Below the pieces are notes generated by a model, which saw only the letters and a list, made by a program, of their open reading frames with translations, searched no databases and was not told the origin of the DNA. Positions 1 to 64,000 of a stretch of 64,000 nucleotides of DNA are shown piece by piece (the first letter of the stretch is position 1; every line of letters starts with the position of its first letter). The translations under genes were made by a program, and so were the position numbers. The DNA comes from Candidatus Giovannonibacteria bacterium. Lineage in GTDB: Bacteria > Patescibacteriota > Minisyncoccia > JACPKW01 > UBA11713. Location of the stretch: positions 64,428 through 128,427 of the forward strand of contig JACPKW010000004.1 in the NCBI GenBank assembly GCA_016186825.1, read 5' to 3'.

Positions 1-89
1 ATGAGGATATAGATGAAAGCAAAGTTTCCGCAAATATTAAAACTGACAGAGGGAACATTTTTCTTTCGCATGACAATGGAGAAATAGAA

Positions 90-329
90 TTGTCAGGAAC
101 GCTCCGGCGCGGAACTCCCTGTGTGAATTGGACTGTTGAAACAAGTTACTCAAAAGATTTGCCGCCTTCTTCCGTAACTTTTGACATTAAAGACAAGGCT
201 AAAGGCGTGATCTGCATACAGGTTATAGGTGAGCCGCAAAGAATTGAATCCAAAATAAAAGCGGCCACTGATGCGGATATTACGGTTAAGATAGAAGGGG
301 AGATTGTGTTCAAGGGCAAAGTAAAATAA
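90..329 (+). CDS. hypothetical small protein (79 aa)
   Basis: ORF followed directly by a strong intrinsic terminator; no recognisable motif. Confidence 0.3.
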   Translation: MSGTLRRGTPCVNWTVETSYSKDLPPSSVTFDIKDKAKGVICIQVIGEPQRIESKIKAATDADITVKIEGEIVFKGKVK

Positions 330-348
330 AAAAAATAGGCTAACTACT

Positions 349-380
349 AAACCCGCCCGGCTCACCGGGCGGGTTTAGTT
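349..380 (+). terminator. rho-independent terminator
   Basis: 9 bp GC stem CCCGCCCGG/CCGGGCGGG with 4-nt loop, followed by TTTAGTTATTT. Confidence 0.8.
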
Positions 381-441
381 ATTTCTTCCTTCAATACCGC
401 TTTTATTTTTCAGAGATTTTATGTATTCTATAGACTGTTAA

Positions 442-512
442 GCCAGCGTAGTTCAACGGCAGAACGGAGGACTCATAAGCCTTTAATAGAGGTTCAACTC
501 CTCTCGCTGGCA
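442..512 (+). tRNA. tRNA with CAT anticodon (Met or lysidine-Ile)
   Basis: 7 bp acceptor stem GCCAGCG/CGCTGGC, D-stem GTTC/GAAC, anticodon loop CTCATAA, T-arm AGAGG-TTCAACT-CCTCT, discriminator A; anticodon stem has an A/G mismatch at 31-39; CCA not encoded. Confidence 0.6.
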
Positions 513-588
513 CATACTTTCGGAAATTGGGCGCCCCGTTAGAAAATTTACTTAGCGCCGAATATTCGTTGGTATGGTTTTATAACCT

Positions 589-663
589 GGGCGCGTAGTG
601 TAGCCTGGTTAACACGCCTCCCTGTCACGGAGGAGATCACCGGTTCAAATCCGGCCGCGCCCG
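589..663 (+). tRNA. tRNA-Asp (GTC)
   Basis: Acceptor GGGCGCG/CGCGCCC, D-stem GTGT/ACAC, anticodon stem CCTCC/GGAGG with loop CTGTCAC, T-loop TTCAAAT, discriminator G. Confidence 0.85.
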
Positions 664-908
664 CTAGTTTTAGTATCGAGAGACCGAGGGGCCTCAAAAA
701 ACAGGATTATGGAACTACAAGAATTTATTAAAACAACTCTTATTAGCATTCGAAATGGAGTGCATTTAGCCAACGAAGAATTATTGAAAAACAAAGAAGG
801 AAATCGTATTTATGGACTGCGGTCTCCTAATGAATCTTAGGGCTAATGCCCGCTTTTTCGTTTGATTCTGATTTACGCGACTTTCGGATATAATTAATTA
901 ATCCAATC

Positions 909-1424
909 ATGTTTCAGAAATTCGGCGGGAATAAGATTATTTTGGTTTTTATTTTGTTGGCTTTTTTTGCTTTTGTCTGGGGAAATGAGCGAAAAAATCT
1001 TTTTTCGAATAAATCTAACGAAACTGATGCATATTCCGAAGAAGAGAAAAATGATACTTCTCCATTCGTAATAATTCAAGAAAAGAAAATTTACGTGGAA
1101 ATTGTTAGAGAAGATGTGGAGGTGAAAAAAGGTCTTTCTGGCAGGGCGTCACTCGAAGACGATCATGGGATGCTATTTATTTTTCCGAAACTGGATGTTT
1201 ATCGCTTTTGGATGCCTGACATGCATTTTCCGATTGACATCATCTGGATTGAAAACGGAAAAATTATTGGAGCTGAAAAAAATGTCTCGCCGGAATTTGA
1301 TCCGTCTCGGCCCCGTTTCTACACTTCTCCGGCGCCCGTGCAATATGTATTGGAAGTCAATGCTGGATTTGTTGAAAAAAATGGAATTAAAACAGGTAAT
1401 TCGATTAGCTTTTACAATTTTTGA
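909..1424 (+). CDS. DUF192 (COG1430) family secreted/membrane-anchored protein
   Basis: N-terminal hydrophobic segment; conserved DUF192-like C-terminal region (GMLFIF...IDIIWI...YVLEVNAG); a paralog is at 35426. Confidence 0.55.
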   Translation: MFQKFGGNKIILVFILLAFFAFVWGNERKNLFSNKSNETDAYSEEEKNDTSPFVIIQEKKIYVEIVREDVEVKKGLSGRASLEDDHGMLFIFPKLDVYRFWMPDMHFPIDIIWIENGKIIGAEKNVSPEFDPSRPRFYTSPAPVQYVLEVNAGFVEKNGIKTGNSISFYNF

Positions 1425-2479
1425 ATTATTTAATGGATATTCACCCCATAAATGAAGTTGGTAAGGAAAATTGGAACGCTTTTGTTGCAAAGCATTATCC
1501 TCCGGTGGGCGCTTTCATGCAGACGTGGGAGTGGGGGGAGTTTCAGAAAGCGCTTGGTCGAAAAATAGAGCGATATGTTATGGAAGCGGATTCCGGAGAG
1601 CATATCGCCGTCTTTACCGTCGTTTATCATTCGCTTCCGTTCGGTTTTTCCTACGGATATTCGCCCCGCGGCCCTGTTATCTCAAAACATCTTGACGGGG
1701 ATGCTATTAACAAAGTATTTCAAAAGATTGCGCTTTGGACGAAACAAAATTTTAAGGATATAATTTTTCTTCGTTTGGAGCCGCCGCTTACATCTGCAAT
1801 TCGGGGCTTGCGTGATTCTGAATTTCGCCAGCCTGCTTACTATATTCAGCCGCGCCATAATCTTTTTGTTTCCTTGGCACAGACTGAAAATGAAATTCTC
1901 GAAAGTTTTCATCCCTCAACGCGCTCTAATATCAAACGCGCACTTAGAAGGGGAGTTCGGGATCAGGTGAAACATGCGCTAAGCGGATCGGAGCTCAAAG
2001 AATTTTATTTGATGACTGAAGACACGATTAAAAGAAACAGCGGCAAAAATGTTTATCCGCATCGGCATTATTTTGAAACACTTATCAGGACAATACCCAA
2101 AATCGGCGAAAAAGCTAATCCGGACAAATTAGAGCTCGGAATTCGCTATGCATACCAAAATGAAAAAGCTGCTGCTGCCGAGTTCACGGTTTTTTTTGGA
2201 AATACCGCCACATATCTTTATGGCGCATCATTTTCTGAACGTTTGTCTTCGAAGGCTACAACTTTTCTTCACTGGGCTGAAATCCTCGAAGCAAAACGGA
2301 GGGGATTTTTGTATTATGATTTTGGCGGGATAGATGAAACCATTTGGCCAACTCTCACAAACTTTAAAAGACAATTTCGGGGCGCCGAATTGAGCTATAT
2401 CGGGAATGTCGACATTCCCTTAAAGCCGAAAATGTATCAAGCTTACAACTTTTTCAGGAGAGCGGCCAAGCTGAAATAA
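1421..2479 (+). CDS. FemAB-family peptidoglycan interpeptide-bridge aminoacyltransferase
   Basis: 352 aa; TWEW... and GYSPRGPVIS match the FemA/FemX YSNRGPV motif region; overlaps upstream gene by 4 nt. Confidence 0.6.
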   Translation: MNYLMDIHPINEVGKENWNAFVAKHYPPVGAFMQTWEWGEFQKALGRKIERYVMEADSGEHIAVFTVVYHSLPFGFSYGYSPRGPVISKHLDGDAINKVFQKIALWTKQNFKDIIFLRLEPPLTSAIRGLRDSEFRQPAYYIQPRHNLFVSLAQTENEILESFHPSTRSNIKRALRRGVRDQVKHALSGSELKEFYLMTEDTIKRNSGKNVYPHRHYFETLIRTIPKIGEKANPDKLELGIRYAYQNEKAAAAEFTVFFGNTATYLYGASFSERLSSKATTFLHWAEILEAKRRGFLYYDFGGIDETIWPTLTNFKRQFRGAELSYIGNVDIPLKPKMYQAYNFFRRAAKLK

Positions 2480-2543
2480 AATTTCCCGCGCATGGCAGGA
2501 GTAATCCGGAAACAGAATTGATGTTTTCGGATATAATTGAGTT

Positions 2544-5222
2544 ATGGCGATAGAATGGTATGCTTTTTCACCCGAAGAAACGTTTGCAAGGATTGGAAGC
2601 GGAGATAACGGGCTTTCAACAAATGAAGCCCGAAAGCGGTTCGATCAATACGGCCCGAACGTGCTTCCGGAAGAAAAACCTGATTCCAAGCTCGTAGTTT
2701 TTATTAGCCAATTTCAAAACCCCCTGATTTATTTGCTGTTCGCGGCTGGCGCTGTAGTTTTTTTGATGGGGGATATTATTGACGGCTCTATAATCTTAGC
2801 TGTGCTTCTATTTAATGCTGTTGTTGGCGCGATACAGGAGGGAAAAGCTCAACACACGCTTTTAGCTCTTAAAAATTTCACAAAAACAAATGCCACGGTG
2901 TTTCGCGATGGAGGGGAATTTATTATTCCTGATCAGGAAGCGGTGCTCGGTGACGTTATTATTCTTCAGGAAGGCGAAAAAGTACCTGCTGATGCCCGAA
3001 TTATATTTTCCCAAAATCTGAAAGTCGATGAAGCCTCACTTACAGGCGAATCTAATCCGGTTCATAAAACTGTCGATCTGATTCGGAAAGGAAATCTTTC
3101 GACCGCCGAGCAAAAAAACATTGTTTTCAAAGGAACGCATGTTGTCGCAGGGAACGGCAGGGCAGTTATCATTGCTACCGGTTCTTCAACTGTCATTGGA
3201 AATATTGCAAAAGAAATTTCGTCGCTTGATACGGAAATTCCTTTGAAAACCAACATTCGCTATCTTTCCCACGCAATCATTGCAGTCGTTGCTTCAATCA
3301 GTGGGATACTTTTTATTTCTGGCATTGCGTTTGGTAATCCCGTGAGAGAAATGTTTAAAACAGTTGTGGCGCTTTCGGTTTCGGTCATTCCCGAAGGGCT
3401 TCCGATTGTAATGACTTTAGTGCTTGCGACGGGAGTTTGGCGAATGTCGAAGCAAAATGCGCTTGTTAAAAAAATGCATGCGGTTGAAGCATTGGGGCAG
3501 GCGCGAATTATTGCAGTCGATAAAACAGGAACAATTACGCGAAACGAGCTCATCATTCGCAAGGTATGGGTCGACGGCAAATCTTTTCAGATCGGCGGGA
3601 GCGGATATCAGCCAAAAGGGGAAATAAAATTGGCTGGCGATTATATTGATCCTGTGAACCACAAAGAACTTCTGTTTTTTGCGCGTGCAGCGGCTTTTTC
3701 TGCAAACGCGAGAATTTCTTTTTCCAAAGAAGAAAAAAAATGGCTTATTTCAGGAGATCCTACCGAAGCTGCGATTATCGTTTTTGCTGAAAAAGTTGGT
3801 TTTCACAAAGCAGAACTTTCGGAAGAATCTCCACAAATTTCAGAAATTCCCTTTGACTACAAACTAAAGTATCACGCGACTGTTCACGAAGTTGGAAAGC
3901 ATTCATTGCTCGCCGTTGCTGGCGCACCGGAGGTCATCCTTTCTCTCTCTACGGACATCAAGCGCGGAGAGAGAAGGCGTCCTCTATATGAAAAAGAGAG
4001 GAAAGAACTGGATAAAATTTTTTGGCAGATGTCCAACGAGGGGCTGCGTGTAGTGGCGCTTGGAATTAAAACTGACGCTGAACGGAATGTAAGTCCGGAA
4101 AATGTTCGTGGGCTGTCATTTGTCGGATTTATGGGCATGCAGGATACTTTGCGTCCTGAAGTTGCCGAAGCTGTGAAGCGAGCGAAGGAAGCAGGGATCA
4201 GAGTTGTTATGATCACGGGAGATCACAAAATTACTGCGCGGGCTATTGCGAAAGAAGCCGGGATTTATTCGGAAGGCGATGAGATTCTGACTGGCTTGGA
4301 TATCGATTCGCTTTTTGAAGAAGAGCTTCAGGAAAAACTTCCGCGGACGTCTGTATTCGCGCGCGTTACGCCCGAGCATAAAATGAAAATAATTAATGCT
4401 TACAAAAAGCGCGGAGAAATCGTCGCGATGACTGGTGACGGCGTGAATGATGCCCCGTCGCTTGTTGCAGCGGATCTTGGCGTGAGCATGGGAAAAATTG
4501 GAACCGAAGTTGCGAAAGAAGCATCTGACCTTGTGTTGTTGGATGATAATTTCGGAAGCATCGTTTCTGCGGTGGAAGAGGGGAGAAGTATTTATAAAAC
4601 TATAAAAAAAGTTATTCTTTATCTTTTTTCAACGAGTGCCGGAGAAGTCCTGACAATAACCGTTGCCCTTTTTCTTGGCTATCCCTTGCCGATTCTGGCA
4701 GCGCAGATTATCTGGCTCAATTTTGTGACGGACGGATTTCTGGATGTTGCGCTCGCGATGGAGCCGAAGGAAAAGGGCCTGCTTTCGGGGACTTTCGAGC
4801 GTTCCAAAAAATATCTGGTCGATTCGCTTATGTTGAAGCGCATGTTTTTTATGGCGCTTCCGATGATGCTCGGCACATTATTTCTTTTTCAGAAATATTT
4901 TGAGTCGGATCTGGCGAAAGCCTGGACAATTTCTTTAACCACGCTCGCTGTTTTCCAATGGTTTAACGCCTGGAATTGCCGCTCAGAAAAAGAATCTATT
5001 TTTAGAATGAATCCTTTTTCAAATAAATTTTTAATTGGCGCGACAATAATGGTAATTTTCTTTCAATTAGTCGCAGTTTATAATCCGATTGCGCATAAAC
5101 TTCTCCAAACAGTTCCGCTTGAATTTTCGGAGTGGCTTGTGATAATCCTGATTGCGGCTTCGATATTGATAGTTGAAGAAATTCGAAAATTTTTCAGTCG
5201 TCAAAGTCCCGAGCTAGCTTGA
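2544..5222 (+). CDS. P-type cation-transporting ATPase (Ca2+/Mg2+ type, P2)
   Basis: DKTGTIT phosphorylation motif, MITGDHKITA, TGDGVNDAPSL, 10 predicted TM helices. Confidence 0.9.
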   Translation: MAIEWYAFSPEETFARIGSGDNGLSTNEARKRFDQYGPNVLPEEKPDSKLVVFISQFQNPLIYLLFAAGAVVFLMGDIIDGSIILAVLLFNAVVGAIQEGKAQHTLLALKNFTKTNATVFRDGGEFIIPDQEAVLGDVIILQEGEKVPADARIIFSQNLKVDEASLTGESNPVHKTVDLIRKGNLSTAEQKNIVFKGTHVVAGNGRAVIIATGSSTVIGNIAKEISSLDTEIPLKTNIRYLSHAIIAVVASISGILFISGIAFGNPVREMFKTVVALSVSVIPEGLPIVMTLVLATGVWRMSKQNALVKKMHAVEALGQARIIAVDKTGTITRNELIIRKVWVDGKSFQIGGSGYQPKGEIKLAGDYIDPVNHKELLFFARAAAFSANARISFSKEEKKWLISGDPTEAAIIVFAEKVGFHKAELSEESPQISEIPFDYKLKYHATVHEVGKHSLLAVAGAPEVILSLSTDIKRGERRRPLYEKERKELDKIFWQMSNEGLRVVALGIKTDAERNVSPENVRGLSFVGFMGMQDTLRPEVAEAVKRAKEAGIRVVMITGDHKITARAIAKEAGIYSEGDEILTGLDIDSLFEEELQEKLPRTSVFARVTPEHKMKIINAYKKRGEIVAMTGDGVNDAPSLVAADLGVSMGKIGTEVAKEASDLVLLDDNFGSIVSAVEEGRSIYKTIKKVILYLFSTSAGEVLTITVALFLGYPLPILAAQIIWLNFVTDGFLDVALAMEPKEKGLLSGTFERSKKYLVDSLMLKRMFFMALPMMLGTLFLFQKYFESDLAKAWTISLTTLAVFQWFNAWNCRSEKESIFRMNPFSNKFLIGATIMVIFFQLVAVYNPIAHKLLQTVPLEFSEWLVIILIAASILIVEEIRKFFSRQSPELA

Positions 5223-5229
5223 AACGCAT

Positions 5230-6375
5230 TCATCTTAATTCGGATGCGAATTGCTTTGATGTTTCACGGTAAATTTCAGACTGAATTTTATCGATTTCTT
5301 CGTTAGTGAGTGTGCGCTCATTCGAGCGGTAAACTATTCTATACGTGTAGCTTGTCTTATCTGCTCCGAATTTTTCAGCGTTTTCGTATTTATCCAAAAG
5401 CGAAACTTCTTCCACTAAATCTCCGCCGAGATCTCTTATTAAGTCGAAATAATTGTTTGGGATGAAGGTGTTTGAAACAATGAATGAGATATCGCGAGTT
5501 ATTGGCGGAAACTTTGAAACTTCTTTGAATTTATTTCCGAGCTTCAGTTGTTTTTTTACCCGCTCGTCTTTTGACCAAAGCAGGCGAATGTCGGGCAGAT
5601 CCATCGAGAGCATAGCGAGACGTTCCAAGCCGAAGCCGAAGGCCCAGCCGGTCCATTTCTCTGGATCAACACCACATTTTTTTAAAACTCTGCCTTTTAC
5701 TACCCCGCAACCATTTCCTTCTATCCATTTATCACCGACTTTGATTTCCATTTCCAAGCTTGGGTCTGTGTAAGGGAAAGTATCTGGATTGAAGCGATAT
5801 TTGACATCGGGACCAAAAACAGCTTTTGCAATACTTCCTAGCACATCCTCTAAATCTCTTTGGCCTATGACTCGTTTGCTCTTAGGCGCCAAGAGCCAGC
5901 CATCAATCTGATGGAAGACATTCATGTGTTGGCGATCAATTTCGTCCTTGCGATAAACTTTGCCGAAAGAAAAGGAACCGACTATCTCCTCTCGCGCCAT
6001 TCTCTCTTTGATTTGTGGATCGTTGAGGTAGTAATACCACATGACAGTCGTGTGTGTGCGCAGGACATGCGCTTCACTCGCGTAATATGTGTCAGATTTC
6101 GAGCGCGCAGGATGATCAGCCGGAAAATCGAACAAATCAAAGCTTACATTCGCAGGAACGATTTCTGGAGCTTCGACAATATCGAAATCTTTAAAATCTT
6201 TAATATTGATTATTTTTCCAACCATATCGGCGAGAGGGGATCCCGGAGTTCTGGTCAAATCGGGCATATTTAAAAAACGCAGCATTCTTTTTGCATCCGC
6301 GTCCGATCTATTTTTGAGAGATTTCACTAACTCTTTTTCCTCGGGCGATTCTATTTTTATGTTCATAATTAACAA
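5230..6375 (-). CDS. pheS: phenylalanine--tRNA ligase, monomeric type (PheS catalytic core + C-terminal FDX-ACB anticodon-binding domain)
   Basis: FPADHPAR, LRTHTT, GWAFGFGLERLAML class II motifs; C-terminal ~100 aa (FPPITRDISFIV...ERTLTNEEI) resembles PheT-type FDX-ACB domain; table start is TTG, likely ATG near 6366. Confidence 0.8.
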   Translation of the reverse strand: MLIMNIKIESPEEKELVKSLKNRSDADAKRMLRFLNMPDLTRTPGSPLADMVGKIINIKDFKDFDIVEAPEIVPANVSFDLFDFPADHPARSKSDTYYASEAHVLRTHTTVMWYYYLNDPQIKERMAREEIVGSFSFGKVYRKDEIDRQHMNVFHQIDGWLLAPKSKRVIGQRDLEDVLGSIAKAVFGPDVKYRFNPDTFPYTDPSLEMEIKVGDKWIEGNGCGVVKGRVLKKCGVDPEKWTGWAFGFGLERLAMLSMDLPDIRLLWSKDERVKKQLKLGNKFKEVSKFPPITRDISFIVSNTFIPNNYFDLIRDLGGDLVEEVSLLDKYENAEKFGADKTSYTYRIVYRSNERTLTNEEIDKIQSEIYRETSKQFASELR

Positions 6376-6543
6376 TTAACAGAATTAAATTTTTTTTTCC
6401 AGTCTTTTTAGAAAAACCATTTATCCCGTTAGAAGTAATACCCGTCGTTTGCGGCGTGGGTTGCCCGTTGGGTCTAACACCCGCAGGGATTCAAATACCC
6501 CGCGGGAATTTCTAACGGGATTCATTTTTAATATAGCACCTGA

Positions 6544-6557
6544 TATGATATATCATA
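6544..6557. promoter_or_regulatory. 14 bp perfect palindrome TATGATATATCATA overlapping regulator start codon (candidate operator)
   Basis: Self-complementary; same core recurs at 7031-7044 and 26561-26574. Confidence 0.5.
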
Positions 6558-6973
6558 CAATGCCGCATGTATCGAAAAGAAAGTTGAAAAAGAAAGTATA
6601 TTCAAAAATTGAGACTAATTTTATTGAAGTGTTTCTTAAATTTCGGTCAAGAAAAGAAACATCTTTATTGTTGAACGATCTTCTGACACGAACTGAAAGA
6701 GTGATGCTCTCAAAGAGAATAGCAATAGTTTTAATGTTGGAAAGTGGATACTCGTTTAGTACGATTGAGCGGACTCTGAAAGTGACAAAACAAACGATTG
6801 TGAGATTCATGAAAATGAGAAAATCTGGGAAATTTAGATACTTGGAGGCTAAAAAGGAAAGTAAGGAAAACGATAGTCTGATCGAATTTTTAGAGAAATT
6901 TCTTCAAGCGGGCCTTCCGCCGCGAGGAAAAGGGAGATGGGCCAGGTTTTATAAAATGGCGAATGATGAATAA
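6545..6973 (+). CDS. TrpR/YerC/YecD-family HTH transcriptional regulator
   Basis: LLTRTERVMLSKRIAIVLMLESGYSFSTIERTLKVTKQTIVR matches TrpR_YerC HTH; table ORF starts at 6449 but that N-terminal extension spans a structured inverted-repeat region; start 6545 (or 6560) overlaps a 14 bp palindrome. Confidence 0.55.
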   Translation: MIYHTMPHVSKRKLKKKVYSKIETNFIEVFLKFRSRKETSLLLNDLLTRTERVMLSKRIAIVLMLESGYSFSTIERTLKVTKQTIVRFMKMRKSGKFRYLEAKKESKENDSLIEFLEKFLQAGLPPRGKGRWARFYKMANDE

Positions 6974-7017
6974 TTTCCGTCTTTATTCACAATCGACTTG
7001 TAAAGTATTAGTTTATT

Positions 7018-7053
7018 TTAATGGCTAGTATGATATATCATACTAGCCATTAA
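7018..7053. repeat. 36 bp perfect palindrome TTAATGGCTAGTATGATATATCATACTAGCCATTAA
   Basis: Exact reverse-complement symmetry; shares core TATGATATATCATA; lies between regulator gene and gyrB. Confidence 0.9.
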
Positions 7054-7162
7054 TTTGAATTTTGCGTATCTAATTGTTAAATTATTGCTATTATTTTTTG
7101 GAGTTCTTGAAAATACGTCATTAATTCTTGGTTCGCATTGTTCTCGAATTTTCCTAACTATT

Positions 7163-7174
7163 ATGCTATAATTG
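7163..7174 (+). promoter_or_regulatory. extended -10 promoter element (TGcTATAAT) upstream of gyrB
   Basis: TGCTATAATTGG 23 nt upstream of gyrB ATG; no clear -35. Confidence 0.4.
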
Positions 7175-7196
7175 GTTATTAACATTTGATCTGAAG

Positions 7197-9296
7197 ATGG
7201 CCAAAAAAACAGTAAAAATTAAAACCGCCGGCAACGGGGGGAAGGGGGAATCCGTTAATAACCATTCTAACAACTACACCGCGAAAGACATTTATGTTCT
7301 CGAGGGTCTTGAGCCTGTTCGGAAGCGTCCCGGGATGTATATCGGCTCCACCGGGGTTGATGGTCTGCATCACTTGATTTGGGAAGTTTTTGACAACTCG
7401 CTCGATGAGGCGATGGCGGGATATGCCAAAAATATTTTAGTGACTTTGCTTCCGGGAAATAAAGTGCGGGTAGTGGATGATGGACGCGGAATTCCGGTTG
7501 AAACGCATAAACAGACTAAGAAATCAGCTCTTGAGACTGTGATGACGACATTACACGCCGGCGGAAAATTCGGAGGCGAATCTTATAAAGTTTCAGGTGG
7601 TTTGCACGGCGTCGGCGTTTCCGTTGTAAACGCTCTTTCGAAATCTCTAATAGCTGAAGTTTGCCGCGATGGGGAGCGTTGGCAGCAGGAATACGAACGC
7701 GGGAATCCTAAATCCAAAGTAAAAAAAACCGGCTCATGCAAAGGCACTGGAACTGCCATCACGTTCGAACCAGATTCGGAAATTTTTCGAGACATCCGTT
7801 TTAATTGGGATACGATTCTTGAACATTTGCGACAGCAAGCTTATTTGACGGCAGGGGTCCGGATTCAGATCCGCGATGAACGTGAAAAGGAAGAACATTT
7901 GCATAAGTCCTACGCTTTTTGCTTTGAGTCCGGAATAAAATCTTATGTAAAATTTTTAAACCGCAGTCAGAAAAACAAAAACGAAAGTATTTTTTATGCA
8001 TCCAAAGAAACAAACGGCATTTTTGTGGAAGTCGCGCTTCAATATATTGATGACCTGACTGCGCGCGAACTTGCATTTGCAAACAATATTTATAATCAGG
8101 AGGGCGGATCGCATCTCACCGGATTTAGGACCGCTTTGACGCGCGTATTGAATGATTACGCGAGGAAGAACGGATATTTAAAAGATAAAGACGGTTTGAC
8201 GGGTGAAGATGTGCGCGAAGGTTTGACAGCGGTGATTGCAGTTAAAATTGTAAACTCGCAGCTGCAGTTTGAAGGTCAGACAAAATCCAAATTGGGAAAT
8301 CCCGAAGCGAGGGGAGCGGTGGAGAGCGTATTCGGGGAAGCTTTTTCTGCTTTCCTTGAAGAAAATCCGTCCGAGGCGCGCGCTATTTTGGAAAAAGTGA
8401 TTTTGGCGCTCGAGGCGCGCAAAGCCGCGAAAGCCGCAAAAGATACGGTTTTACGAAAAGGAGTTTTGGATGGGCTGACTTTGCCCGGGAAGCTCGCCGA
8501 TTGCCAGTCGCGAAAAGCGGAGGAGTCGGAGATATTCATAGTTGAGGGCGATTCCGCAGGCGGGAGCGCGAAACAGGCAAGGGATCGGAGAACGCAGGCG
8601 ATTTTGCCTTTGCGCGGAAAAATTTTGAATGTGGAGCGCGCGCGTTTGGATAAAATGCTCGCGTCAAAAGAAATTAAGGCATTAATCATAGCGCTTGGAG
8701 CGGCAATCGCAGAAGAACTGGATGTCTCAAAAATCCGCTATCACAAAATAGTTATCATGACTGATGCTGATGTTGACGGCGCTCACATCAGAACTCTTCT
8801 ATTAACTTTGTTTTACAGATACTATCTGCCCGTGATCGAAATGGGTTACTTATACATTGCCCAGCCTCCTTTATATCGCATTTCAAAAGGAAAGGACGTC
8901 AGATATGCCTATTTGGAGGATGAAAAAGAAAAAATAATTAAGGAGCTTGTAAAAATCGCGGAAGCTAAAACCAAAAAAGGAAAGGAAGAAAAAGAAGAGA
9001 ACGAAAATCCGGAAGTTCAGGAAATTGAAACCGAAGGGGAAAATCCGCCAGCCGGAGGACTGCCAGCCGGCGGACGCGGTGTTTCCATTCAGAGATATAA
9101 GGGCCTCGGAGAAATGAATGCGGAACAGCTTTGGGAGACGACAATGGATCCGGGAAAGCGCGTTTTGAAACAGGTTACAATCGAAGATGCGGCGGAAGCT
9201 TCTAAAACTTTCGATATTTTGATGGGCGATGAAGTCGCGCCTCGCAAACTATTTATACAAACACACGCGAGAGCGGTGCAGAATCTGGATATTTAA
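7197..9296 (+). CDS. gyrB: DNA gyrase subunit B
   Basis: GHKL ATPase motifs (GLHHLIWEVFDNSLDEA), Toprim EGDSAGGSAKQARDR, PLRGKILNVE; acidic/Gly-rich insert near C-terminus. Confidence 0.95.
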   Translation: MAKKTVKIKTAGNGGKGESVNNHSNNYTAKDIYVLEGLEPVRKRPGMYIGSTGVDGLHHLIWEVFDNSLDEAMAGYAKNILVTLLPGNKVRVVDDGRGIPVETHKQTKKSALETVMTTLHAGGKFGGESYKVSGGLHGVGVSVVNALSKSLIAEVCRDGERWQQEYERGNPKSKVKKTGSCKGTGTAITFEPDSEIFRDIRFNWDTILEHLRQQAYLTAGVRIQIRDEREKEEHLHKSYAFCFESGIKSYVKFLNRSQKNKNESIFYASKETNGIFVEVALQYIDDLTARELAFANNIYNQEGGSHLTGFRTALTRVLNDYARKNGYLKDKDGLTGEDVREGLTAVIAVKIVNSQLQFEGQTKSKLGNPEARGAVESVFGEAFSAFLEENPSEARAILEKVILALEARKAAKAAKDTVLRKGVLDGLTLPGKLADCQSRKAEESEIFIVEGDSAGGSAKQARDRRTQAILPLRGKILNVERARLDKMLASKEIKALIIALGAAIAEELDVSKIRYHKIVIMTDADVDGAHIRTLLLTLFYRYYLPVIEMGYLYIAQPPLYRISKGKDVRYAYLEDEKEKIIKELVKIAEAKTKKGKEEKEENENPEVQEIETEGENPPAGGLPAGGRGVSIQRYKGLGEMNAEQLWETTMDPGKRVLKQVTIEDAAEASKTFDILMGDEVAPRKLFIQTHARAVQNLDI

Positions 9297-9418
9297 TTTA
9301 GTGAATTAAATCTGGACTACTTGTGTAAATCCTGTGGAAAATTTGCGTGGTTGGCTTTACCATTTTTTAATTTAGAGTTAAGCTTGATCTAACGATTCCC
9401 GAGAGGAGGTGATCTTTG

Positions 9419-9442
9419 ATGACATACTACCTTGGACCATAA
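9419..9442 (+). CDS. 7-codon mini-ORF (MTYYLGP) with perfect Shine-Dalgarno, candidate leader peptide
   Basis: AGGAGGTGA 9 nt upstream of ATG; followed by a strong 17 bp interrupted hairpin (9443-9485) before gene at 9507. Confidence 0.3.
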   Translation: MTYYLGP

Positions 9443-9506
9443 TTCGACTTTTGTTTTAGAGTCTACCTAAAACTAAAAAGTCGAAAAAAATGGGTGGAGG
9501 AAAAAA

Positions 9507-9818
9507 ATGAACGGATTAGAGAAAATAACTGCTGTGAGATGGAACAAGGAAGCTAGGAGGGTTGAGATAATTCCGGTGGGAGACTACAGTAATGAAGCAA
9601 TGAGGGAATTTCAAAAAGAAGCTCCCTCAACCCAAAACTACTGTGTTCTTATCGGCAATAACTCATCCGGGAAGCCTTCTATTTTTCTTATTCCGCGATT
9701 TCCGGCTCAAGGGGATTTGGCGCGACGAGAAATGTGTGCGTTGGTTCGCTGGTCGCAAGCTAGATTTGCTGCGCCAGTTATATTGGATTCAGAAATTCAA
9801 CGTTTTCTTGCAGCCTGA
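9507..9818 (+). CDS. hypothetical protein (103 aa)
   Basis: SD GGTGGAGG upstream; followed by hairpin GGCCGGC...GCTGGCC at about 9860-9890. Confidence 0.35.
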   Translation: MNGLEKITAVRWNKEARRVEIIPVGDYSNEAMREFQKEAPSTQNYCVLIGNNSSGKPSIFLIPRFPAQGDLARREMCALVRWSQARFAAPVILDSEIQRFLAA

Positions 9819-9959
9819 CCCCTTCCACCCCGAAAATAAGGTTTTGATATTAATACAAAAGGCCGGCATGTTACATCGCTGGCCTTTTGACTTTTTTGGA
9901 GACTTTGCTACGATTGTGGATGAGCCCTGCGGGGCTTTTAAAAAACTCAAAATTTAATA

Positions 9960-10145
9960 ATGATTTCGAGACTCACAAATTATTTAAAAGAAACAAGGTC
10001 AGAGCTTAAACACGTCAATTGGCCGAACAGAAAAAATACAGTCCGTTTTACAATTTTGGTAATCGGAATATCTCTTGCGGTTGCGATTTTTCTTGGGGCT
10101 CTGGATATTCTTTTCCAATTTTTATTAAAAAGGTTTGTTTTATAA
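9960..10145 (+). CDS. secE: preprotein translocase subunit SecE
   Basis: 61 aa, single C-terminal TM helix, ETRSELKHVNWP motif, immediately upstream of nusG. Confidence 0.7.
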   Translation: MISRLTNYLKETRSELKHVNWPNRKNTVRFTILVIGISLAVAIFLGALDILFQFLLKRFVL

Positions 10146-10197
10146 TTTGGCGACACGCGCAATTAACTATTTTACTACTTAACCATTTAACTAATTA

Positions 10198-10743
10198 ATG
10201 GCAAAGCAAACTGGAGAATTCGGGCGGAATTGGTATGCGGTGCATACTTATTCAGGATATGAAGACGCAGTTGCAAGAAACTTGCGGCAAAGAATTGAAT
10301 CATTGGGAATGGAAGACAAAATTTTCAATGTTTTAGTTCCGATTGAGAAGAAAATAAAAATCAAAGCAGGCAAAAGGCGCACGGTTGAAGAAAAAATTTA
10401 TCCCGGGTACGTGCTTGTAGAAATGGTTGTGACTGACGATTCATGGTATGTTGTTCGAAACACTCCGCGCGTGACCGGATTTGTTGGTTCAGGCACTACT
10501 CCGACGCCACTTTCTAGAGAAGAAGTTGACAGCCTGCTCGGCAAAATGAAATCGGAAGAGCCGAAATTCAAATTCGATGTTTCGATCGGCGATACCGTCA
10601 GAATTATTGACGGTCCATTCAAAGAATTCGAGGGGCGCGTTAACGACGTGGATGAAGCGCGCGGCAAGGTTAAAGTTCTTGTTTCGATGTTCGGACGCGA
10701 AACGCCTGTTGAACTTGATTTTTTGCAGGTAAAAAAGCTATAA
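10198..10743 (+). CDS. nusG: transcription termination/antitermination factor NusG
   Basis: NGN domain ([12 protein letters not shown]) and KOW motif ([16 protein letters not shown]). Confidence 0.9.
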
Positions 10744-10750
10744 ACAATTT

Positions 10751-11176
10751 ATGGCAAAACCGGTTAAAACAATTTTGAAATTACAATTACCAGCCGGAAA
10801 AGCGACGGCGGCTCCGCCAGTGGGGACCGCGCTCGGACCGCATGGAATTAATATCGGTGAGTTTGTTAAGAAATTTAACGCCGAGACCGCGCCGATGGGG
10901 GATTCAATTATTCCTGCCGAAATTACGATCTATGAAGACCGCAGTTTTACATTTGTACTAAAAACTTCTCCAGCGTCTGACCTTTTGAGAAAAGCGGCTG
11001 GCATTGAGAAAGGATCCGGCGATCCCTTGAAAACGAAAGTTGGAAAAGTAACGCGGGCGCAAATCCGTGAAATTGCCGAGAAAAAAATGGAGGACTTGAA
11101 TGCAAACGATGTTGATGCCGCGATGAAAATCGTCGAAGGTTCCGCCCGTTCGATGGGAATTGAAGTAACGAATTAA
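10751..11176 (+). CDS. rplK: 50S ribosomal protein L11
   Basis: [22 protein letters not shown] conserved L11 N-terminal domain. Confidence 0.95.
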
Positions 11177-11182
11177 TTTTTT

Positions 11183-11746
11183 ATGATTTTATCAGACCGT
11201 GACATTCAAACTCTAATAAAAAAACGGGAGTTAATTTTTAAACCGTCGCTTTCTCCCAAACAAATCGGTCCGGCTTCAATCGACTTAAAGCTCGGGCCCG
11301 AATTCAAAGTTTTTCATACAAGTCGAGTGAGCCTTTTGGATCCAAAACAGGGGCTGCCGAAGGATTTTATGGATACTCATATACTCAAGGGCGATGAGCC
11401 TTTCATTCTTCATCCGAGCGATTTTGTACTCGCAAGCACAGTAGAATATATCGCGGTGCCGAATGGATATATCGTTAGAGCTGAAGGGAAAAGCACGCTT
11501 GCGCGAATGGGAATATTGGTGCACACGGCAGGTTTTGTTGATCCAGGATTTGAGGGGAACATTACTCTTGAGATTTCTAATCAATCCGATTTGGCAGTCG
11601 CGCTATATGCAGGAATGTATATATGTCAGATCGCGGTAGAAAAAATGAGCTCGCCTGCTGATGTTCCCTATAACAAGCGTAAAACATCGCTTTACGCAGG
11701 TTCTAAAGGAACAATTGAAGCAAAACCCAAGAATCTTTTTGAGTAA
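11183..11746 (+). CDS. dcd: dCTP deaminase
   Basis: MILSDRDI N-terminus, SLARMGILVHTAGFVDPGFEGNITLE matches Dcd/dUTPase-fold trimer motifs. Confidence 0.85.
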   Translation: MILSDRDIQTLIKKRELIFKPSLSPKQIGPASIDLKLGPEFKVFHTSRVSLLDPKQGLPKDFMDTHILKGDEPFILHPSDFVLASTVEYIAVPNGYIVRAEGKSTLARMGILVHTAGFVDPGFEGNITLEISNQSDLAVALYAGMYICQIAVEKMSSPADVPYNKRKTSLYAGSKGTIEAKPKNLFE

Positions 11747-11810
11747 TAGTTTATACACTTCCGAAAATAGTAATTTTTATTTACGATAAAGTTCCTATGA
11801 GGAACTTTTT

Positions 11811-12449
11811 ATGTCTCTTTTCATAGCTTTCGAAGGTATAGACAAGTCCGGCAAAGAAGCGCAGGCGACTATGCTTAAGGAATTTCTTCGTGAAGAAGGA
11901 CTTGAAGTGGTCTTATTTTCGGAGCCGAATTATCAAGCGCCGCTCGGTAATATAATCGGGAGTATTCTTCGGGGCGAGACTCCGATGCCCGAAAATTTTG
12001 AATTACAGCGCATGTATGTTCTCGACCGCGGCGAAAATATCTTAGTGATTGTAAAACCGGCCCTAGAACGGGGAGCTATTGTAATTTCTGACAGGAATTT
12101 TCTTTCCACTGTGGCTTACGGCATGCTTTCGGGGCGTCCGGCTGAGGATTATATCAAACTTCATCATGACGTTTTGGGAGCGCATTTAAAAGTTCCCGAC
12201 CTTACTTTTTATATTGATATTTCATCGGAAGAATGCGTTCGAAGGATGAAAAAAATGGAAGCGACGCCGGATTTTTTTGAAAGAGTTTCTGAAAATCAGA
12301 AAAAAGTCCGCCAAAATTATTTAAAACTTTGCCAGCGGAAGGATCTCGGTGAAATTTATATAGTAAACGGCGAGCGCGCTCGCGAAGAAGTTTTCAATCA
12401 AATAAAAGAAATCGTTCGTTCAAAACTGAATATCAAACAAACAGTCTAA
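11811..12449 (+). CDS. tmk: thymidylate kinase
   Basis: P-loop FIAFEGIDKSGK, DR(Y/F) and lid regions typical of dTMP kinase. Confidence 0.85.
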   Translation: MSLFIAFEGIDKSGKEAQATMLKEFLREEGLEVVLFSEPNYQAPLGNIIGSILRGETPMPENFELQRMYVLDRGENILVIVKPALERGAIVISDRNFLSTVAYGMLSGRPAEDYIKLHHDVLGAHLKVPDLTFYIDISSEECVRRMKKMEATPDFFERVSENQKKVRQNYLKLCQRKDLGEIYIVNGERAREEVFNQIKEIVRSKLNIKQTV

Positions 12450-12471
12450 TTTTAAAAAGGAGGGGAGTGAA

Positions 12472-13116
12472 ATGGTCGATTATAGACACTGGAAACTGAT
12501 TCAGTGGCAGCGAGAGCTCGGGTTCAAACGAAATGGGGCAAAAAGGCGCTGGACGAGATCTGATTATCTGCTACACGTTGTTTCAAACCTCGGGAGTATT
12601 TGCGAGACTTTAAGAAAGCAAGAACGGCATGAGACGATCGATTTATTACCGGAGCTTTTCATAAGCCTTCTTGTTTTCGCAAACGTTTCGAAAATAAATC
12701 TGCAAGAAGCGGCATGGCGCAAATATCCGGGAGTTTGCCCGAGTTGCCTCGAACGGCAGGACTGCAACTGTATTCGACGCGAGAAGGTAATTCGAACAGA
12801 CGCAGATCTTGACCCATACCGTCAATCTCGCCGCCTTATGCCCGAAACGCTTGATGATTGGCAGCTGATGTCATCGAAAATTTTTGGAAAACAAAACCAG
12901 GTCCAATGGCGGGAAAAAATTTGGTATCACTTCGAAGAGGAGGTCGGCGAAATTGCAAAAGCCTTGCTCTTTCAAGGGCCGCGCGAACTTTCAGATGAGC
13001 TCGCCGATGCTTTTGCGTGGTACGTCGCTTTCTCTAACAGAATGGCCGTCAGTATCACAAACTTGCTCGTCGCAAAATTTTTTTCGCACAGCTACTCGCT
13101 TGCGAAAATTGCGTAA
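12472..13116 (+). CDS. MazG-like nucleoside triphosphate pyrophosphohydrolase with internal Cys-rich (CPSC...CNC) insert
   Basis: EEEVGEIAKAL and ELADAFAWYVAF match the MazG EExxE/ExxD metal-binding helices. Confidence 0.5.
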   Translation: MVDYRHWKLIQWQRELGFKRNGAKRRWTRSDYLLHVVSNLGSICETLRKQERHETIDLLPELFISLLVFANVSKINLQEAAWRKYPGVCPSCLERQDCNCIRREKVIRTDADLDPYRQSRRLMPETLDDWQLMSSKIFGKQNQVQWREKIWYHFEEEVGEIAKALLFQGPRELSDELADAFAWYVAFSNRMAVSITNLLVAKFFSHSYSLAKIA

Positions 13117-13220
13117 TGGGCGTTTTTATGGGTCTTGCTGCATCGAATGCGGCAGGACCCTTGTTTTTTTATTGAGCGGTTGCTAGCTTTAAGAAAATTC
13201 TGAAACGGAGGAAATAGTTC

Positions 13221-14912
13221 ATGAACAATTCAAGATATCAGCCGGATTTCCGTCCGGATGAATGGTCTGATGAAGATAGGCGGCTTTTATATCCTTTTGT
13301 GACAAACCTCGACGGGCTCGTCACGGTGTTACGAAATATGCCCCCGGAAATGGTGGGTGCGCTCTGTTCGAGAGCAAGCCGGGCAAACGGGTATTTGCTT
13401 CGAGTTTTGCTCGACGAATATCTTTACCCAGTGTTGCGGGGCGAAAACAAAGCTGAAGCAGCGGAGCTCGAAGCCGTGATCGATTTTTATCACAAACATG
13501 GCGTAACGTCGGCGCTTAACAGTGACCGTGCCCGAAAGTTTTATGCAAGAAATCACGCAGGGTATGGTGACGAGTCGGTGGCGCAGATGACGGGGACGCA
13601 TTTCGTCCTGTGGGGAGTTTCGCAAGTTGCGATGAAGCTACTTGAAGATTCCCGTATCGGCGCGGCTCCGCAGGAAAAATCAACCAGAATGGTTGACTTT
13701 ACAAAGAAGGTTCAGGGCAAGTACTTGTATTACACCGACCCGGATATTGTTCAAGCGAGACTCGGGGACGAATACAAGCTCGTCAATGATCGTCTTTTCG
13801 CGAGGAACGCCGAAATGGTAGATCTGCTTAAGGACAGGTTCGCGAAAAAGTTTCCGGACGTGCCGAAGTCGGTGATCGAAAAAAAGGCATTCGATACGGC
13901 GCGCGGTTTTTTGCCGATGTCCACGCTTGGACAGGTTGCTTTTGATGTAAATGGCCAGGCGGCGGAATACATGATTAACAAGTATCGAAAGCACGGCCTC
14001 GGCGAAATGCGTTGGATAACCGAGGCTCTCGAGAGAGAGCTTGATTGCGAAATCCCGTCTCTGCTTTACCGACTCAAAGAAACTGATCCGGGCCGTCTCC
14101 AGAAACTTGAGGATTATCAGATGTATCTCGCGACGAGAATATCGCGGATTGAGCCATTGGCGCGTGAACTTTTCGATAAATATCAGCTCCCTTGGCGCGG
14201 TCGGCCGACTTCAACGGTCAAGCTCGTCGATAATGATGTTTACGGGGAAGTGAACATTATCGCTGGGATTCTTTTCCCCGCGAGTGAGCAGTCGCTCCAA
14301 AATCTTATTGTGGCTGTTCGCTCCATGACTCCGGAGGAGCGGTGCCGGATTCTTCTGAAATACGTTGAAGGCAGGACCGAGCGCTGGCAGAAAGTCGGAA
14401 GGGCTTTTGAAAACGCCTTCGTAACCTACGAGATTTTGGTAAACGGGGGCGCTTACCGCGATATCCACCGCCATCGTCTACTTACTCAAGAACGCCAGTA
14501 TTTTACTACACAGTTGGGATATGACGTGCCTGTCGAAATTGCCGAGCTTAGGCTTGCTGAGCTGGTCCATCAAGCCATGGAGTGGATGGAAACGCTTTGG
14601 CAAAAAGTTGCAAACGAGCTGGACCGGGAGCATGCTCAATACTGCTCGACTCTCTTCCATCGCGTGCGATTTTACCAAAAAGAAAACCTGCGCGAAGCTT
14701 TCTGGGAAATAGAACTTCGGACAAAACCGGACGGTCACCCGGATTATCGAAAGATTGAGCAGGAAAAATATCGCCTGCTCAAGGAAGCTTATCCGGGAAT
14801 CGCAAAGTTCATGCTGGCGGACTTAAACGAGTATGACTTCGCGAGACGCGGCATGGAGGAGCGCGCTGCAGGGAAGATCGAAAGGCTTGAAAAGCTCCTT
14901 GGAAAGAAGTGA
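13221..14912 (+). CDS. ThyX-like (flavin-dependent thymidylate synthase family) protein, long 563 aa form, divergent
   Basis: N-terminal PEMVGALCSRASRAN and C-terminal half with RDIHRHRLLTQERQYFT resemble the ThyX fold and RHR motif, but the canonical Ser of RHRx7S is not evident; operon context dcd-tmk-mazG. Confidence 0.4.
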   Translation: MNNSRYQPDFRPDEWSDEDRRLLYPFVTNLDGLVTVLRNMPPEMVGALCSRASRANGYLLRVLLDEYLYPVLRGENKAEAAELEAVIDFYHKHGVTSALNSDRARKFYARNHAGYGDESVAQMTGTHFVLWGVSQVAMKLLEDSRIGAAPQEKSTRMVDFTKKVQGKYLYYTDPDIVQARLGDEYKLVNDRLFARNAEMVDLLKDRFAKKFPDVPKSVIEKKAFDTARGFLPMSTLGQVAFDVNGQAAEYMINKYRKHGLGEMRWITEALERELDCEIPSLLYRLKETDPGRLQKLEDYQMYLATRISRIEPLARELFDKYQLPWRGRPTSTVKLVDNDVYGEVNIIAGILFPASEQSLQNLIVAVRSMTPEERCRILLKYVEGRTERWQKVGRAFENAFVTYEILVNGGAYRDIHRHRLLTQERQYFTTQLGYDVPVEIAELRLAELVHQAMEWMETLWQKVANELDREHAQYCSTLFHRVRFYQKENLREAFWEIELRTKPDGHPDYRKIEQEKYRLLKEAYPGIAKFMLADLNEYDFARRGMEERAAGKIERLEKLLGKK

Positions 14913-15001
14913 GGATTTTTGGAAAAAGGGCTGGACTCAACATCCAGCTCTTTTTAATTCATCAATCAATCTTTTTCCCTCATTTTTATCGTTTTTAAGA
15001 T

Positions 15002-15037
15002 GGCCTCATCTTTACGCTATAGCGTAAAGATGAGGCC
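15002..15037. repeat. 36 bp perfect palindrome GGCCTCATCTTTACGCTATAGCGTAAAGATGAGGCC
   Basis: Exact self-complementarity between ThyX-like gene and secD; no U-tract on either side. Confidence 0.9.
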
Positions 15038-15141
15038 TATGTAAATAAGAGATTTGAATAGATAGGCATTGAAGATAAAAATAAAAAATGATAGTCTAAA
15101 AAACAATCCGATAATTTTTATAAAATATCTCGGATGCATTT

Positions 15142-16461
15142 ATGGCAAAATACAGATTGTTTGCTATCGGTTTCTTAATTTTAGGCCTCATCGCGGGATT
15201 TTTTGCATCCGCGAATTTTTTAAACTTCACGCCCAATTTTCTAAAACTGCCTTTTCGGTTGGGGCTCGATCTCCAGGGCGGGACGCATTTGGTTTACAAA
15301 GCGGATACTTCGCAAATTCCTCCTTCGCAGTCTTCGGAAGCTGTTTCCGGTTTGCGCGATGTTATTGAGAGGCGCGTAAATCTTTTTGGAATTACAGAAC
15401 CGGTCGTGCAGACGGAAAAAAGGGGATCGGAAGACCGCCTGATTGTTGAGCTTGCCGGGGTTTTTGATGTAAACCGCGCGATTCAGATTATCGGTGAGAC
15501 GCCGTTTTTGGAATTCCGAACGCTTGCGCCCGGAGTAGACTTTGCTGAAATTCAGAGAAAACAGGAAGCGGGAGAACAAATTAATATTCTCGAATTCTAT
15601 GCCCCCACTCCTTTAAACGGGCGCTATCTTCGCGATGCGGCGCTTGATTTCAACCAGAATTCGCTTGAGCCTGTTGTCGTGATCCGATTCAATGACGAGG
15701 GCTCGAAACTTTTTGCCCAGATTACGAAAGAAAATGTCGGAAAGCCGGTCGCGATATTTTTGGACGGGCTTCCGATTTCAGCGCCGATCGTGAGAGAAGA
15801 AATTACGCAAGGGACGGCGGAAATTTCCGGGCGCTTTACGCCCGATGAAGCGCGCACGCTTGTTAGGCGCCTGAACTCCGGAGCGCTCCCAGTCCCAATC
15901 TCGCTTGTTTCCCAGCAGACGATCGGCCCGACCTTGGGTGCGGAATCTCTTACGAAAATGATCAGAGCGGGAGTTTACGGAACTTTGCTTGTCGCAATAT
16001 TTTTGGTTATTTTTTACCGTCTTCCCGGAATCGCCGCTGTTGTGGCGCTTGGAATTTACACTGCAATTCTTCTCGCCATTTTTAAATTGTTTGGCGTAAC
16101 GCTAACAGCAGCGGGAATCGCCGGCGTGATTCTTTCTATCGGGATGGCAGTGGATGCAAACATTTTGATATTCGAGAGAACACGTGAGGAATTGCGTCTT
16201 GGAAAAACGCTTAGGGCCGCTGTTGAAGAAGGTTTTTCGCGCGCCTGGCTTTCCATTCGCGATTCAAATGTTTCGAGTTTGATTACCTGCGCGATTCTTT
16301 TCTGGTTTGGAACGAGCATCGTGCAGGGTTTCGCGCTGACGCTCGGAATCGGAATTCTCGCGAGCATGTTTTCAGCAATTACCATAACCCGCACATTCCT
16401 GCGCGCGCTTGAACTTAAAGAATCAACGATGATTAGAAAATTATTCGGAGCACGAGCATAA
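15142..16461 (+). CDS. secD: protein translocase subunit SecD
   Basis: LGLDLQGGTHLVY periplasmic domain motif plus C-terminal 6 TM SSD-like region. Confidence 0.9.
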   Translation: MAKYRLFAIGFLILGLIAGFFASANFLNFTPNFLKLPFRLGLDLQGGTHLVYKADTSQIPPSQSSEAVSGLRDVIERRVNLFGITEPVVQTEKRGSEDRLIVELAGVFDVNRAIQIIGETPFLEFRTLAPGVDFAEIQRKQEAGEQINILEFYAPTPLNGRYLRDAALDFNQNSLEPVVVIRFNDEGSKLFAQITKENVGKPVAIFLDGLPISAPIVREEITQGTAEISGRFTPDEARTLVRRLNSGALPVPISLVSQQTIGPTLGAESLTKMIRAGVYGTLLVAIFLVIFYRLPGIAAVVALGIYTAILLAIFKLFGVTLTAAGIAGVILSIGMAVDANILIFERTREELRLGKTLRAAVEEGFSRAWLSIRDSNVSSLITCAILFWFGTSIVQGFALTLGIGILASMFSAITITRTFLRALELKESTMIRKLFGARA

Positions 16462-16474
16462 ACATTAAATTTTT

Positions 16475-17374
16475 ATGAATTTAATTCGAGCAAGAAAATT
16501 TACATACGCGATCTCGATAATTTTGGTTCTCGCAAGCATTGTCGCGCTCTCCGTTTATAAATTGAAACTCGGAATTGACTTTACGGGAGGAGCGATTTTG
16601 GAAGCGGAGTATGATCTGTCAACTGGCGGATTTCCTGAAATTCAAAAAGTTCAAGAGAAAATGTCGAGCTTGGGTTTGGGGGACGTGAGAGTGCAGAGAG
16701 CAGGCGAGCGGGGTGTGATTGTCCGCACACGCGATTTGTCCGAAGAAGAACACCAAAAAGTTTCAACTGCCCTTATGCAGTTTGGGAAAGCGAAAGAACT
16801 TCGGTTTGATTCAATCGGCCCCACGATCGGTCGCGAACTTCGAAATCGCTCGCTCTGGGCGATTCTCGGAGTTTTAGTCATGATCGTTCTTTACATAGCT
16901 TGGGCTTTTCGAAAAGTTTCAAAACCCGTGTCCTCGTGGTTTTACGGACTGTTCGCGGTTGTTGCGCTTTTCCATGATATTTTGATTCCGCTCGGCGTAT
17001 TTTCGATTTTGGGAAAATTTAAGGGAGTTGAAATTGATACCTTGTTTGTAACTGCGATCCTTACCGTGCTCGGTTTTTCGATTCATGACACGATTGTTGT
17101 TTTCGACCGAGTCCGCGAAAATTTGCGCATTCAGAATAAGACCGAAACTTTTGAAGAAACTGTCGGGCGCTCGCTTTCGCAGACTTTGACGCGCTCGATC
17201 AACACCTCGCTTACGGTGTTTATTGTGCTTGTGGCGCTTTTCTTTGTTGGATCCGAATCCACAAAATATTTTTCACTCGCACTTATCATCGGCGTTATCT
17301 CCGGAACATATTCATCAATTTTTATCGCGTCTTCGCTCCTGGTTACGTGGAATAACTTCAGGTCGCGAGCATAG
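16475..17374 (+). CDS. secF: protein translocase subunit SecF
   Basis: GIDFTGGAILEAEYD motif, 6 TM helices, adjacent to secD. Confidence 0.9.
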   Translation: MNLIRARKFTYAISIILVLASIVALSVYKLKLGIDFTGGAILEAEYDLSTGGFPEIQKVQEKMSSLGLGDVRVQRAGERGVIVRTRDLSEEEHQKVSTALMQFGKAKELRFDSIGPTIGRELRNRSLWAILGVLVMIVLYIAWAFRKVSKPVSSWFYGLFAVVALFHDILIPLGVFSILGKFKGVEIDTLFVTAILTVLGFSIHDTIVVFDRVRENLRIQNKTETFEETVGRSLSQTLTRSINTSLTVFIVLVALFFVGSESTKYFSLALIIGVISGTYSSIFIASSLLVTWNNFRSRA

Positions 17375-17505
17375 CATGAACAAAATGCTTCTTAAGACTC
17401 GGCGCAAGAGAGGGGCATTCCACATCTCTCCCTAATTTCAATTTGGCCTCACGGCCTGCGGGATCCCTCTCTTGAGGCCTCCCTATAAGAAGCATTTTGT
17501 TCATG
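17375..17505. other. structured element: 20 bp perfect inverted repeat (CATGAACAAAATGCTTCTTA / TAAGAAGCATTTTGTTCATG) enclosing a ~91 nt hairpin-rich core
   Basis: Arms are exact reverse complements; core contains GAGAG/CTCTC and GGCCTCA/TGAGGCC hairpins and a GGGATCCC palindrome; starts 1 nt after secF stop. Confidence 0.6.
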
Positions 17506-17540
17506 GTCTTGAACTACCTAGTAGAAACTTCACGACCTGT

Positions 17541-17568
17541 TTGACAAGTTATATGACTCGAGTATACT
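17541..17568 (+). promoter_or_regulatory. sigma70-like promoter TTGACA-16nt-TATACT
   Basis: Consensus -35, near-consensus -10, 16 nt spacer, about 190 nt upstream of rpoB. Confidence 0.5.
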
Positions 17569-17658
17569 AAAGGCACGATTGTGTCACGGGTGATACTTAC
17601 TCGTTAAAAAAGTACGAGTGGCAACCCATAAAACGAAATAGCTAAATATAGAGTAGAG

Positions 17659-17700
17659 CTCCCTCAAGACGGCATATAGAGGGGGTTTTTGCTTGTTTTT
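17659..17700 (+). terminator. intrinsic terminator-like hairpin + U-tract (possible attenuator before rpoB)
   Basis: CTCCCTC...GAGGGGG stem followed by TTTTTGCTTGTTTTT. Confidence 0.45.
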
Positions 17701-17757
17701 GGTTGTTTTTTCCAACTTTTATATCTAATTTTTTAAAGGAGTTTAAATTATAAAACC

Positions 17758-20973
<3,216 letters not shown>

Positions 20974-21035
20974 TCATGGACGGGCGCAATTTTTACAAAA
21001 ATTTTTATCGTTAAACTCAATAATTTTTAAAAATT

Positions 21036-24000
21036 ATGGAAACAAAAGTTACAGATTTCAAATCAATTTTAATCAAACTCGCTTCGCCCGAGCGGATTTT
21101 GGCGTGGTCCCGAGGCGAAGTTACAAAACCGGAAACAATTAACTACAGGACCCAGCGCGCCGAAAAAGACGGTCTTTTTGACGAACGCATTTTCGGGCCC
21201 GAACACGATTATGAGTGCTACTGCGGAAAGTATCGGCGCATCCGCTACAAAGGAATCGTTTGCGATAAATGTGGCGTGGAAGTTACGCGCTCGATCGTGC
21301 GCCGCGAACGAATGGGGCATATCAAGCTCGCGACTCCAGTTTCACATATTTGGTTTTTGCGCGGAGTGCCTTCGAAACTCGGATTGATTCTCGACCTTTC
21401 GATTCCGGAACTCGAGCGCGTAATTTATTTTGCGGGCTACATTATCACAAAAGTAAACGACAAAGCCCGCGAAGAAGCTGTGCGGGATCTCGAGCATGAA
21501 TATAAAACTAAAACAAAAAATGCCGATCTTAAAAAAGACAAAGCCGGCCTTAAAGATGCTTATGATGCGGCGAGAAAAGAACTTGAACAGATAAAACTGG
21601 GACGGGTTATTACTGAAGTCGAATATCACCGCCTTGCTATGCGCTATGCGGAAGTTTTTGAAGCGGGAATAGGCGCGGAAGCTCTCTACAAAATTTGCAA
21701 AGAAGTGAACTTGAACGAACTTCACTCGGCGCTCGAAAAAGAATACGAAGACGCGAGCCCCCAGCAAAAGAAAAAATTAGTTAAGCGCTTGAGCCTCATA
21801 AAATCCATGGTGCGCTCGGGTGTGCGTCCGGAATGGATGTTTTTGGCCGTTATTCCGGTTTCTCCGCCGGCGCTCCGTCCGATGGTACAGCTCGAAGGAG
21901 GCAGGCATGCGACTTCTGATGTAAACGATTTATACAGGCGCGTGATCAACCGCAACAATCGTCTGAAAAAACTTTTGGAGCTTCGCGCGCCCGAAGTAAT
22001 CGTCCGCAATGAAAAAAGAATGCTTCAGGAAGCTGTTGACGCTTTGATTGATAACTCGATCCGGCGCGGGGCGGGAGTCGCAACCTCACAGGCCCAAAAG
22101 CGGCCGTTGCGCTCGCTTGCCGATATGCTCAAAGGAAAGCAGGGGAGATTTCGCCAAAATCTTTTGGGCAAACGCGTGGATTATTCCGGCCGCTCCGTTA
22201 TCGTCGTCGGCCCTGAACTTAAACTGCATCAATGCGGACTTCCCAAGCAAATGGCTTTGGAACTTTTCCGCCCGTTCGTAATTAACCGCTTGATTGACGG
22301 CGGGCTTGCGCATAACATTCGAGGCGCAAACCGTTTGATTGACGAAGCGACTCCGGATGTCTGGTCCGCGCTTGAAGAAGTTATTAAAAATAAATTCGTA
22401 TTGCTGAACCGCGCTCCCACTTTGCACCGCTTGGGCATTCAGGCTTTTCAGCCGGTATTGATCGAAGGCGATGCAATCCAGATTCATCCGCTCGTATGCG
22501 CGGCTTTCAACGCGGATTTTGACGGCGACCAGATGGCGGTGCACGTTCCTTTGACAGACGAAGCGCAATGGGAAGCGCGCGAAATCATGGCCGCGTCAAA
22601 AAATCTTTTGAAGCCCGGGACGGGCGATCCGACCGTAACGCCTTCGCAGGACATGGTTATCGGTTGCTACTGGCTTACAAAAATTGTTCCAGGCCTCAAA
22701 GGCGAAGGAAAAATTTTTGCAACTCCGAACGAAGCGATTCTCGCATATGAATTTGGTGATGTGCATCTGAAAGCGCAAGTGAAAGTTCGCGCGACTAAAA
22801 CTGCAAAGTATAAGCGTTTTGACGGGGGGATTATTGAAACTTCTGTCGGGCGGCTTTTATTCAATTCCGTTTTGCCCAATGACTTTGAATTTTTGAACGA
22901 AGAGATGAGGAAAAAAACGCTCGAGAAAATTGTCTCAAAACTGATAGTAAATTATGGTGTCTCTGAAGTCGGGCCCATTCTCGACAAAATAAAATCGTTT
23001 GGCTACCGCTACGCGACTCTTTCCGGAATCAGCTGGGGGATGGACGACGTGATTGTCCCCCCGATCAAAGCGGAAATTATTGAAGCCGCGCTGAAAGAAG
23101 CCGAGAAAGTTAAGGAGCAGTATAACGAAGGCCTGCTCACTGAAGATGAACGTTATGATAAAGTTATTTCAATCTGGGCGGATGTTAAAAGAAAAGTTGA
23201 TGAATGGGTGCCTAAAGTTCTTGATGAATACGGACCGGTCCACTCAATGGTTTCTTCCGCCGCGCGCGGCACTTGGACGCAGATTACGCAGATGTCTGGA
23301 ATGAAAGGTCTTGTCCGAAACCCAGCCGGAAAAACAATCGAGCTTCCAATTATTTCTTCATACAAGGAAGGCTTGAACGTGCTCGAATACTTTATTTCAA
23401 CTCACGGCGCAAGAAAAGGAACTGCAGACACCGCCTTGAAAACAGCGCACGCGGGCTATCTCACGCGCCGCCTCGTTGATGTTGCGCAGGATCTGATTAT
23501 CCGCGATGAAGACTGCAAAACTTCAGACGGATTTAAAGTTTGGAGAAAAGATGTCGAAGAATACGGCAAAGGACTTGCGGCAAGAATTTTCGGGCGCGTG
23601 CTTGCGGAAGATGTTAAAGATGCTGACGGAAAAATGCTTTATAAAAAAGGAGCGCTTCTCTCCGTTGATGATGCTGAAAAAATTGATAAGGCGGGCGTGC
23701 AAGAACTGATTGTCCGCTCGCCGATCACGTGTAAAACGCTTCGCGGAATTTGCCAGACTTGCTACGGCTATGATCTCGGATCGAACGCTCCCGTGAAAAT
23801 GGGGGAGGCGGTTGGGATTGTTGCAGCGCAGGCGATCGGGGAGCCGGGCACGCAATTAACAATGCGCACGTTCCACGTCGGCGGAGTTGCGGGAGCTTCT
23901 GACATTACGCTCGGTCTGCCGCGCGTTGAAGAAATTTTTGAATTGCGGATTCCGAAGTCGATTGCTGTGCTTTCCGATGTTGCGGGAGTAGTGATGGAAA

Positions 24001-24686
24001 TTGAGGAAAACGGAAAAGAAAAAATTGTAAAAATTTTGGTGGATCGTGAAAAAGGAAAAAAGGCGGCGAAAGAAGCTGACGAAACACGCGAGTTTGCCGT
24101 TCCTTACGGACGCGCCTTGTTTGTCTCAAAAGGAAGCCATGTTGAGTCAGGCGATGCATTGACTGACGGGCCTGCTGATATCAAAACTTTATTCTCGCTT
24201 GCGGGGCGCATTACTGCTCAAAATTACATTATCCGTGAAGTTGCCCGAATTTATAATTTACAGGGCGCTTCAATCAATGACAAACACATCGAAGTTATCG
24301 TTCGGCAAATGTTCGGGCGCGTTAAAATCAAAACTCCGGGCGCGACGCGATTTGCGATTGGAGATGTTTTGGAAACCGCGGAGTTCATCGAAGAAAATAT
24401 GCGGATGAAAGAAAAAGGTGCGGAAGTTGCGGAAGGATCTCCGCTTGTGATGGGAATTACAAAAACTGCGCTTTCAACCTCGAGCTTTCTCTCGGCGGCG
24501 TCATTTCAGGAAACGACTCGCGTTTTGATTACGGCCGCGCTTGATGGAAGAGAAGACAGATTAAACGGCCTTAAAGAAAATGTCATCATTGGGCGCTTGA
24601 TCCCCGCGGGAACGGGGTATAGAAAAGATTTTCCGGTTGAAGAATTTGAAGATGCGCAAAGGGAAGTGGAAGAGGCGATGGAATAA
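21036..24686 (+). CDS. rpoC: DNA-directed RNA polymerase subunit beta'
   Basis: 1216 aa, Zn-finger CxxC..CxxC at N-term, NADFDGD catalytic motif. Confidence 0.97.
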   Translation: METKVTDFKSILIKLASPERILAWSRGEVTKPETINYRTQRAEKDGLFDERIFGPEHDYECYCGKYRRIRYKGIVCDKCGVEVTRSIVRRERMGHIKLATPVSHIWFLRGVPSKLGLILDLSIPELERVIYFAGYIITKVNDKAREEAVRDLEHEYKTKTKNADLKKDKAGLKDAYDAARKELEQIKLGRVITEVEYHRLAMRYAEVFEAGIGAEALYKICKEVNLNELHSALEKEYEDASPQQKKKLVKRLSLIKSMVRSGVRPEWMFLAVIPVSPPALRPMVQLEGGRHATSDVNDLYRRVINRNNRLKKLLELRAPEVIVRNEKRMLQEAVDALIDNSIRRGAGVATSQAQKRPLRSLADMLKGKQGRFRQNLLGKRVDYSGRSVIVVGPELKLHQCGLPKQMALELFRPFVINRLIDGGLAHNIRGANRLIDEATPDVWSALEEVIKNKFVLLNRAPTLHRLGIQAFQPVLIEGDAIQIHPLVCAAFNADFDGDQMAVHVPLTDEAQWEAREIMAASKNLLKPGTGDPTVTPSQDMVIGCYWLTKIVPGLKGEGKIFATPNEAILAYEFGDVHLKAQVKVRATKTAKYKRFDGGIIETSVGRLLFNSVLPNDFEFLNEEMRKKTLEKIVSKLIVNYGVSEVGPILDKIKSFGYRYATLSGISWGMDDVIVPPIKAEIIEAALKEAEKVKEQYNEGLLTEDERYDKVISIWADVKRKVDEWVPKVLDEYGPVHSMVSSAARGTWTQITQMSGMKGLVRNPAGKTIELPIISSYKEGLNVLEYFISTHGARKGTADTALKTAHAGYLTRRLVDVAQDLIIRDEDCKTSDGFKVWRKDVEEYGKGLAARIFGRVLAEDVKDADGKMLYKKGALLSVDDAEKIDKAGVQELIVRSPITCKTLRGICQTCYGYDLGSNAPVKMGEAVGIVAAQAIGEPGTQLTMRTFHVGGVAGASDITLGLPRVEEIFELRIPKSIAVLSDVAGVVMEIEENGKEKIVKILVDREKGKKAAKEADETREFAVPYGRALFVSKGSHVESGDALTDGPADIKTLFSLAGRITAQNYIIREVARIYNLQGASINDKHIEVIVRQMFGRVKIKTPGATRFAIGDVLETAEFIEENMRMKEKGAEVAEGSPLVMGITKTALSTSSFLSAASFQETTRVLITAALDGREDRLNGLKENVIIGRLIPAGTGYRKDFPVEEFEDAQREVEEAME

Positions 24687-24713
24687 ATTGCGATCCAAGA
24701 TATTCAATAGATT

Positions 24714-24758
24714 CACTACTTCATATATTCACGATCGTGCACATATGAAGTAGTGAGA
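24714..24758 (+). terminator. hairpin after rpoC (TCACTACTTCATAT...ATATGAAGTAGTGA)
   Basis: 14 bp inverted repeat with 16 nt loop directly after rpoC stop; weak U-tract. Confidence 0.45.
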
Positions 24759-24854
24759 AGAAGAAGAAGTCATAGCTAGGTCTTAAAGTGGAATCCCAAA
24801 AAGCCTTTAAATATGGGCTTTTTTGGTGTTTAAAGCCTAGTTAGTTTTTAGGAC

Positions 24855-24883
24855 TTGACATTGGAAGCCGCAGGTGCTATAAT
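24855..24883 (+). promoter_or_regulatory. consensus sigma70 promoter TTGACA-17nt-TGcTATAAT
   Basis: Perfect -35 and -10 hexamers with 17 nt spacer and extended -10 TG. Confidence 0.6.
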
Positions 24884-24889
24884 GCTCCA

Positions 24890-25044
24890 ATAATAAGGAA
24901 TTAAGGCAATTTGAAAACTTTATAGCCCGCCTACGCTAAAGCTACGGCGGACGAAGAGAGAGCGGATCGCAAACACCGTATAGTTTGCAAAAAGGCGATT
25001 TCGCAATCTCTTAATAATGAAGAAAGTGCGAAATCGCCTTTTTT
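24890..25044 (+). ncRNA. candidate ~155 nt small RNA (promoter-to-terminator unit, unknown family)
   Basis: Starts about 7 nt after consensus -10; ends in a perfect 17 bp stem AAAAAGGCGATTTCGCA/TGCGAAATCGCCTTTTT plus T6; no ORF with SD inside. Confidence 0.4.
24989..25044. terminator. bidirectional intrinsic terminator
   Basis: 17 bp perfect stem, 21 nt loop, A-run 5' and T-run 3'. Confidence 0.75.
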
Positions 25045-25108
25045 CATAGTCGAGACGGGAGGAAGATCAAAAATAATTTATAAAGCGAAAAAAGAAAGGA
25101 GGTGATAG

Positions 25109-25264
25109 TGTGTGTCCAAAATGTGGTGGCCTGAATTGCCCTCGATGCGGGAAGTGTCCCGCGGAAGGGGCGGAAAAATGTTTGCGGTGCGGCCAAGACC
25201 TCCGGCCGAAGCCAGTTCCGGAGGCAGAAGTCAGAACGGACGAAATCCATTTCGATTTCTCTGA
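25109..25264 (+). CDS. small ORF (51 aa, GTG start) behind perfect SD, Cys-containing N-terminus CPKCGGLNCP
   Basis: AAAGGAGGTGAT 7 nt upstream of GTG; low-complexity Arg/Gly/Pro-rich remainder; could be non-coding. Confidence 0.2.
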   Translation, partial: CVSKMWWPELPSMREVSRGRGGKMFAVRPRPPAEASSGGRSQNGRNPFRFL

Positions 25265-25569
25265 AGAGTTCGAGTAAATTTCACCGGTCGCGGACGTGAG
25301 GTCGGTGCATCGAAAGATGCAAAGTCTCGGGGTGCTCTCGAGACACGCGTAAAAACAAGCAGAAGGCACTGCTTGCCGAAAAGTTCCGAGGTGCGCTTGG
25401 AACATGCCATATGGGGAGCTTGGAAATATCCAAAAGCTCCCCGCCAAATTTGAGATCTTACTTGGTTAAAAAAAACTGATCGAGCTCTCAAAATTGGTTC
25501 TTCGAAAAAGTTTTTCCTCCGATTTTGTGCGCTGGAGCTCGGCGCATAAAAAATAAAAGGAGGAGAAAA

Positions 25570-25767
25570 ATGGAAAAGATAAAAGTGTTGGGGCGATTGC
25601 CCCTAGAAAAAGTTGGGCGGCGGTTTTTCCCGCTGTCCCAGCCGGTGCCTGCGCACATTTGTGCGCATAATATTGGTCGCGACGCGTACCGCAAATGCGG
25701 GGCGTCGCTAAAAAAAGATGGAGCTTGCCCAAACTCGCGGTTTCACCGCGAGCAAAAGGCAGTCTAA
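25570..25767 (+). CDS. small protein (65 aa) with 4 Cys, strong SD
   Basis: AAAAGGAGGAGAAAAATG; HIC...KCGASLKKDGAC pattern suggests possible metal-binding ribbon. Confidence 0.35.
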   Translation: MEKIKVLGRLPLEKVGRRFFPLSQPVPAHICAHNIGRDAYRKCGASLKKDGACPNSRFHREQKAV

Positions 25768-25818
25768 CCCGCACGCGATGTTATATCGTCGTGCGGCGGA
25801 TTGAAAGGAGGTGAACCA

Positions 25819-25827
25819 ATGTTGTAA
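25819..25827 (+). CDS. 2-codon mini-ORF (ATG TTG TAA) behind perfect SD, followed by two hairpins
   Basis: GAAAGGAGGTGAACCA ATG TTG TAA; hairpins CAAACTCG-AAAA-CGAGTTTG and GGGCAGA...TCTGCCC directly downstream. Confidence 0.25.
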   Translation: ML

Positions 25828-25976
25828 ATATTCAAACTCGAAAACGAGTTTGAGGGCGTGGGCAGAGCCAGATAATCTGCCCCTCAACTAAGTTTTTATC
25901 CCTAGTCTAAGGATTACAATTGGGATGAAAACTTTGAGAGAAAGTTCTTAAAAAAAATAAGAAAGGAGGTGATGAT

Positions 25977-26189
25977 GTGGCGTGGTTCCGATTTTTTTTC
26001 GGAACTCCCCGGAGGTTTCTAACGACACTGGCCTTCGTCGGGCTTGTGTCCGTTATGATATCTCCCGGGTTGCTTCGCACCGCGGTAGAAAGACTGCTTG
26101 CGGAGTTAAATCCGCTGTTGGGGCCGGCGCTGACGATCATGATCGTCTTTGCTGGAATCCGTCTGATCCTTTTCGGTCGGCGGAGATAA
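25977..26189 (+). CDS. small two-TM membrane protein (70 aa, GTG start)
   Basis: GGAGG 7 nt upstream of GTG; two hydrophobic helices (FLTTLAFVGLVSVMISPGLL, LLGPALTIMIVFAGIRLILFG). Confidence 0.35.
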   Translation: MAWFRFFFGTPRRFLTTLAFVGLVSVMISPGLLRTAVERLLAELNPLLGPALTIMIVFAGIRLILFGRRR

Positions 26190-26381
26190 CCCAAGGGGAC
26201 GTCAGCTGGAGACGACTTGTCCAGCTACTCGGATCGCGCCTAGCCGAGGAAAAATAAACGCGATTAACCCAAGGCAACAGCTCAATAACGGGCAAAGCTT
26301 GAATGATAAGTCCTTGGTTCTCCCGCGAAGGCGAGGAGGTAAAAAATAAATCAAGCTTTCGGTTGATTTTAACCGGAGCTT

Positions 26382-26504
26382 TGATCAAAGTTTCTGATCG
26401 TTGAATTAAAAACACTTCGATATATATGTAGTGAGCTCGCCGAACTATCGAAGTAAATACTATGATGCATCATAGTATTAAAATTCGAATGGAAATTTTG
26501 ATGA
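26382..26504. repeat. ~125 bp direct repeat, copy 1 (contains 24 bp palindrome AATACTATGATGCATCATAGTATT)
   Basis: Near-identical to 28439-28568 except a 7 nt internal insertion in copy 2. Confidence 0.85.
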
Positions 26505-26557
26505 AAGCTCTTTAATACTTTCAGATTTTACTAAATTGAAAAATACGGATTTGTTAT

Positions 26558-26575
26558 CGCTATGATATATCATAG
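26558..26575. promoter_or_regulatory. 18 bp palindrome GCTATGATATATCATAGC (same core as 6544 and 7031 sites)
   Basis: Exact self-complementarity; core TATGATATATCATA. Confidence 0.6.
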
Positions 26576-26813
26576 CAATTTGAAAAAAAGAAATTGAGAA
26601 AAAGAAAGCTGGGAAGAATTATGGAGATTTTGAGAGAGATTAAATCCAGGCATTAAATTTATTGGCCTTGGCGGGCAGGGACGGGATCGGATCGGGAAAG
26701 CAGTGCGAGAGTTCGCTAACTGGTGAATTCGAAAACTTTGAGAGGTAAAACAACATCCCAACAAACTGGAGTTTATGAGGATGAGGAAAAGTTCTTTAAT
26801 AAAATTAAGATGC

Positions 26814-27077
26814 TCATCTGTAAATGTCTTTTCGGTGAGCTACACGGAGGAGCTGGATTGTTTTAGGATTAATGAACTGAAAAATAACTCGCCAGTCGCG
26901 AGTTATTCGAAAAGAATAAAGCCCTGAAAGTTTTCCAACCAGTGCTTTTGTGTGCAGTTGTGGATGAAAAACATTTTTTTCCAGAATTTCTGTGAGCTTC
27001 GAAAGTTTTTCTTGTTGATTTCGAGGAAGTCGCGCGGCGCTATCAAGAAATTTTTCAGTGAAAAGTATTCTTATCAT
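26814..27077 (-). CDS. type II toxin, RelE/ParE superfamily (87 aa)
   Basis: C-terminal LSGLYSFRITRDWRVIFQFINPKTIQLLRVAHRKDIY resembles RelE/ParE/YoeB-fold toxins; start overlaps upstream small gene (ATGA). Confidence 0.6.
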   Translation of the reverse strand: MIRILFTEKFLDSAARLPRNQQEKLSKLTEILEKNVFHPQLHTKALVGKLSGLYSFRITRDWRVIFQFINPKTIQLLRVAHRKDIYR

Positions 27078-27298
27078 GAACGCCGACGGCGCAATTCTCC
27101 TAGAAAGGCCTTTCTGCCCTTGAACTTATGCGCTGGTTTTTCTTTGCTTGCTTTGAGCATTTCCTCGACGAATTCAGGCTGGTATTCTCCTTCGGAATCC
27201 TTTCCTGCGATGCCAATCACGAAAGAACGCAGCCGTCTTACTTCCGCTTTGAGGTTTTCCATTTCTTTTGGATAGGCTATGGCCCTGTTCACTTTCAT
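27074..27298 (-). CDS. putative cognate antitoxin (74 aa)
   Basis: Small acidic/basic protein immediately upstream and translationally coupled to toxin gene. Confidence 0.45.
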   Translation of the reverse strand: MKVNRAIAYPKEMENLKAEVRRLRSFVIGIAGKDSEGEYQPEFVEEMLKASKEKPAHKFKGRKAFLGELRRRRS

Positions 27299-27531
27299 AT
27301 TTTAGTATGACGAGATTGATGCGGTCAATGTTTCTTTAAAACCTGTCCTCGGATGTGTATCCGGGCTGATGAGTCGAAAACGACGAAACAGGAAAAAGTT
27401 CTTTTTCAAATAAATTTCTAGCTGCTGTTTTCCTTCGACAAGCTCAGGATAAGTCGTTCTGAATTTGGAATGAAAACGGCAGCCGGAATTCACGAGATCT
27501 GGCTGACTAAAATTTATTGGAGGAAAAGGAA

Positions 27532-27735
27532 ATGGATTTTAGAAAATTCGTGGACACGATGGGTGGAGATGCAGTTCGGAGTCTGGGAAGGGTACCTGAC
27601 TCCACTGAGTCTAGGGAGATGCTAAAACTCAAGGCTGAAGAAGCCTTGGGTAAGAAACTTTCTGGTTACAGGTTTACCGGCAGCATCCTGCGGAGTGAAA
27701 ATCCGCAGGGCTTTGTCGGGATAGTGGCCTGGTAA
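27532..27735 (+). CDS. hypothetical small protein (67 aa from second Met)
   Basis: GGAGGA 8 nt upstream of ATG at 27532; no motif recognised. Confidence 0.3.
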   Translation: MDFRKFVDTMGGDAVRSLGRVPDSTESREMLKLKAEEALGKKLSGYRFTGSILRSENPQGFVGIVAW

Positions 27736-28090
27736 ATAACCTTTGCGGCGGAGGAAATGCAGAATATCGCATTTCCTCCGCCAGCTTCAATTAAGTTTTT
27801 GTCCTGCGTGAAATTGAAGGACGAAAACTTTGAGAGGTTATAATATCATCCTAACAAACTCAAGTTTATAAGGATAAAAAAAGTTCTTTACAAAATGTTT
27901 CTGGCTGTGGTTTTGGTGGCTTTCCCATAATAATATTATTTTGATGGGTTTAAATTAGCCGCCAAAATCGCAGCCGGAAATCTGAAATACATTCGGCTAG
28001 CTTTTCGGAGAGGAAAAAACAAAAAAGGTCAAAGCAGAGGACGAAATTGATTTTTTTGGCTTTATCCCAAAGAAAGGGGGGGGTGGCTTT

Positions 28091-28384
28091 ATGACGTTTG
28101 TGGGCTTGATCGGAGCGGTGTGGGTGCTGCAAATTCCTCTCGGTCTCTTTCTGGTGGGGGTTGCGTTGGTGGGGAGGTTTGAGAGGAAACACCCCACTTG
28201 GGAAGAGCTCTGCCGGGCGAAAGCGGAGGAAAATTTTGCGCGGGAGCGCAAAATTTTGAAGCACGTCGAGCGGTGCTTGACGTGCTCGGAGAGCGAAATA
28301 GGCAGGCATATTAAAGCGAGCCGCGATTTTTTCCAGCGCTGGCTCGCGGCGGACGGAAAACTTCCGCCGGAAGAATGGAGGTGA
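28091..28384 (+). CDS. hypothetical membrane-anchored protein (97 aa)
   Basis: GGGGGG/GGTGG SD-like tract upstream; N-terminal TM helix then charged cytoplasmic domain with CLTC. Confidence 0.35.
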   Translation: MTFVGLIGAVWVLQIPLGLFLVGVALVGRFERKHPTWEELCRAKAEENFARERKILKHVERCLTCSESEIGRHIKASRDFFQRWLAADGKLPPEEWR

Positions 28385-28438
28385 GACCGAATGAAAAAAA
28401 TCAGGCCTTGGCGCGGATATAATCTGCACCAAGGCCCC

Positions 28439-28568
28439 TGATCAAAGTTTCTGATCGTTGAACTAAAAACACTTCGATATTCGATATATATGTAGTGAGC
28501 TCGCCGAACTATCGAAGTAAATACTATGATGCATCATAGTATTAAAATTCGAATGGAAATTTTGATGA
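28439..28568. repeat. ~125 bp direct repeat, copy 2
   Basis: Matches 26382-26504; contains the same 24 bp palindrome at about 28518-28541. Confidence 0.85.
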
Positions 28569-28606
28569 GGGGTTCGTTAAAAAAACTTTTTAGAGGAGGA
28601 CATATT

Positions 28607-28717
28607 ATGAAGTATTTTTTTATGTTTTTGTTGATGGCGGTCTTATTGACCGCCCCGAGCTGTGGGATCGAGAAAGGGGGAGATGATGGGGGTGAGGATG
28701 CCCCCATCGAAACATAA
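28607..28717 (+). CDS. small secreted/lipoprotein-like peptide (36 aa)
   Basis: GAGGAGGA SD; MKYFFMFLLMAVLLTAPSC signal peptide with lipobox-like APSC, acidic Gly-rich tail. Confidence 0.3.
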   Translation: MKYFFMFLLMAVLLTAPSCGIEKGGDDGGEDAPIET

Positions 28718-28949
28718 AAACGAGAGGTGGGTCGACGAAAAATCGGCTCACCTTCTCAAAAATTCAAGTCGCTATGGAGCCGTGGAGTTAGTTTGTAACA
28801 TTCAAAAGATGAAACTCTCTCTTTGTCTTTTGTTCGAACTAGCTCACGGCTCTATGGCGATTTTTTGTTTTTTTCTTAGTTCTGTGGTCTAGAAACATTT
28901 GTGGATAATAAAATAGCTATGCGGTCAAATTGAATCTACACTTAGAGCA

Positions 28950-31433
28950 ATGAAAATTAGACCTGCCATATTGGTTTTATTGCTTATATTTCTTTTTTCG
29001 TTAATAAATTTCCGCGAAAGCGATGCGGAAATTGTGCCAGAAGCTCCGAGGGTTTATCTGCAGACGAACTATAATCTTCCAAAAGGTAAAACCATTAATG
29101 TCCAAGCTGGCGGGGATTTGCAGTCGGCTTTGAATTCAGCCCTGCCGGGGGATGTTATTATTCTTCAAGCGGGCGCAACTTTTACGGGAAATTTTTTGCT
29201 CCCGAACAAATCCGGACCGGACTGGATTTACATTCAGTCTTCCGGACTTAACAATCTTCCGGAAGGAAAACGCGTGAACCCGACGCAGGCGAATTACATG
29301 GCAAAAATAGTCACTTCAAATACTGCGTCTGCCGTTTCCGCCTCATCCGGCGCCCATCATTACAGATTTTCCGGAATTGAAATTACGACTACTTGGGCGA
29401 GCACGAACGCGACAATGTATAATCTTGTTTCGCTCGATTCCGGATCCGATATTGTTTTCGATCGCGCCTACATTCATGGCACGCCTGGCGGAAATGTGCG
29501 CCGCGGGATTGCCCTCAACAACGCGCGGACTGCCGTGATCGATTCTTATTTTTCCGATTTTCACGAAGTTGGGATGGAAGCGCAAACCATTATGGGGTGG
29601 AGCGGCCAGGGTCCCTATAAAATAGTAAACAATTATTTAGAAGCGGCGGGTGAAAATTTGATGTTTGGCGGACAGGACCCTTGGATTTCTAATTTGGTTC
29701 CCGCGGACATAGAAATCCGCGGAAATTATTTTTATAAACCCATGAAATGGAAAATTGGAGATTCAAGTTATGCGGGAACTCACTGGACCGTGAAAAATAT
29801 TCTCGAATTAAAAAACGCCGAGCGCGTTTTGATTTCCGGAAATATTTTTGAAAACAACTGGCCAGACGCGCAAAATGGTTTTTCAATTTTACTCACGCCG
29901 CGAAACCAGAATGGCACCGCGCCCTGGTCGAAAGTGCGCGATGTTAATTTTTCCCATAATATTCTGAAAAACATTTACGCGGGAATAAATATTATGGGCC
30001 GGGACGATAATAATCCCAGCGGACAAACGGAACGGATCGCAATAAAAAGTAATATCTTTTCCGGAGTTTCAGGAACGCTTTTTCAGATTTTAGACGGACC
30101 TCGCGATGTTTCAATCGAGCATAATACGGGAATGCAAAGCGGAAATATTTTGCTCGCATCGGGAAGCGAGGCGGCCGGTTTTGTTTTCAAAGATAATATC
30201 GCGAATCATAATCAGTACGGCGTGATCGGAACCGGAATGGGAATTGGAAATCCGACTATCAGCCGGTATTTTCCGGGAAGCGTATTTATAAAAAATGCTC
30301 TGATTGGCGGAAGCGCCGGAAGTTATCCCGCAGAAAATTATTTCCCGTCGAATTCTGCCGCGATCGGCTTTGCCGACATGCCGAACGGGAATTACGCTCT
30401 TTTGAATTCGAGCACTTATAAATATATGGGATCGGACGGAAAAGACATTGGCGCGGATGCAAGCGAGGTAAATTCAAATACCCAGTGCATAATTTCCGGG
30501 TATTGTCCGACCATGACAGCCATTTTGGTTTCGAGTCCGGCCGCGCTTTCTTCTGATCCTTTGCCTTCTTCTCAGGCGAGCGCGGCTCTGCCACTGGCAA
30601 CGCAGACAACGTCGAGCTTTGTCCCTTCAGCTGCCTCTGTCGAAGGAATTACTTGGCGGGGCGCTTCGAATGTTTCAGCAAGTTCGGATTCAATTAAGAA
30701 AACTTCGGGATGCGATGGATGCCCTGATGCCGGAGCTTTTTCTGAAAATTCTCTTTCGGGTGATGGATATCTTGAATTTAAAGCGAGTGAAACAAATACA
30801 AATCGTCAGATAGGCCTCTCAAACGGAGATACCGATTTTTCAGGAAACGACATAGATTTTTCCTTTCAAATGCATCCGATTGTCTCGAATTATAATCTCG
30901 AGGTTCGCGAAAACGGCGAATATCGCGCAAACACTTCTTACAAAACAGGGGACTTATTAAAAATTTCAGTTGAAGCTGGAACGGTCAAGTATTACAAAAA
31001 TGGATCGCTTTTATACGGGAGCGCTAATAAGGCGCTGTTCCCGCTCATAATAGATACCTCCATCCTGAATTTGGGCGGAACGCTCGATAAAATTGTCTTG
31101 TCTAAAAGCGCGTTTGCTTCAAGCAAGCCCGCGGCTCCAAAGCCAGCGGCAGTTGAGTCCGGAGGGACAATTCAGCCGCCCGCAACCTCTGCGCGGCAAT
31201 TAATTTTGCCGGTGAAGCCCGCCGCTTTTTTTAAGATAGGTGACAGAGTTTACACCATGGCTTATCTCCGTGTCCGAAGAACCCCCTACGGCTTTACCAT
31301 CGGAATTCAAAAAATTAATTCGTATGGAAAAATTTTGGCCGGGCCTTCGGCTGTCGGAGGTTTGAAATGGTGGAAAGTTGATTATGATAAAGGCGTGGAC
31401 GGATGGTCTGCGGAGAAATGGCTTAAAAAATAG
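28950..31433 (+). CDS. secreted right-handed beta-helix repeat protein with lectin-like middle region and C-terminal SH3b-like domain
   Basis: Signal peptide; repeated N-x-x-G / NNIxxN beta-helix-like segments; C-terminal GDRVYTMAYLRVRRTPYG...GWSAEKWLKK resembles bacterial SH3. Confidence 0.5.
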   Translation: MKIRPAILVLLLIFLFSLINFRESDAEIVPEAPRVYLQTNYNLPKGKTINVQAGGDLQSALNSALPGDVIILQAGATFTGNFLLPNKSGPDWIYIQSSGLNNLPEGKRVNPTQANYMAKIVTSNTASAVSASSGAHHYRFSGIEITTTWASTNATMYNLVSLDSGSDIVFDRAYIHGTPGGNVRRGIALNNARTAVIDSYFSDFHEVGMEAQTIMGWSGQGPYKIVNNYLEAAGENLMFGGQDPWISNLVPADIEIRGNYFYKPMKWKIGDSSYAGTHWTVKNILELKNAERVLISGNIFENNWPDAQNGFSILLTPRNQNGTAPWSKVRDVNFSHNILKNIYAGINIMGRDDNNPSGQTERIAIKSNIFSGVSGTLFQILDGPRDVSIEHNTGMQSGNILLASGSEAAGFVFKDNIANHNQYGVIGTGMGIGNPTISRYFPGSVFIKNALIGGSAGSYPAENYFPSNSAAIGFADMPNGNYALLNSSTYKYMGSDGKDIGADASEVNSNTQCIISGYCPTMTAILVSSPAALSSDPLPSSQASAALPLATQTTSSFVPSAASVEGITWRGASNVSASSDSIKKTSGCDGCPDAGAFSENSLSGDGYLEFKASETNTNRQIGLSNGDTDFSGNDIDFSFQMHPIVSNYNLEVRENGEYRANTSYKTGDLLKISVEAGTVKYYKNGSLLYGSANKALFPLIIDTSILNLGGTLDKIVLSKSAFASSKPAAPKPAAVESGGTIQPPATSARQLILPVKPAAFFKIGDRVYTMAYLRVRRTPYGFTIGIQKINSYGKILAGPSAVGGLKWWKVDYDKGVDGWSAEKWLKK

Positions 31434-31512
31434 GCAGAAGGAAGCTCTGGCAGAAATCAAGCATTTTTCGGCGTTTTTTGATATAATCATCTCATAATTC
31501 AAATTTGTTTTT

Positions 31513-33783
31513 TTGACGCGCAATAACAGTAAGAAAAAAAATAACGGGCCCAAGTGGCATCAGGGGTTGAAAGACGAAACGAAGCAATCGATTTTCGGGA
31601 TTTTTGCTTTTGCGCTCGCCATTTTATTCACGCTTGCCGCATTCGGCAAGGCGGGATTTATCGGGACGAAATTGCAGGGTCTTTTCGAGCTTCTTTTTGG
31701 AAGGGCTTTTTTCCTGATTCCCCTCATGCTTTTGATGGCTGGGATTTCATTTATATTTTCACTCCGAAAACATTTTCTCGCTTCGACGATGATCGGCGCG
31801 ATTTTATTTCTTTTGTCATCGCTCGGAATAGTTGACCTTTTTTTCAGCGACGCGGCTGCGTCTGCAAACGATCGGGCGGCGGGACTCGCGGGATTTGTTT
31901 CAAGCTATCCTTTTATGAAGCTCTTTGATTTTTGGGCAGCGCTTTTGATTCTCGCAGTCTTTTTGGCCGTGGGAATTTTGATCATGCTGAATATTTCGCT
32001 TCCGCGAAGGAAAAAAGAAAATGAATTTCAGAAGGCTGGTCAGATTCAAATCAATCAGCCTATGGCGGCTGTGGCAGTTGCGGAAAAACCGCCCGAGCTT
32101 GAAAAAATGCCCGAACCCGAAAAAATAATTCCGCGCCAGGCATCGGGTTTGAAAAGTGATGAATTTGTGACCGCTCCACTGAAAAGAATGCGCAAAGGCA
32201 ATTTTCTTCTTCCGCCTTTGGATTTGCTCGAAGATGACAAAGGAGTCCCTTCGTCAGGGGATATAAAAGCGAATTCAAATATTATCCGGCGCACGCTCCA
32301 AACTTTCGGGATCGAAGTTGAAATGGCTGAAGTCAATGTTGGCCCTTCGGTTACGCAATACACTTTGAAACCCGCGGAAGGCGTAAAGCTTTCGAGGATT
32401 GTAGCGCTTCAAAATGATTTGGCTTTGGCGCTCGCCGCGCATCCTTTGCGCATTGAAGCTCCGATTCCGGGGAGATCGCTCGTCGGGATTGAGATTCCGA
32501 ACCGTTCGATTGCGCTTGTGGGCCTGCGCACCTTGCTTGCGGCGGATGAATTTCAAAAAACTTCAGCCCTCCTGCCTTTCGCGCTTGGCCGCGATGTTTC
32601 GGGGCAAGCAGTTTATGCCGATCTCGCGAAACTGCCGCACCTTTTGATCGCTGGCGCGACGGGAACCGGAAAATCTGTCGCGATTCATTCTATTTTGATG
32701 AGCATGCTTTATAAAAATCCTCCAGAGATTTTGCGTTTTATTATTATCGATCCCAAACGGGTTGAGCTTTCAGCTTATTCCAAAATTCCGCATTTACTGA
32801 CGCCAGTTATAACGGATTCCAAAAAAACAATCCTCGCGCTGAAGTGGGCGGCGAAGGAGATGGAGCACCGCTATGAAGTTTTGGCGAAATATAATGCAAG
32901 AAATATTTCCTCATACCATGCGCAAATAATGAAAAATCTTTCTGACGTGAAAGATGTCGAAGCGATGCCTTATCTTGTAATTGTAATCGATGAACTCGCC
33001 GATATCATGGCAACTTATCCGCGCGAACTGGAAGCTGCAATTGTCAGGCTCGCGCAAATGTCGCGCGCAGTCGGAATTCATTTGATGCTCTCGACCCAGC
33101 GGCCGTCTGTGGAGGTGATTACTGGGTTGATCAAAGCAAATATTACCTCGCGAATCGCTTTGCAGGTGGTGTCGCAAGTGGATTCACGCACAATTTTGGA
33201 CGCATCCGGCGCGGATAAATTATTAGGAAACGGCGATATGCTTTTTCTCGCGGGCGATGTAGCGAAACCCAGGCGCATTCAGGGCGCGTTTGTGTCGGAG
33301 AGCGAAGTAAAAAATGTTACAAAATGGCTTGCGGATCATGTGGAAGAAGGCGGCGAAGGAGATGTCGGGACGGCGGAGGACATGTTTGCAGGCGAAAACG
33401 GCTCGGGCCTCAAAAATATTCTGGAATCGCTTGAAAGCGGGAGCGAATCTGATGATGATCTTTACGAGGAAGCGCGCAGGATTGCAATCGAAGCCGGAAA
33501 AGTTTCGGCGTCTTATTTGCAGCGCCGCCTTCGTGTCGGCTATGCCCGCGCGGCGAGGCTTCTCGATATGATGGAAGAGCGCGGAGTAATCGGACCGGCA
33601 GACGGCGCAAAACCGCGCGAGATTTTGATGAAATCAGACGATTTTGAAAGCGCACCCGAATTGCCCGTAAGATCTAGCGCCCAGGAAGATATATCTCAAG
33701 CAGATAATTCAAACGCATCCAAAATGAAGGCGGCGCTAAAACCCAAAAATGAAGAAGATTCGGATTTTTATTCCAGTTTTTAA
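31513..33783 (+). CDS. ftsK: DNA translocase FtsK
   Basis: 4-5 N-terminal TM helices, Walker A GATGTGKS, Walker B VIVIDELAD, C-terminal winged-helix gamma domain YLQRRLRVGYARAARLLD. Confidence 0.9.
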   Translation: MTRNNSKKKNNGPKWHQGLKDETKQSIFGIFAFALAILFTLAAFGKAGFIGTKLQGLFELLFGRAFFLIPLMLLMAGISFIFSLRKHFLASTMIGAILFLLSSLGIVDLFFSDAAASANDRAAGLAGFVSSYPFMKLFDFWAALLILAVFLAVGILIMLNISLPRRKKENEFQKAGQIQINQPMAAVAVAEKPPELEKMPEPEKIIPRQASGLKSDEFVTAPLKRMRKGNFLLPPLDLLEDDKGVPSSGDIKANSNIIRRTLQTFGIEVEMAEVNVGPSVTQYTLKPAEGVKLSRIVALQNDLALALAAHPLRIEAPIPGRSLVGIEIPNRSIALVGLRTLLAADEFQKTSALLPFALGRDVSGQAVYADLAKLPHLLIAGATGTGKSVAIHSILMSMLYKNPPEILRFIIIDPKRVELSAYSKIPHLLTPVITDSKKTILALKWAAKEMEHRYEVLAKYNARNISSYHAQIMKNLSDVKDVEAMPYLVIVIDELADIMATYPRELEAAIVRLAQMSRAVGIHLMLSTQRPSVEVITGLIKANITSRIALQVVSQVDSRTILDASGADKLLGNGDMLFLAGDVAKPRRIQGAFVSESEVKNVTKWLADHVEEGGEGDVGTAEDMFAGENGSGLKNILESLESGSESDDDLYEEARRIAIEAGKVSASYLQRRLRVGYARAARLLDMMEERGVIGPADGAKPREILMKSDDFESAPELPVRSSAQEDISQADNSNASKMKAALKPKNEEDSDFYSSF

Positions 33784-33786
33784 TAA

Positions 33787-34122
33787 TTGAGGGTTTCACA
33801 CAAAAAATTTGTTTTGATATTTATGCTCGTTATAATCGCAGCTTATGGAATTTGGCAAGCGCGGAATTTTTTACGGGGTCCCATTATAAGATTGGAAATT
33901 CCGAGAGAGGGAGAAGTGTTTAATGAAAGAGTGGTTACGGTCAAGGGAACTGCTCTTGGCGCAGGCCACCTTTTATTGAATGGCCGCGCGATACTCACTA
34001 ACGAGAAGGGGGAGTTTAGCGAGACTTATGTGCTCGCACCCGGAGTAAATGATATTGAAATTCGCGCCCGCGACCGCTTCGGACATGAAGAGACTGTAAG
34101 ACGGATGGTTTTTTTGAAATAA
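33787..34122 (+). CDS. hypothetical membrane-anchored protein (111 aa)
   Basis: N-terminal TM helix; no motif. Confidence 0.35.
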   Translation: MRVSHKKFVLIFMLVIIAAYGIWQARNFLRGPIIRLEIPREGEVFNERVVTVKGTALGAGHLLLNGRAILTNEKGEFSETYVLAPGVNDIEIRARDRFGHEETVRRMVFLK

Positions 34123-34194
34123 AAGCAAGCAATGCACTCTTAAGAAGCGCTTATATATTGTTTGTTTCTTTTCCAAAGTGGTAAAATATGAATC

Positions 34195-35205
34195 ATGATT
34201 AAGCCGAAAAAAGCAGACGAAAAAAAAGAAAAAAACTTGGGAGTGGAATCAGCGCTCAAAGAAATTCAGGCGAAATATGGCGAAGGGGCGATAATGAAAC
34301 TGGGCGAAGCGCGCAAAGTTGATGTTGATACGATTCCCTCGGGCTCCTTGGGACTGGATTTGGCGCTTGGAGTCGGCGGAGTGCCGCGCGGAAGAATTAT
34401 AGAAATCTACGGCCCGGAATCTTCGGGGAAAACTACTCTCGCCTTGCATATTGTCGCAAACGCCCAAAAAAAAGGCGGGCTTTGCGCATATGTGGACGCG
34501 GAGCATGCGCTTGATCCCGAATATGCGAGAAAAATCGGGGTAAAAATAGATGATCTTTTAATTTCCCAGCCGGACACCGGTGAGCAGGCTTTGGAAATTA
34601 CGGAAAGTCTGGTGCGTTCCGGTTCAATCGACGTTTTGGTGATCGATTCCGTCGCGGCTTTGACGCCGCAGGCTGAAATTGAAGGAGAGATGGGACAATC
34701 TCACATGGGCCTGCAGGCGCGATTGATGTCGCAGGCGCTTCGGAAACTTACTGCGATAGTCGCGAAGTCAAAAACGGTTGTGATTTTCATCAACCAAATC
34801 CGGATGCAGATTGGAATAATGTTTGGAAATCCGGAGACAACTACTGGGGGCAAAGCTTTAAAATTTTATGCTTCTGTGCGGATCGAGGTGCGCAGAGCCG
34901 CACAAATAAAAAAGGGGGAAGATATAGTTGGAAACAGAGTAAAGGCTAAGATTGTTAAAAATAAAGTCGCGCCTCCCTTCAGAACGGCGGAATTTGACAT
35001 TATGTATAACGAGGGCATTTCTTATGAGGGCGATTTGATTAACTTGGGGCTCAAGTACGAATTGATAAAAAAATCCGGCGCTTCGCTTTCTTTTGGCGAG
35101 GCCCGTTTGGGGCAAGGCTATGAAAATGCGAAGGAATATCTGCGCGCTAACCCTTTAATTGTGAAAGAGCTGGTTAAAGCTGTGCGTCAAAAAGCTGTAT
35201 CTTGA
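34195..35205 (+). CDS. recA: recombinase RecA
   Basis: [13 protein letters not shown] Walker A, L1/L2 loop regions conserved. Confidence 0.95.
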
Positions 35206-35229
35206 TTTATTTTCGAGTATAATAAGAGC

Positions 35230-35373
35230 ATGGCGAACAATTTTTATGATTATGGGATGATGCAGAACCTCTGGTTTTGGTCCTGGCTCGGGCCATTTAT
35301 CCAGGTTTTGGTTCTCGTCGTTCTCGTTTTGTGGACGGTAAAACTTTTCAAGGAAGTTACCAAAACAAAATAA
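35230..35373 (+). CDS. unannotated small hydrophobic peptide (47 aa)
   Basis: Not in ORF table (<60 aa); MANNFYDYGMMQNLWFWSWLGPFIQVLVLVVLVLWTVK single TM helix with Trp-rich flank, basic C-terminus. Confidence 0.3.
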   Translation: MANNFYDYGMMQNLWFWSWLGPFIQVLVLVVLVLWTVKLFKEVTKTK

Positions 35374-35425
35374 TTTTATTTTTCAGACACAAATATTCGG
35401 AGTCGTTGGTTTTGCTATTCTATAA

Positions 35426-35860
35426 ATGAAATACATTATTTTATTATTGTTACTGGCTGCGGTCACGGTTTCTTTTATTTATTTCGGACGCGGCCGCCTG
35501 CAGACCGAAATTAAAGAAATTACGGTTGATAGCTATAAGCTAAAGGTGCAAGTGGCGCGCAGTGAAGCGGATTACGAAAAGGGCCTTCAGGACGTAAAAG
35601 ATCTCGGAGAGAACGAAGGCATGCTTTTCGTTTTTGATAAACCGCGGCAAGCTCTATTTTGGAATAAAAACACGCGGATTGATCTCGATGTGATTTGGAT
35701 CCAGAACGGGAACGTAGTCGGCTTTGGCTTTTTGCCCAAAGAAAGTTCACGCAAAACTTATCTGACTTCGCCAAGCCCTGTGGATATGGTTCTTGAGGTG
35801 AATGCCGGCTGGGCGGAACAGCATGATATTAAAAACGGATCGACAGTGGTCGGATACTGA
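35426..35860 (+). CDS. DUF192 family protein (paralog of 909..1424)
   Basis: GMLFVF...IDLDVIWI...MVLEVNAGW mirrors the motifs of the first copy. Confidence 0.55.
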   Translation: MKYIILLLLLAAVTVSFIYFGRGRLQTEIKEITVDSYKLKVQVARSEADYEKGLQDVKDLGENEGMLFVFDKPRQALFWNKNTRIDLDVIWIQNGNVVGFGFLPKESSRKTYLTSPSPVDMVLEVNAGWAEQHDIKNGSTVVGY

Positions 35861-35940
35861 TTATTATTCTAGAATATAAACGTCCGGTGTGTCCCAAGTT
35901 GTGCCGGACGGTCGAAGAAAAATATAGGAGATTTTTATCT

Positions 35941-36102
35941 ATGTGGCAGAACTGGGTAACCGGTATTTTAGGCCTTTGGGTCATTTTAATCCCTTTTTTG
36001 GGGATGGAGCCTATTCGGCAAAATGTCCTGATCGTAACAGGAGTAGTAATCGCCGTATTGGGTTTTTGGTCTGCTTCAGGATCAAAAACGGAGGGAATGT
36101 AA
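35941..36102 (+). CDS. small two-TM membrane protein (53 aa from internal Met)
   Basis: TATAGGAG SD-like upstream of MWQNWVTGILGLWVILIPFLG. Confidence 0.3.
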   Translation: MWQNWVTGILGLWVILIPFLGMEPIRQNVLIVTGVVIAVLGFWSASGSKTEGM

Positions 36103-36185
36103 ATTCCCATTGATCCGTTTTTGGAAACCTCCGAAGACCCCGTTATTAAGCCGTTTTCCTTTTTAAGCTTTTTAAGAACGTGAGT

Positions 36186-36319
36186 TTCTAACGGGGAAGC
36201 GAAGGCGTTTTTGCATTGTTTACCCCGTTAGAGAACTCGTGCGGGGCATTAAACCACGCACTCGCATTAAAATACTAAAACCCTCGCGGCAAGCCTCGAG
36301 GCATTCTCTAACGGGGTAA
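36186..36319 (+). promoter_or_regulatory. candidate cis-regulatory RNA leader with three copies of TTCTCTAACGGGG / CCCCGTTAGAGAA motif allowing alternative hairpins
   Basis: Copy 2 (inverted) can pair with copy 1 or with copy 3, which abuts the start codon at 36323; the same motif pair occurs at 6425/6506. Confidence 0.35.
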
Positions 36320-36322
36320 AAA

Positions 36323-37567
36323 ATGTTTAACTACGATTATTTGATTATTGGCGGAGGAATTGCTGGAACGACTGCGGCGGAAACTTTGCGTAAAAATGAT
36401 TCGGCGGCAAAAATCGCCATTTTGGAAGATGAAAAACATCTTTTGTATTCGCGGGTTTTTCTTCCCAGATTCGCAATGGGGGAGATAGGTTTGGATAAAG
36501 TAATGCTTCGCACTCTCAATGATTATGAAAAGAACAACATCGACATTTTTCTTTCGGAACGTGTAGTGAAAATAGATTTTGAGAAAAAAACTGCTGATAC
36601 TGATTCAGGAAAAAATTTTTCATACAAAAAACTTCTGATTGCCTCCGGCGGGCGTGCGGAGGAATGGCAATTTTCAGACGGCATAAAAGACAAAGTCTAT
36701 CGCCTGCAAACATTGGATGATGCGCTGGGCCTCAAATCTTTATTCGAGCAAAAACCTCATGGAAAAGTGCTGGTGGTGGGCGGGGGTTTAATAACGCTTG
36801 AATTTCTGAATATTTTTTCCAAATACGGCTGGGAAATCACTCTTTTGATGCGCGAACGCTTTTTTTGGAACGGCCTTGTAGAGGAGCGCGGCGGCGAGCT
36901 TTTTAATAAAATTTTTTTGCGAGGAAAAATAAATGTTATTGCTGGCGATGAGGTGCATGCAATTAAAGCTGAAGAAAACATTTTAGCGGTCCGGACGAAA
37001 GGCTCAAAAATTTTACATGCTGACGCGATCGCGGTCGGAGTGGGACTGAAAAGAAACCTGGAATTTGCGCGAGGACTAAGCACTGCGAGCGGAATAAAAG
37101 TGGATAATTACTTAAAAGCGGGTGACGGTGTCTGGGCGGCGGGAGATGTCGCGGAATATGTGGATCCGTTTTCAGGAAAATCTAAAACAATCGGAAACTG
37201 GACACATGCTTTTTTAACCGGCCGGATCGCAGGAATAAATATGGCGGGCTCGCCCGCTAAGGCAGGCGACGAAGAATTCAGATCGACCGCATCTTATTCC
37301 ACTGAAGTTTTAGGTGCGGTAATAACAATCATCGGGGAAATCGCTTTGCCCGAAGCTGAAACATTTGTGTCACTGGATGAAGTCAGCGATAAGTATTCAA
37401 GGTTTTTTCTTAAAAACGGGCGTTTGATCGGCGCTTTTCTCGTAAATAGTCAGCAAATAAAGCCTTTTGCGGCGAAACTGATCGAATCTGAAAAAAATGT
37501 TTCAGGCAGAGAAAATTTACTCTTTTACGAAAGCGGCCTCAAGGAATTGCTTCGAGATGACACCTAA
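36323..37567 (+). CDS. FAD-dependent pyridine nucleotide-disulfide oxidoreductase (NAD(P)H oxidase/ferredoxin reductase-like)
   Basis: Two Rossmann motifs IIGGGIAG and VVGGGLITLE, C-terminal dimerisation region. Confidence 0.75.
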   Translation: MFNYDYLIIGGGIAGTTAAETLRKNDSAAKIAILEDEKHLLYSRVFLPRFAMGEIGLDKVMLRTLNDYEKNNIDIFLSERVVKIDFEKKTADTDSGKNFSYKKLLIASGGRAEEWQFSDGIKDKVYRLQTLDDALGLKSLFEQKPHGKVLVVGGGLITLEFLNIFSKYGWEITLLMRERFFWNGLVEERGGELFNKIFLRGKINVIAGDEVHAIKAEENILAVRTKGSKILHADAIAVGVGLKRNLEFARGLSTASGIKVDNYLKAGDGVWAAGDVAEYVDPFSGKSKTIGNWTHAFLTGRIAGINMAGSPAKAGDEEFRSTASYSTEVLGAVITIIGEIALPEAETFVSLDEVSDKYSRFFLKNGRLIGAFLVNSQQIKPFAAKLIESEKNVSGRENLLFYESGLKELLRDDT

Positions 37568-38747
37568 GTTCGCTGAATTTAAGAAAAAAGTCAGGTGGCG
37601 CTTTTGGGCATTACTTGCGGCTATATTTACTGTGGCTGGCGGAATTATTTTCGGCGCAAAAAACATGGCAACTGAATTTGTAGAGCCCCTTGAGTATGTT
37701 GCGCGCGCTATCGACAATCTCCCGCTTTTGCAAAAAGAACCAGCGACGCAGCATTTATCAACTCCTGCGATTGTCCGCGGCATTTACATCTCGAGCTGGG
37801 TTGCTGGCACGGCTTCATGGCGGAAAGACCTTGTGAGCTTCGTTGAAAATTCAGAATTGAACAGCGTTATAATAGACGTCAAAGATTCAACGGGAAAGGT
37901 TTCTTTTATTTCTGACAACGAAAAATTGAAGGCGCTTGGCTATTTCGAAAAAAGAATTCCCGAAATTAGAAAAGTAATAAATGAACTCCACGAAAAAAAT
38001 ATTTATGTAATCGGGCGGATTGCAGTTTTCCAGGATGGAATTTTGGCGCTCAAGCGCTCTGATCTTGCAATCAAGAGAAAATCGAACGGAAATCTTTGGG
38101 GGGATAAAAAAGGGCTTGCGTGGGTGGACCCTGCTTCGAGGGAAACATGGGAGATCGCGGCGCTTGTAGCGAAAGAAGCCGAAAAAGTCGGATTCGATGA
38201 AATCAATTTCGATTATATTCGCTTTCCTTCTGACGGCGATCTTTCGGATATGTCATTTCCGTTTTGGGACGGAAAAACTTCTAGGTCTGGGGTTATCGAA
38301 AACTTTTTTGAGTATTTAAAAAACGAACTCGGAACGCTCGGGGTTCCGATATCGGCAGATTTATTTGGCCTTACGAGCTGGAATTATGACGATTTGAAAA
38401 TTGGGCAAACTTTGGAAATTGCCGCAAAACATTTCGATTATGTCTCACCGATGATGTATCCATCGCATTATCCCGCCGATTTTCAGGGATTTAAAAATCC
38501 TGCCGCTCACCCGTATGAGGTTATCAAAACGGCTTTGACGCGTGCGAAAGCACGGATTATCGCGATTGGAGAGCGTCCGGAAAAACTGCGCCCGTGGATT
38601 CAGGACTTCGATCTCGGAGCGAAATACGACGCTTCCATGATTAAACTCCAGAAACAGGCGATCTATGATGCGGGGCTCGGTTCGTGGCTTTCATGGGATC
38701 CTGCGAATAAATACACGCGGGATGGATATGACCCTGTTAGAAATTAG
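37557..38747 (+). CDS. membrane-anchored putative glycoside hydrolase (DUF4015/GH-like TIM barrel)
   Basis: N-terminal TM; VRGIYISSW...IIDVKD...YVIGRIAVFQD...WVDP...FDEINFDYIRFP pattern resembles the GHL10/DUF4015 family; start overlaps upstream stop by 11 nt. Confidence 0.45.
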   Translation: MTPKFAEFKKKVRWRFWALLAAIFTVAGGIIFGAKNMATEFVEPLEYVARAIDNLPLLQKEPATQHLSTPAIVRGIYISSWVAGTASWRKDLVSFVENSELNSVIIDVKDSTGKVSFISDNEKLKALGYFEKRIPEIRKVINELHEKNIYVIGRIAVFQDGILALKRSDLAIKRKSNGNLWGDKKGLAWVDPASRETWEIAALVAKEAEKVGFDEINFDYIRFPSDGDLSDMSFPFWDGKTSRSGVIENFFEYLKNELGTLGVPISADLFGLTSWNYDDLKIGQTLEIAAKHFDYVSPMMYPSHYPADFQGFKNPAAHPYEVIKTALTRAKARIIAIGERPEKLRPWIQDFDLGAKYDASMIKLQKQAIYDAGLGSWLSWDPANKYTRDGYDPVRN

Positions 38748-38844
38748 CAGGTCTTGAAGTTGCGCGCGAAAAGGAGATTTTTAACGCGGCAAAGATGTGC
38801 ATAAGCCGATTTAAAAGTGGCTCGGGATTGCGTATTATTAATAC

Positions 38845-39081
38845 ATGGATAAGCGTGAGAAGATTCAATTGATTTTTGCGATACTTGCTTCGCTGCTTGT
38901 GGGATATGTCGCGGGTTATTATGTTATTTCAGACGAAACTGAAAAAATTCAGTCGGAACTTACAAGTTACAAAGAGCGGGAGCGTGCACTTGATACTTTG
39001 AGTGCGCCAATTCGCGGTGCAAATGTCAGCTCCAAAGTTTTGGACTCATTAACAGCTCCGTCAGCCGGCGAGAGCCGTTAG
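38845..39081 (+). CDS. hypothetical membrane-anchored protein (78 aa)
   Basis: Single N-terminal TM helix. Confidence 0.3.
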   Translation: MDKREKIQLIFAILASLLVGYVAGYYVISDETEKIQSELTSYKERERALDTLSAPIRGANVSSKVLDSLTAPSAGESR

Positions 39082-39104
39082 CTATTAAAAATAATTTTTA
39101 AACC

Positions 39105-39689
39105 ATGAAAAAATTCACGGGAGATTTAATAAAAGTGACTGCTCTTGCGGGAGTGCTTATGGTGGTACAGGTTTTTGCATGGGATGAACCGACCCAGGCG
39201 CCTCCGGGAGGGAATGCTCCCGCGCCCTTGAATGTGAGCTCAATCGGGCAAACGAAAGCCGGCGGGTTATTGCTCAATACCGCAGGAGCGGACAACGGTT
39301 TGCTGGTTGATAAAGGAAATGTTGGAATCGGGACGCTCAACCCTTTGCAAAAACTGCATGTTGTAGGCGGTAAGGCGCAGGCGGATGATTTCTGTTTGAA
39401 CAGCGATCCCGCGAAATGTTTGTCAGGTTCAGGCGGCGGAGGCGGGGGAGGGGTTGGCCAGAAGATGTGCATTGCGAGCCACAGCGGGGACAACTGGTTT
39501 GTGACTATGCAGGTGCCATCAAGTTGGACGATTGCAGACTGCAAGAAAACAGTAAATATGAGCGCGCATCCTTTTAACGCCGCAAATCGCTACCAGGTGG
39601 GTTGCGTTTTTGCGAATTCCGTTTCAGTTGGGCCGATTGTTTCCCAGTCTGGAAATGCTGCGGCACCATCGCCGAACTGCGGCTGGTAA
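39105..39689 (+). CDS. secreted Gly-rich protein with NVGIGT...KLHV motif (tail-fibre/pilin-like)
   Basis: Signal peptide, G9 tract, 6 Cys. Confidence 0.4.
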   Translation: MKKFTGDLIKVTALAGVLMVVQVFAWDEPTQAPPGGNAPAPLNVSSIGQTKAGGLLLNTAGADNGLLVDKGNVGIGTLNPLQKLHVVGGKAQADDFCLNSDPAKCLSGSGGGGGGGVGQKMCIASHSGDNWFVTMQVPSSWTIADCKKTVNMSAHPFNAANRYQVGCVFANSVSVGPIVSQSGNAAAPSPNCGW

Positions 39690-39712
39690 TATTTTAAAAA
39701 TTAATTTATTCC

Positions 39713-40516
39713 GTGATTTTCAGATATAAATTTTTTCGGATTCCGGTAATTATGCTCGCGCTCGCTTTTTTTGCGCTGGTTTATTTTGTAAGCGCGGGCA
39801 GCGCTGATGATCTTTCAGGGTGGGCTTGGTCTGAAAATATCGGCTGGATCAGTTTTAATTCTGTGAATTTGAATAGGGGCGCGAACTACGGAGTTCGCAT
39901 CAGCAACTCTGGAAATCTTTCAGGTTATGCTTGGTCTGAAAATATCGGCTGGATAAGTTTTAACGAAAATTCCGGATGTCCGAAGTCGCCTTGCGTCCCG
40001 AGATTAAACCGCGACACTGGTGAGGTTTCGGGATGGGCGCGTGCGCTTTCCGCTGATAATAAAGGGTGGGATGGATGGATAAGTTTCCGTGGCTCGGGAT
40101 ACGGCGTTACTGTATCAAACTGCCTTTGGGATGGCTGGGCTTGGGGGTCAGATGTTGTCGGCTGGGTTCATTTCAAAGGAGCTGGATACGGTGTGGCTGC
40201 TAAAGACCAAGGCTGTATCGAAGAGCCTCTGCCACCTCCGCCACCGCCTCTGGTGTGTCCTTCTGGACAAGTGCGCCCGCATCGAACTTGCGAGGACGAG
40301 GTCTGCAAATTGGTTGATTCATGCGGAGTTTCTTCGTGCACTTCATCTTCCGAATGCAAGCCCAAAAAAGTTACCCAATGCTCGGATGGCATTGATAACG
40401 ATGGGGATGCAAAAGTTGATTATCGAACTTCACCGCTTCGTGCGGGACGCCCGAGCGATCCAGGCTGCTCCTCCCTCGAAGACGACAATGAGCGAAATTT
40501 GATTATTGAGATTTGA
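39713..40516 (+). CDS. secreted Trp-rich repeat protein with C-terminal MopE-like Cys/Asp motif; 3' end remodelled by cassette insertion
   Basis: Repeats SGWAWSENIGWISFN x2 plus degenerate copies; CSDGIDNDGDAKVDY...DPGC; the last 8 codons differ from the predicted ancestral end. Confidence 0.5.
   Translation: MIFRYKFFRIPVIMLALAFFALVYFVSAGSADDLSGWAWSENIGWISFNSVNLNRGANYGVRISNSGNLSGYAWSENIGWISFNENSGCPKSPCVPRLNRDTGEVSGWARALSADNKGWDGWISFRGSGYGVTVSNCLWDGWAWGSDVVGWVHFKGAGYGVAAKDQGCIEEPLPPPPPPLVCPSGQVRPHRTCEDEVCKLVDSCGVSSCTSSSECKPKKVTQCSDGIDNDGDAKVDYRTSPLRAGRPSDPGCSSLEDDNERNLIIEI
40446..40491. repeat. 46 bp direct repeat (copy 1) = target-site duplication of HicAB cassette
   Basis: GACGCCCGAGCGATCCAGGCTGCTCCTCCCTCGAAGACGACAATGA, identical at 41096-41141. 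Confidence 0.85.
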
Positions 40517-40576
40517 TTGGCTAAAACTTTTTTTGTGACGGTTGACCGTCCTTGATCGTTGTAATAAGGTATTTCT

Positions 40577-40807
40577 ATGGCGAAGACAAAAAAACAATTC
40601 ACCGCCATTTATAAAAAAGCCGGGGGATGGTATTTGGGATGGATTGAAGAAATTCCCGGAGTCAACAGCCAAGGCAAAACGCTTCGAGAAGTTAAAAATA
40701 ATCTCAAAGAGGCCTTAACGCTTATAATTGAAACAAATAAAGCGCTTTTGTCCAAAGATGAGCCTTCCGGCAAAAGAATTCGAGAAGTGCTCTCGGTTTC
40801 TGTTTAA
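40577..40807 (+). CDS. hicB: HicB-family antitoxin (UPF0150)
   Basis: GWYLGWIEEIPGVNSQGKTLREVKNNLKEALTLIIE matches HicB N-terminal fold. Confidence 0.6.
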   Translation: MAKTKKQFTAIYKKAGGWYLGWIEEIPGVNSQGKTLREVKNNLKEALTLIIETNKALLSKDEPSGKRIREVLSVSV

Positions 40808-40815
40808 TTTGTTTT

Positions 40816-41013
40816 TTGATGAGGCGCGCTGACTTAATCCGTCATTTAGTAAAAGAGGGTTGTATTTTTGTTCGCGAAGGGGGTAGTCATAGCGTATTTT
40901 TTAATCCAGCAACTAGGCGTTCATCAACTGTACCGCGGCATAATGAAATTCATTACTTTTTGGCTCGAAAAATTTGCCGTGACTTGGGGATAAGAGAGCT
41001 TAGAAAAAAATAA
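40816..41013 (+). CDS. hicA: HicA-family mRNA interferase toxin
   Basis: LVKEGCIFVREGGSHSVFFNP...TVPRH with the GSH signature of HicA/YcfA. Confidence 0.75.
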   Translation: MMRRADLIRHLVKEGCIFVREGGSHSVFFNPATRRSSTVPRHNEIHYFLARKICRDLGIRELRKK

Positions 41014-41095
41014 TCTCATGCAGTTACCTTTTTGCGCTAATTGTCTCATAACATTAATACAAGAAAACTTCGAACGGAAATTTTATCTATTATCA

Positions 41096-41141
41096 GACGC
41101 CCGAGCGATCCAGGCTGCTCCTCCCTCGAAGACGACAATGA
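41096..41141. repeat. 46 bp direct repeat (copy 2)
   Basis: Identical to 40446-40491; in the host-gene frame this copy continues ...DDNEKF-stop. Confidence 0.85.
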
Positions 41142-41162
41142 AAAATTTTAAGAAGAAGAGGT

Positions 41163-42788
41163 TTAATCAATTCTTTCTAGACAGTAAACCTCGTTTGCAT
41201 CCGTAGAGACAAAATATCTTTTTGTGTTTTCATTATAAACTACTTTTTGAGTAATTTTTTCAGTGACCTGGAAAACTCTTGTTGCTTTTCCAGTTTCCGG
41301 ATTGAATTCATATAAAGTTCCTCCATTAGAGCCCACATAAACATTTCCATCAATAATATTTGGGGTTGCTATAATTCTGCCACTCGTTGCAAACTGCCAT
41401 TTCATTTCTCCGGTTCTTAAATCAAAACAGTAAATATTTTTGTCTGTGGATGTAAAATAAACTTTGCTGTCTCTTACAACCGGACTCGAATAAATAATAT
41501 CTTCTGTTTTAAATTTTCCAATAACGTTTCCCGTATCAAGATCCAATGCATATTCGTTTTTATCAAATGAACCAAAGAGGAGAAGATTTGTTTCAATGTC
41601 GAATGCAAGGGAAGCTTTTATTTCGCCTCCTGTTTCATATTTCCAAAGAAGTGTTCCATTTTTCGCATTGAATAAATAAACTGTATTATCATTTCCTCCG
41701 ATCGCAACAATTTGTTTTTCTTTGCAATAAGCCGGTGAGCAGTGCACATATTCCGGCACTTTATAATCCCAAATTTTTTCTCCGGTATCCATCTTCAAAG
41801 CGGCGATTCCTCCCTTTCTTTTGAAAAGTCCAAACTCTAGTCCTATGAATACCAAATTTAAATCTGGCGCAAGAGCGGGCGATGAACCGATCCAGTCTGC
41901 TTCAGAATATTTCCAAATAATCTTTCCGTCTTTCGCATTCTGGCAGTAAAAATTACCATCGTAAGAGCCGAAATATATCATTTTTTTATTTATTGCAGGT
42001 GAAGAAAAGATACTTTTACCCATTGAAGGATAGCCAACTTTATATTTCCAAGCCACCGAACCGTCATTTTGATTTATGGCCCATAAAAATCCGTTATCAC
42101 TTCCGAAATAAATTTTTTCATTGTCCATGCACGGTGTTGATTTCGGTACAACGTGAAAAAGATTTGCATCAGGGGCCTGAAATTTCCACATAATTTTGAA
42201 TCTTTCTTGGGGAGTAAATCTTTTTTTAGGACTCATTGAAAGCCCGAAGTCTTTTAACGAGAAAAGATAGGTCAAATTAATATTTCTTTTTTTAATAAAA
42301 TCGAAATCATCATTTCCGCTGAAATTCATTATTGGAAAGATGCGGGAAACAATTTTTCCCGTTTCTTCTATAATCCGGATTTGACGCAGAAAAGTTGATC
42401 CGCTATTTATTATATCGTCAACTAAAATAATCGGCGTGTTATCCAATTCTCCTTCAATCAATTTTTGGAGTCCTATGCTTTTGCGAGCTTTTCTGATCAT
42501 AAAACCGTTTACTGGTTTGCCGATCTGATGGGAACGAAGAACAATGGCTCCAATTAACGGCACGGCGGCTAATTCTTGGCCTCCGACTTGAAATGGATAT
42601 TCTTTTTCAAATTTTTCCCAAAAAATATCAACGATTAAATCAAGCGCCTCGGGCTTTAAAAAAATATTTCTTAAATCAAACAGCCAATTTTCTCGTTCAC
42701 CAGTTGGAGAAATGATTATATGGGTTTTTGAAGTGGGAAGAGCGTCCCTTTTAATAATATTTTTAAGCTTTTCTAATTTTTGTTCCAC
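41163..42788 (-). CDS. fusion protein: orotate-PRTase-like (type I phosphoribosyltransferase) N-domain + 8-bladed PQQ/BamB-like beta-propeller
   Basis: GKPVNGFMIRKARKSIG...PIILVDDIINSGST matches PyrE motifs; C-terminal repeated YFGSxDGxLxAxxxxDGxxxWKY blades; start overlaps SagB-like gene stop. Confidence 0.6.
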   Translation of the reverse strand: MEQKLEKLKNIIKRDALPTSKTHIIISPTGERENWLFDLRNIFLKPEALDLIVDIFWEKFEKEYPFQVGGQELAAVPLIGAIVLRSHQIGKPVNGFMIRKARKSIGLQKLIEGELDNTPIILVDDIINSGSTFLRQIRIIEETGKIVSRIFPIMNFSGNDDFDFIKKRNINLTYLFSLKDFGLSMSPKKRFTPQERFKIMWKFQAPDANLFHVVPKSTPCMDNEKIYFGSDNGFLWAINQNDGSVAWKYKVGYPSMGKSIFSSPAINKKMIYFGSYDGNFYCQNAKDGKIIWKYSEADWIGSSPALAPDLNLVFIGLEFGLFKRKGGIAALKMDTGEKIWDYKVPEYVHCSPAYCKEKQIVAIGGNDNTVYLFNAKNGTLLWKYETGGEIKASLAFDIETNLLLFGSFDKNEYALDLDTGNVIGKFKTEDIIYSSPVVRDSKVYFTSTDKNIYCFDLRTGEMKWQFATSGRIIATPNIIDGNVYVGSNGGTLYEFNPETGKATRVFQVTEKITQKVVYNENTKRYFVSTDANEVYCLERID

Positions 42789-42789
42789 T

Positions 42790-43536
42790 CTATTGTAATT
42801 TGCCTAAAACTGATAAGTGAACTGTTGATTCTTCTTCATTGTCAATATCCAGCATTAGTTCTATTTTTTCATTTGAATAGCCAGCTAAATGGCAGCACCC
42901 TATGTTCAAAGCCGAGCTGATAAGCGCAATATTTTGCATTAAATGCCCTGATTCATTTAAAACGATTTTATATCCGAAGTCTTTGTATTTGATAAAATTT
43001 CTGTCCCAAACTGACGTAAGGATAACAAAAAGAGCTGCGTCCTTTGACCATGGATAAAACATAGCTTCTTTAATAATTTTTATTCCTTCAGATTCAATCA
43101 GCTCTTCAAGCGCATGTTTTTTTACATTGTAGTGATAAATGCCTCTGTCTAAATCAGTTACATTTTGTGCTCCGATATAAATTTCTAAGGGGTATCGTGA
43201 CCCGCCTGAAGGATAGAATCTTTTTGATCCATTCCATTCCCCATTATCCGGAATTTTTCTGATTCCGCCCCCGAAATATAGAAGAGTCGAAAGTTCTTCA
43301 AATGTAATCGGTTTATTGCTGAATTCTCTTGTTGAATGGCGGTTTTTAAGGGCAGATTCTAAATTTCCAAGCTCTAAAAAATTCCATGATAAAGGAATCA
43401 AATTTAATCGAGGATATTCTTTGAAATACACTGTTTTCCAGGATTTCGGCCAAGTTTTCGGGTCGCTAGGCCCAGTCCCGGATTTAAATTTAAAATTTAT
43501 TTCTTTATGAAATAATTTTGAGAGAGCTCCAATCAT
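42790..43536 (-). CDS. SagB/McbC-type (nitroreductase-fold) dehydrogenase of azole RiPP pathways
   Basis: NRHSTREF and YPSGGSRYPLEIY motifs; 4 nt overlap with YcaO gene. Confidence 0.75.
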   Translation of the reverse strand: MIGALSKLFHKEINFKFKSGTGPSDPKTWPKSWKTVYFKEYPRLNLIPLSWNFLELGNLESALKNRHSTREFSNKPITFEELSTLLYFGGGIRKIPDNGEWNGSKRFYPSGGSRYPLEIYIGAQNVTDLDRGIYHYNVKKHALEELIESEGIKIIKEAMFYPWSKDAALFVILTSVWDRNFIKYKDFGYKIVLNESGHLMQNIALISSALNIGCCHLAGYSNEKIELMLDIDNEEESTVHLSVLGKLQ

Positions 43537-45005
43537 GGAAAAGGATGAGGTTCTTGATTTAATGTTAGCGCGGCTTTATATCCCATTTTTTCAGGGATTT
43601 CTTTCAGGCGTTTGCCTCCGAAATATGGGATTGACTCGTTTAAGTGCATTGGCTGGAGTTCAGAAATAATTACTTTTGCGCTAAAAATTCCAAGCTTTTC
43701 AATTTCAGGTGTAGTTATTTTAACATAACAAGCTTCATAATTTTTTTTGCTTAATTCATCTGATAGGATTTTTAATTTTTCCTTGAAATACTCTTGTGTT
43801 TCTCTCAACTCGAACATTCGTTTTTTCAGATCTATCTTCACTTTTTCTCCGCTAAATATGAATTCTATTTTGTTCAAATTTTCTGGCCTGGACCAATAAA
43901 TTAATCTTTCTTCTCGTCCTATTTGTTTTTCATTTATATCATTTTTGAATTTTCTTTTTAATGAATAACGAACTATTAATGCTTCTGACAACGAATCGAT
44001 TATTGCTTGCTTAAAGTCAAAATCAGCGCTCGCACCTACACAAAAAGCAGGGCCTAATCCTGTTCTATCGAGTATTACGGCGAGGTAGATATGAACGGGA
44101 AAATCGCTCGGGAGTCGAACTATGTATGGTTCGAGCCTATATCGCTGAAAGTTTTTAATTATTGCATTTATTTCCTCATCTTGAGCACTGACGTAATCTA
44201 GATCGACAACTTCGGGCGATAATTTATTTAAATAGGTGATCATAAATGCATCTCTTTCGATAACTTCCATAATTCCTTTCACTATAGCTTCAACCATGTT
44301 TCTACCCGAGGCTAACCCTGTTGTTATGCACCATCTAAGAAGCGGTTCTTTTCGATTTTGTGTCGGGCTTAATCTTTGATTTCTATAAGCAAAGTTGGAG
44401 CTTGCAAGCTGAAGAGGGCAATACATTTTTTCGTTGCCCTGAACTGAAAAAGCCTCGAGCCACCTAAGCTCTGTCTGAGTATTAAATTTGAGATTCGATA
44501 AATTACTTTTTTGCTCTTCCGAAAAACCGGCAAGTTTAAATATATTTAATGCCTTGCCTTTCAAATCTTCATAATTGCTTTCAACTGAATTTTTCAGCAA
44601 ATGGTCTGAACTGGACCAAAGTGATCGTTCAACTCCTTCTGCGGTCGCGCGCCATATCGCCTTCACTTCGTTATTGAATTCCACTCCTGTGCCTAATTTT
44701 ATATTGCTTTCTTTGTTGCTATTCACGTTGTAAATATATATGAAAGGTTCATCTGGATAACGTCTCCCCTTTTTTATATTTTCTATTATTCCCATTGACT
44801 GAAGTTGGTACAGAGTATCAATGGCAACCAGCATCTCTTGACTTTTGTCAGCTAAAGTATCAGGGATTTTAACTAAAAGTTCAGAGCCAAAATATTTTTC
44901 AAGGTTTTTTAATAAAAACTTGGGCCATATAGAGAAAATCCCACCCTTATTAGGTTTTTTTAGGAAATCTTCGGCTTTTTTAGTAATTTCAAGTTTTTTT
45001 CCCAT
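43533..45005 (-). CDS. ycaO: YcaO-domain cyclodehydratase (TOMM D protein) with C-terminal PxPxP motif
   Basis: TGLASGRNMVEAIVKGIMEVIERDAF YcaO signature; C-terminus ...QEPHPFP. Confidence 0.8.
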   Translation of the reverse strand: MGKKLEITKKAEDFLKKPNKGGIFSIWPKFLLKNLEKYFGSELLVKIPDTLADKSQEMLVAIDTLYQLQSMGIIENIKKGRRYPDEPFIYIYNVNSNKESNIKLGTGVEFNNEVKAIWRATAEGVERSLWSSSDHLLKNSVESNYEDLKGKALNIFKLAGFSEEQKSNLSNLKFNTQTELRWLEAFSVQGNEKMYCPLQLASSNFAYRNQRLSPTQNRKEPLLRWCITTGLASGRNMVEAIVKGIMEVIERDAFMITYLNKLSPEVVDLDYVSAQDEEINAIIKNFQRYRLEPYIVRLPSDFPVHIYLAVILDRTGLGPAFCVGASADFDFKQAIIDSLSEALIVRYSLKRKFKNDINEKQIGREERLIYWSRPENLNKIEFIFSGEKVKIDLKKRMFELRETQEYFKEKLKILSDELSKKNYEACYVKITTPEIEKLGIFSAKVIISELQPMHLNESIPYFGGKRLKEIPEKMGYKAALTLNQEPHPFP

Positions 45006-45129
45006 TTACACACCTATAGTAGTTGTGGCTTCTAAATTAAATGTCTATTATTAAATTGTGCTGATAACTTCAATATAGATAGGTTTAATTTACATTAGCG
45101 TCTTAAAAAAGGGAAGCCGTGGTTTTTAC

Positions 45130-46269
45130 GTGATTGACTCAATAAATCAAAAGAAAATAGGCGCACTAGATATAAAAAATATATTATTATTAGTTATTAT
45201 TTTAATAATAGGAGTATTCTTGTACACTAATTTTTCTTTAAAACCCGATTTAAAACCCGATTTTCAGCAAGCTTTATCTCAGGCAGCAGAGCTGAGAGAT
45301 ATAGATTCCAAAAAAGCTGCTGAGAAATTTGAGATCGCACTTGCTTTGGCAAAAACCCCCGAACAAAAAGCTATTGCTAAATTATTCATTGCAAATAATT
45401 ATTTGGATGTTGAGCCTGCAAAGGGGATGAAGCTTTTAAAAGAGATTGTGGCAGATAATTCTATGCCTTCGATGCAACGTGCTTTTGCAATACAATTTAT
45501 TGCGGATAAATATATGCTGGGTTTACATTCTACGAAATTTGCTCGAGAAAATATTTTCAATGATTCTCCTTTCGATTCGTTTATTTTACCTGGTAATGAT
45601 AAAGATACAGATGCTGCGAATATAATATTGAAAGACCGAGTTGGCATTAGAAAAATTTATGAATTTGCCACAGATACTTTCCCCATTCCGGTCGCGAATT
45701 TTTGGGTAGCAGAATGGCATGCAAGAAGAGTGTTAATGTCAAACGAATATTCAAACTTGCCACTAGTTGAAGAAAGAGTGGAATATATCAAGAAAACTAA
45801 AGAATATATTGAAAAAGGTGATTTGGCGCTACCTGCTTTTATTTTGCATGAAGGTGAAAACAGTCAAGTGGCTTACGCTTATTGGGTGAAGGGATTAGCG
45901 CTCGGGTATCTTTATGAACTAGAAAAAAAATCTGAGTTACAAATTGAAGCGGAAGAAAGCTTTACAAAAGCATTGCAGATTCTGAAAAGTGGTTCGACTG
46001 ATTATATGAAATTACAATCCCTTTGGGCTAGTTTCTATTATGCTGATTTTCTTGCAACAAGTTTTGGTGTTGACAAAAAGCTTGAAGTTAAGAAAAGTCT
46101 TTCATATATTATGGAGCCACGTTTTTTTAATGATTTCGTTTTTTTGAAATATTTAAGGGTTGTAAAAGATGATAAAGACAGCTATACCCGAAAAAGAATA
46201 ATGCGATTGACTGAGCAGAATGTAGAATTCAAAGATTTTTTAATACGTTTAGGATGGGAGTTCAATTAG
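45130..46269 (+). CDS. hypothetical membrane-anchored alpha-helical protein (379 aa), cluster-associated
   Basis: N-terminal TM helix; no Cys; possible immunity or scaffold role (inference only). Confidence 0.35.
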   Translation: MIDSINQKKIGALDIKNILLLVIILIIGVFLYTNFSLKPDLKPDFQQALSQAAELRDIDSKKAAEKFEIALALAKTPEQKAIAKLFIANNYLDVEPAKGMKLLKEIVADNSMPSMQRAFAIQFIADKYMLGLHSTKFARENIFNDSPFDSFILPGNDKDTDAANIILKDRVGIRKIYEFATDTFPIPVANFWVAEWHARRVLMSNEYSNLPLVEERVEYIKKTKEYIEKGDLALPAFILHEGENSQVAYAYWVKGLALGYLYELEKKSELQIEAEESFTKALQILKSGSTDYMKLQSLWASFYYADFLATSFGVDKKLEVKKSLSYIMEPRFFNDFVFLKYLRVVKDDKDSYTRKRIMRLTEQNVEFKDFLIRLGWEFN

Positions 46270-46297
46270 TAAATTTTATTTTGCAACAAATAAAAAT

Positions 46298-46648
46298 ATG
46301 GGAGTCATAAAAAAACCAACTCGCAAGATCATTTCTCTAATACTTCCTGTCTTGAGCATTTTGGGTTTGGCTTTAATGAAAATACCCAAAGGCGAATATC
46401 ATTTAAGGGAGGCTGACAGAAAAATTTCTAAACTCTTTAAAATTGATAACTTTGCAGTTAATGAAGTTAATGCTGATATTGTCGAAGGCGGTTCCGGCGG
46501 AGATGGTGGTGGTTCTGTAAGTGATGACGGTTCTGGTGGTTGCGGAAGTGGCGGTTGCGGTTCTGGCGGAGATGGTGGAGGTACTGATGGCGGATGTGAT
46601 GCGGGAGATGGTGGTGATGACAGTGGCGACGACGGCGACGGCAAGTAA
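46298..46648 (+). CDS. candidate TOMM precursor peptide with Gly/Ser/Cys/Asp-rich core (microcin B17-like)
   Basis: C-terminal 50 aa GGSGGDGGGSVSDDGSGGCGSGGCGSGGDGGGTDGGCDAGDGGDDSGDDGDGK; alternative start at 46376 would give a soluble 38 aa leader. Confidence 0.5.
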   Translation: MGVIKKPTRKIISLILPVLSILGLALMKIPKGEYHLREADRKISKLFKIDNFAVNEVNADIVEGGSGGDGGGSVSDDGSGGCGSGGCGSGGDGGGTDGGCDAGDGGDDSGDDGDGK

Positions 46649-46667
46649 ATAATTTTTTTTCTCTTTA

Positions 46668-48089
46668 TTGAAAAGAATTTCTTTTTCTTTGTATTTTATT
46701 ATATGGAAAATCATGGAAAATTGTACTGAAGATCTAATAATAAGACCTGAAAAATCATTCAAACCTAGTATAAATTTTTCAAATCTTCTTGGAAATTCTC
46801 ATTTCGCAGAAAATTTAGAACCAATAATAAGTTCTCTCCGCGAATCGCAGTATTGGCCATTATCAAAGTTGGAGCAGATTCGCGAAGAGCGATTTCGAAA
46901 TTTATCTCATGATATTCGATCTTCTAAATTTTGGAGTGAATATTTCAAGAAATATGCAATTTCTACTTCTTCAAGTGAGGTATCAGAAGAATTATTAAAA
47001 TTTCCTGTTATTAATCGAAATGACTTCAGGAACTGGGGTAAGAATGTCTTTATTTATCAAAAAGATTTAAATATATTCAAAACTATTACAAGTGGGACAA
47101 GCGGGACTCCTTTAGAAATTATTCTGGACAAAAAAACTGCATCTATTGCTTATTTTTCCTTTTTCTTCAGAAATCCAATTTTTGAAAAAATTGATTTAGG
47201 TATATTGAATAGAAAATTTATTGTTAGTTTGGGAAACCATGGTTTAAGAAGATGGTTTAGGGATTTTATTTATCTATTTTCCATTTCTCCATCAGATCTT
47301 GAAAAAAAAGAAGTTCGCCAGAAAATATATAAACAGTTTGAAAAAATACCTGATGGAATGCTCGGAGGGTTTGCGTCTGTTGTCTTGAAGTTCGCTGAAT
47401 ATGCCGCCGATGAAAAAATAAAATTTCCGGGTCTATCTGCGATTAAAATCAGCAGTGAAGGGATTGGTTTGAATGATAGAACTTTTATTGAAAAGACTTT
47501 TGGCGCTCCTGTCCTGAATGAATTGAATTGTTCTGAAGCTGGCATGATTGGGTTCGAATGCCCTGAAAACCTTGGAAAATTTCATCTTAATGCTGAAAGA
47601 ATAATCATGGAGATTGTTGGAGAAAACAATGAAGCATTAGGGAAAAATAAAGAAGGTAAAATTATAATCACAGCCTTGGACCGTATAGCGATGCCTATAA
47701 TTCGTTATGAAATAGGAGATCGTGGAAAATTACTTTCTGAAATTTGTCGTTGTGGAAGAACTCTGCCATTGTTTGAATTTACTGGTCGTCAAAACAATAG
47801 TTTAATTTTTTCTGACGGGAAAAAAATTCGTTCAATTATAATACAAAGTGCATTAATCAAAAGTGGTTTGGCGAAAAAATGTAATTTCATCCAACTAAAG
47901 CAGCTAAATCCATACGATTTCCAATTCACAATTATTCCTTCACCTCTCTATTCCAAAGAGGATGAAACAAAAATAAGGGTGATTCTAACAAATCTTACGG
48001 AAAACAGAAAAATAAAAATTGATTTCGAATATAAAAACATTTCCGATTTAAAAAATAATAAACCATCTTTTTTTGTTCCTTTGCAATAA
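46668..48089 (+). CDS. PaaK/CapK/F390-synthetase-family adenylate-forming enzyme
   Basis: TSGTSGTPL AMP-binding motif, IRYEIGDRG; table start is TTG, probable ATG at 46713. Confidence 0.55.
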   Translation: MKRISFSLYFIIWKIMENCTEDLIIRPEKSFKPSINFSNLLGNSHFAENLEPIISSLRESQYWPLSKLEQIREERFRNLSHDIRSSKFWSEYFKKYAISTSSSEVSEELLKFPVINRNDFRNWGKNVFIYQKDLNIFKTITSGTSGTPLEIILDKKTASIAYFSFFFRNPIFEKIDLGILNRKFIVSLGNHGLRRWFRDFIYLFSISPSDLEKKEVRQKIYKQFEKIPDGMLGGFASVVLKFAEYAADEKIKFPGLSAIKISSEGIGLNDRTFIEKTFGAPVLNELNCSEAGMIGFECPENLGKFHLNAERIIMEIVGENNEALGKNKEGKIIITALDRIAMPIIRYEIGDRGKLLSEICRCGRTLPLFEFTGRQNNSLIFSDGKKIRSIIIQSALIKSGLAKKCNFIQLKQLNPYDFQFTIIPSPLYSKEDETKIRVILTNLTENRKIKIDFEYKNISDLKNNKPSFFVPLQ

Positions 48090-48092
48090 AAA

Positions 48093-48122
48093 AGAGGAGC
48101 GATGTTACAAATCGCTCCCCCT
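48093..48122. terminator. bidirectional hairpin between convergent genes
   Basis: GGAGCGATGTTACAAATCGCTCC stem-loop flanked by A-run and C/T-run. Confidence 0.5.
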
Positions 48123-48142
48123 TAGAGCTCCGTCGGCAGATG

Positions 48143-48760
48143 CTAATTGCGGCGAGCAATATCCGGACTTCGGTTGCCGGAGTTAATGAGTTCGATCTCC
48201 CTTGTTCCACCAGGAGATCCTCGAGAAAAGCTCTCCATTCTGTACTTCGCGATGACCTTTTTGCTTTCGCAGTAATAATAGGTCATTTTGAGTTCGATGG
48301 ATCGAGCACTCTCCGTCCTCGAGAGCTTTATCGCACTGCAGTTGCCGGCGGCCGTAGAAATGTTTTCCGTCCCGACGATTGCAGTGCCTGTTTCCATGCG
48401 GGTGCTCCTCGGACTGGTCGGCCTCATATAATTTCCATCCCATTTATCAGCGAGTGGAAATTTTAAGAGGTCTTTTCCTGTTCCAGGCAACATATCTTGG
48501 AGCACGTAGACCTCTTGCCCGTTGGTGTCGAGGGGAACTTCCCGATTCTTAGATCTGTCGAGCCAAAAAAAGGAGAAACTCGAACCATCATACACGGCGA
48601 GGTATTCCTCACCGTTCATGACAGCCATTTCCTTCCTAACGAAGTCCTTTTCGACGACCTTGAAGACCCAGAAGTCTCCCGAGTTGTAGCTCGGTTGCGC
48701 ATGAGCAAACGAGGTTAAGGCCGCTAAAGCAATGACGACGAAAAAAAACTTTATTTTCAT
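48143..48760 (-). CDS. secreted hypothetical protein (205 aa)
   Basis: Signal peptide MKIKFFFVVIALAALTSFAHA. Confidence 0.45.
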   Translation of the reverse strand: MKIKFFFVVIALAALTSFAHAQPSYNSGDFWVFKVVEKDFVRKEMAVMNGEEYLAVYDGSSFSFFWLDRSKNREVPLDTNGQEVYVLQDMLPGTGKDLLKFPLADKWDGNYMRPTSPRSTRMETGTAIVGTENISTAAGNCSAIKLSRTESARSIELKMTYYYCESKKVIAKYRMESFSRGSPGGTREIELINSGNRSPDIARRN

Positions 48761-48869
48761 ATATTGGCCCCTCCTAATGGCCTTTGTTAAACTATGAAAA
48801 TCATAGCTTAAAACGAAAATTTTGTAAAGAGCCTTTGCTTTCGTGCTATAATTTTAACATAAAAACGGT

Positions 48870-49694
48870 ATGGAAAGTTTTAGCAAAAAAGATATTCTGA
48901 TTTCTTTAATTTTTTTACTGTTTTTAGGATTTTTTACGTTCCAAGATGATTTCTCTGGAATTGCATGGGGGAAGTATAAAAATGCAGATTTTGCCCTGGC
49001 GCTCAATGGAAATAATGCAAAGCTCGCATATGAAATTGGAGATTATTATTTCAACGGGCGTGCATGTGTTGAAACAGCCGGAAAAGGATGCTATGACCTG
49101 GAGAAAGCGGAGGCGGGATATAAAAAAGCGATTTCGATAAACCCGAAATTTGAACGCGCGCATTATCAGCTTGCGAGGATTTATTTTGTTAAAGGCGAGC
49201 GGGAGCGAGCGATGAAAGAAATTAATTTGGAACTCGAATATTATCCCGATTACAAGCGGTCTTATTACGTGCGCGGGCTTATAAACGGCTATGACGGCAG
49301 GTTGGAAGCTGCGGAAAAAGATTTTCTCGAATTTATTTCTTGGGCGCCTTACGAATGGGGAGGATATAACGATCTTGCATGGATTCTCTTGAAATCAAGC
49401 AAATACGAGCAAGCAAAAGAAATTGCGCTTGCGGGATTAAAATATCCGAGCACCCGAGATAACCCCTGGCTTTTGAATGCTTTAGGAGCGTCAGAGCTTA
49501 ATTTAAGGGATTATGATTCTGCAAAAAGTACTTTCGAAAAAGTCAGCGAAATTCTCATGGATTTTCCAGAAAGCGAATTTGAGAAAGCTTATCCGGGTAA
49601 TAATCCGCTATCAGTCGGGGCTGGGCTTACGGCATTCAAAACCGCCGTTTTAGAAAATTTAAAAAAAAGCGAGGAAGGGACGCGCAGGGATTAA
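48870..49694 (+). CDS. TPR-repeat protein, membrane-anchored
   Basis: N-terminal TM; repeated Ala/Tyr/Leu 34-residue-like helices (AHYQLARIYF..., YYVRGLI...). Confidence 0.5.
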   Translation: MESFSKKDILISLIFLLFLGFFTFQDDFSGIAWGKYKNADFALALNGNNAKLAYEIGDYYFNGRACVETAGKGCYDLEKAEAGYKKAISINPKFERAHYQLARIYFVKGERERAMKEINLELEYYPDYKRSYYVRGLINGYDGRLEAAEKDFLEFISWAPYEWGGYNDLAWILLKSSKYEQAKEIALAGLKYPSTRDNPWLLNALGASELNLRDYDSAKSTFEKVSEILMDFPESEFEKAYPGNNPLSVGAGLTAFKTAVLENLKKSEEGTRRD

Positions 49695-49712
49695 AAGGGG
49701 TGTTAATAACCT

Positions 49713-51719
49713 TTGCTCGAAATGAGTGTCTTAAGACTTATAATAAGATTAATGCAGAAATGGATTGAGACCAGCGTTTCGGAGAAAATCACAACAGGGC
49801 TCGGGTTTTTTATTGTTTTGTTATTTGCTGTAGCCGTCTTTAATTCGAGCGCTGCAAAAGTCGGTCAGAGCGCAAAATGGACCCAGTCTGTAGGGAACGC
49901 AATAACAGTTCCGGCATGCGTTGGAAGCGAAGATCATGATGTCATGATCAATCTTTCCTTGACAATGGATTGCGCCTCTGACCCGAAGCGTGTTGTTTTG
50001 ACTTGGAATGATATCAATGAAATTGTGTCAGAGAGCGGACAAGATACGGTTAAATATGATATTTACAGGTGCGATGGTGCTTGCGTTGAATTTATTAAAA
50101 TTGGGAGTGTCCCCGATACTTTGGATGGTATTGGTAATTACACATTTTCTGACAGCTCCGGCGTTCCAAGCAGTTCGACCTATCAATATCAAATCGAGGC
50201 GTCCGATGCCGTAAACAAAACGGCTTATAGTAATATAGCTTCCATAGTCCCAACTTGTGGCGGGGGTTCTCCCGAGCTCTCTGCGGATTTGACGGCGGAA
50301 CCGTCTAGCGGGGCGGCGCCTTTGAACGGCGTGGATTTGTTCGCAAGAATTGACGGGACTGCACAGGGCGCGATTAATTATTCTTTCGATTGTAATCCGG
50401 CGGATGGCAATGATACGCCAGAAGAGCAATATAAAGGCGTTGGAGGTGGGCTCGTTGGCCATTGGAAATTTGATGAGGCGGCTGACGGAAATATTGTCGC
50501 GCGGGATTCATCCGGGTATGATAATGTCGGCACGCTTATCAACGGCCCTGTAAGATTGGACGGCAAACTCGGCCGCGCCCTGGATTTCAACGGTTCGAGC
50601 AATTATGTTGAAATTTCTGATTCTGCCTCGCTTGATGCTTCCCAGATGACATTTTCTGCGTGGATTCGCACAACAGATGATCAGGGCATGATCGCGGAGC
50701 GCTACAGTTACGATCCCATAACCGGGGGACATGGCTGGAGGCTTGAGGTTTGGCCCGGCGGAACTCTATTTGGAGCAGTTTTTATAAACGGCAATAATTA
50801 TAATCCATGGCCTTACGGCAAGGGTCCTGTAATTAATGACGGGAGCTGGCATCACGTTGCAATGACCGCGGACGGCTCAACAGGAATATGGTACTTCGAC
50901 GGAAATGTCGCCACGGGACCGGGACTTAATAATCCATTCGCGCTTGCGGGACCGGTTGATGATACCGATGCGGGCGTTACAATCGGCAATGGTGTGGCGG
51001 GCTTCTTTAACGGTGTAATTGACGATGTTCGTTTGTATAACCGCTCGCTTTCAGCTGGGGAAATCAAAGATATGTATGACGCGAATGTCGCAGGATATCT
51101 TGACGGGAAAAAAGCAGTTGACATTTGCAGTTATCCTGTGAAAGGAGATTATTTTCCAAAAGTAACGGTTACGCGCGGGGGCAAAGCAGCAGAGGACACG
51201 ACGGACATTCCAGTTTCTGTAACAGGTTGTACGGATGATAGCCAGTGTGCAACCGGAAACTGCAACGAGGCAACCGGAATTTGCGAAGCCGCCCCCAATT
51301 TCTTTCTCGAAGATTCGGGTCCGATGAAAGCGAGAATTATCGGGAACAGTTCAACCTGGTCGGAGCCGACTACGATTAGCGTGACAAATGTCGTCAACTT
51401 TTCGGATAATGTTAAGCTTTCGCGCGATGGTTCAAAACCCGTCCGGGACTGCGTTACCAATGTGGAAAAAATCTTTTCCGGCACCTATAACTTTGATCCC
51501 TCGCAGATTTCATCTCCCTACTCAAGCGGATCGGAATTTAAAATCAGAGTTGCCGCCACGAATCCTCCGGGCTGCTACAAAATACCTATCAAGGGTGAAG
51601 GCGGAGGAATTTCGAGAGAGCACGAGGTTAAGCTGAACGTAGATATAAATAATCCCTCGTATAAAGAAGTATTTGCACCGACGCTTCGGTTATTGGCATC
51701 CCTGTTTAATATTTTTTAG
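49713..51719 (+). CDS. large surface protein: Fn3-like + LamG/concanavalin-like lectin domain + shared C-terminal module
   Basis: LVGHWKFDE...GSWHHVAMTADGS...IDDVRLYNRSLSAGEI is a LamG_3 signature; C-terminal ~200 aa homologous to C-terminus of 52119 protein. Confidence 0.55.
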   Translation: MLEMSVLRLIIRLMQKWIETSVSEKITTGLGFFIVLLFAVAVFNSSAAKVGQSAKWTQSVGNAITVPACVGSEDHDVMINLSLTMDCASDPKRVVLTWNDINEIVSESGQDTVKYDIYRCDGACVEFIKIGSVPDTLDGIGNYTFSDSSGVPSSSTYQYQIEASDAVNKTAYSNIASIVPTCGGGSPELSADLTAEPSSGAAPLNGVDLFARIDGTAQGAINYSFDCNPADGNDTPEEQYKGVGGGLVGHWKFDEAADGNIVARDSSGYDNVGTLINGPVRLDGKLGRALDFNGSSNYVEISDSASLDASQMTFSAWIRTTDDQGMIAERYSYDPITGGHGWRLEVWPGGTLFGAVFINGNNYNPWPYGKGPVINDGSWHHVAMTADGSTGIWYFDGNVATGPGLNNPFALAGPVDDTDAGVTIGNGVAGFFNGVIDDVRLYNRSLSAGEIKDMYDANVAGYLDGKKAVDICSYPVKGDYFPKVTVTRGGKAAEDTTDIPVSVTGCTDDSQCATGNCNEATGICEAAPNFFLEDSGPMKARIIGNSSTWSEPTTISVTNVVNFSDNVKLSRDGSKPVRDCVTNVEKIFSGTYNFDPSQISSPYSSGSEFKIRVAATNPPGCYKIPIKGEGGGISREHEVKLNVDINNPSYKEVFAPTLRLLASLFNIF

Positions 51720-51726
51720 GCATTTT

Positions 51727-52119
51727 ATGTCGAGTCAGTCTTTTTTTCTGAAGCCCTCATTCCAAAGAGATGTTTTTCGGATTGTCATCGGAATATTTAT
51801 CGTATCTTTGATCTTGCTCGGGCTTTCTTATCTCCCGTTTAGGAGTTCTATTACTTCAGCGGAACCCATTTTCGGGACGATTACTTTTTTAGATGAGTAT
51901 CAGAAATTCATAAAAATTCAAGCGGATGGGAATCCTCCGAAAACGTGGGACGTTATGATCCGCGGCGTAAAAATAAACAAAGATACAGGCGGCAATGTTG
52001 AGGAAGGCGCAATGGGCGATTTTTTGATCGGCGCGAAAATAAAAATCACGGCGAAGCCCGATTCAGCTGATCCGGAGAATCACGTTATTACCCCGGATTT
52101 AATTACGATTATCAGATAA
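51727..52119 (+). CDS. hypothetical membrane-anchored protein (~130 aa)
   Basis: Internal Met start with TM helix RIVIGIFIVSLILLGLS. Confidence 0.35.
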   Translation: MSSQSFFLKPSFQRDVFRIVIGIFIVSLILLGLSYLPFRSSITSAEPIFGTITFLDEYQKFIKIQADGNPPKTWDVMIRGVKINKDTGGNVEEGAMGDFLIGAKIKITAKPDSADPENHVITPDLITIIR

Positions 52120-54491
52120 TGAAAGATTTTAAAATTAACCGGCTAAAAATTGCGTCTGCATTTTTTATAATATCCCTTGCCGGGTTATTGGTTTTTATTC
52201 TTGAAAAGAATTCGCCAATTCAAACCGCCGAGGCCGCTTCGGCGCAAAACGGAGAAGACGGGCAAGCGGGAGGATGCTTTAACCAAGGCGACGATTGGAC
52301 CGGAAAAACTGGCGGTCTGGCTAGTGGACTGAACGGTGGCGCAGGAGGAAAAGGCGCACCTGCTGGCTGCGGGTTTCCCGCTGGGCGCGGAGGAAATGGC
52401 GGAAGAGGCGCGGATGTGGCAACTCTCATAACTGCGGGCCGCGGAGGAGCGGGTGGACAAGGCGGCAGCGCATGCAGCGCGCCTGGGGGAGATTGTCTAG
52501 GCCAACCGTCTGAAACAGCAGGAGATGGAGGGCGCGGAGGCGATGGCGGCGATCTTACATATGGTTCAAACATCTCCGGTCTTGCCGCCTATGCGCTCCG
52601 CGGAGGACAGGGAGGAAATGGCGGCGCGCCAGGTGCTGGAAATAACATGGGCGGAAGAGGAGGCGATGGCGGTAACGGAGGAAGTGTAACCTTGAATGGC
52701 GATGTAACCGTAACGAGCGGTGACTTTGTGACTGACTATGTTTTTGGCGATAATATTATTTGGGGAGGTTTAGGGGGGACTGGAGGAGGCGCTTATGGAG
52801 TTCTATCCTATAAAAAGGAATACGGCAGTGGCGGAAATGGAGGTGATGTGACAATAAAAGGCAAATTAAACATCGCGGGAGTTAGCGGCCATTCTGTGGT
52901 AAGAGGCGGCGGAGGAGGAGTCGGATCAAATGGTGGCAATGGCGGCAATGTGCGCGTTTTAAATATTTTTATCCAAAATTCCGCACTTAATTACGATTTT
53001 TTTGAATCTATCGATGGTGCGCTCTCCGGAGGCTCAGGAAATTTTGCAACAAGCACCCTCATCATTTCGGGAAGAAAAGGGGGCGATGGAGGTAATGTGG
53101 TTGTTGAGGGTAATGTTGAGCTGCTTAACACAGTAGGCCAGCAAAAAATATATATGGCGTGGGCTGGCGAGGGGGGCGGCGGTAATTCGGGCGTACCGCT
53201 CGGTTCTTCCTATGCTGGAAAAGGCGGCGAAGGCGGAAAAGTAATTGTAAAAGGCGATTTATCTTTGAAAATTTCGGCGGCTGCTGACGGAGCACAGCAA
53301 AATGTCAATGGTATTGGGGGTGGCGCGGGAGGAGGGGGACTTGACGGAGGCGGAGCAGGAGGATGTGTGAGAGTTGGCGGCAATCTGATCAGAGAGAGAA
53401 ATAATAGGGGGAGTGACATTGGTATGAGAGGGTTTGTTGGGGGACAGGGTTATTCCCAGCCGGGTGGAAAAGGCGGCGATGCGGTTTTAGACGGGTCTAT
53501 CACAAATATTTTATCTACTTCCATGGACGTGCTCGTAGGATCCGGAAATCTTGGAACTCCGAGTGGAGCAGACGGAAAAACAAAAGCTGAAGGCGGTGTA
53601 TGTGATGGGGAGCCAATGATTCCTGCTGTAGTTATTACAGCGACTCCTTCAACGCCATCGGATACTTGCCCGGCTTTTGTAAATTTAAGCTGGTCGGACG
53701 CGCACACAAGCAATTACAACATTTACCGCTGTGAAGGCGCGGGATGCGCCCCCTCTATTTGGCGCATAGGGTGGACTTCAACAAGTTTAGTGGATAACAC
53801 CGTAACAAGCGGCGGAATCTATAGGTATATAATTAAGGCTTTTAATGGGGCTGATTTGAGCGCGGAATCAAATATCGTGGAAGGTGTGCCGCAATGCGCA
53901 TGTCCCGTGGGCGAACAAAATCCTCATTATACTTGCGAAAACGGGGCTTGTGTCGAAAAAACTTTCTGCGGTGTCCAGACCTGCACAGGTCCGGGAGATA
54001 ATTCATGCCTCGTTTCTGATTTTTCAATTGTGAGTTCAAATTCGATTTTTGCCATAGTGATTGGCACAAGCCACGCTGAATCCACGGAATCAACCATAAG
54101 CGTTACTAATGCACAGGGTATTACAGGTGATGTGAAATTGGGTTTTGATAACGCGAGAGCGATAATAGATTGCTCAACCGAAGTTGAAAAAACGATTCCG
54201 GGAGCGCAGTATCTTTTCGAGCCTTCGAAAAATATTCCCGAACCGTATTTAGAAACATCTCAATTTAGCGTGGATGTGCCCGCGCAAACGCCGAACGGAT
54301 GTTATAGAATTCCAATCAAGGGCGATAACGGCAATGGCATAAATACTATTACGCGCACTACTACTGTCGATTTGAATGTCATTTCCGCTCCGCCGGCATT
54401 TAAAGAAGTATTTAATCCTTTATTTAGATTATGGACAATAACAAAGACTCCCGTCTCATCCCTGCTAGTATCATTGCCGCTGGCTTTCTGA
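52119..54491 (+). CDS. large Gly-rich repeat surface protein (GGxGGxVxV/L repeats) with Fn3-like and shared C-terminal module
   Basis: More than 10 repeats like GGNGGDVTIKGKLNIAG; C-terminal CYRIPIKGDNGNGI...KEVFNPLFRLW parallels CYKIPIKGEGGGI...KEVFAPTLRLL of the 49713 protein. Confidence 0.5.
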   Translation: MKDFKINRLKIASAFFIISLAGLLVFILEKNSPIQTAEAASAQNGEDGQAGGCFNQGDDWTGKTGGLASGLNGGAGGKGAPAGCGFPAGRGGNGGRGADVATLITAGRGGAGGQGGSACSAPGGDCLGQPSETAGDGGRGGDGGDLTYGSNISGLAAYALRGGQGGNGGAPGAGNNMGGRGGDGGNGGSVTLNGDVTVTSGDFVTDYVFGDNIIWGGLGGTGGGAYGVLSYKKEYGSGGNGGDVTIKGKLNIAGVSGHSVVRGGGGGVGSNGGNGGNVRVLNIFIQNSALNYDFFESIDGALSGGSGNFATSTLIISGRKGGDGGNVVVEGNVELLNTVGQQKIYMAWAGEGGGGNSGVPLGSSYAGKGGEGGKVIVKGDLSLKISAAADGAQQNVNGIGGGAGGGGLDGGGAGGCVRVGGNLIRERNNRGSDIGMRGFVGGQGYSQPGGKGGDAVLDGSITNILSTSMDVLVGSGNLGTPSGADGKTKAEGGVCDGEPMIPAVVITATPSTPSDTCPAFVNLSWSDAHTSNYNIYRCEGAGCAPSIWRIGWTSTSLVDNTVTSGGIYRYIIKAFNGADLSAESNIVEGVPQCACPVGEQNPHYTCENGACVEKTFCGVQTCTGPGDNSCLVSDFSIVSSNSIFAIVIGTSHAESTESTISVTNAQGITGDVKLGFDNARAIIDCSTEVEKTIPGAQYLFEPSKNIPEPYLETSQFSVDVPAQTPNGCYRIPIKGDNGNGINTITRTTTVDLNVISAPPAFKEVFNPLFRLWTITKTPVSSLLVSLPLAF

Positions 54492-55159
54492 TCGCGCTTG
54501 CGGTTATTTATTCAAAAGGGGAAATTTCCAAGGATTCAAAAATTTCAGAATCAAACACTGCCGCTCAAGGGAAGAGTGTAACTTCGGGCCTAGACAATCT
54601 GCGGCCGATTGATTCGGGCGATCATATTTTGGGAAATCCAGACGCGGTTTTAAAAATCGTGGAGTATTCTGATTTGGAATGCCCTTTTTGCAAAACTTTT
54701 CATAAAACAATGCATCAGATCATGGATGAATACGGAAAAGACGGGCGTGTAGCCTGGGTTTACCGCCATCTGCCGATCGCGTCGCTTCACCCGCGCGCTT
54801 TTAAAGAATCCGAGGCTTCCGAATGCGCAAATGATCTCGGCGGAAATCAGAAATTCTGGGCGTATATCGACCGGATTTTTGAAATAACACCATCAAATAA
54901 CGGTCTTGATCCGAATCAGCTTTTGGAAACGGCTCGGGCGCTCGGATTTAATGAAAGCGATTTTAAGGGTTGCCTGGATTCTGGGAGGCATTCAAAGCGG
55001 ATTTCAGAGGATATTTCAAATGCATCAAAGATAGGAGTTGACGGGACTCCCTATAGCATTGTCGTTTTGCCTGATGGAAAAAAACTTACGCTTTCGGGCG
55101 CGCGTCCATATGAGGAAGTCCGAGCTTTTATTGATCAAGCGCTTGGATTCATCAAGTGA
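54431..55159 (+). CDS. DsbA-family thiol:disulfide oxidoreductase, membrane-anchored
   Basis: CPFC active site in thioredoxin fold, N-terminal TM. Confidence 0.7.
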   Translation: MDNNKDSRLIPASIIAAGFLIALAVIYSKGEISKDSKISESNTAAQGKSVTSGLDNLRPIDSGDHILGNPDAVLKIVEYSDLECPFCKTFHKTMHQIMDEYGKDGRVAWVYRHLPIASLHPRAFKESEASECANDLGGNQKFWAYIDRIFEITPSNNGLDPNQLLETARALGFNESDFKGCLDSGRHSKRISEDISNASKIGVDGTPYSIVVLPDGKKLTLSGARPYEEVRAFIDQALGFIK

Positions 55160-55226
55160 TTTAAATTGCCTCGGATGTTAAAATTATGATAGCTTTAAGC
55201 GGAGCTATTATTGGGTTTTAGAGTCT

Positions 55227-55403
55227 AAAGTATTTTATGGCTCATTGCGATTCTTGCGGCCATGATCATGTAAAAGCTTGCGGATGCGGATGCCCGCGGA
55301 CTGTTTGTGTAGTGTGTAAACACCACCATTCGAAAGAAGACGGCGGTTGTTTTTGCGGATGCAAAGTAAAAGTCAAGGATACCGAAGAAGAAGGAGATGA
55401 GGA
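55227..55403 (+). CDS. unannotated Cys/His-rich small protein (58 aa; 12 Cys, 6 His), putative metal-binding
   Basis: MAHCDSCGHDHVKACGCGCPRTVCVVCKHHHSKEDGGCFCGCKVKVKD + acidic tail; below ORF-table cutoff; opposite-strand 88 aa ORF is likely spurious. Confidence 0.45.
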
Positions 55404-55468
55404 ACAATCTTGAAAAACGAAACCTGAAACCTTTGTTTCTTATATTATTAAAATGATGCTTCAAGCCC

Positions 55469-56434
55469 ATGTTATATGATCTGATCATCATTGGCGGCGG
55501 ACCAGCGGGAGTGGCGGCGGGAGTCTATGCAGGGAGAAAACGCCTGAAAACATTGCTGGTTACTGATGCTTTCGGCGGGCAATCGCTTGTTTCCAATGAA
55601 ATCCAAAACTGGATTGGCACAAAGACTATCTCTGGTTTTGAGCTTGCCCAGAAAATGGAGGAACATCTTCGTGCGCAGGAAACGGTTGAAATAAAAATCC
55701 CGGAGAGAATTAAAGCTGTTGAACTTAGAGAAAAAAACTTTTTGATCCAGACGGAAAAAGGAGAGGCTTACGAAACGAAAGCGCTGATTGTTACGGCGGG
55801 CGCAAAGCGCAAGCGCCTCGGAGTTCCCGGCGAAGATAAATTCGAGGGAAGAGGCGTGGTTTATTGTTCCACGTGTGATGCGCCTTTGTTTGGAGACAAA
55901 ACCGTTGCGGTAGTTGGCGGAGGAAATGCTGCTCTTGAGGCCGTGGTTGATCTTCTCCCTTATGCAAAAAAAGTTTATTTATTGGTGCGCGGCGAGAAGT
56001 TGAAAGGCGATCAGATCACGCAGGAAAAAGTCGAGCGCGCCGAAAAAGTGGAGGTTATGTTTAATACGGAAATTGCTGAAGTAAAGGGTTCAAATTTTCT
56101 TGATACTGCGGTTATTAAAAATAGAAAAACCGAAGAAATGCGCGAACTTCCAGTTGAGGGCGTTTTTGTTGAAATAGGATCCGAACCGAATTCCGAAATT
56201 TTAAAATCACTTGTGGAGCTGAATCATTTCGGCGAGGTTGTAGTTGATCATCGGACAGGAAAAACTTCGCGTTCAGGAATTTTCGCGGCGGGCGATATCA
56301 CGGATGAACTTTATAAGCAGAATAATATTTCCGCGGGGGATGGTGTAGCCGCTGCGCTTTCAGCCTATAATTATCTTTTGGAGCGGGAGCATCAAAGCCC
56401 GGCTTCAGAAAAACTAAACGGAAATGGCAGCTGA
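55469..56434 (+). CDS. trxB: thioredoxin-disulfide reductase
   Basis: IIGGGPAG FAD motif, redox CSTC, VVGGGNAALE NADPH motif. Confidence 0.85.
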   Translation: MLYDLIIIGGGPAGVAAGVYAGRKRLKTLLVTDAFGGQSLVSNEIQNWIGTKTISGFELAQKMEEHLRAQETVEIKIPERIKAVELREKNFLIQTEKGEAYETKALIVTAGAKRKRLGVPGEDKFEGRGVVYCSTCDAPLFGDKTVAVVGGGNAALEAVVDLLPYAKKVYLLVRGEKLKGDQITQEKVERAEKVEVMFNTEIAEVKGSNFLDTAVIKNRKTEEMRELPVEGVFVEIGSEPNSEILKSLVELNHFGEVVVDHRTGKTSRSGIFAAGDITDELYKQNNISAGDGVAAALSAYNYLLEREHQSPASEKLNGNGS

Positions 56435-57698
56435 TTTTTTTAAAAATTCGTTAAAAAATTTGGATGAAGCTGGCCGAGTCGGGAAAATTGACTCTGAAGT
56501 TTTAAAAATTTTGCAAAGTCCCGAGCGGACGCTTGAAGCGAATCTTCCGGTGCGGATGGATTCGGGCGAGCTGAAAATTTTTAAAGCATGGCGCGTGCAG
56601 TATTCAAGCTCGCTCGGCCCTTACAAGGGCGGCATTCGCTTTCATCCGGAAAGTTCACTCGAAGAAGTCGAGGCGCTCTCATTTTTGATGACTTTTAAGA
56701 ATGCGGCGCTTGGGCTTGCGTTCGGCGGCGGGAAGGGTGCGGTTAAAGTTAATCCCAAAGAAATGAGTTCTGGAGAACTCGAACGCCTTTCGCGCGCTTT
56801 TGTGCGTGGTTTTTATGATGTGTTCGGTCCGGACAAGGATGTCCCCGCGCCGGATGTAAATACAAATCCAACAGTCCTCGGCTGGATGTCAGATGAATTT
56901 GATAAAATTGCAGGCAAAAAAACTCCCCGGGCTTTTACCGGAAAACCGCTCGAATTAGGCGGCATAGTTTCGAGAGAGTCTTCCACGGGCTACGGCGGCT
57001 TTATAGTTATTCGTGAAATTTTGAAATTTGCGGGATATCCTTCTAGCGCCTTGAAGGTGGCAGTGCAGGGTTTTGGAAATGTTGGTTCGCATCTCGCAGA
57101 AATTCTTGATGAAAGCGGTTTTCGGGTTGTTGCAGTTTCGGATTCCAAAAGCGCGCTCTATGCGAATGGCGGACTCGACATCAGAAAAATAATCAAAGAT
57201 CGTGAAAAAGAGGGGCGGCTTACAAAAAACATATGTTATTATAAAAACGTAGAGAATCTTTCATCCGAAGAAGGGTGCGAAGTTATTTCAAATGAAGATC
57301 TGCTTAAACTCGATACAGATATTTTAATTCCCGCGGCTATAGAGGGAGCGATTAATGCTTCAAATGCGGGAGATATTAAAGCCAAGATTATTCTTGAAAT
57401 GTCGAACGGAGGAATTTCAGAAAATGCATACGAAATTTTGGCGGGAAAAAATATTTTGGTAATTCCAGATATACTTGCCAACGGCGGGGGAGTTGCGGGG
57501 AGTTTTCTAGAGTGGCTATCAAACAGGGAGAATAGACTTCTTGGCGCTGAAAAGGAATTCAAAAAACTGGAAGAGTATATGGCGAACGCCGCGAAAAATA
57601 TCTGGGATAAAAGCCTTGAATTAAAAACCAATTTGCGCATCGCGGCCTATGTCGTGGCGCTTGAGAGACTGTCTAAGGAAATTAAAAATAAAATTTAA
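56424..57698 (+). CDS. gdh: Glu/Leu/Phe/Val dehydrogenase family (likely glutamate dehydrogenase)
   Basis: GGGKGA catalytic Lys region and GFGNVG Rossmann motif. Confidence 0.8.
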   Translation: MAADFFKNSLKNLDEAGRVGKIDSEVLKILQSPERTLEANLPVRMDSGELKIFKAWRVQYSSSLGPYKGGIRFHPESSLEEVEALSFLMTFKNAALGLAFGGGKGAVKVNPKEMSSGELERLSRAFVRGFYDVFGPDKDVPAPDVNTNPTVLGWMSDEFDKIAGKKTPRAFTGKPLELGGIVSRESSTGYGGFIVIREILKFAGYPSSALKVAVQGFGNVGSHLAEILDESGFRVVAVSDSKSALYANGGLDIRKIIKDREKEGRLTKNICYYKNVENLSSEEGCEVISNEDLLKLDTDILIPAAIEGAINASNAGDIKAKIILEMSNGGISENAYEILAGKNILVIPDILANGGGVAGSFLEWLSNRENRLLGAEKEFKKLEEYMANAAKNIWDKSLELKTNLRIAAYVVALERLSKEIKNKI

Positions 57699-57700
57699 AT

Positions 57701-58711
57701 ATGGCAAAAATAGCGATTAATGGTTTTGGAAGGATTGGGAGGTCGTTTTTCCGAGCCGCTTTTGGAGATTCTGATCTCGACGTCATTGCAATAAACGATT
57801 TAACTTCGCCTGAAACGCTCGCTTATCTTCTGAAATACGATTCGGTCTATGGAAGATACGATAAAGAAATTAAAATTCAAAATTCAAAATTCAAAATTGA
57901 AGGGAAAGAAATTCAAATCTTTGCCCAAAAAGATCCGGCGAAACTGCCTTGGGGCAAATTGGGCGTTGACATAGTGCTCGAATCCACAGGATTTTTTACT
58001 GACGGCGCAAAAGCGAAAGCGCATCTCGACGCCGGCGCGAAACGCGTTGTAATCACGGCTCCCGCGAAGGGAGATGTTACGACGGCATTGATCGGTGTGA
58101 ATAACGATTCGTTTGAAAGCGCCCTTCCGATTACTGCTAACGCTTCCTGCACGACGAATTCTGTTGCCCCCGTAATGAAAGTGATTTTAGAAAATTTTGG
58201 AATTGAGAAAGCGACGATGACTACAGTGCATGGTTACACCGCAACTCAAAAACTTGTAGATGGCCCTGATGAAAAAGACATGCGCCGCGGACGCGCCGCA
58301 GCGGTTAACATCGTCCCATCTACGACTGGTGCGGCGGAGGCGGTGATTCAAGCGATTCCCGAACTCGAGGGTAGATTTAATGCCGAATCCATGAGAGTCC
58401 CGATAGTTTCAGGCTCAATCAGCATCATTTCAGTGTTTATAAAAAAAGAGACGACGGCAGAAGAAGTAAATGAGATTTTCAGGAAGGCGGCGGGAGAAAA
58501 ACGCTGGCAGAAAATTTTAAAAGCGACCGATGATCCGATTGTTTCCACTGATATAATCGGCGAGCCCTACGGCGCGATTGTGGATTTGACGCTTACGAAA
58601 GTTCTCGGAGGTGACTTCATAAAAGTTTTTTCTTGGTACGACAATGAAGCAGGTTATACCGCGACATTAGTGGAGCATGTTAAAAGGATAGTTAAGAATT
58701 TGAATGAATAG
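57701..58711 (+). CDS. gap: glyceraldehyde-3-phosphate dehydrogenase
   Basis: INGFGRIGR, ASCTTN active-site Cys motif. Confidence 0.9.
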   Translation: MAKIAINGFGRIGRSFFRAAFGDSDLDVIAINDLTSPETLAYLLKYDSVYGRYDKEIKIQNSKFKIEGKEIQIFAQKDPAKLPWGKLGVDIVLESTGFFTDGAKAKAHLDAGAKRVVITAPAKGDVTTALIGVNNDSFESALPITANASCTTNSVAPVMKVILENFGIEKATMTTVHGYTATQKLVDGPDEKDMRRGRAAAVNIVPSTTGAAEAVIQAIPELEGRFNAESMRVPIVSGSISIISVFIKKETTAEEVNEIFRKAAGEKRWQKILKATDDPIVSTDIIGEPYGAIVDLTLTKVLGGDFIKVFSWYDNEAGYTATLVEHVKRIVKNLNE

Positions 58712-58749
58712 ATTTTTTCGGGCAATTTTAATTGGAGTTGAACGTTCTA

Positions 58750-59238
58750 ATGAAAATTTATATCGGTTCTGATCATGCAGGCTTCGAACTTAAAGAAAAA
58801 CTCAAGAAATTTTTGGGTGAGTTGGGGCATGAAGTTGAGGATAAAGGCGCCTTTGAGCTGAATTTGGAAGATAACTATCCAGATTTTATAAAACCTGTTG
58901 CAGAAGCTGTCGCAAAAGATTTTGTCAGCTTTGGCGTAGTTATCGGCGGATCAGGACAGGCGGAAGCGATTTGCGCGAACCGCGTGAAAGGCGCGCGTGC
59001 CGCAGTTTTTTACGGTCCGAAAGCTACCATTGGTGCTGCTGATGTTACAGGAAGGATTTCAGAAGATCCTTTTGAAATTGTCCGGCTTGCCCGCTTGCAT
59101 AATAACGCAAATATTTTATCAATCGGTGCGCGTTTTGTTTCGGAGGAAGAAGCGAAAGAAGCGGCTAAAATTTTTCTTTCGACTGAATTCGAAGGCGGAC
59201 GGCATCAGAGGCGCGTGAAAAAAATTGACAATTTGTAA
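58750..59238 (+). CDS. rpiB: ribose-5-phosphate isomerase B
   Basis: MKIYIGSDHAGFELKE N-terminus typical of RpiB/LacAB. Confidence 0.8.
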   Translation: MKIYIGSDHAGFELKEKLKKFLGELGHEVEDKGAFELNLEDNYPDFIKPVAEAVAKDFVSFGVVIGGSGQAEAICANRVKGARAAVFYGPKATIGAADVTGRISEDPFEIVRLARLHNNANILSIGARFVSEEEAKEAAKIFLSTEFEGGRHQRRVKKIDNL

Positions 59239-59316
59239 GAAAATAAATTGAACGCGCGTCCTAAACATGGAACGCTCAAAAGATAAAGGTCGGGATTATA
59301 GAATTATATTCTTGAT

Positions 59317-59850
59317 ATGAAAAGATATTATTTGATTGCAGGTTTGCTTTTGACAGTCGGACTTCTTGTTTTGCCTGTCATTGCTAAAGAAAATAGTTCA
59401 ACAATGGCTCTCGAAAGAGCAATAGATAAACTTGAAAAATTCGAGCTTCCGGACGTGGAATCAACCGGCTCACATAATCAGTCGCTTTTTGTAGGTCCGC
59501 GGGGACAAGTCCGAATAATTTCCGGTGAGGTTAAATCTATCGCAAGTTCGACGATTTCTGTCGAGGTTTGGGGACTCACTTTGCAGGTGAATATCGGCTC
59601 TGCTTCTTTTAGGCCAAAGGGAGAATTGGCATCCACTCTGAAAGTTGGTGATAAAGTGAATATCAAAGGAAAAATGAATAGCGCCGGCGGAGTAGATGCG
59701 GAGGTTGTCCATAATCTTTCGCGCCGAAAGGCGGTTACGGACGAGCTTTCAGCTCAAATCAGAAAATTGATTGAAAGATTGCGCGAGCTCCAACTAAAAG
59801 CGGGCATGCCTTTAACGCCGCTTCCCGTTGCCACTTCCACAACTCCGTAG
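59317..59850 (+). CDS. secreted hypothetical protein (177 aa)
   Basis: Signal peptide; followed by a clear terminator. Confidence 0.4.
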   Translation: MKRYYLIAGLLLTVGLLVLPVIAKENSSTMALERAIDKLEKFELPDVESTGSHNQSLFVGPRGQVRIISGEVKSIASSTISVEVWGLTLQVNIGSASFRPKGELASTLKVGDKVNIKGKMNSAGGVDAEVVHNLSRRKAVTDELSAQIRKLIERLRELQLKAGMPLTPLPVATSTTP

Positions 59851-59867
59851 TTTTCTAAGATTTAAAT

Positions 59868-59900
59868 CAAAATGCCCCGCAGTTTGCGGGGCATTTTGAT
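59868..59900 (+). terminator. rho-independent terminator
   Basis: AAAATGCCCCGCAGTTTGCGGGGCATTTTGATTTTT. Confidence 0.85.
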
Positions 59901-59963
59901 TTTTCGCTATTCACATAGCGAAAATGATATTGTGCTATCGTTTATATGTAAATACAATTTTCG

Positions 59964-61607
59964 ATGCCAAGCCCAAGGTATATTTTTATTGTAGGCGGAG
60001 TTATGTCCGGCATAGGTAAAGGCATTGCGACTGCATCAGTGGCCCGTATTTTGAAGTCCAAAGGATTCAATGCAACTTGCGTTAAAATCGATCCTTATCT
60101 GAACGTTGATGCCGGAACAATGAATCCGATCGAGCACGGAGAAGTTTTTGTGACCGAAGACGGGATGGAATGCGATCAGGATATCGGAAATTATGAAAGA
60201 TTTTTAGGCGAAAATATTTACGCAATGAATTACATGACTTCCGGCTCTGTTTATCTCTCTGTAATCGAGCGGGAGCGCGCTCTCAAATATGAGGGGAAAT
60301 GCGTGGAAATAGTCCCGCATATTCCGGAAGAGGTTATCAGTCGGCTTTCGAAAGTAGCAAAGAAAACGAAAGCCGATTTTATTTTGGTTGAAATCGGAGG
60401 CACGGTCGGGGAATATCAAAATCTGCTTTTTTTGGAAGCGGCGCGGATGATGCATTTGAAAGATCCGAAAAATATCATGTTTGTTTTGGTGAGCTACCTT
60501 CCGATTCCGAAAAAAATCGGAGAGATGAAGACGAAGCCCACACAATATGCAGTACGCTCGCTTAACTCCGCGGGAATCCAGCCGGACTTTATTATTGCGC
60601 GCTCCGAAGCGCCGCTCGATGAGCCTCGGAAAAGAAAACTTTCAATTTTTTGCAATGTGCATGCCGAAGATGTTATTTCCGCCCCCGACATTGATAACAT
60701 TTATCAAGCGCCGGTTAATTTTGAAAAAGATAAGCTTGGCGATAAAATTTTAAAAAAATTTGAAATCCGCCGGCGCGAAAAAGATTTGGTTGAATGGTCG
60801 AAAATGCTGCGGCGCGCTCTTTTTTCGCGCCGAGAAGTCAAAATCGGAATTGTTGGAAAATACTTCGGAACAGGGAAGTTCACACTTTCTGATTCCTATA
60901 TTTCCGTGATTGAAGCAATTAAGCATGCCGCGTGGCATTTTTCTCGCAAGCCTCGAATTTTCTGGCTTGAGGCCGAAGCTTATGAAAAAAATCCTAGAAA
61001 AATAAAAGAAGAGCTGTCGGAGCTCGACGGAATAATCGTCCCGGGAGGCTTCGGAAACAGGGGAATTGAGGGCAAAATCAAAGCGATTGAATTTGCAAGA
61101 AAAAATAAGAAACCGTATTTAGGCCTGTGCTATGGAATGCAGCTTGCGGTCGTTGAATTCGCGCGGCACGTAGCCGGCATGAACGGAGCGCATACGACGG
61201 AGGCAAACCCAAAGACAAAATATCCCGTTATTGATATTATGGCGGAACAGAAGGAGAAGATTTTTACAAAAAATATGGGTGCTACGATGCGGCTCGGCGC
61301 CTATGCCTGCAGGCTAAAGGAAAAGACACTTGCGTTTAAAGCCTATGGAATAAAAACGATTCATGAAAGGCATCGGCATCGCTATGAATTTAACAGCGCG
61401 TTGCAAAATGTTTTGGAGTCGAAAGGTCTGATGATTTCTGGGGTGAATCCCGAATCGGGGCTTGTTGAAATAATTGAGCTGAAAGATCATCCTTTTTTTG
61501 TCGGCTCTCAATTTCATCCGGAATTCAAATCGCGCCCGCTTTCTCCGCATCCGCTTTTCAGGGAATTTATTAAAGCGGCGATTTCAAAAAAGAAATCTAA
61601 AAGATAA
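59964..61607 (+). CDS. pyrG: CTP synthase
   Basis: N-terminal synthetase domain GGVMSGIGKG and C-terminal GATase GLCYGMQ. Confidence 0.95.
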   Translation: MPSPRYIFIVGGVMSGIGKGIATASVARILKSKGFNATCVKIDPYLNVDAGTMNPIEHGEVFVTEDGMECDQDIGNYERFLGENIYAMNYMTSGSVYLSVIERERALKYEGKCVEIVPHIPEEVISRLSKVAKKTKADFILVEIGGTVGEYQNLLFLEAARMMHLKDPKNIMFVLVSYLPIPKKIGEMKTKPTQYAVRSLNSAGIQPDFIIARSEAPLDEPRKRKLSIFCNVHAEDVISAPDIDNIYQAPVNFEKDKLGDKILKKFEIRRREKDLVEWSKMLRRALFSRREVKIGIVGKYFGTGKFTLSDSYISVIEAIKHAAWHFSRKPRIFWLEAEAYEKNPRKIKEELSELDGIIVPGGFGNRGIEGKIKAIEFARKNKKPYLGLCYGMQLAVVEFARHVAGMNGAHTTEANPKTKYPVIDIMAEQKEKIFTKNMGATMRLGAYACRLKEKTLAFKAYGIKTIHERHRHRYEFNSALQNVLESKGLMISGVNPESGLVEIIELKDHPFFVGSQFHPEFKSRPLSPHPLFREFIKAAISKKKSKR

Positions 61608-61610
61608 AGA

Positions 61611-62423
61611 ATGCCAGAACTTCCGGAAGTTGAAATTACAACGAGAAAACTTGAGCCGCTTCTGATAGGGAAGCGGATTTTAAATTTTTGGACAGACTGG
61701 CCACGCGGATTAAAAATGTCCAGCGCAATGTCAAACATCAGAGGTTTGACAATAAGGAAAGTTTTTCGAAGAGGCAAGGTAATTTTTCTGGAACTTTCCA
61801 AAGGATATTTATTGGCTTTCCACCAACGCATGAGCGGGAAATTGTTGGTTGTTACAAAAAATATTCAGGATAAACACATTCATCATCGCTTCGATATATC
61901 GAAGTCAAGAGCACTTATTTTTCACGACGTTAGAAAATTTGGAGTTGTTTGGTTTGGGAAGGAAAAAGAAATTTTGAAAGATAAATTTCTTTCTGGGCTC
62001 GGGCATGACCCGCTCACCCTTTCTTTCAAAGATTTTAAAAAATCGCTCGCGCCTTTCAAGGGGGCGATCAAGCCGCTTCTCTTACGCCAGGATGTTCTCT
62101 CCGGGATCGGAAATATTATTGCCGATGAAAGTCTGTGGCATGCCCGGGTTTATCCAAAGAGAAGGAGAGAGAATTTGAGTGAAAGTGAATTAAAAAAATT
62201 GTATTCATCGATTCGTTTTGTTTTGAGAAAGTCTATCCGGCTCGGAGGAACGACTATGCGCGATTGGCTGCATCCGGATAATTCAAAAGGGAGATATTAT
62301 GCAAGAAGATTTGTTTACAAACGGGCGGGTGAGCCGTGCTCGCACTGCGGGACGCTTGTAAAGAGGATCAAAATAGGCTCTCGGGGGACTTTCATTTGTG
62401 AACAATGCCAGAGCGAAAAATAA
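61611..62423 (+). CDS. mutM: formamidopyrimidine-DNA glycosylase
   Basis: MPELPEVE N-terminus with catalytic Pro2/Glu3, C-terminal CxxC...CxxC zinc finger. Confidence 0.9.
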   Translation: MPELPEVEITTRKLEPLLIGKRILNFWTDWPRGLKMSSAMSNIRGLTIRKVFRRGKVIFLELSKGYLLAFHQRMSGKLLVVTKNIQDKHIHHRFDISKSRALIFHDVRKFGVVWFGKEKEILKDKFLSGLGHDPLTLSFKDFKKSLAPFKGAIKPLLLRQDVLSGIGNIIADESLWHARVYPKRRRENLSESELKKLYSSIRFVLRKSIRLGGTTMRDWLHPDNSKGRYYARRFVYKRAGEPCSHCGTLVKRIKIGSRGTFICEQCQSEK

Positions 62424-62438
62424 GCTAAAATAGATGCA

Positions 62439-63068
62439 ATGATTGAAGTAGTTCCCGCGATTAACGCTGAAAGTTTTGAAGAGGTTGTTCGGAAAATAAA
62501 AAAAATTGAGCCTTTTTCTCGCTGGGTTCACATCGATATTGCAGACGGTACTTTTACGCCAAATTCGATTTGGCATCATTCCGAGGACTTGATGACCCTT
62601 GATACTCCATTGTTTGTAGAGCTTCATTTAATGATCGCTGATATGGACTTGCGCTGGCGCGATTGGACCTTGCCAGCTGTGAACCGAATAATTTTTCATT
62701 TTGAAGCGGCGCATGATCCGACCTTGGTAATCGGAAAAATTCATGATGCGGGGCAGGAAGCGGGGATTGCGATTCGTCCGGAAACCGATTGGCACAAAGT
62801 TGAGCCTTTTTTAACTACCGCGGATTTGGTTCAGACTTTAGCGGTGCCCCCGGGAAAACCGGGCCAAGAATTTCGACCCGAGGTTATAGACAAGATTCGC
62901 GCCTTATCGTCTCATCACGATGAATGTATAATTGAGGTAGATGGCGGGATTAATCAAAAGACGGGAAAAGAGTGCGTGGAGGCTGGAGCAAAGATTCTCG
63001 TTTCCGCAAATTATATTTTTAACGCTCCGGATATTGGGAAAGCGATCGAGGAATTGCGGTCAGTATAA
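62439..63068 (+). CDS. rpe: ribulose-phosphate 3-epimerase
   Basis: PAINAESF, HIDIADGTFTPN metal-binding motifs. Confidence 0.85.
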   Translation: MIEVVPAINAESFEEVVRKIKKIEPFSRWVHIDIADGTFTPNSIWHHSEDLMTLDTPLFVELHLMIADMDLRWRDWTLPAVNRIIFHFEAAHDPTLVIGKIHDAGQEAGIAIRPETDWHKVEPFLTTADLVQTLAVPPGKPGQEFRPEVIDKIRALSSHHDECIIEVDGGINQKTGKECVEAGAKILVSANYIFNAPDIGKAIEELRSV

Positions 63069-63096
63069 TCGTAAAATTGTTTAAATAGTTCTGATA

Positions 63097-63954
63097 ATGC
63101 ATCTTCACGACGAAAAAATTAAATTTCTGGAGGAGACCGCGAACAAAATTCGTGAATCTATCATTGAAATGCTTGTGGAGGCTGGAAGCGGGCATACCGC
63201 GGGGCCTTTGGGAATGGCGGATATTTTTACTGCGTTTTATTTTCATATTTTAAATCACGATCCAAAAAATCCGCTCTGGCCGGATCGGGACAGGTTATTT
63301 TTATCAAATGGCCATATTTGCCCCGTGCAATATGCCGCACTTGCGCATGCGGGATATTTCACGCTCGATGAACTGAAAACGCTTCGAAAATTTGGAACAC
63401 GACTGCAGGGTCATCCCCATCGCGGGGCTTTGCCCGGCGTTGAGTCAACTTCCGGACCTTTGGGTTCCGGCCTTTCGCAGGCCGCGGGATATGCGTATGG
63501 GGCGAGAATGGATGGAAAAAGATTTCGAGTTTACTGCCTGATGTCAGACGGTGAACATGACGCGGGAAATATTTGGGAAGGCGCGATGTTTGCTGGCAAA
63601 TATAAACTCTCGAATTTAACAGGATTGATTGATAGAAATAATATTCAGATTGATGGGATGACGGAAGACATCATGCCTTTGGAGCCGCTTCGAAAAAAGT
63701 ATGAAGCGTTTAATTGGCATGTCATAGAGATAGATGGTCACAATTTTGAAGAGATTGTGAATGCGGTTGAAGAAGCGAAAGCGATTTATGAAAAACCGAC
63801 ACTTGTAATCGCGCACACGATTCCCGGAAAAGGGATCAAAGAAATCGAGTTTGATTATAAATGGCACGGCGTACCTCCCAATAAAGAGCAAGCCGCGAAG
63901 TTTTTGTCGGAACTTCGCACGCTCGGCGGAAAAATTACAAGCGAACATCAATAA
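63097..63954 (+). CDS. transketolase, N-terminal (TPP-binding) subunit
   Basis: GSGHTAGPLGMAD, GHPHRG, CLMSDGE, GDGE-like TPP motifs; split-type Tkt. Confidence 0.85.
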   Translation: MHLHDEKIKFLEETANKIRESIIEMLVEAGSGHTAGPLGMADIFTAFYFHILNHDPKNPLWPDRDRLFLSNGHICPVQYAALAHAGYFTLDELKTLRKFGTRLQGHPHRGALPGVESTSGPLGSGLSQAAGYAYGARMDGKRFRVYCLMSDGEHDAGNIWEGAMFAGKYKLSNLTGLIDRNNIQIDGMTEDIMPLEPLRKKYEAFNWHVIEIDGHNFEEIVNAVEEAKAIYEKPTLVIAHTIPGKGIKEIEFDYKWHGVPPNKEQAAKFLSELRTLGGKITSEHQ

Positions 63955-64000
63955 AATGAAAAACAGGAAAAAGGATAAAACAGAGTCAGTTTTATATTTT

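What the first reader, a model, noticed from the sequence alone, without database searches (positions are those of the whole stretch)
40446..41141. HicB-HicA toxin-antitoxin cassette inserted into the 3' end of a secreted-protein gene with a 46 bp target duplication
Identical 46 bp direct repeats flank a ~600 bp segment that carries hicB then hicA. Read in the host-gene frame, the distal repeat continues ...DDNEKF-stop, which is a plausible original C-terminus, while the proximal copy now reads ...DDNERNLIIEI-stop. So the insertion rewrote the end of the 39713 gene. No transposase is present, which implies a transposase-less mobile TA cassette or a site-specific capture. It also marks the left border of the RiPP island.
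Basis: seen in the sequence. Interest (0 to 1): 0.6.

Follow-up and report, generated by a model that had tools for sequence, protein, structure and literature searches.

The report
HicBA cassette fenced by 46-bp repeats
A small toxin-antitoxin gene pair sits just after a secreted-protein gene in an uncultured groundwater bacterium, bracketed by two identical 46-base copies of a piece of that gene; the pair is an ordinary HicB-HicA module, and the repeat looks like a recombination scar rather than the footprint of a new mobile element.

Summary
An exact 46-nt direct repeat (40446-40491 and 41096-41141; none expected by chance) brackets 604 bp that carry hicB (40577-40807) and hicA (40819-41013). 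Both pass Pfam's curated cut-offs. The window comes from a Candidatus Giovannonibacteria MAG.

Homologues of the host protein end '...DPGCxSxxDxxE + 8-14 residues with [F/I]xE[I/V]'. The proximal reading (ERNLIIEI-stop) is therefore the canonical end, and the distal 'EKF-stop' scores like random sequence. So the present gene end is canonical, not a novel sequence created by the insertion.

There is no transposase, no terminal inverted repeat, no hairpin and no homology beyond the repeat. Related hicB-hicA cassettes in four other contexts have no flanking repeats. No near-identical cassette or empty site exists in public assemblies.

The distal copy is a 63% GC patch stranded between AT-rich DNA, at the seam with the low-GC YcaO cluster. 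I read it as a relic of a recombination joint based on one-sided homology, not a transposition footprint. An integrase-less remnant of an integrative element is the main rival.

A second TA cassette (ParE-like) in the same window is also fenced by long repeats, which is worth a follow-up. Interest is modest.

The parts
39713..40516 (+). Host gene (NCBI HYW53_01855, hypothetical protein). It is a secreted or membrane-anchored protein with SGWAWSENIGWISFN repeats, a poly-Pro linker and a Cys-rich CxDGxDNDxDxxxD...DPGC motif. It is intact and has the canonical family C-terminus.
   Evidence: ORF. It is 100% identical to P0001 from a 256,829-bp Candidatus Giovannonibacteria contig. An alternative ATG start at 39752 is the one used by gene calls on Logan contigs.
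40446..40491 (+). Proximal copy of the 46-nt repeat. It lies inside the host gene and encodes (G)RPSDPGCSSLEDDN(E).
   Evidence: The frame was worked out.
40492..40516 (+). Last 8 codons plus the stop of the host gene (E)RNLIIEI*. This is the family-typical tail.
40517..40576 (+). Spacer between the host-gene stop and hicB. It holds a -35-like TTGACC (40542-40547) that aligns with the TTGAC of related cassettes' promoter-like regions, and an AAGG Shine-Dalgarno 7 nt before the ATG.
   Evidence: alignment with L007, L012 and L018. The consensus scan found no full sigma-70 match, so the promoter is inferred.
40577..40807 (+). hicB antitoxin, 76 aa. It has only the N-terminal HicB/UPF0150 domain and no DNA-binding domain.
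   Evidence: Pfam PF21748. Weak match to Burkholderia pseudomallei HicB 6g1c/6g1n. 321 homologues, the nearest 76% identical.
40819..41013 (+). hicA toxin, 64 aa (a TTG at 40816 is an alternative start). The G22-S23-H24 catalytic motif is present.
   Evidence: Pfam PF07927, E 4.9e-13. Alignment to E. coli HicA. The role of the catalytic His is described in PMC11594946.
41014..41095 (+). AT-rich right flank of the cassette (30.5% GC). It contains the 20-nt motif AAACTTCGAACGGAAATTTT (41065-41084), which it shares with the hairpin repeat that flanks the ParE cassette.
41096..41141 (+). Distal copy of the 46-nt repeat. It is a 63% GC, non-coding relic stranded between AT-rich DNA, 21 nt from the stop of the convergent PRTase/beta-propeller gene.
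   Evidence: The sequence on either side is unrelated to the flanks of the proximal copy.
41163..42788 (-). Convergent gene for a phosphoribosyltransferase-like plus PQQ-type beta-propeller protein. It is the first gene of the low-GC YcaO/nitroreductase cluster.
   Evidence: A 50% identical homologue occupies the same relative position in another Giovannonibacteria genome (L023).

Best explanation
The locus holds an ordinary, apparently intact type II toxin-antitoxin operon in the hicB-then-hicA order. It lies 60 nt downstream of the natural stop codon of an intact secreted-protein gene.

How the module works (by homology): HicA is a small ribosome-independent RNase whose active-site His is masked by HicB. 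Here HicB is the short, single-domain form without a DNA-binding domain.

What the repeat is: it is not a transposase footprint. The downstream copy is a displaced duplicate of an internal piece of the gene's 3' coding region (codons for RPSDPGCSSLEDDNE). It sits exactly at the seam between the hicBA segment and the low-GC YcaO cluster.

Most likely history (inferred): two versions of this locus existed in the population. One had gene - canonical tail - hicBA. The other had the gene cut after ...DDNE and abutting the low-GC cluster. A single recombination event joined them, homologous on one side and illegitimate on the other. This would be either homology-facilitated illegitimate recombination of taken-up DNA or a Campbell-type single crossover of a circularised fragment. 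The recombinant kept 46 nt of the second gene copy.

Consequence (inferred): RecA-mediated recombination between the two copies would delete hicBA together with the gene's canonical tail. Post-segregational killing by HicA would select against that loss and so help preserve the structure.

Shown: the anatomy, the family assignment, the canonical gene end, the sharp repeat edges and the composition. Inferred: the recombination history and the stabilising role.
For: - The repeat is exact, has two copies only and is not expected by chance.
- HicA and HicB pass Pfam's curated thresholds. They are 11 nt apart, and relatives have the same order.
- The HicA G-S-H motif is present (PMC11594946).
- The proximal tail is family-typical: 54.4 bits against 48.9 for the distal tail, and 1 of 300 random tails does as well.
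- There is no similarity outside the repeat on either side, and the insert has no terminal inverted repeats. The repeat has no hairpin (z -0.25).
- The distal copy is 63% GC, between a 30.5% GC flank and a 34% GC cluster. Its composition matches the host gene and not its surroundings.
- hicBA and the YcaO-cluster genes both have low GC3 (23-39%), against 45-54% for core genes.
- Related hicB-hicA cassettes in four contexts lack flanking repeats. Only the promoter region and the ORFs are conserved, so the gene tail is not a conserved part of the cassette.
- recA lies 5 kb upstream (34195-35205; Pfam listing).
- In another Giovannonibacteria genome, the same slot next to the propeller gene holds two AbiEii TA modules. 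The slot therefore recurrently collects TA genes.
- Another Patescibacteria contig has the same geometry: an 83-nt exact duplication (85 nt with adjoining bases) of codons 6-33 of a PolX gene brackets one inserted gene, the gene stays intact, and the relic has its own ATG at the same distance (L029).
Against: - No genome with a single repeat copy, or with either proposed parental arrangement, was found. The history therefore rests on anatomy alone.
- The proposed parental allele ending ...DDNEKF would lack the family tail, so it needs an earlier truncation by the low-GC DNA.
- No microhomology is visible at the junction between the right flank and the repeat.
- A second TA cassette in the same window is also fenced by long repeats, and it shares a 20-nt motif with the hicBA right flank. 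This hints at something more systematic than a one-off scar.
Confidence: 0.5

Rival explanations
1. This is a remnant of a site-specific integrative element, or two elements in tandem. The 46-nt repeat is the att core. An element that targets the 3' end of this gene brought its own copy of the gene end plus hicBA as its stabilising module. The integrase was later lost or acts in trans, which would make this a CIME-like element. The low-GC YcaO cluster could be a second element whose far att site has decayed.
For: - Exact direct repeats of tens of bases at the 3' end of a gene, with the gene kept intact by insert-side codons, are the classic attL/attR anatomy.
- Both hicBA and the YcaO cluster are compositionally foreign.
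- TA modules are typical survivors of decayed elements (general knowledge; PMC11594946).
Against: - No integrase or recombinase domain was found in any ORF from 40.5 to 49.7 kb.
- There is no third repeat copy or remnant at the right edge of the low-GC region.
- The repeat has no internal dyad symmetry.
- A homologue of the propeller gene is syntenic in another Giovannonibacteria genome, so the cluster may not be a recent island.
Confidence: 0.2
2. A transposase-less mobile hicBA cassette inserted into a gene that originally ended ...DDNEKF. The insertion duplicated 46 bp of target and rewrote the C-terminus to ...DDNERNLIIEI.
For: - The geometry (repeat - insert - repeat) fits a target duplication.
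- A stop follows the distal copy after two codons.
- The distal copy abuts the neighbouring gene with a plausible 11-nt convergent spacer.
Against: - The supposedly new tail is the family-typical one, and a random insert would give this only about 1 time in 300.
- 46 bp is far longer than the target duplications of known bacterial transposable elements (about 2-15 bp; own knowledge).
- There are no terminal inverted repeats.
- No identical or near-identical cassette exists elsewhere, and relatives have no flanking duplications.
Confidence: 0.1
3. This is a purely local rearrangement and hicBA has long been the gene's neighbour. Either a tandem duplication of about 650 bp or more, starting at 40446, was followed by deletion or replacement of all but the first 46 nt of the second copy, or a short templated patch was copied during repair. 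The repeat would then have nothing to do with acquisition of the cassette.
For: - It explains the canonical proximal tail and the sharp edges without any special machinery.
- Tandem duplications are common mutations (own knowledge).
Against: - It needs two independent events, one of which ends exactly at the seam with the low-GC cluster.
- No trace of a second tail or hicBA copy remains.
- It does not explain why the only two exact repeat pairs of at least 30 nt within 3 kb in this window both bracket TA cassettes.
Confidence: 0.12
4. This is an assembly or population artefact. The chromosome has one repeat copy, and the 650-bp unit exists as a separate circle, as a tandem array, or in only part of the population.
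For: A k=31 graph cannot tell the integrated form from an empty site plus a circle, because both give the same four junctions.
Against: - The 256-kb MAG contig runs through both copies (one search gives the contig length).
- An independent contig from another run spans host gene - repeat - hicB.
- 46 nt is not k or k-1 of the commonly used assembler k-mer sets (own knowledge).
Confidence: 0.05

Closest known systems
HicBA / HicAB type II toxin-antitoxin modules (for example Streptococcus pneumoniae HicBA, Burkholderia pseudomallei HicAB, E. coli HicAB)
   Same: - A two-gene operon.
- A HicA toxin of about 60 aa with the Gly-x-His active-site motif.
- A HicB with the partial RNase H-like N-terminal domain.
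- The hicB-first order also occurs in known systems (PMC11594946 and PMC6159526).
   Different: [quoted passage not shown] The review says such short HicBs are common. No activity has been tested here.
ParDE-like TA module of Microcystis aeruginosa PCC 7806 'fenced' by two identical 152-bp direct repeats downstream of the orthocaspase gene (PMC7935541)
   Same: A TA pair lies immediately downstream of a host gene and is bracketed by two identical direct repeats. No transposase lies between them.
   Different: There the repeats are intergenic and contain a 16-bp inverted repeat. Here the repeat is a 46-nt piece of the host gene's coding sequence with no dyad symmetry.
Integrative elements that target the 3' end of a gene and are flanked by att direct repeats (for example SGI1 at the 3' end of trmE), and their integrase-less derivatives (CIMEs)
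   Same: Direct repeats lie at the 3' end of a protein gene. The gene is kept intact by codons on the insert side. The cargo includes an addiction module (the SGI1 target site is from the abstract of PMC6531882).
   Different: No integrase was found here, no excision evidence exists, and the element is only 0.6 kb. CIMEs are cited from my own knowledge and were not checked in a paper here.
Homology-facilitated illegitimate recombination during natural transformation (described in Acinetobacter and Streptococcus pneumoniae; own knowledge, not checked in a paper here)
   Same: One homologous anchor plus one illegitimate joint can add foreign DNA next to a conserved gene. If the illegitimate joint falls inside the anchor region, it can leave a short duplicate of the anchor.
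   Different: It has never been shown in Patescibacteria. No microhomology can be seen at the joint. The donor and recipient arrangements are hypothetical.

Membership tests
HicA toxin (Pfam PF07927) | Profile match above the curated threshold over the whole ~60-aa domain | tested here: met
   49.4 bits against a cut-off of 27, E 4.9e-13, profile positions 2-58 of 58.
HicA toxin (Pfam PF07927) | Catalytic histidine (His23/24 in the E. coli, S. meliloti and B. pseudomallei proteins) preceded by Gly | tested here: met
   G22-S23-H24 in the 64-aa product. It aligns to the GSNH region of E. coli HicA with a one-residue offset. The role of the residue is described in PMC11594946.
HicA toxin (Pfam PF07927) | RNase activity and toxicity that the partner neutralises | not testable with these tools
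   This needs expression experiments.
HicB antitoxin (UPF0150-like, PF21748) | Profile match to the N-terminal partial RNase H-like domain | tested here: met
   30.3 bits against a cut-off of 27.3, which is marginal. It is supported by a weak match to B. pseudomallei HicB 6g1c (E 0.0067) and by 321 homologues that carry the same Pfam domain.
HicB antitoxin (UPF0150-like, PF21748) | [quoted passage not shown] | tested here: not met
   The protein is only 76 aa and has no second domain. The review notes that HicBs without a DNA-binding domain are common, so this does not exclude membership of the broader family.
HicB antitoxin (UPF0150-like, PF21748) | Adjacent to and co-oriented with hicA | tested here: met
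   An 11-nt spacer on the same strand. Relatives L007, L012, L013 and L018 have the same order.
Transposon / insertion sequence with target-site duplication | A transposase gene | tested here: not met
   The segment holds only hicB and hicA. No transposase domain was found there or in neighbouring ORFs.
Transposon / insertion sequence with target-site duplication | Terminal inverted repeats at the ends of the insert | tested here: not met
   The best inverted alignment of the two ends is no better than shuffles (1323 of 2000 shuffles as good).
Transposon / insertion sequence with target-site duplication | A short target duplication of fixed length (about 2-15 bp in known bacterial elements) | tested here: not met
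   The duplication is 46 bp. The range for known elements is from my own knowledge.
Site-specific integrative element (att-flanked island or CIME) | Direct repeats (attL/attR) at both ends, at a gene terminus | tested here: met
Site-specific integrative element (att-flanked island or CIME) | An integrase or recombinase in or next to the element | tested here: not met
   No recombinase domain was found in any ORF from 39.1 to 51.7 kb. A CIME would lack one by definition.
Site-specific integrative element (att-flanked island or CIME) | An empty site or excised form in relatives or in reads | not testable with these tools
   No close relative exists in any collection.
Integron gene cassette | An attC site (imperfect palindrome with RYYYAAC and GTTRRRY boxes) at the cassette end, and an intI integrase | tested here: not met
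   The 46-nt repeat does not fold better than shuffles (z -0.25), nor does the right flank. No intI was found in the window ORFs examined.

The most novel reading that the evidence does not exclude
Patescibacteria may carry small, recombinase-less gene cassettes, often toxin-antitoxin pairs. These would enter at the very end of a resident gene through a long stretch (46-130 nt) of identity, supply the replaced terminal codons themselves and leave the displaced gene end as a relic. That would be a cassette-exchange system driven by host recombination or by an unknown enzyme acting in trans.

Three observations fit this reading:
- the hicBA cassette itself;
- the ParE/DUF2683 cassette 14 kb upstream, fenced by a 123-130-nt hairpin repeat that shares a 20-nt motif with the hicBA flank;
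- the PolX-gene case in L029, where both the intact gene and the relic have a start codon five codons before the repeat.
Probability: 0.1. Interest if true: 0.65.

Novelty: new member of a known kind. Interest (0 to 1): 0.3.

Why it matters
As it stands, this is one more HicBA module in a Candidate Phyla Radiation genome, with a tidy example of how a junction scar can mimic a target-site duplication.

It matters in three modest ways.
- It corrects the reading that the gene end was rewritten. The secreted protein keeps its canonical C-terminus.
- It marks the seam next to a YcaO/nitroreductase peptide-modification cluster, in a slot that also collects TA modules in another Giovannonibacteria genome.
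- Together with the repeat-fenced ParE cassette and the L029 case, it raises a testable question: do these streamlined, probably naturally transformable bacteria acquire single genes through one-sided homologous recombination that leaves long duplications? Read mapping in the existing groundwater data sets could answer that.

Tried and rejected
- **Empty-site search.**
  - Exact-protein look-ups of the host protein (two start codons) and of HicA (two start codons) found nothing on record.
  - A codon-degenerate pattern of the repeat gave 0 hits in GTDB species genomes and 0 in viral contigs. It gave one unrelated protein with the same DPGCSSLEDDNE motif in JGI metagenomes.
  - A search with the neighbouring DUF4015 protein returned only relatives at 56% identity or less.
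  - The test could therefore not be done.
- **Logan contigs.** They are built with k=31 and break at the 46-nt repeat, so they cannot separate filled from empty sites.
- **A third repeat copy at the right edge of the low-GC region** (the tandem-accretion idea): none found.
- **Extended or degenerate homology around the repeats, and terminal inverted repeats:** none found.
- **A hairpin or attC-like structure, or a terminator, in the repeat or the flanks:** none found.
- **Flanking repeats around related hicB-hicA cassettes:** none in four contexts.
- **Phage origin:** no HicB relative in IMG/VR.
- **Rfam:** only two tRNAs in the window.
- **PDB sequence search for HicA:** no hit at E 0.01 or better.
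- **The ParE-flanking repeat as an attC site:** rejected. Only one GTTRRRY-like box is present and there is no RYYYAAC partner on the same strand (reading of the sequence).
Full report
**What is there.** The window comes from a Candidatus Giovannonibacteria metagenome-assembled genome. The host protein is 100% identical to NCBI HYW53_01855, which lies on a 256,829-bp contig. An exact 46-nt direct repeat lies at 40446-40491 and 41096-41141. It has only these two copies in 64 kb even when three mismatches are allowed, and none in 100 shuffles. A sensitive search found no partial third copy. The 604 bp between the copies carry two co-oriented small genes. The first is hicB (40577-40807, 76 aa, Pfam PF21748, 30.3 bits against a cut-off of 27.3). 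The second is hicA (40819-41013, 64 aa, PF07927, 49.4 bits against 27). HicA has the Gly-Ser-His motif at residues 22-24, which corresponds to the catalytic His23/24 of characterised HicA toxins (PMC11594946). HicB weakly matches the solved Burkholderia pseudomallei HicB and lacks a DNA-binding domain, which the same review says is common.

**Is the structure real?** Independent assemblies of other runs from the same sample series support it.
- One Logan contig runs from the host gene through the proximal repeat into hicB and hicA, identical to the window, until it ends in adapter sequence (L001).
- A contig coming from the left stops exactly 30 nt into the repeat (L004).
- Contigs coming from the right stop exactly 30 nt into the distal copy (L019).

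With k = 31, this is what a 46-nt sequence with two left and two right contexts produces. These graphs cannot exclude a mixture of an empty site and a circle. The long MAG contig and L001 argue for the integrated form.

The host protein belongs to a large Patescibacteria family (3,362 hits). Of the 13 homologues that end soon after the conserved DPGC motif, 10 carry a further 8-14 residues with the tail motif [F/I]xE[I/V], most often followed by xP. Examples are ...ERDLPRPKFHETAP...EKDRPGIIEVPPR...ESDKPKIIEISPL and ...ERTPRFREI. The proximal reading ...ERNLIIEI fits this pattern. A profile built from 12 of those homologue tails scores it at 54.4 bits, against 48.9 for ...EKF and 46.5 for no tail. 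Only 1 of 300 random AT-rich tails scores as well. The gene as it stands has the canonical C-terminus, and the distal copy is the odd one out. Composition agrees. The distal copy is a 63% GC patch lying between a 30.5% GC flank and the 34% GC cluster. It therefore looks like host-gene sequence out of place.

**What the repeat is not.**
- The segment holds no transposase, and no recombinase domain was found in any ORF up to 51.7 kb.
- The two ends of the insert are not inverted repeats.
- The sequences just outside the two repeat copies are unrelated, so the edges are sharp.
- Neither the repeat nor the flanks fold better than shuffled sequence, so this is not an attC-like site.
- 46 bp is well outside the range of known bacterial target duplications (own knowledge).
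- The nearest HicB in 5.8 billion proteins is 76% identical.
- Related hicB-hicA cassettes retrieved in four different genomic contexts have no flanking repeats of 18 nt or more around the cassette, apart from one AT-rich, 83% identical 18-mer pair that looks like a chance match.
- Those cassettes align with this one only over a promoter-like TTGAC region and the two ORFs, not over the 25-nt gene tail or the right flank.
- No relative is present in viral contigs.

Nothing therefore indicates a cassette that is actively spreading with a characteristic long duplication.

**Context.** From the cassette to about 48.1 kb the DNA is low in G+C. Third-position GC is 23-39% for hicB, hicA and the cluster genes, against 45-54% for core genes. 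The cluster encodes:
- a PRTase-like/beta-propeller protein (41163-42788, minus strand);
- a nitroreductase-family protein (42790-43536);
- a YcaO protein (43533-45005);
- a Gly/Cys/Ser/Asp-rich 116-aa candidate precursor (46298-46648).

However, in another Giovannonibacteria genome (L023), a 50% identical propeller gene lies in the same convergent position downstream of the DUF4015 gene. Two AbiEii toxin modules abut its 3' end there. The cluster may therefore be an older resident, and the slot beside it a recurrent landing place for TA genes.

**Most likely history (inference).** All the facts fit a recombination joint. A gene with its canonical tail and hicBA downstream became joined to DNA that began 46 nt before the end of a second copy of the same gene, and that copy abutted the low-GC cluster. 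One homologous crossover plus one illegitimate joint would give exactly gene - repeat - tail - hicBA - repeat - cluster in one step. This could be homology-facilitated illegitimate recombination of taken-up DNA, or a single crossover of a circularised fragment. recA lies 5 kb upstream. In that allele, however, the truncated end was the derived state and not the original. The two copies are now substrates for deletion of hicBA plus the canonical tail, and HicA-mediated killing after loss would oppose that.

I rate this family of explanations at about 0.5. The rivals are:
- an integrase-less remnant of a site-specific integrative element (0.2);
- a local tandem duplication followed by deletion (0.12);
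- an assembly or population artefact (0.05).

**A lead that points the other way.** Most of the 11 pairs found were tRNA duplicates or contig-end artefacts. The window contains two pairs, and both bracket TA cassettes. The second pair is a 123-130-nt repeat (26382-26504 and 28439-28568). It folds into a long hairpin (z -6.6). It fences a ParE-like toxin and a DUF2683 protein, which are also bracketed more tightly by an 84% identical 70-nt repeat. The 3' arm of the hairpin shares a 20-nt motif with the right flank of hicBA. That motif has only three sites in the window. A third case of the same geometry is in L029. There an 83-nt exact duplication (85 nt with adjoining bases) of codons 6-33 of a PolX gene brackets one inserted membrane-protein gene. 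The intact gene and the relic each have an ATG five codons before the repeat. These observations keep open, at roughly 10%, the idea of a systematic mode of cassette acquisition in these bacteria. A known parallel is the ParDE-like module of Microcystis aeruginosa, which is fenced by identical 152-bp repeats (PMC7935541).

**Verdict.** This is a real and neatly defined structure: an ordinary HicBA module, a misread gene end and an unresolved but probably unremarkable recombination scar. I class it as a new member of a known kind, with interest 0.3. The decisive test is read mapping across the four possible junctions in the existing sequencing runs.

Noticed in passing
window 26382-28568: A second TA cassette is fenced by long direct repeats. 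A 123-130-nt repeat (26382-26504 and 28439-28568) has an 89-nt exact core, one mismatch and a 7-nt TTCGATA indel. It brackets about 1.9 kb that carry a ParE/RelE-like toxin (26814-27077, minus strand) and a DUF2683 protein (27074-27298, minus strand). Each repeat copy folds into a long hairpin (z -6.6) that includes a perfect 24-nt palindrome, AATACTATGATGCATCATAGTATT. The differing bases just outside each copy also pair (AGCTT/AAGCT at copy 1, CCCC/GGGG at copy 2).
   Followed up: partly
window 26730-26799 and 27822-27890: A nested pair of 70-nt direct repeats, 84% identical, tightly brackets the ParE/DUF2683 pair, a 72-aa ORF and a strong hairpin (27748-27783).
   Followed up: no
window 41065-41084, 26480-26499, 28544-28563: The 20-nt motif AAAYTTCGAAYGGAAATTTT occurs only three times in the window (0.29 expected with up to 3 mismatches). 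One site is in the right flank of hicBA, 11 nt before the distal repeat. The other two are in the 3' arm of the hairpin repeats that flank the ParE cassette. The left flank of hicBA also shares TGATCGTTG with the 5' arm of the hairpin.
   Followed up: partly
window 41163-48100: A low-GC (34%) cluster that looks like a YcaO-dependent peptide-modification locus. It holds a PRTase-like/PQQ beta-propeller fusion, a nitroreductase-family (SagB-like) protein, YcaO, two proteins without Pfam hits (379 and 473 aa), and a 116-aa ORF (46298-46648) whose C-terminal half is almost entirely Gly, Cys, Ser and Asp, as expected of a precursor peptide.
   Followed up: partly
L023 11141-16392 (Candidatus Giovannonibacteria RIFCSPHIGHO2_02_43_16): The propeller gene is in the same relative position downstream of the DUF4015 gene. 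The intervening slot holds a histidine kinase, an HTH/ATPase protein and two AbiEii-type toxin modules that abut the 3' end of the propeller gene. This suggests a conserved landing place for TA genes.
   Followed up: partly
L029 1524-1606 and 2703-2785: An 83-nt exact duplication (85 nt with adjoining bases) of codons 6-33 of a PolX-like gene brackets one inserted 340-aa membrane-protein gene. The intact gene reads MMVKI before the repeat. The upstream relic reads MDSKN before it, with an ATG at the same five-codon distance, and has a stop just after the repeat. This is the same geometry as the hicBA locus, but at the 5' end of a gene.
   Followed up: partly
window 39798-39963: The host gene contains an internal 105-nt-period repeat (61 nt, 85% identical) that encodes the SGWAWSENIGWISFN motif twice. 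Short-k-mer contigs also break here (L002 ends at 39961).
   Followed up: no
L001 1108-1126: The Logan contig that confirms the proximal junction ends in CTGTCTCTTATACACATCT, a Nextera adapter sequence (identified from my own knowledge). The contig therefore rests on very few reads.
   Followed up: no
window 24700-28900: About 4 kb downstream of rpoC' contains no long ORF. It holds several small ORFs, two near-perfect palindromes (24713-24756 and 24986-25046) and the repeat structures above. Rfam finds nothing there.
   Followed up: no

What the first reader, a model, noticed from the sequence alone, without database searches (positions are those of the whole stretch)
41163..48089. Microcin B17-like azole RiPP (TOMM) gene cluster in an AT-rich island
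Three translationally coupled minus-strand genes encode a YcaO cyclodehydratase, a SagB/McbC-type dehydrogenase and a PRTase::beta-propeller fusion. The YcaO ends in the PxPxP tail typical of azoline-forming enzymes. On the divergent arm are an uncharacterised membrane protein, a 116 aa ORF whose C-terminal 50 residues are almost entirely Gly/Ser/Cys/Asp (like the MccB17 precursor core), and a PaaK/F390-synthetase-like adenylating enzyme. No ocin-ThiF/E1-like C-protein is recognisable. The block looks visibly more AT-rich than the flanking housekeeping genes and is bounded by a HicAB insertion and a convergent terminator, which suggests horizontal acquisition. RiPP clusters are rarely documented in very small-genome (CPR-like) bacteria. 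The missing C-protein together with the unusual coupled fusion gene suggests a non-canonical architecture.
Basis: partly seen in the sequence, partly recalled or inferred. Interest (0 to 1): 0.85.

Follow-up and report, generated by a model that had tools for sequence, protein, structure and literature searches.

The report
Azole enzymes plus secreted acidic peptide
A tiny-genome (CPR) bacterium carries a horizontally acquired gene island in which azole-forming enzymes sit next to a membrane-anchored, exported Gly/Asp/Cys-rich peptide, and that peptide turns out to belong to a widespread, undescribed CPR peptide system that often exists without those enzymes.

Summary
YcaO and the SagB-type dehydrogenase have intact catalytic motifs, and the 116-aa ORF is a real, conserved neighbour, so azole modification of its Gly-flanked Cys/Ser is likely. 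It is not microcin B17-like in architecture. The precursor has a basic N-terminus, a transmembrane/signal-like helix, a conserved spacer and an A-x-A|D junction resembling a signal-peptidase site. No E1-like/RRE partner, immunity gene or exporter was found.

About 160 related loci show that the conserved core is this peptide plus two membrane-anchored TPR scaffolds (p379 or C5, and C2 at 48870-49694) plus the PRTase::beta-propeller fusion. Of 16 distinct fusion-anchored loci, 13 have a TPR partner and only 7 have YcaO. Peptides in YcaO-less loci are Cys-poor, Asp-rich homologues, some with no Cys/Ser/Thr. YcaO/SagB therefore looks like an add-on to an uncharacterised CPR secreted-peptide module.

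CPR LAP clusters were already reported in 2020. The accessory architecture was not found in the literature. Verdict: new variant of a known kind, interest 0.65.

The parts
40446..40491 (.). Direct repeat copy 1 (46 nt, the 3' end of gene 39713-40516). It marks the HicAB insertion.
   Evidence: family D4, 100% identical to copy 2
40577..40807 (+). HicB-like antitoxin. It is a boundary element, not part of the peptide system.
   Evidence: PF21748 UPF0150-like, 4.1e-07
40816..41013 (+). HicA toxin (boundary element).
   Evidence: PF07927 HicA_toxin, 4.9e-13
41096..41141 (.). Direct repeat copy 2, at the left edge of the AT-rich island. The Logan contigs L001-L004 all end about here.
41163..42788 (-). 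Cytoplasmic fusion of an OPRT-like type I phosphoribosyltransferase (residues ~1-195) and a PQQ/BamB-like beta-propeller (~196-541). It is the best conserved gene of the module.
   Evidence: catalytic loop R99, K100, K103 and PRPP motif D124, D125, G130 are invariant in 25 sequences; aligns to M. tuberculosis OPRT 5hkf at 2.5e-11
42790..43536 (-). SagB/McbC-type FMN-dependent azoline dehydrogenase.
   Evidence: TIGR03605, 145 bits (cutoff 78). K183 in 97% and Y184 in 100% of 74 sequences. CyaGox 1.8e-17, McbC 1.6e-08
43533..45005 (-). YcaO cyclodehydratase of the TOMM SagD type, with a ~110-aa N-terminal extension that is not an RRE.
   Evidence: E123, E126, R127, E247, E250, R251, D252; C-terminal PHPFP; no RRE-like fold
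45006..45129 (.). Divergent intergenic region between the two operon arms. It is the presumed promoter region, but no promoter was shown.
   Evidence: The promoter scan listed no site within 45006-45129; its nearest hits (45178-45226, minus strand) lie inside the p379 coding region, and the scan found no excess of promoter-like sites over shuffled sequence
45130..46269 (+). p379: one N-terminal TM helix (residues 15-36) followed by an all-alpha TPR/14-3-3-like solenoid, predicted to lie outside the cytoplasm. It is a peptide-binding scaffold rather than an enzyme.
46298..46648 (+). p116 precursor peptide.
   Evidence: a conserved family of 54 peptides in 52 loci
46328..46384 (+). Hydrophobic signal/anchor helix of p116 (residues 11-29, mean Kyte-Doolittle 2.41), preceded by 4 Lys/Arg.
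46475..46645 (+). Core/tail of p116 (residues 60-116), after the V-N-A|D junction. Composition: G27, D13, S7, C3, T1. It contains GGCGSGGCGSGG.
46668..48089 (+). PaaK/F390-synthetase-like adenylate-forming enzyme. An alternative ATG start lies about 45 nt downstream.
   Evidence: TSGxxGxP, YxxGD and K465 conserved; PaaK structures, 1e-15; called as 458 aa
48091..48123 (.). 13-bp hairpin between convergent genes, at the right edge of the island.
48870..49694 (+). C2: a TM-anchored TPR protein.

Best explanation
The island encodes a CPR-specific exported ribosomal peptide system with an azole-forming pair attached to it.

p116 is made with a basic N-terminus, a transmembrane/signal-like helix, a conserved spacer and an A-x-A|D junction, followed by a 57-residue Gly/Asp/Ser/Cys tail. 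In the cytoplasm, the YcaO uses ATP to cyclodehydrate the Gly-flanked Cys (and possibly Ser) of the tail, and the SagB-type flavoenzyme oxidises the azolines to azoles. No E1-like/RRE partner is involved, so the YcaO must recognise the spacer or tail directly or through another protein.

The N-terminal helix then takes the tail across the membrane (Sec-type). There it meets two membrane-anchored TPR scaffolds, p379 and C2, and is either kept anchored or released by cleavage after the A-x-A motif.

The PRTase::propeller fusion and the PaaK-like adenylating enzyme belong to the older, YcaO-independent part of the module. They most likely act on the same acidic tail or pathway through carboxylate-activating or phosphoribosyl chemistry.

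The product is more likely an extracytoplasmic acidic, metal-binding or surface peptide than a microcin B17-type intracellular toxin.

Shown here: the gene content, catalytic motifs, peptide architecture, co-occurrence patterns and fold of p379. Inferred: the substrate relationship, export, cleavage, and the chemistry of the PRTase and PaaK-like enzymes.
For: The YcaO/SagB catalytic motifs are intact and conserved. YcaO and SagB are adjacent in 71 of 81 YcaO-anchored loci.

p116-like peptides have one architecture in 23 of 23 inspected examples: K/R N-tail, 19-aa helix with KD 1.7-2.6, 14-30 aa spacer, A-x-A|D junction and a K/R-free G/C/S/D core. The leaders of YcaO+ and YcaO- peptides align as one family.

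Tail Cys fraction is higher when YcaO is present (0.10 vs 0.04, p=0.015), and Asp/Glu is higher when it is absent (0.34 vs 0.18, p=3e-5).

p379 is a confident TM + TPR-like scaffold. C2 is TM + TPR.

DsbA-like, rhodanese and membrane proteins sit inside YcaO-less versions of the module, which fits an exported, Cys-bearing tail.

The PRTase loop and PRPP motif are invariant. The fusion co-occurs with p379/C5 in 13 of 16 distinct loci and with YcaO in 7 of 16.

Precedent: bufferins are RiPPs with Sec signal peptides that are heterocyclised before export and bind metal outside the cytoplasm.
Against: There is no biochemical evidence, and all links are guilt by association.

The A-x-A motif lies 14-30 residues after the hydrophobic helix, much further than the usual signal-peptidase I c-region. 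Cleavage is therefore uncertain, and the helix may be a permanent anchor.

Several YcaO-positive loci have tails with no Cys, only Ser/Thr (L022, L023, L097, L106, L153, L159).

The YcaO scores just below the TIGR03604 trusted cutoff (200 vs 219 bits).

Without a C-protein, known TOMM YcaOs are poorly active (from my own knowledge of the field).

Loci called YcaO-less are known only to +-10 kb, so the genome could encode YcaO elsewhere.

The peptide statistics are not corrected for phylogenetic relatedness.
Confidence: 0.55

Rival explanations
1. One reading: a classical microcin B17-like TOMM antibiotic cluster. p116 would be a leader-core precursor, its azole-rich product a secreted toxin (for example a gyrase or ribosome inhibitor), and the PRTase::propeller and PaaK-like enzymes unusual tailoring accessories of the YcaO.
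For: The core contains GGCGSGGCGSGG, similar to MccB17. YcaO and SagB are intact, and SagB matches McbC. Sharrar et al. interpret CPR YcaO/nitroreductase clusters as LAPs and cite phazolicin as an analogue.
Against: No McbB/E1-like or RRE protein was found. Pfam found no immunity gene, pentapeptide-repeat protein or ABC exporter among the cluster's genes. The leader is a TM/signal helix. Only 3 Cys occur in a 57-aa tail dominated by Gly and Asp. The same peptide family, TPR partners and PRTase::propeller occur without YcaO/SagB, sometimes with tails that have no azole-forming residues. In Kaiserbacteria the module sits next to the ribosomal-protein operon, which suggests a physiological rather than an accessory weapon role.
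Confidence: 0.15
2. p116 is not the YcaO substrate. It would be a structural, membrane-anchored acidic surface peptide of the TPR/PRTase module, and the YcaO/SagB pair would modify a different, unidentified peptide or protein and merely be co-located or co-transferred with the module.
For: The module occurs without YcaO. Some YcaO-positive loci have Cys-free tails. No recognition domain for the peptide was found in the YcaO.
Against: The peptide gene lies directly beside YcaO in dozens of loci from different CPR lineages. Cys content of the tail tracks YcaO presence. No alternative Cys/Ser-rich small ORF was seen in the island. YcaO-SagB is inserted precisely between the peptide and the PRTase::propeller gene.
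Confidence: 0.15
3. The PRTase::propeller is a nucleotide-metabolism enzyme, such as an OPRT or PurF-like step in salvage or purine synthesis. Its linkage to the peptide genes would then be positional rather than functional.
For: It aligns to genuine OPRTs with the catalytic loop conserved. It lies next to a true PurD in class-A loci and is fused to a formyltransferase domain in some homologues.
Against: It scores far below the pyrE equivalog cutoff (58 vs 107 bits). The fusion to a propeller is conserved over more than 120 homologues. It is tightly operonic with SagB (1-nt gap) in the window and in many loci. It co-occurs with p379/C5 in 13 of 16 distinct loci across rearranged gene orders.
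Confidence: 0.1

Closest known systems
Linear azol(in)e-containing peptide (LAP/TOMM) clusters reported in CPR genomes (Sharrar et al. 2020, mBio, PMC7298704)
   Same: YcaO next to a nitroreductase-type (SagB) dehydrogenase and a small Cys/Ser-rich ORF in Parcubacteria/Microgenomates. The window's cluster would be detected as this class.
   Different: That report describes YcaO + nitroreductase + peptidase and an 84-aa precursor at antiSMASH level. It does not describe the TM/signal-like leader, the A-x-A|D junction, the TPR scaffolds, the PRTase::propeller fusion or the PaaK-like enzyme, nor that the peptide module exists without YcaO. In my loci the peptidase (M16)-type clusters are a separate group with short, non-hydrophobic leaders.
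Microcin B17 system (McbABCDEFG)
   Same: A Gly-rich core with isolated Cys/Ser flanked by Gly. A YcaO (McbD-like) and an FMN dehydrogenase that matches McbC at 1.6e-08.
   Different: No McbB-type E1/RRE scaffold and no McbEFG export/immunity genes. The leader is a membrane helix, not a short cytosolic leader. The tail is dominated by Asp/Gly with only 3 Cys. The accessory genes are unrelated.
Bufferins and related MNIO-modified RiPPs (PMC11626156)
   Same: The precursors carry an N-terminal Sec-type signal. Cys residues are converted to five-membered heterocycles before export. A disulfide or Dsb context lies outside the cytoplasm. The product is an extracytoplasmic metal-binding peptide rather than an antibiotic.
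   Different: The enzymes are an MNIO (DUF692) plus DUF2063, not YcaO/SagB. Bufferin cores fold as small proteins. Their signal peptides are canonical, whereas here the A-x-A lies 14-30 residues after the helix. Metal binding is not shown here.
Stand-alone (C-protein-independent) YcaOs such as the bottromycin enzymes (from my own knowledge, not tested here)
   Same: The YcaO acts without an E1-like/Ocin_ThiF partner or a discrete RRE.
   Different: Those systems lack a SagB partner of this type and have follower or short leader peptides. There is no sequence closeness: the closest solved YcaOs are MJ1094, MusD, TruD and LynD, at E values from 1e-12 to 7e-5.

Membership tests
TOMM/LAP (YcaO-dependent azole RiPP) cluster | YcaO domain with both ATP/Mg-binding Glu motifs | tested here: met
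   PF02624 at 8.7e-46. E123, E126, R127 and E247, E250, R251, D252 are conserved in at least 85% of 89 relatives.
TOMM/LAP (YcaO-dependent azole RiPP) cluster | Score above the curated TIGR03604 (SagD family) cutoff | tested here: inconclusive
   200.3 bits against a cutoff of 219.25. It is still by far the best NCBIfam hit; methan_mark_1 scores 81 bits and TIGR00702 57 bits.
TOMM/LAP (YcaO-dependent azole RiPP) cluster | C-terminal PxPxP motif of azoline-forming YcaOs | tested here: met
   The protein ends ...EPHPFP. H487, P488 and F489 are invariant in 26 sequences.
TOMM/LAP (YcaO-dependent azole RiPP) cluster | SagB/McbC-type FMN dehydrogenase with the Lys-Tyr motif, adjacent to YcaO | tested here: met
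   TIGR03605 at 145 bits, cutoff 78. K183 and Y184 are present in 97% and 100% of 74 sequences. PDB hits are CyaGox and McbC. The genes overlap by 4 nt.
TOMM/LAP (YcaO-dependent azole RiPP) cluster | E1-like/Ocin_ThiF-like C-protein or an RRE that binds the leader | tested here: not met
TOMM/LAP (YcaO-dependent azole RiPP) cluster | Adjacent precursor with a Cys/Ser/Thr-containing core | tested here: met
   The p116 tail has 3 Cys, 7 Ser and 1 Thr, with Cys flanked by Gly. Homologous peptides lie next to YcaO in many loci.
TOMM/LAP (YcaO-dependent azole RiPP) cluster | Azol(in)e heterocycles in the product | not testable with these tools
   This needs MS of the modified peptide.
Microcin B17-type system | McbB scaffold, McbEFG export/immunity, and a short cytosolic leader | tested here: not met
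   No such domains were found in the cluster's genes. The leader contains a 19-aa hydrophobic helix with KD 2.41.
Sec-signal RiPPs (bufferin-like) | N-terminal signal-type hydrophobic segment with an A-x-A cleavage motif | tested here: inconclusive
   The helix and a conserved A-x-A|D junction are present in 23 of 23 examples. The spacing of 14-30 aa is atypical, and neither export nor cleavage was tested.
Sec-signal RiPPs (bufferin-like) | MNIO (DUF692) enzyme with a DUF2063 partner | tested here: not met
   No such Pfam hits in the cluster.
Type I phosphoribosyltransferase (OPRT-like) | PRPP-binding acidic motif and catalytic flexible loop | tested here: met
   IILVDDIINSGST and IRKARKSIGLQKLIEG align to M. 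tuberculosis OPRT 5hkf. R99, K100, K103, D124, D125 and G130 are invariant. The protein is not an OPRT equivalog: 58 bits against a cutoff of 107.
HicAB toxin-antitoxin | HicA toxin domain next to a HicB-type antitoxin | tested here: met
   PF07927 at 4.9e-13 and PF21748 at 4.1e-07.

The most novel reading that the evidence does not exclude
The PRTase::propeller, the PaaK-like or PurD-type carboxylate-amine ligases and (in some lineages) a fused formyltransferase would define a CPR-wide pathway. This pathway would decorate the carboxylate-rich poly-Gly/Asp tail of an exported, membrane-anchored ribosomal peptide with phosphoribosyl(amine)-derived groups. The result would be an anionic, metal-binding or teichoic-acid-like surface polymer built on a ribosomal peptide, held by extracellular TPR scaffolds. 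YcaO/SagB azole formation would be a lineage-specific extra modification. This would be a new class of peptide modification and a new envelope component of CPR bacteria.
Probability: 0.1. Interest if true: 0.9.

Novelty: new variant of a known kind. Interest (0 to 1): 0.65.

Why it matters
CPR/Patescibacteria are mostly uncultured episymbionts, and their cell-surface biology is largely unknown. This locus shows that what genome miners label 'LAP clusters' in CPR are, at least in this large group, built on a conserved module. The module comprises an exported acidic peptide, two extracellular TPR scaffolds and a catalytically intact PRTase::beta-propeller fusion, none of them with a described function.

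For RiPP enzymology it offers three things: a YcaO/SagB pair that works without any recognisable C-protein or RRE, a precursor whose leader is a membrane/signal helix, and a testable candidate for phosphoribosyl or carboxylate-directed peptide modification.

For CPR biology it offers a candidate surface or metal-handling structure that is widespread and sometimes horizontally exchanged.

Tried and rejected

(2) p379 and the alternative partner C5 being homologues. hhalign probability is 3%.

(3) C5 as an active papain-like leader peptidase. There is only a weak Peptidase_C70 hit (E 0.008), and no Cys is conserved in 26 sequences. This is left open.

(4) p205 (48143-48760) as the counterpart of the small secreted K32/K10 proteins. 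Probability is 1-2%, and p205 has no relatives in any locus.

(5) The LamG protein at 49713-51719 as the counterpart of the secreted C3 family. No similarity; it is a paralogue of the next gene.

(6) An anti-phage defence system. PADLOC gives only marginal PRTase hits.

(7) A phage or plasmid vector for the island. Only generic propellers and YcaOs at 29% identity or less were found.

(8) The word-indexed homologue search for p379 found only itself. The exhaustive HMMER search was needed.

(9) The literature has no paper combining YcaO, phosphoribosyltransferase and beta-propeller.

(10) A motif-based DNA scan for precursors independent of any anchor gene was considered and dropped. The conserved junction is too short for a specific pattern.

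Full report
OBSERVATION. On the minus strand are YcaO (43533-45005), SagB (42790-43536; 4-nt ATGA overlap with YcaO) and a 541-aa fusion (41163-42788; 1 nt after SagB). On the plus strand are a 379-aa protein (45130-46269), a 116-aa ORF (46298-46648) and a 473-aa enzyme (46668-48089).

Pfam and NCBIfam confirm the domain calls. YcaO hits PF02624 at 8.7e-46, and its best family is TIGR03604 TOMM SagD at 200 bits, just under the 219-bit cutoff. SagB hits TIGR03605 at 145 bits against a cutoff of 78. The fusion combines a pyrE-like PRTase with a PQQ_2/Beta-prop_ACSF4 propeller. The last enzyme is PaaK/F390-synthetase-like.

The island has 34.4% GC against 45.1% for the rest of the window, and its GC3 is 23-31% against 40-58%. 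HicB/HicA are bracketed by a perfect 46-nt direct repeat (40446-40491 and 41096-41141), which duplicates the 3' end of the upstream gene. A 13-bp hairpin at 48091-48123 separates the convergent genes. The flanks are housekeeping genes (gyrB, nusG, rplK, secDF, rpoBC, ftsK, recA; gap, pyrG, fpg, rpe, tkt). The source is a Candidatus Giovannonibacteria genome.

ENZYMES. The YcaO keeps both Glu-x-x-Glu-Arg(-Asp) ATP/Mg motifs (E123, E126, R127; E247, E250, R251, D252; at least 85% of 89 relatives) and ends in PHPFP. The SagB keeps the Lys-Tyr pair (97% and 100% of 74 sequences). It matches the cyanobactin oxidase CyaGox (1.8e-17) and McbC (1.6e-08) among solved structures. The PaaK-like enzyme keeps the adenylate-forming TSGxxGxP and YxxGD motifs and a C-terminal Lys, and it matches PaaK structures.

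This is an azoline/azole-type pair, not an S12-type or thioamide-type YcaO. The JGI name 'S12 methylthiotransferase accessory factor' is only the generic COG label.

THE PEPTIDE. A genome scan anchored on the YcaO gave 80 loci, mostly Patescibacteria. In about 30 of them a small ORF beside the YcaO has the same architecture as p116: 2-7 Lys/Arg, a 19-residue hydrophobic helix (mean Kyte-Doolittle 1.7-2.6), a 14-30-residue spacer, a junction A-x-A|D-(V/A/I)-P (V-N-A|D-I-V in the window), and a 25-98-residue tail of Gly/Cys/Ser/Asp with almost no Lys/Arg.

The junction obeys the -3/-1 rule of signal peptidase I, but it lies unusually far from the helix. This is not a microcin-type cytosolic leader. 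The nearest documented precedent is the bufferin family, whose RiPP precursors carry Sec signal peptides, are heterocyclised before export and bind metal outside the cytoplasm. That paper also notes that a signal peptide was suggested for cinnamycin.

THE MODULE IS LARGER THAN THE FINDING AND DOES NOT DEPEND ON YcaO. Clustering the neighbours shows a recurrent order: C3 (secreted, Ig-like), C2 (TM + TPR, ~270 aa), then p379 or C5 (TM + helical repeats, ~390 aa), the peptide, YcaO, SagB and the PRTase::propeller. C2 corresponds to the window gene at 48870-49694 (TPR).

The PRTase::propeller is the best conserved component, with more than 120 full-length relatives at 49-61% identity. It aligns to M. 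tuberculosis OPRT with the catalytic loop and PRPP motif conserved. R99, K100, K103, D124, D125 and G130 are invariant.

I anchored the one metagenome scan on this fusion, which gave 80 loci. Many long loci carry the fusion with p379 or C5, C2 and often PaaK-like genes, but no YcaO/SagB within +-10 kb. After dereplication, 16 distinct loci have at least 6 kb on both sides. Of these, 13 have p379/C5, 12 have C2, 7 have YcaO, and 7 have a TPR partner without YcaO.

In these YcaO-less loci the small peptide is still there, next to p379 or C5, with the same leader and junction. Its tail, however, is Asp/Gly-rich and Cys-poor. Examples are L100 '...KVNA|DVAGDDDGDDGDDGDDGGDGGDGD', which has no Cys/Ser/Thr, and L126 and L148, which end in C-x5-C.

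Across 54 peptides, the Cys fraction is 0.10 with YcaO and 0.04 without (p=0.015). The Asp/Glu fraction is 0.18 with YcaO and 0.34 without (p=3e-5). These values are not corrected for relatedness. YcaO-less versions also contain DsbA-like, rhodanese and membrane proteins, which fits an exported Cys-bearing tail.

The Gly-rich ORF belongs to a conserved membrane-anchored peptide family that also occurs without YcaO/SagB neighbours. The tracking of Cys content with YcaO still supports the peptide as the YcaO substrate where the pair is present.

WHAT THE ACCESSORY ENZYMES SUGGEST. In one YcaO-less group the order is PRTase::propeller, PurD (GARS N/A/C domains, 243 bits), PaaK-like, methyltransferase, PaaK-like, small secreted protein, C5, peptide, C2. 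Some homologues are fused to an N-terminal formyltransferase domain, or to AMMECR1 plus an alpha/alpha toroid. Others sit beside radical-SAM genes.

A PRPP-dependent transferase, carboxylate-activating ligases and a carboxylate-rich peptide form a chemically coherent set. No step is demonstrated, so I give it only as the novel case. PADLOC finds no defence system.

HORIZONTAL ACQUISITION. The window's island is 10.7 GC points below its surroundings. In 48 comparator loci the module is on average 2 points below its flanks, and never more than 8.8. Recent acquisition from a lower-GC CPR donor is therefore plausible. No phage or plasmid relative was found, and the nearest YcaO homologue is only 55% identical. 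The partner gene C2 has near-native composition, which suggests that an incoming cassette joined or replaced part of a resident module. The four identical Logan contigs all end at the second copy of the 46-nt repeat, most simply because the repeat breaks the assembly.

PRIOR KNOWLEDGE. Sharrar et al. 2020 reported 110 LAP clusters in 93 CPR genomes, 89 with a nitroreductase next to YcaO. The class is therefore known at genome-mining level. A 2025 paper misreads CPR YcaOs as McrA-thioamidation genes. I found no paper that combines YcaO with a phosphoribosyltransferase and a beta-propeller, and none on the signal-type leader or the TPR partners in CPR.

VERDICT. The best description is a CPR-specific module built from an exported acidic peptide, TPR scaffolds and a PRTase::propeller, carrying a C-protein-less YcaO/SagB azole-forming add-on, in a recently acquired island. 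It is a new variant of a known kind. The function of the core module is unknown and potentially new.

Noticed in passing
window 24700-28900: About 4 kb directly after rpoC has no convincing long ORF on either strand. It contains only a small RelE/ParE-like toxin-antitoxin pair on the minus strand (26814-27077 and 27074-27298). The 24.7-26.8 kb stretch looks non-coding, and the Rfam gathering scan found nothing there.
   Followed up: no
window 40446-41141: The HicAB cassette is bracketed by a perfect 46-nt direct repeat that duplicates the 3' end of gene 39713-40516. All four independent Logan contigs carrying the island end inside repeat copy 2.
   Followed up: partly
window 39105-40516: Two adjacent secreted-looking proteins have poly-Gly and poly-Pro runs and a repeated 'GWAWSENIGWISFN' motif (61-nt direct repeat at 39798 and 39903). 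Neither has a Pfam hit.
   Followed up: no
window 54431-56434: A DsbA-like thioredoxin-fold protein and a thioredoxin-reductase-like flavoprotein lie a few kb downstream of the module. In YcaO-less relatives (L126, L148) a DsbA-like gene, a rhodanese and a small membrane protein sit inside the module.
   Followed up: partly
L136 8130-10652; L006 14415-17663; protein P0236: Longer forms of the fusion exist: Formyl_trans_N::PRTase::propeller (840-849 aa) and PRTase::propeller::AMMECR1::alpha/alpha-toroid (1082 aa). In L148 a separate 669-aa AMMECR1 protein lies between the peptide and the fusion gene.
   Followed up: partly
L099, L100, L108, L109, L112-L115, L122, L123: In this YcaO-less gene order a genuine PurD (GARS) gene is always next to the PRTase::propeller. 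It is followed by two PaaK-like genes and a methyltransferase, and then by C5, a pure Gly/Asp peptide and C2.
   Followed up: partly
L161 1077-8717; L162 8623-10002; L097 10883-13067: The PRTase::propeller lies beside radical-SAM genes, five in a row in L161. This hints that the fusion associates with several kinds of peptide-modifying enzymes.
   Followed up: no
L025, L028, L029, L031, L032, L036, L038, L044, L057, L059: A separate group of YcaO-SagB loci, many labelled Gammaproteobacteria in the records, has an M16 peptidase downstream and short non-hydrophobic leaders on Cys-rich precursors. This resembles the YcaO/nitroreductase/peptidase CPR cluster drawn by Sharrar et al.
   Followed up: partly
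window 48143-48760: A 205-aa secreted-looking protein with native GC (49%) lies between the island and the TPR partner gene. It has no relatives in any of the ~160 fetched loci and no family hit.
   Followed up: partly
window 13221-14912: A 563-aa ORF matches ThyX (Thy1) only in its C-terminal part (residues 391-525), which suggests an unusually extended or fused thymidylate synthase.
   Followed up: no

Follow-up and report, generated by a model that had tools for sequence, protein, structure and literature searches.

A family of phosphoribosyltransferase-propeller fusion proteins encoded beside membrane-anchored peptides with acidic Gly-rich tails suggests an undescribed peptide-modification chemistry

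What is the role of a protein that joins a nucleotide-type phosphoribosyltransferase (PRTase) to a beta-propeller and is encoded next to a YcaO cyclodehydratase and a SagB-type dehydrogenase? The question is raised by a 64,000-nucleotide stretch of a Candidatus Giovannonibacteria genome (the window), in which a sequence-only reading had noticed such a gene. The open reading frame exists at 41163..42788 on the minus strand, starts with GTG and codes for 541 amino acids; the protein is called FUS below. Domain matches and AF2 models confirmed the fusion of a PyrE-like PRTase domain (residues ~1-190; 42219..42788, minus strand) with a PQQ/BamB-like propeller (residues ~196-541; 41166..42203, minus strand), and the view that this is not a standard enzyme was supported. 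The FUS start had also been described as overlapping the stop of the SagB gene. This is not the case: the stop codon TAG (42792-42790) and the start codon GTG (42788-42786) are adjacent with a spacer of 1 nt (...CAA TAG A GTG GAA...), and the site where a stop and a start overlap is the ATGA at 43536-43533, between the YcaO and SagB genes. Translational coupling of FUS to SagB is plausible, since a gap of 0-25 nt between the two genes recurs in ~24 other genomes.

The minus-strand operon further consists of the genes for the SagB-type FMN dehydrogenase (42790..43536; 248 aa; TIGR03605 144.9 bits against a cut-off of 78.4; PF00881) and the YcaO cyclodehydratase (43533..45005; 490 aa; PF02624 157 bits; TIGR03604 200.3 bits against a cut-off of 219.25). 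The latter ends in PHPFP, a PxPxP motif conserved in alignment A6, and has an N-terminal extension of ~112 aa; its first 115 residues matched no Pfam family. A divergent intergenic region (45006..45129), in which promoter-like matches occurred at chance frequency only, separates this operon from a plus-strand operon coding for a membrane TPR protein (c2; 45130..46269; 379 aa), a candidate precursor peptide (46298..46648; 116 aa), and a PaaK/F390-synthetase/CapK-like adenylate-forming enzyme (46668..48089; 473 aa; NCBIfam partial matches to NF045666, 89.9 bits, and TIGR03335). Promoter and terminator scans in general gave chance-level results as well. The six genes form an island (41163-48089) with a G + C content of 0.344 compared to 0.45 in the flanks. 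Membership of FUS in a peptide-modification cluster, as had been proposed, is borne out by this single compositional island and by synteny with YcaO-SagB in 32-33 of 79 species loci (~40%), which were selected by similarity to FUS, so that this and the other synteny counts are not phylogenetically independent. Outside the island, two plus-strand genes of the c1 TPR family are possibly associated with the cluster: one at 39713..40516, which clusters with this family (G + C content 0.50), and one at 48870..49694, which has TPR matches in Pfam and BLAST matches in 37 loci (G + C content 0.41). The c1 family was found in 40 of the 79 FUS loci.

Profile comparison, structure prediction, and conservation in 200 relatives all identify the N-terminal domain of FUS as a type I PRTase resembling orotate phosphoribosyltransferase (OPRT). 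Its profile matches solved OPRTs (M. tuberculosis 5hkf, E=1e-18), and its AF2 model (pLDDT 89.8) superposes on these enzymes (5hki, TM 0.76/0.84). Matches to pyrE models stayed below the cut-offs (TIGR00336, 58.3 bits vs 106.8; PF24390, 22.7 vs 27; PF00156, 16.1 vs 26.3). The PRPP loop (I120-T132, IILVDDIINSGST) shows the PyrE pattern of two acidic residues followed by a Thr/Ser-Gly-x-Thr turn, and the flexible catalytic loop R99-K100-A-R102-K103 (R-K-x-x-K) is present, aligns with the loop of the M. tuberculosis enzyme, and is disordered in the AF2 model of FUS as it is in OPRT. Residue conservation, counted over the 200 relatives, was high in the PRPP loop (D124 in 200, D125 in 199, G130 in 195) as well as in the flexible loop (R99 in 200, K100 in 197, R102 in 198, K103 in 195), and E72 was kept in 199. 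Because both loops are essentially invariant, the PRTase domain is not vestigial. Its PRPP-binding residues have been retained intact under strong selection, which makes the phosphoribosyl-dependent tailoring step suggested from the sequence plausible.

The C-terminal domain is an eight-bladed PQQ_2/Beta-prop_ACSF4 propeller (PF13570, 214 bits; PF13360). The number of blades given earlier was correct, as eight repeats are found in the sequence and the propeller of the FUS AF2 model (pLDDT 88) matched in Foldseek searches both the designed eight-bladed Cake8 (TMt 0.94) and BamB structures (E ~1e-26 to 1e-28, TMt ~0.8). Scores were below the cut-offs for BamB (TIGR03300, 158.2 vs 285.2) and for PQQ-dependent dehydrogenases (TIGR03075, 74.2 vs 480.05). 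FUS carries no signal peptide and the propeller comes after a cytosolic PRTase domain, indicating a cytoplasmic location of the propeller. Its net charge is near neutral with no clear basic surface, and several conserved Lys and Arg residues lie in predicted loops of the top face.

Judged by sequence similarity, FUS represents a large unnamed family. It was detected in 389 species genomes, mostly of CPR/Patescibacteria and in addition of Acidobacteriota, and in single MAGs labelled Chloroflexota, Nitrospirae, and Bathyarchaeia; more than 120 homologs are full-length, with identities of 49-61%. It had been considered that the fusion might be widespread in unrelated contexts devoid of genes for ribosomally synthesized and modified peptides (RiPPs). 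The family is indeed widespread, yet its contexts are consistently of a peptide-modification type. Some loci (L053, L041) contain two FUS copies, each adjoining its own precursor module. A literature search retrieved no paper that ties the PRTase-propeller architecture to a function.

The common genomic partner of FUS is not YcaO but a substrate-like precursor gene, and the earlier reading overlooked both this gene in the window (46298-46648) and the acidic Gly-rich tails as the common denominator of the loci. The precursor in the window consists of a K/R-rich N-terminus, a membrane helix, a V-N-A-D-I-V motif, and a tail of 55 aa with 4 Cys and several Ser/Thr (EGGSGGDGGGSVSDDGSGGCGSGGCGSGGDGGGTDGGCDAGDGGDDSGDDGDGK), and the same architecture was found in 73 unique small ORFs of related loci. 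In the family as a whole, the N-terminal membrane helix is followed by a V-A-H-A-D-(V/A)-P motif and then by a tail rich in Gly, Asp, Glu, and Ser (and in some cases Cys). A relaxed detector of acidic Gly-rich segments was discarded because it flagged the linkers of FtsK and GyrB in the window, and all tail counts are based on a strict filter instead, which gave a single match in the 64 kb, the precursor itself. By this filter, 39 of the 79 FUS loci contain ORFs with acidic/Gly tails; many of the other 40 loci are short contigs, and some precursors among them are proteins with an internal segment (L010, L014). The link to such substrates spans phyla: CPR loci encode small peptides with a membrane helix, AHADVP motif, and tail, and the Acidobacteriota and one Limnocylindrales MAG encode, directly beside FUS, ~400-aa Soli_cterm proteins with (GDGG)n at the C-terminus. 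Cores next to FUS had a higher Asp plus Glu fraction (0.17, n = 12) than those in YcaO loci lacking FUS (0.06, n = 6; p = 0.02), which lends weak support to a link between FUS and the tails; Cys-rich cores accompany YcaO loci. As a rule, the precursor gene is coupled to one for a membrane TPR protein of the c2 type, a family present in 36 of the 79 FUS loci and also in many YcaO loci that lack FUS. In the window this protein comprises an N-terminal membrane helix, TPR repeats, and a C-terminal domain of no assigned family; it had no Pfam or NCBIfam match, and across the Pfam, NCBIfam, and PDB profile searches only its TPR repeats were recognized, by matches to TPR proteins in the PDB.

The remaining partners of FUS vary between YcaO-SagB, rSAM/SPASM enzymes, B12-rSAM enzymes, PaaK-like enzymes, and a membrane protein of no assigned family, a pattern that fits tailoring enzymes acting on a shared precursor family. 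In line with a tailoring role, some partners are of types that handle sugars or ribotides: a DegT aminotransferase, an SDR, and a methyltransferase near FUS in one locus (L010), an N-formyltransferase fused to FUS in P0116, and PurD in L004, L008, and L011. Profile searches against Pfam, NCBIfam, and the PDB gave no matches for the associated families c5, c6, c14, c16, c22, c23, and c41 (c6 and c16 being from Acidobacteriota). Of these, c5 is a 430-aa polytopic membrane protein with many invariant Cys; a resemblance to HTTM was unsupported by hhalign comparison with an HTTM/DCC1 protein. All 16-17 FUS members from Acidobacteriota and Limnocylindrales are fused to an N-terminal Asp/Asn beta-hydroxylase (AspH) domain (PF05118, 50-60 bits) that keeps the HxD...H residues, and stand-alone copies adjoin FUS in four CPR loci; the cluster in the window has none. 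This recurrent association suggests Asp residues of the tails as the target.

We tentatively propose, with somewhat less than even confidence, that FUS acts in the cytoplasm as a two-domain tailoring enzyme within a widespread, as yet undescribed RiPP-like (or membrane-protein-modifying) system, which would be defined by its substrates, namely peptides or proteins that are anchored in the membrane by their N-terminus and carry a V-A-H-A-D-(V/A)-P motif ahead of an acidic Gly-rich low-complexity segment. The eight-bladed propeller would dock this segment prior to export, and the OPRT-like domain would then transfer the 5-phosphoribosyl group from PRPP to the substrate, the acceptor most plausibly being the side chain of Asp or beta-hydroxy-Asp. 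Substrate binding by the propeller, the peptide as phosphoribosyl acceptor, and the identity of the modified residue are what we infer from the architecture and neighborhoods described above. In the window this step would be joined to azole formation by YcaO and SagB at the four core Cys and to the PaaK-like adenylating enzyme, all six genes presumably lying on one horizontally acquired island. The wider claim, that PRPP-dependent phosphoribosylation of Asp or beta-hydroxy-Asp in such segments is a new posttranslational modification defining a phylum-spanning class of modified peptides or surface proteins (CPR/Patescibacteria, Acidobacteriota, and single MAGs of other phyla) with interchangeable YcaO, radical-SAM, and adenylating modules, is possible but doubtful. 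We know of no biochemical precedent for a type I PRTase with a peptide as acceptor, and no description of a PRPP-dependent type I PRTase acting on peptides was found in the literature searched. Also against the proposal are the near-neutral charge of the propeller, the 40 FUS loci in which the strict filter gave no tail ORF, and the lack of an Asp hydroxylase in the cluster of the window.

The presence of ligases and of an enzyme of nucleotide metabolism in some of the loci suggests a different division of labor, in which FUS would produce a small-molecule ribotide (phosphoribosylamine from ammonia, or another ribosylated base), ATP-dependent PaaK- or PurD-like ligases would attach it to carboxylates of the tail (those of Asp or of the C-terminus), and the propeller would only keep the peptide nearby. 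Formation of phosphoribosylamine from ammonia is the transferase half-reaction of PurF, and phosphoribosylamine is the natural substrate of PurD. PurD (GARS) is encoded inside the conserved block of three loci (L004, L008, L011), a PurN-type N-formyltransferase is fused to FUS in another (P0116), and the PaaK-like gene lies directly 3' of the precursor gene in the window, with relatives in 8 of the FUS loci as well as in L082 and part of the YcaO loci. However, most FUS loci contain neither a PurD nor a PaaK-like gene, no glutaminase or ammonia-channel domain is present, and in the Acidobacteriota FUS is the only recognizable enzyme beside the (GDGG)n protein. We consider this explanation rather unlikely.

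Transfer to the peptide by FUS itself also has to be weighed against the original suggestion that the propeller stands in for a missing E1-like or RRE partner, bringing the precursor to the YcaO cyclodehydratase. In favor of this idea, a search of the ORFs at 35426-51719, which include the entire island, found no family of the E1-like (C protein) or Ocin-ThiF type, FUS follows SagB within 0-25 nt in the ~24 genomes mentioned above, and all eight of the closest YcaO relatives with enough flanking sequence have FUS. When loci were instead sampled by way of this YcaO subfamily, ~42 of them had sufficient sequence downstream; FUS was present in ~18 of these, whereas ~24 lacked it but kept the same precursor type and the c2 TPR protein. 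Conversely, 47 of the 79 FUS loci (~60%) have no YcaO and contain other maturases instead, or, in the Acidobacteriota, FUS as the only recognizable enzyme. Since FUS and YcaO-SagB each often occur without the other, FUS is best regarded as a separate tailoring module, and its role as a substitute for the E1-like partner was not supported. Such a role would moreover leave the strictly conserved PRPP site and the AspH fusion unexplained, and the YcaO protein has its own ~112-aa N-terminal extension, with c2 as the more constant partner. This function of the propeller thus appears improbable; the cluster may contain a cryptic RRE.

An equally improbable role of FUS is that of a non-catalytic PRPP-sensing scaffold, chaperone, or immunity protein with PRPP binding controlling whether the acidic peptide is bound or released. 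PRTase folds have been re-used as sensors, with regulators of the PyrR/PurR type binding PRPP; PyrR is among the profile matches of the PRTase domain, and propellers are common scaffolds. However, near-invariance extends beyond the PRPP-binding loop to the catalytic residues R99, K100, R102, and K103, and the fusions to AspH and formyltransferase domains fit an enzyme better. That FUS is simply the ordinary OPRT of the organism with an extra domain was rejected as very unlikely, although its nearest solved relatives are genuine OPRTs and some members are annotated as OPRT by JGI. The PRTase domain scored 58.3 bits against the TIGR00336 (pyrE) cut-off of 106.8 and far lower with other pyrE models, and the position of the orotate-contacting OPRT Arg156 (Salmonella numbering), to which we take Ser157 of FUS to be equivalent based on the profile alignment and the E. 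coli OPRT sequence, is variable in the family, with Arg in 147 of the 200 relatives. Furthermore, the FUS gene lies on a low-GC island, paralogs are duplicated per module, and the neighborhoods are always of the peptide-modification type, with no pyr gene beside FUS in any of the 79 loci. A function as an anti-phage or conflict effector akin to the retron type III-A PRTase, ShosT, or Pfam PRTase-CE was dismissed as hardly credible, because the matches are weak (PF24390, 22.7 bits vs a cut-off of 27; PADLOC PRTase_III-A, 17.9 bits; ShosT, 13.9 bits), those in PADLOC are limited to the generic PRPP loop, four other island proteins put to PADLOC matched no defense model, and FUS neighborhoods consist of maturase and precursor genes with no retron or Shosta linkage seen.

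If the proposed transfer of phosphoribose to the peptide is correct, these bacteria have adopted a nucleotide-salvage fold for attaching phosphoribose to ribosomal peptides, a chemistry so far undescribed for RiPPs or for protein modification in general. Members of the CPR/Patescibacteria have tiny genomes, and their surface and interaction biology is largely unexplored. The FUS family offers a handle on an apparently very common peptide-modification system of these organisms and links it to a related one in soil Acidobacteriota. Whatever the chemistry, the precursor family, the TPR partner, and the mix-and-match maturase modules, which are absent from the Pfam and NCBIfam libraries searched, can be used for genome mining.

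Among known systems, OPRT (PyrE of the short actinobacterial type, M. tuberculosis 5hkf/5hki) shares with FUS the type I PRTase fold, the PRPP loop VDDxxxxGxT, and the flexible loop R-K-x-x-K followed by IEG, presumably at the same residue numbers as in E. coli OPRT. FUS differs in the fused 350-aa propeller, in the invariant Glu72 and Trp35 that have no OPRT counterpart, and in the features noted above (score below the family cut-off, Arg156 position not conserved, pyr genes never adjacent). Its propeller resembles the eight-bladed PQQ_2-repeat propellers of the BamB/YxaL type and, being joined to a catalytic domain, ACSF4 (AASDH; best Pfam match PF13570). Unlike BamB, FUS is cytoplasmic and has no lipoprotein signal, its scores lie below the BamB and PQQ-dehydrogenase cut-offs, and nothing points to PQQ binding. 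The AspH family (PF05118) is fused to the Acidobacteriota FUS, where the substrates are Asp-rich; it is absent from the cluster in the window and serves here only as a clue to the target residue. Peptide-nucleotide RiPPs of the microcin C type and glycocins also carry a sugar- or nucleotide-derived group on a ribosomal peptide, but this is a functional analogy only, as these systems use ThiF-like adenylation or NDP-sugar-dependent GT-family enzymes, unlike FUS. A parallel to the cluster in the window is found in the TOMM/LAP systems (microcin B17 McbBCD, streptolysin S SagBCD), with which it shares a YcaO protein with C-terminal PxPxP, a SagB dehydrogenase, and a nearby peptide with a Gly/Ser/Cys-rich core. 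In contrast to these systems, it has no E1-like C protein, its leader has a membrane helix together with an A-x-A-D motif, the core in the window system is strongly acidic, YcaO-SagB is optional in the wider system, and the PRTase-propeller, the membrane TPR protein, and the PaaK-like enzyme are added.

The open reading frame (ORF) at 41163–42788 (minus strand, 541 amino acids, GTG start) encodes a fusion of a phosphoribosyltransferase (PRTase) with a propeller, here called FUS like its family. Residues 1–190 matched the orotate phosphoribosyltransferase (OPRT) model TIGR00336 with 58.3 bits, under its curated cut-off of 106.8, and were likewise below the cut-offs of PF24390 (PRTase-CE; 22.7 bits, cut-off 27) and PF00156 (16.1 bits, cut-off 26.3). 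Residues 196–541 form a PQQ_2/Beta-prop_ACSF4 propeller (PF13570, 214 bits) in which eight sequence repeats were seen. Structure prediction was consistent with both: pLDDT was 88 for the AF2 model of the whole protein, whose sole long disordered stretch was the PRTase flexible loop (102–108), and the propeller fold matched the designed eight-blade Cake8 (TMt 0.94) and BamB. When modelled separately (pLDDT 89.8), the N-domain best matched solved OPRTs (M. tuberculosis 5hki, TM 0.76/0.84), which a profile of its sequence also retrieved (5hkf, E = 1e-18). The fusion of a PyrE-like PRTase with an eight-blade PQQ/BamB-type propeller, proposed in the sequence-only reading, was thus borne out. An identical protein from a Candidatus Giovannonibacteria MAG carries no annotation beyond "PQQ-binding-like beta-propeller repeat protein". 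Full-length homologues at 49–61% identity number more than 120, and relatives turned up in 389 genomes when one per species was scanned. The majority of the 79 retained loci (L001–L079) belong to CPR/Patescibacteria, and the remainder to Acidobacteriota (Bryobacterales, Terriglobia) and single MAGs labelled Limnocylindrales, Nitrospirae and Bathyarchaeia. In Pfam and NCBIfam model searches of FUS no curated family spanned the fusion, and the literature searched made no mention of the domain combination.

In the window, FUS lies downstream of SagB (42790–43536) and YcaO (43533–45005). Its start had been thought to overlap the SagB stop, but one base separates TAG (42792–42790) from GTG (42788–42786); the YcaO stop and SagB start do overlap (ATGA). 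Translational coupling of SagB and FUS stays plausible because a spacing of 0–25 nt recurs in about 24 other genomes. The G + C content of 41163–48089 is 0.344 versus 0.45 on both sides (next lowest 7-kb window, 0.419), so that the six genes have the look of a single unit, which suggests horizontal acquisition as a single block. A HicB-like (UPF0150)/HicA toxin pair (40577–41013) lies just past the FUS 3' end, at the left border of the unit. A strong terminator-like hairpin with a 13-bp stem (48091–48123, minus strand) lies between the end of the PaaK-like gene and the region 48143–48760 (minus strand), whose secreted-looking 205-aa product had no family match. Two tRNA genes (442–512 and 589–663) are the sole Rfam matches in the window.

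The common denominator of the FUS loci is a substrate-like gene missed by the sequence-only reading. The precursor-type ORFs of CPR genomes encode 65–150 aa in four parts, namely a K/R-rich N-terminus, one membrane helix, a linker ending in V/T-A/V-H/N/S-A-D-V/A-P, and a tail of Gly, Asp/Glu, Ser/Ala and sometimes Cys (GDGG, GEGS, DSGT repeats). The helix is present in 68 of 73 unique small tail ORFs and is followed by A-D/E in 53 of the 73. To judge from the charge distribution, the topology may be N-in/C-out, and the A-x-A-D motif appears compatible with the −3/−1 rule of signal peptidase I. A strict tail filter found precursor-type ORFs in 39 of 79 loci, and its one match in the 64-kb window was the true copy (46298–46648, ...VNEVNADIVEGGSGGDGGGSVSDDGSGGCGSGGCGSGGDGGGTDGGCDAGDGGDDSGDDGDGK). 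This gene follows c2, with which precursor genes are usually translationally coupled, and precedes the PaaK-like gene. A 119-aa ORF antisense to it (46403–46762, minus strand) is most likely an artefact of GGN/GAY-rich repeats and no gene. Possibly a Gly-rich surface protein, the 790-aa product of 52119–54491 (a stretch of high GC and high GC skew) combines a membrane helix at its N-terminus with long GGxGG/GNGG repeats; it lacks the acidic-tail architecture. The precursor motif and a Gly/Asp/Cys segment are internal to proteins of 260–330 aa in L010 and L014, and the acidobacterial FUS directly adjoins a Soli_cterm/TIG protein of ~400 aa whose end is a long (GDGG)n tail; therefore the modified object may be not only a small peptide but also a segment of a membrane or surface protein.

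All 16–17 FUS proteins of Acidobacteriota and Limnocylindrales have three domains, Asp/Asn beta-hydroxylase, PRTase and propeller (L059–L061, L063–L067, L069, L070, L072–L076, L078 and L079; e.g. L072:9362–11620). The hydroxylase domain (PF05118, 50–60 bits) keeps HxD...H, and these proteins adjoin the Soli_cterm proteins with long (GDGG)n ends. Stand-alone hydroxylases adjoin FUS in four CPR loci, with a stop/start overlap in the case of L010. Together with the Asp-rich tails, the fused and adjacent hydroxylases point to Asp as target residue. Further fusions and neighbours of FUS act on sugars or ribotides. P0116 has a formyltransferase fused to FUS; L010 has a DegT aminotransferase, a methyltransferase and an SDR; three loci have PurD; and an AMMECR1-containing protein also belongs here. 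Full-length PurD (glycinamide ribonucleotide synthetase) lies inside a block of FUS, PaaK-like, methyltransferase and precursor genes in three CPR genomes (L004:5864–7138, L008, L011). AMMECR1, followed by a C-terminal part that drew only weak Glyco_hydro_88 and Pec_lyase matches and has no annotation, forms one protein with FUS in one CPR genome (L010:9995–13243) and is encoded beside it in two further ones (L041:7981–9924, L055:7986–9791). Beside the acidobacterial-type cluster of L066 (7125–13472) are a C39-peptidase ABC exporter, a second ABC protein and an HlyD-type adaptor; such an exporter with HlyD is typical of secreted, leader-cleaved peptides.

In the best-supported model of its putative chemistry, the propeller of a cytoplasmic FUS would dock the acidic Gly-rich segment and the PRTase would move phosphoribose from PRPP onto it, plausibly to Asp or beta-hydroxy-Asp. 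In the window this step would be combined with azole formation at the four Cys of the precursor, and a PaaK-like adenylation step would be encoded as well; the C-terminus of the YcaO is PxPxP, as is typical for YcaOs that form azolines, and the SagB dehydrogenase is present. The main rival has FUS produce a free ribotide (e.g. phosphoribosylamine), which ligases would then attach to the peptide.

A role as YcaO partner, or as the substitute for a missing E1-like partner that had been proposed, is less likely. ORFs called in the 79 loci were clustered and HMMs were built; YcaO was found beside FUS in 32 loci and was absent from 47, with SagB in 33, c2 (the family of 45130–46269, membrane helix plus TPR) in 36 and the TPR family c1 (39713–40516 and 48870–49694 in the window) in 40. 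Reciprocally, among 80 metagenome loci fetched with an alignment of the window YcaO subfamily, SagB adjoins YcaO in most. FUS was present in 8/8 of the closest YcaO relatives with enough flank, but overall in only ~18 of the ~42 loci whose downstream flank is 2.6 kb or longer. The FUS-less loci keep c2 and the same precursor type, so precursor and c2 are the core, and FUS, YcaO–SagB, c5, PaaK-like and radical SAM enzymes are interchangeable tailoring modules. Core D+E was 0.17 beside FUS versus 0.06 in FUS-less loci (n = 12 vs 6, p = 0.02; a small sample with a crude core definition). Alternative sets around FUS comprise c5 with a 67-aa membrane protein, rhodanese and DsbA-like thioredoxin; two PaaK-like enzymes with PurD and a methyltransferase; or radical SAM/SPASM and B12-radical SAM enzymes. 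Neighbourhoods on metagenome contigs agree with those of the genome loci. The c5 family (alignment A4; L009:548–1864, L082:5942–7204 and 14 further loci) consists of polytopic membrane proteins of ~430 aa, rich in invariant Cys/His/Trp, for which Pfam, NCBIfam and PDB gave no match; its members are often direct neighbours of FUS where YcaO–SagB is absent, a DCC1-like protein being a further companion. Two complete precursor–c2–maturase modules stand side by side in L053 (2843–11638 with 14581–21583; c5 in one, YcaO in the other) and likewise in L041, each with its own FUS, which argues for a module-specific role. Small signal-peptide proteins (140–200 aa) adjoin c2 in L023, L033, L057, L068 and L077, and Laminin_G_3 (concanavalin-like) proteins are encoded near FUS in the window (49713–51719) and on an unrelated metagenome contig (L083:8462–9931).

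Site conservation was assessed in 200 FUS members (the window protein, 79 genome loci and 120 database proteins). The PRPP loop and OPRT-type catalytic loop are retained: R99, G113 and D124 are conserved in all 200, E112 and D125 in 199, R102 in 198, K100 in 197, K103 and G130 in 195, and N128 in 188. The domain is thus not vestigial, and a scaffold or sensor is less likely; a defence effector is also a less likely reading. FUS is probably a tailoring enzyme of the cluster, the part of the earlier proposal that stands, and the finding leads into a large system of peptide or protein modification that is so far undescribed. A housekeeping OPRT, which the fold matches might suggest, is less likely. 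The family invariants E72 (199/200), Q67 and W35 are missing from OPRTs, and the column that we take, from established OPRT structure work and E. coli numbering, to hold the orotate-contacting Arg of the enterobacterial enzyme has Arg in only 147 of 200 members, the window protein having Ser there. In our reading of these alignments, FUS would be an active PRPP-dependent transferase, probably with an acceptor other than orotate.
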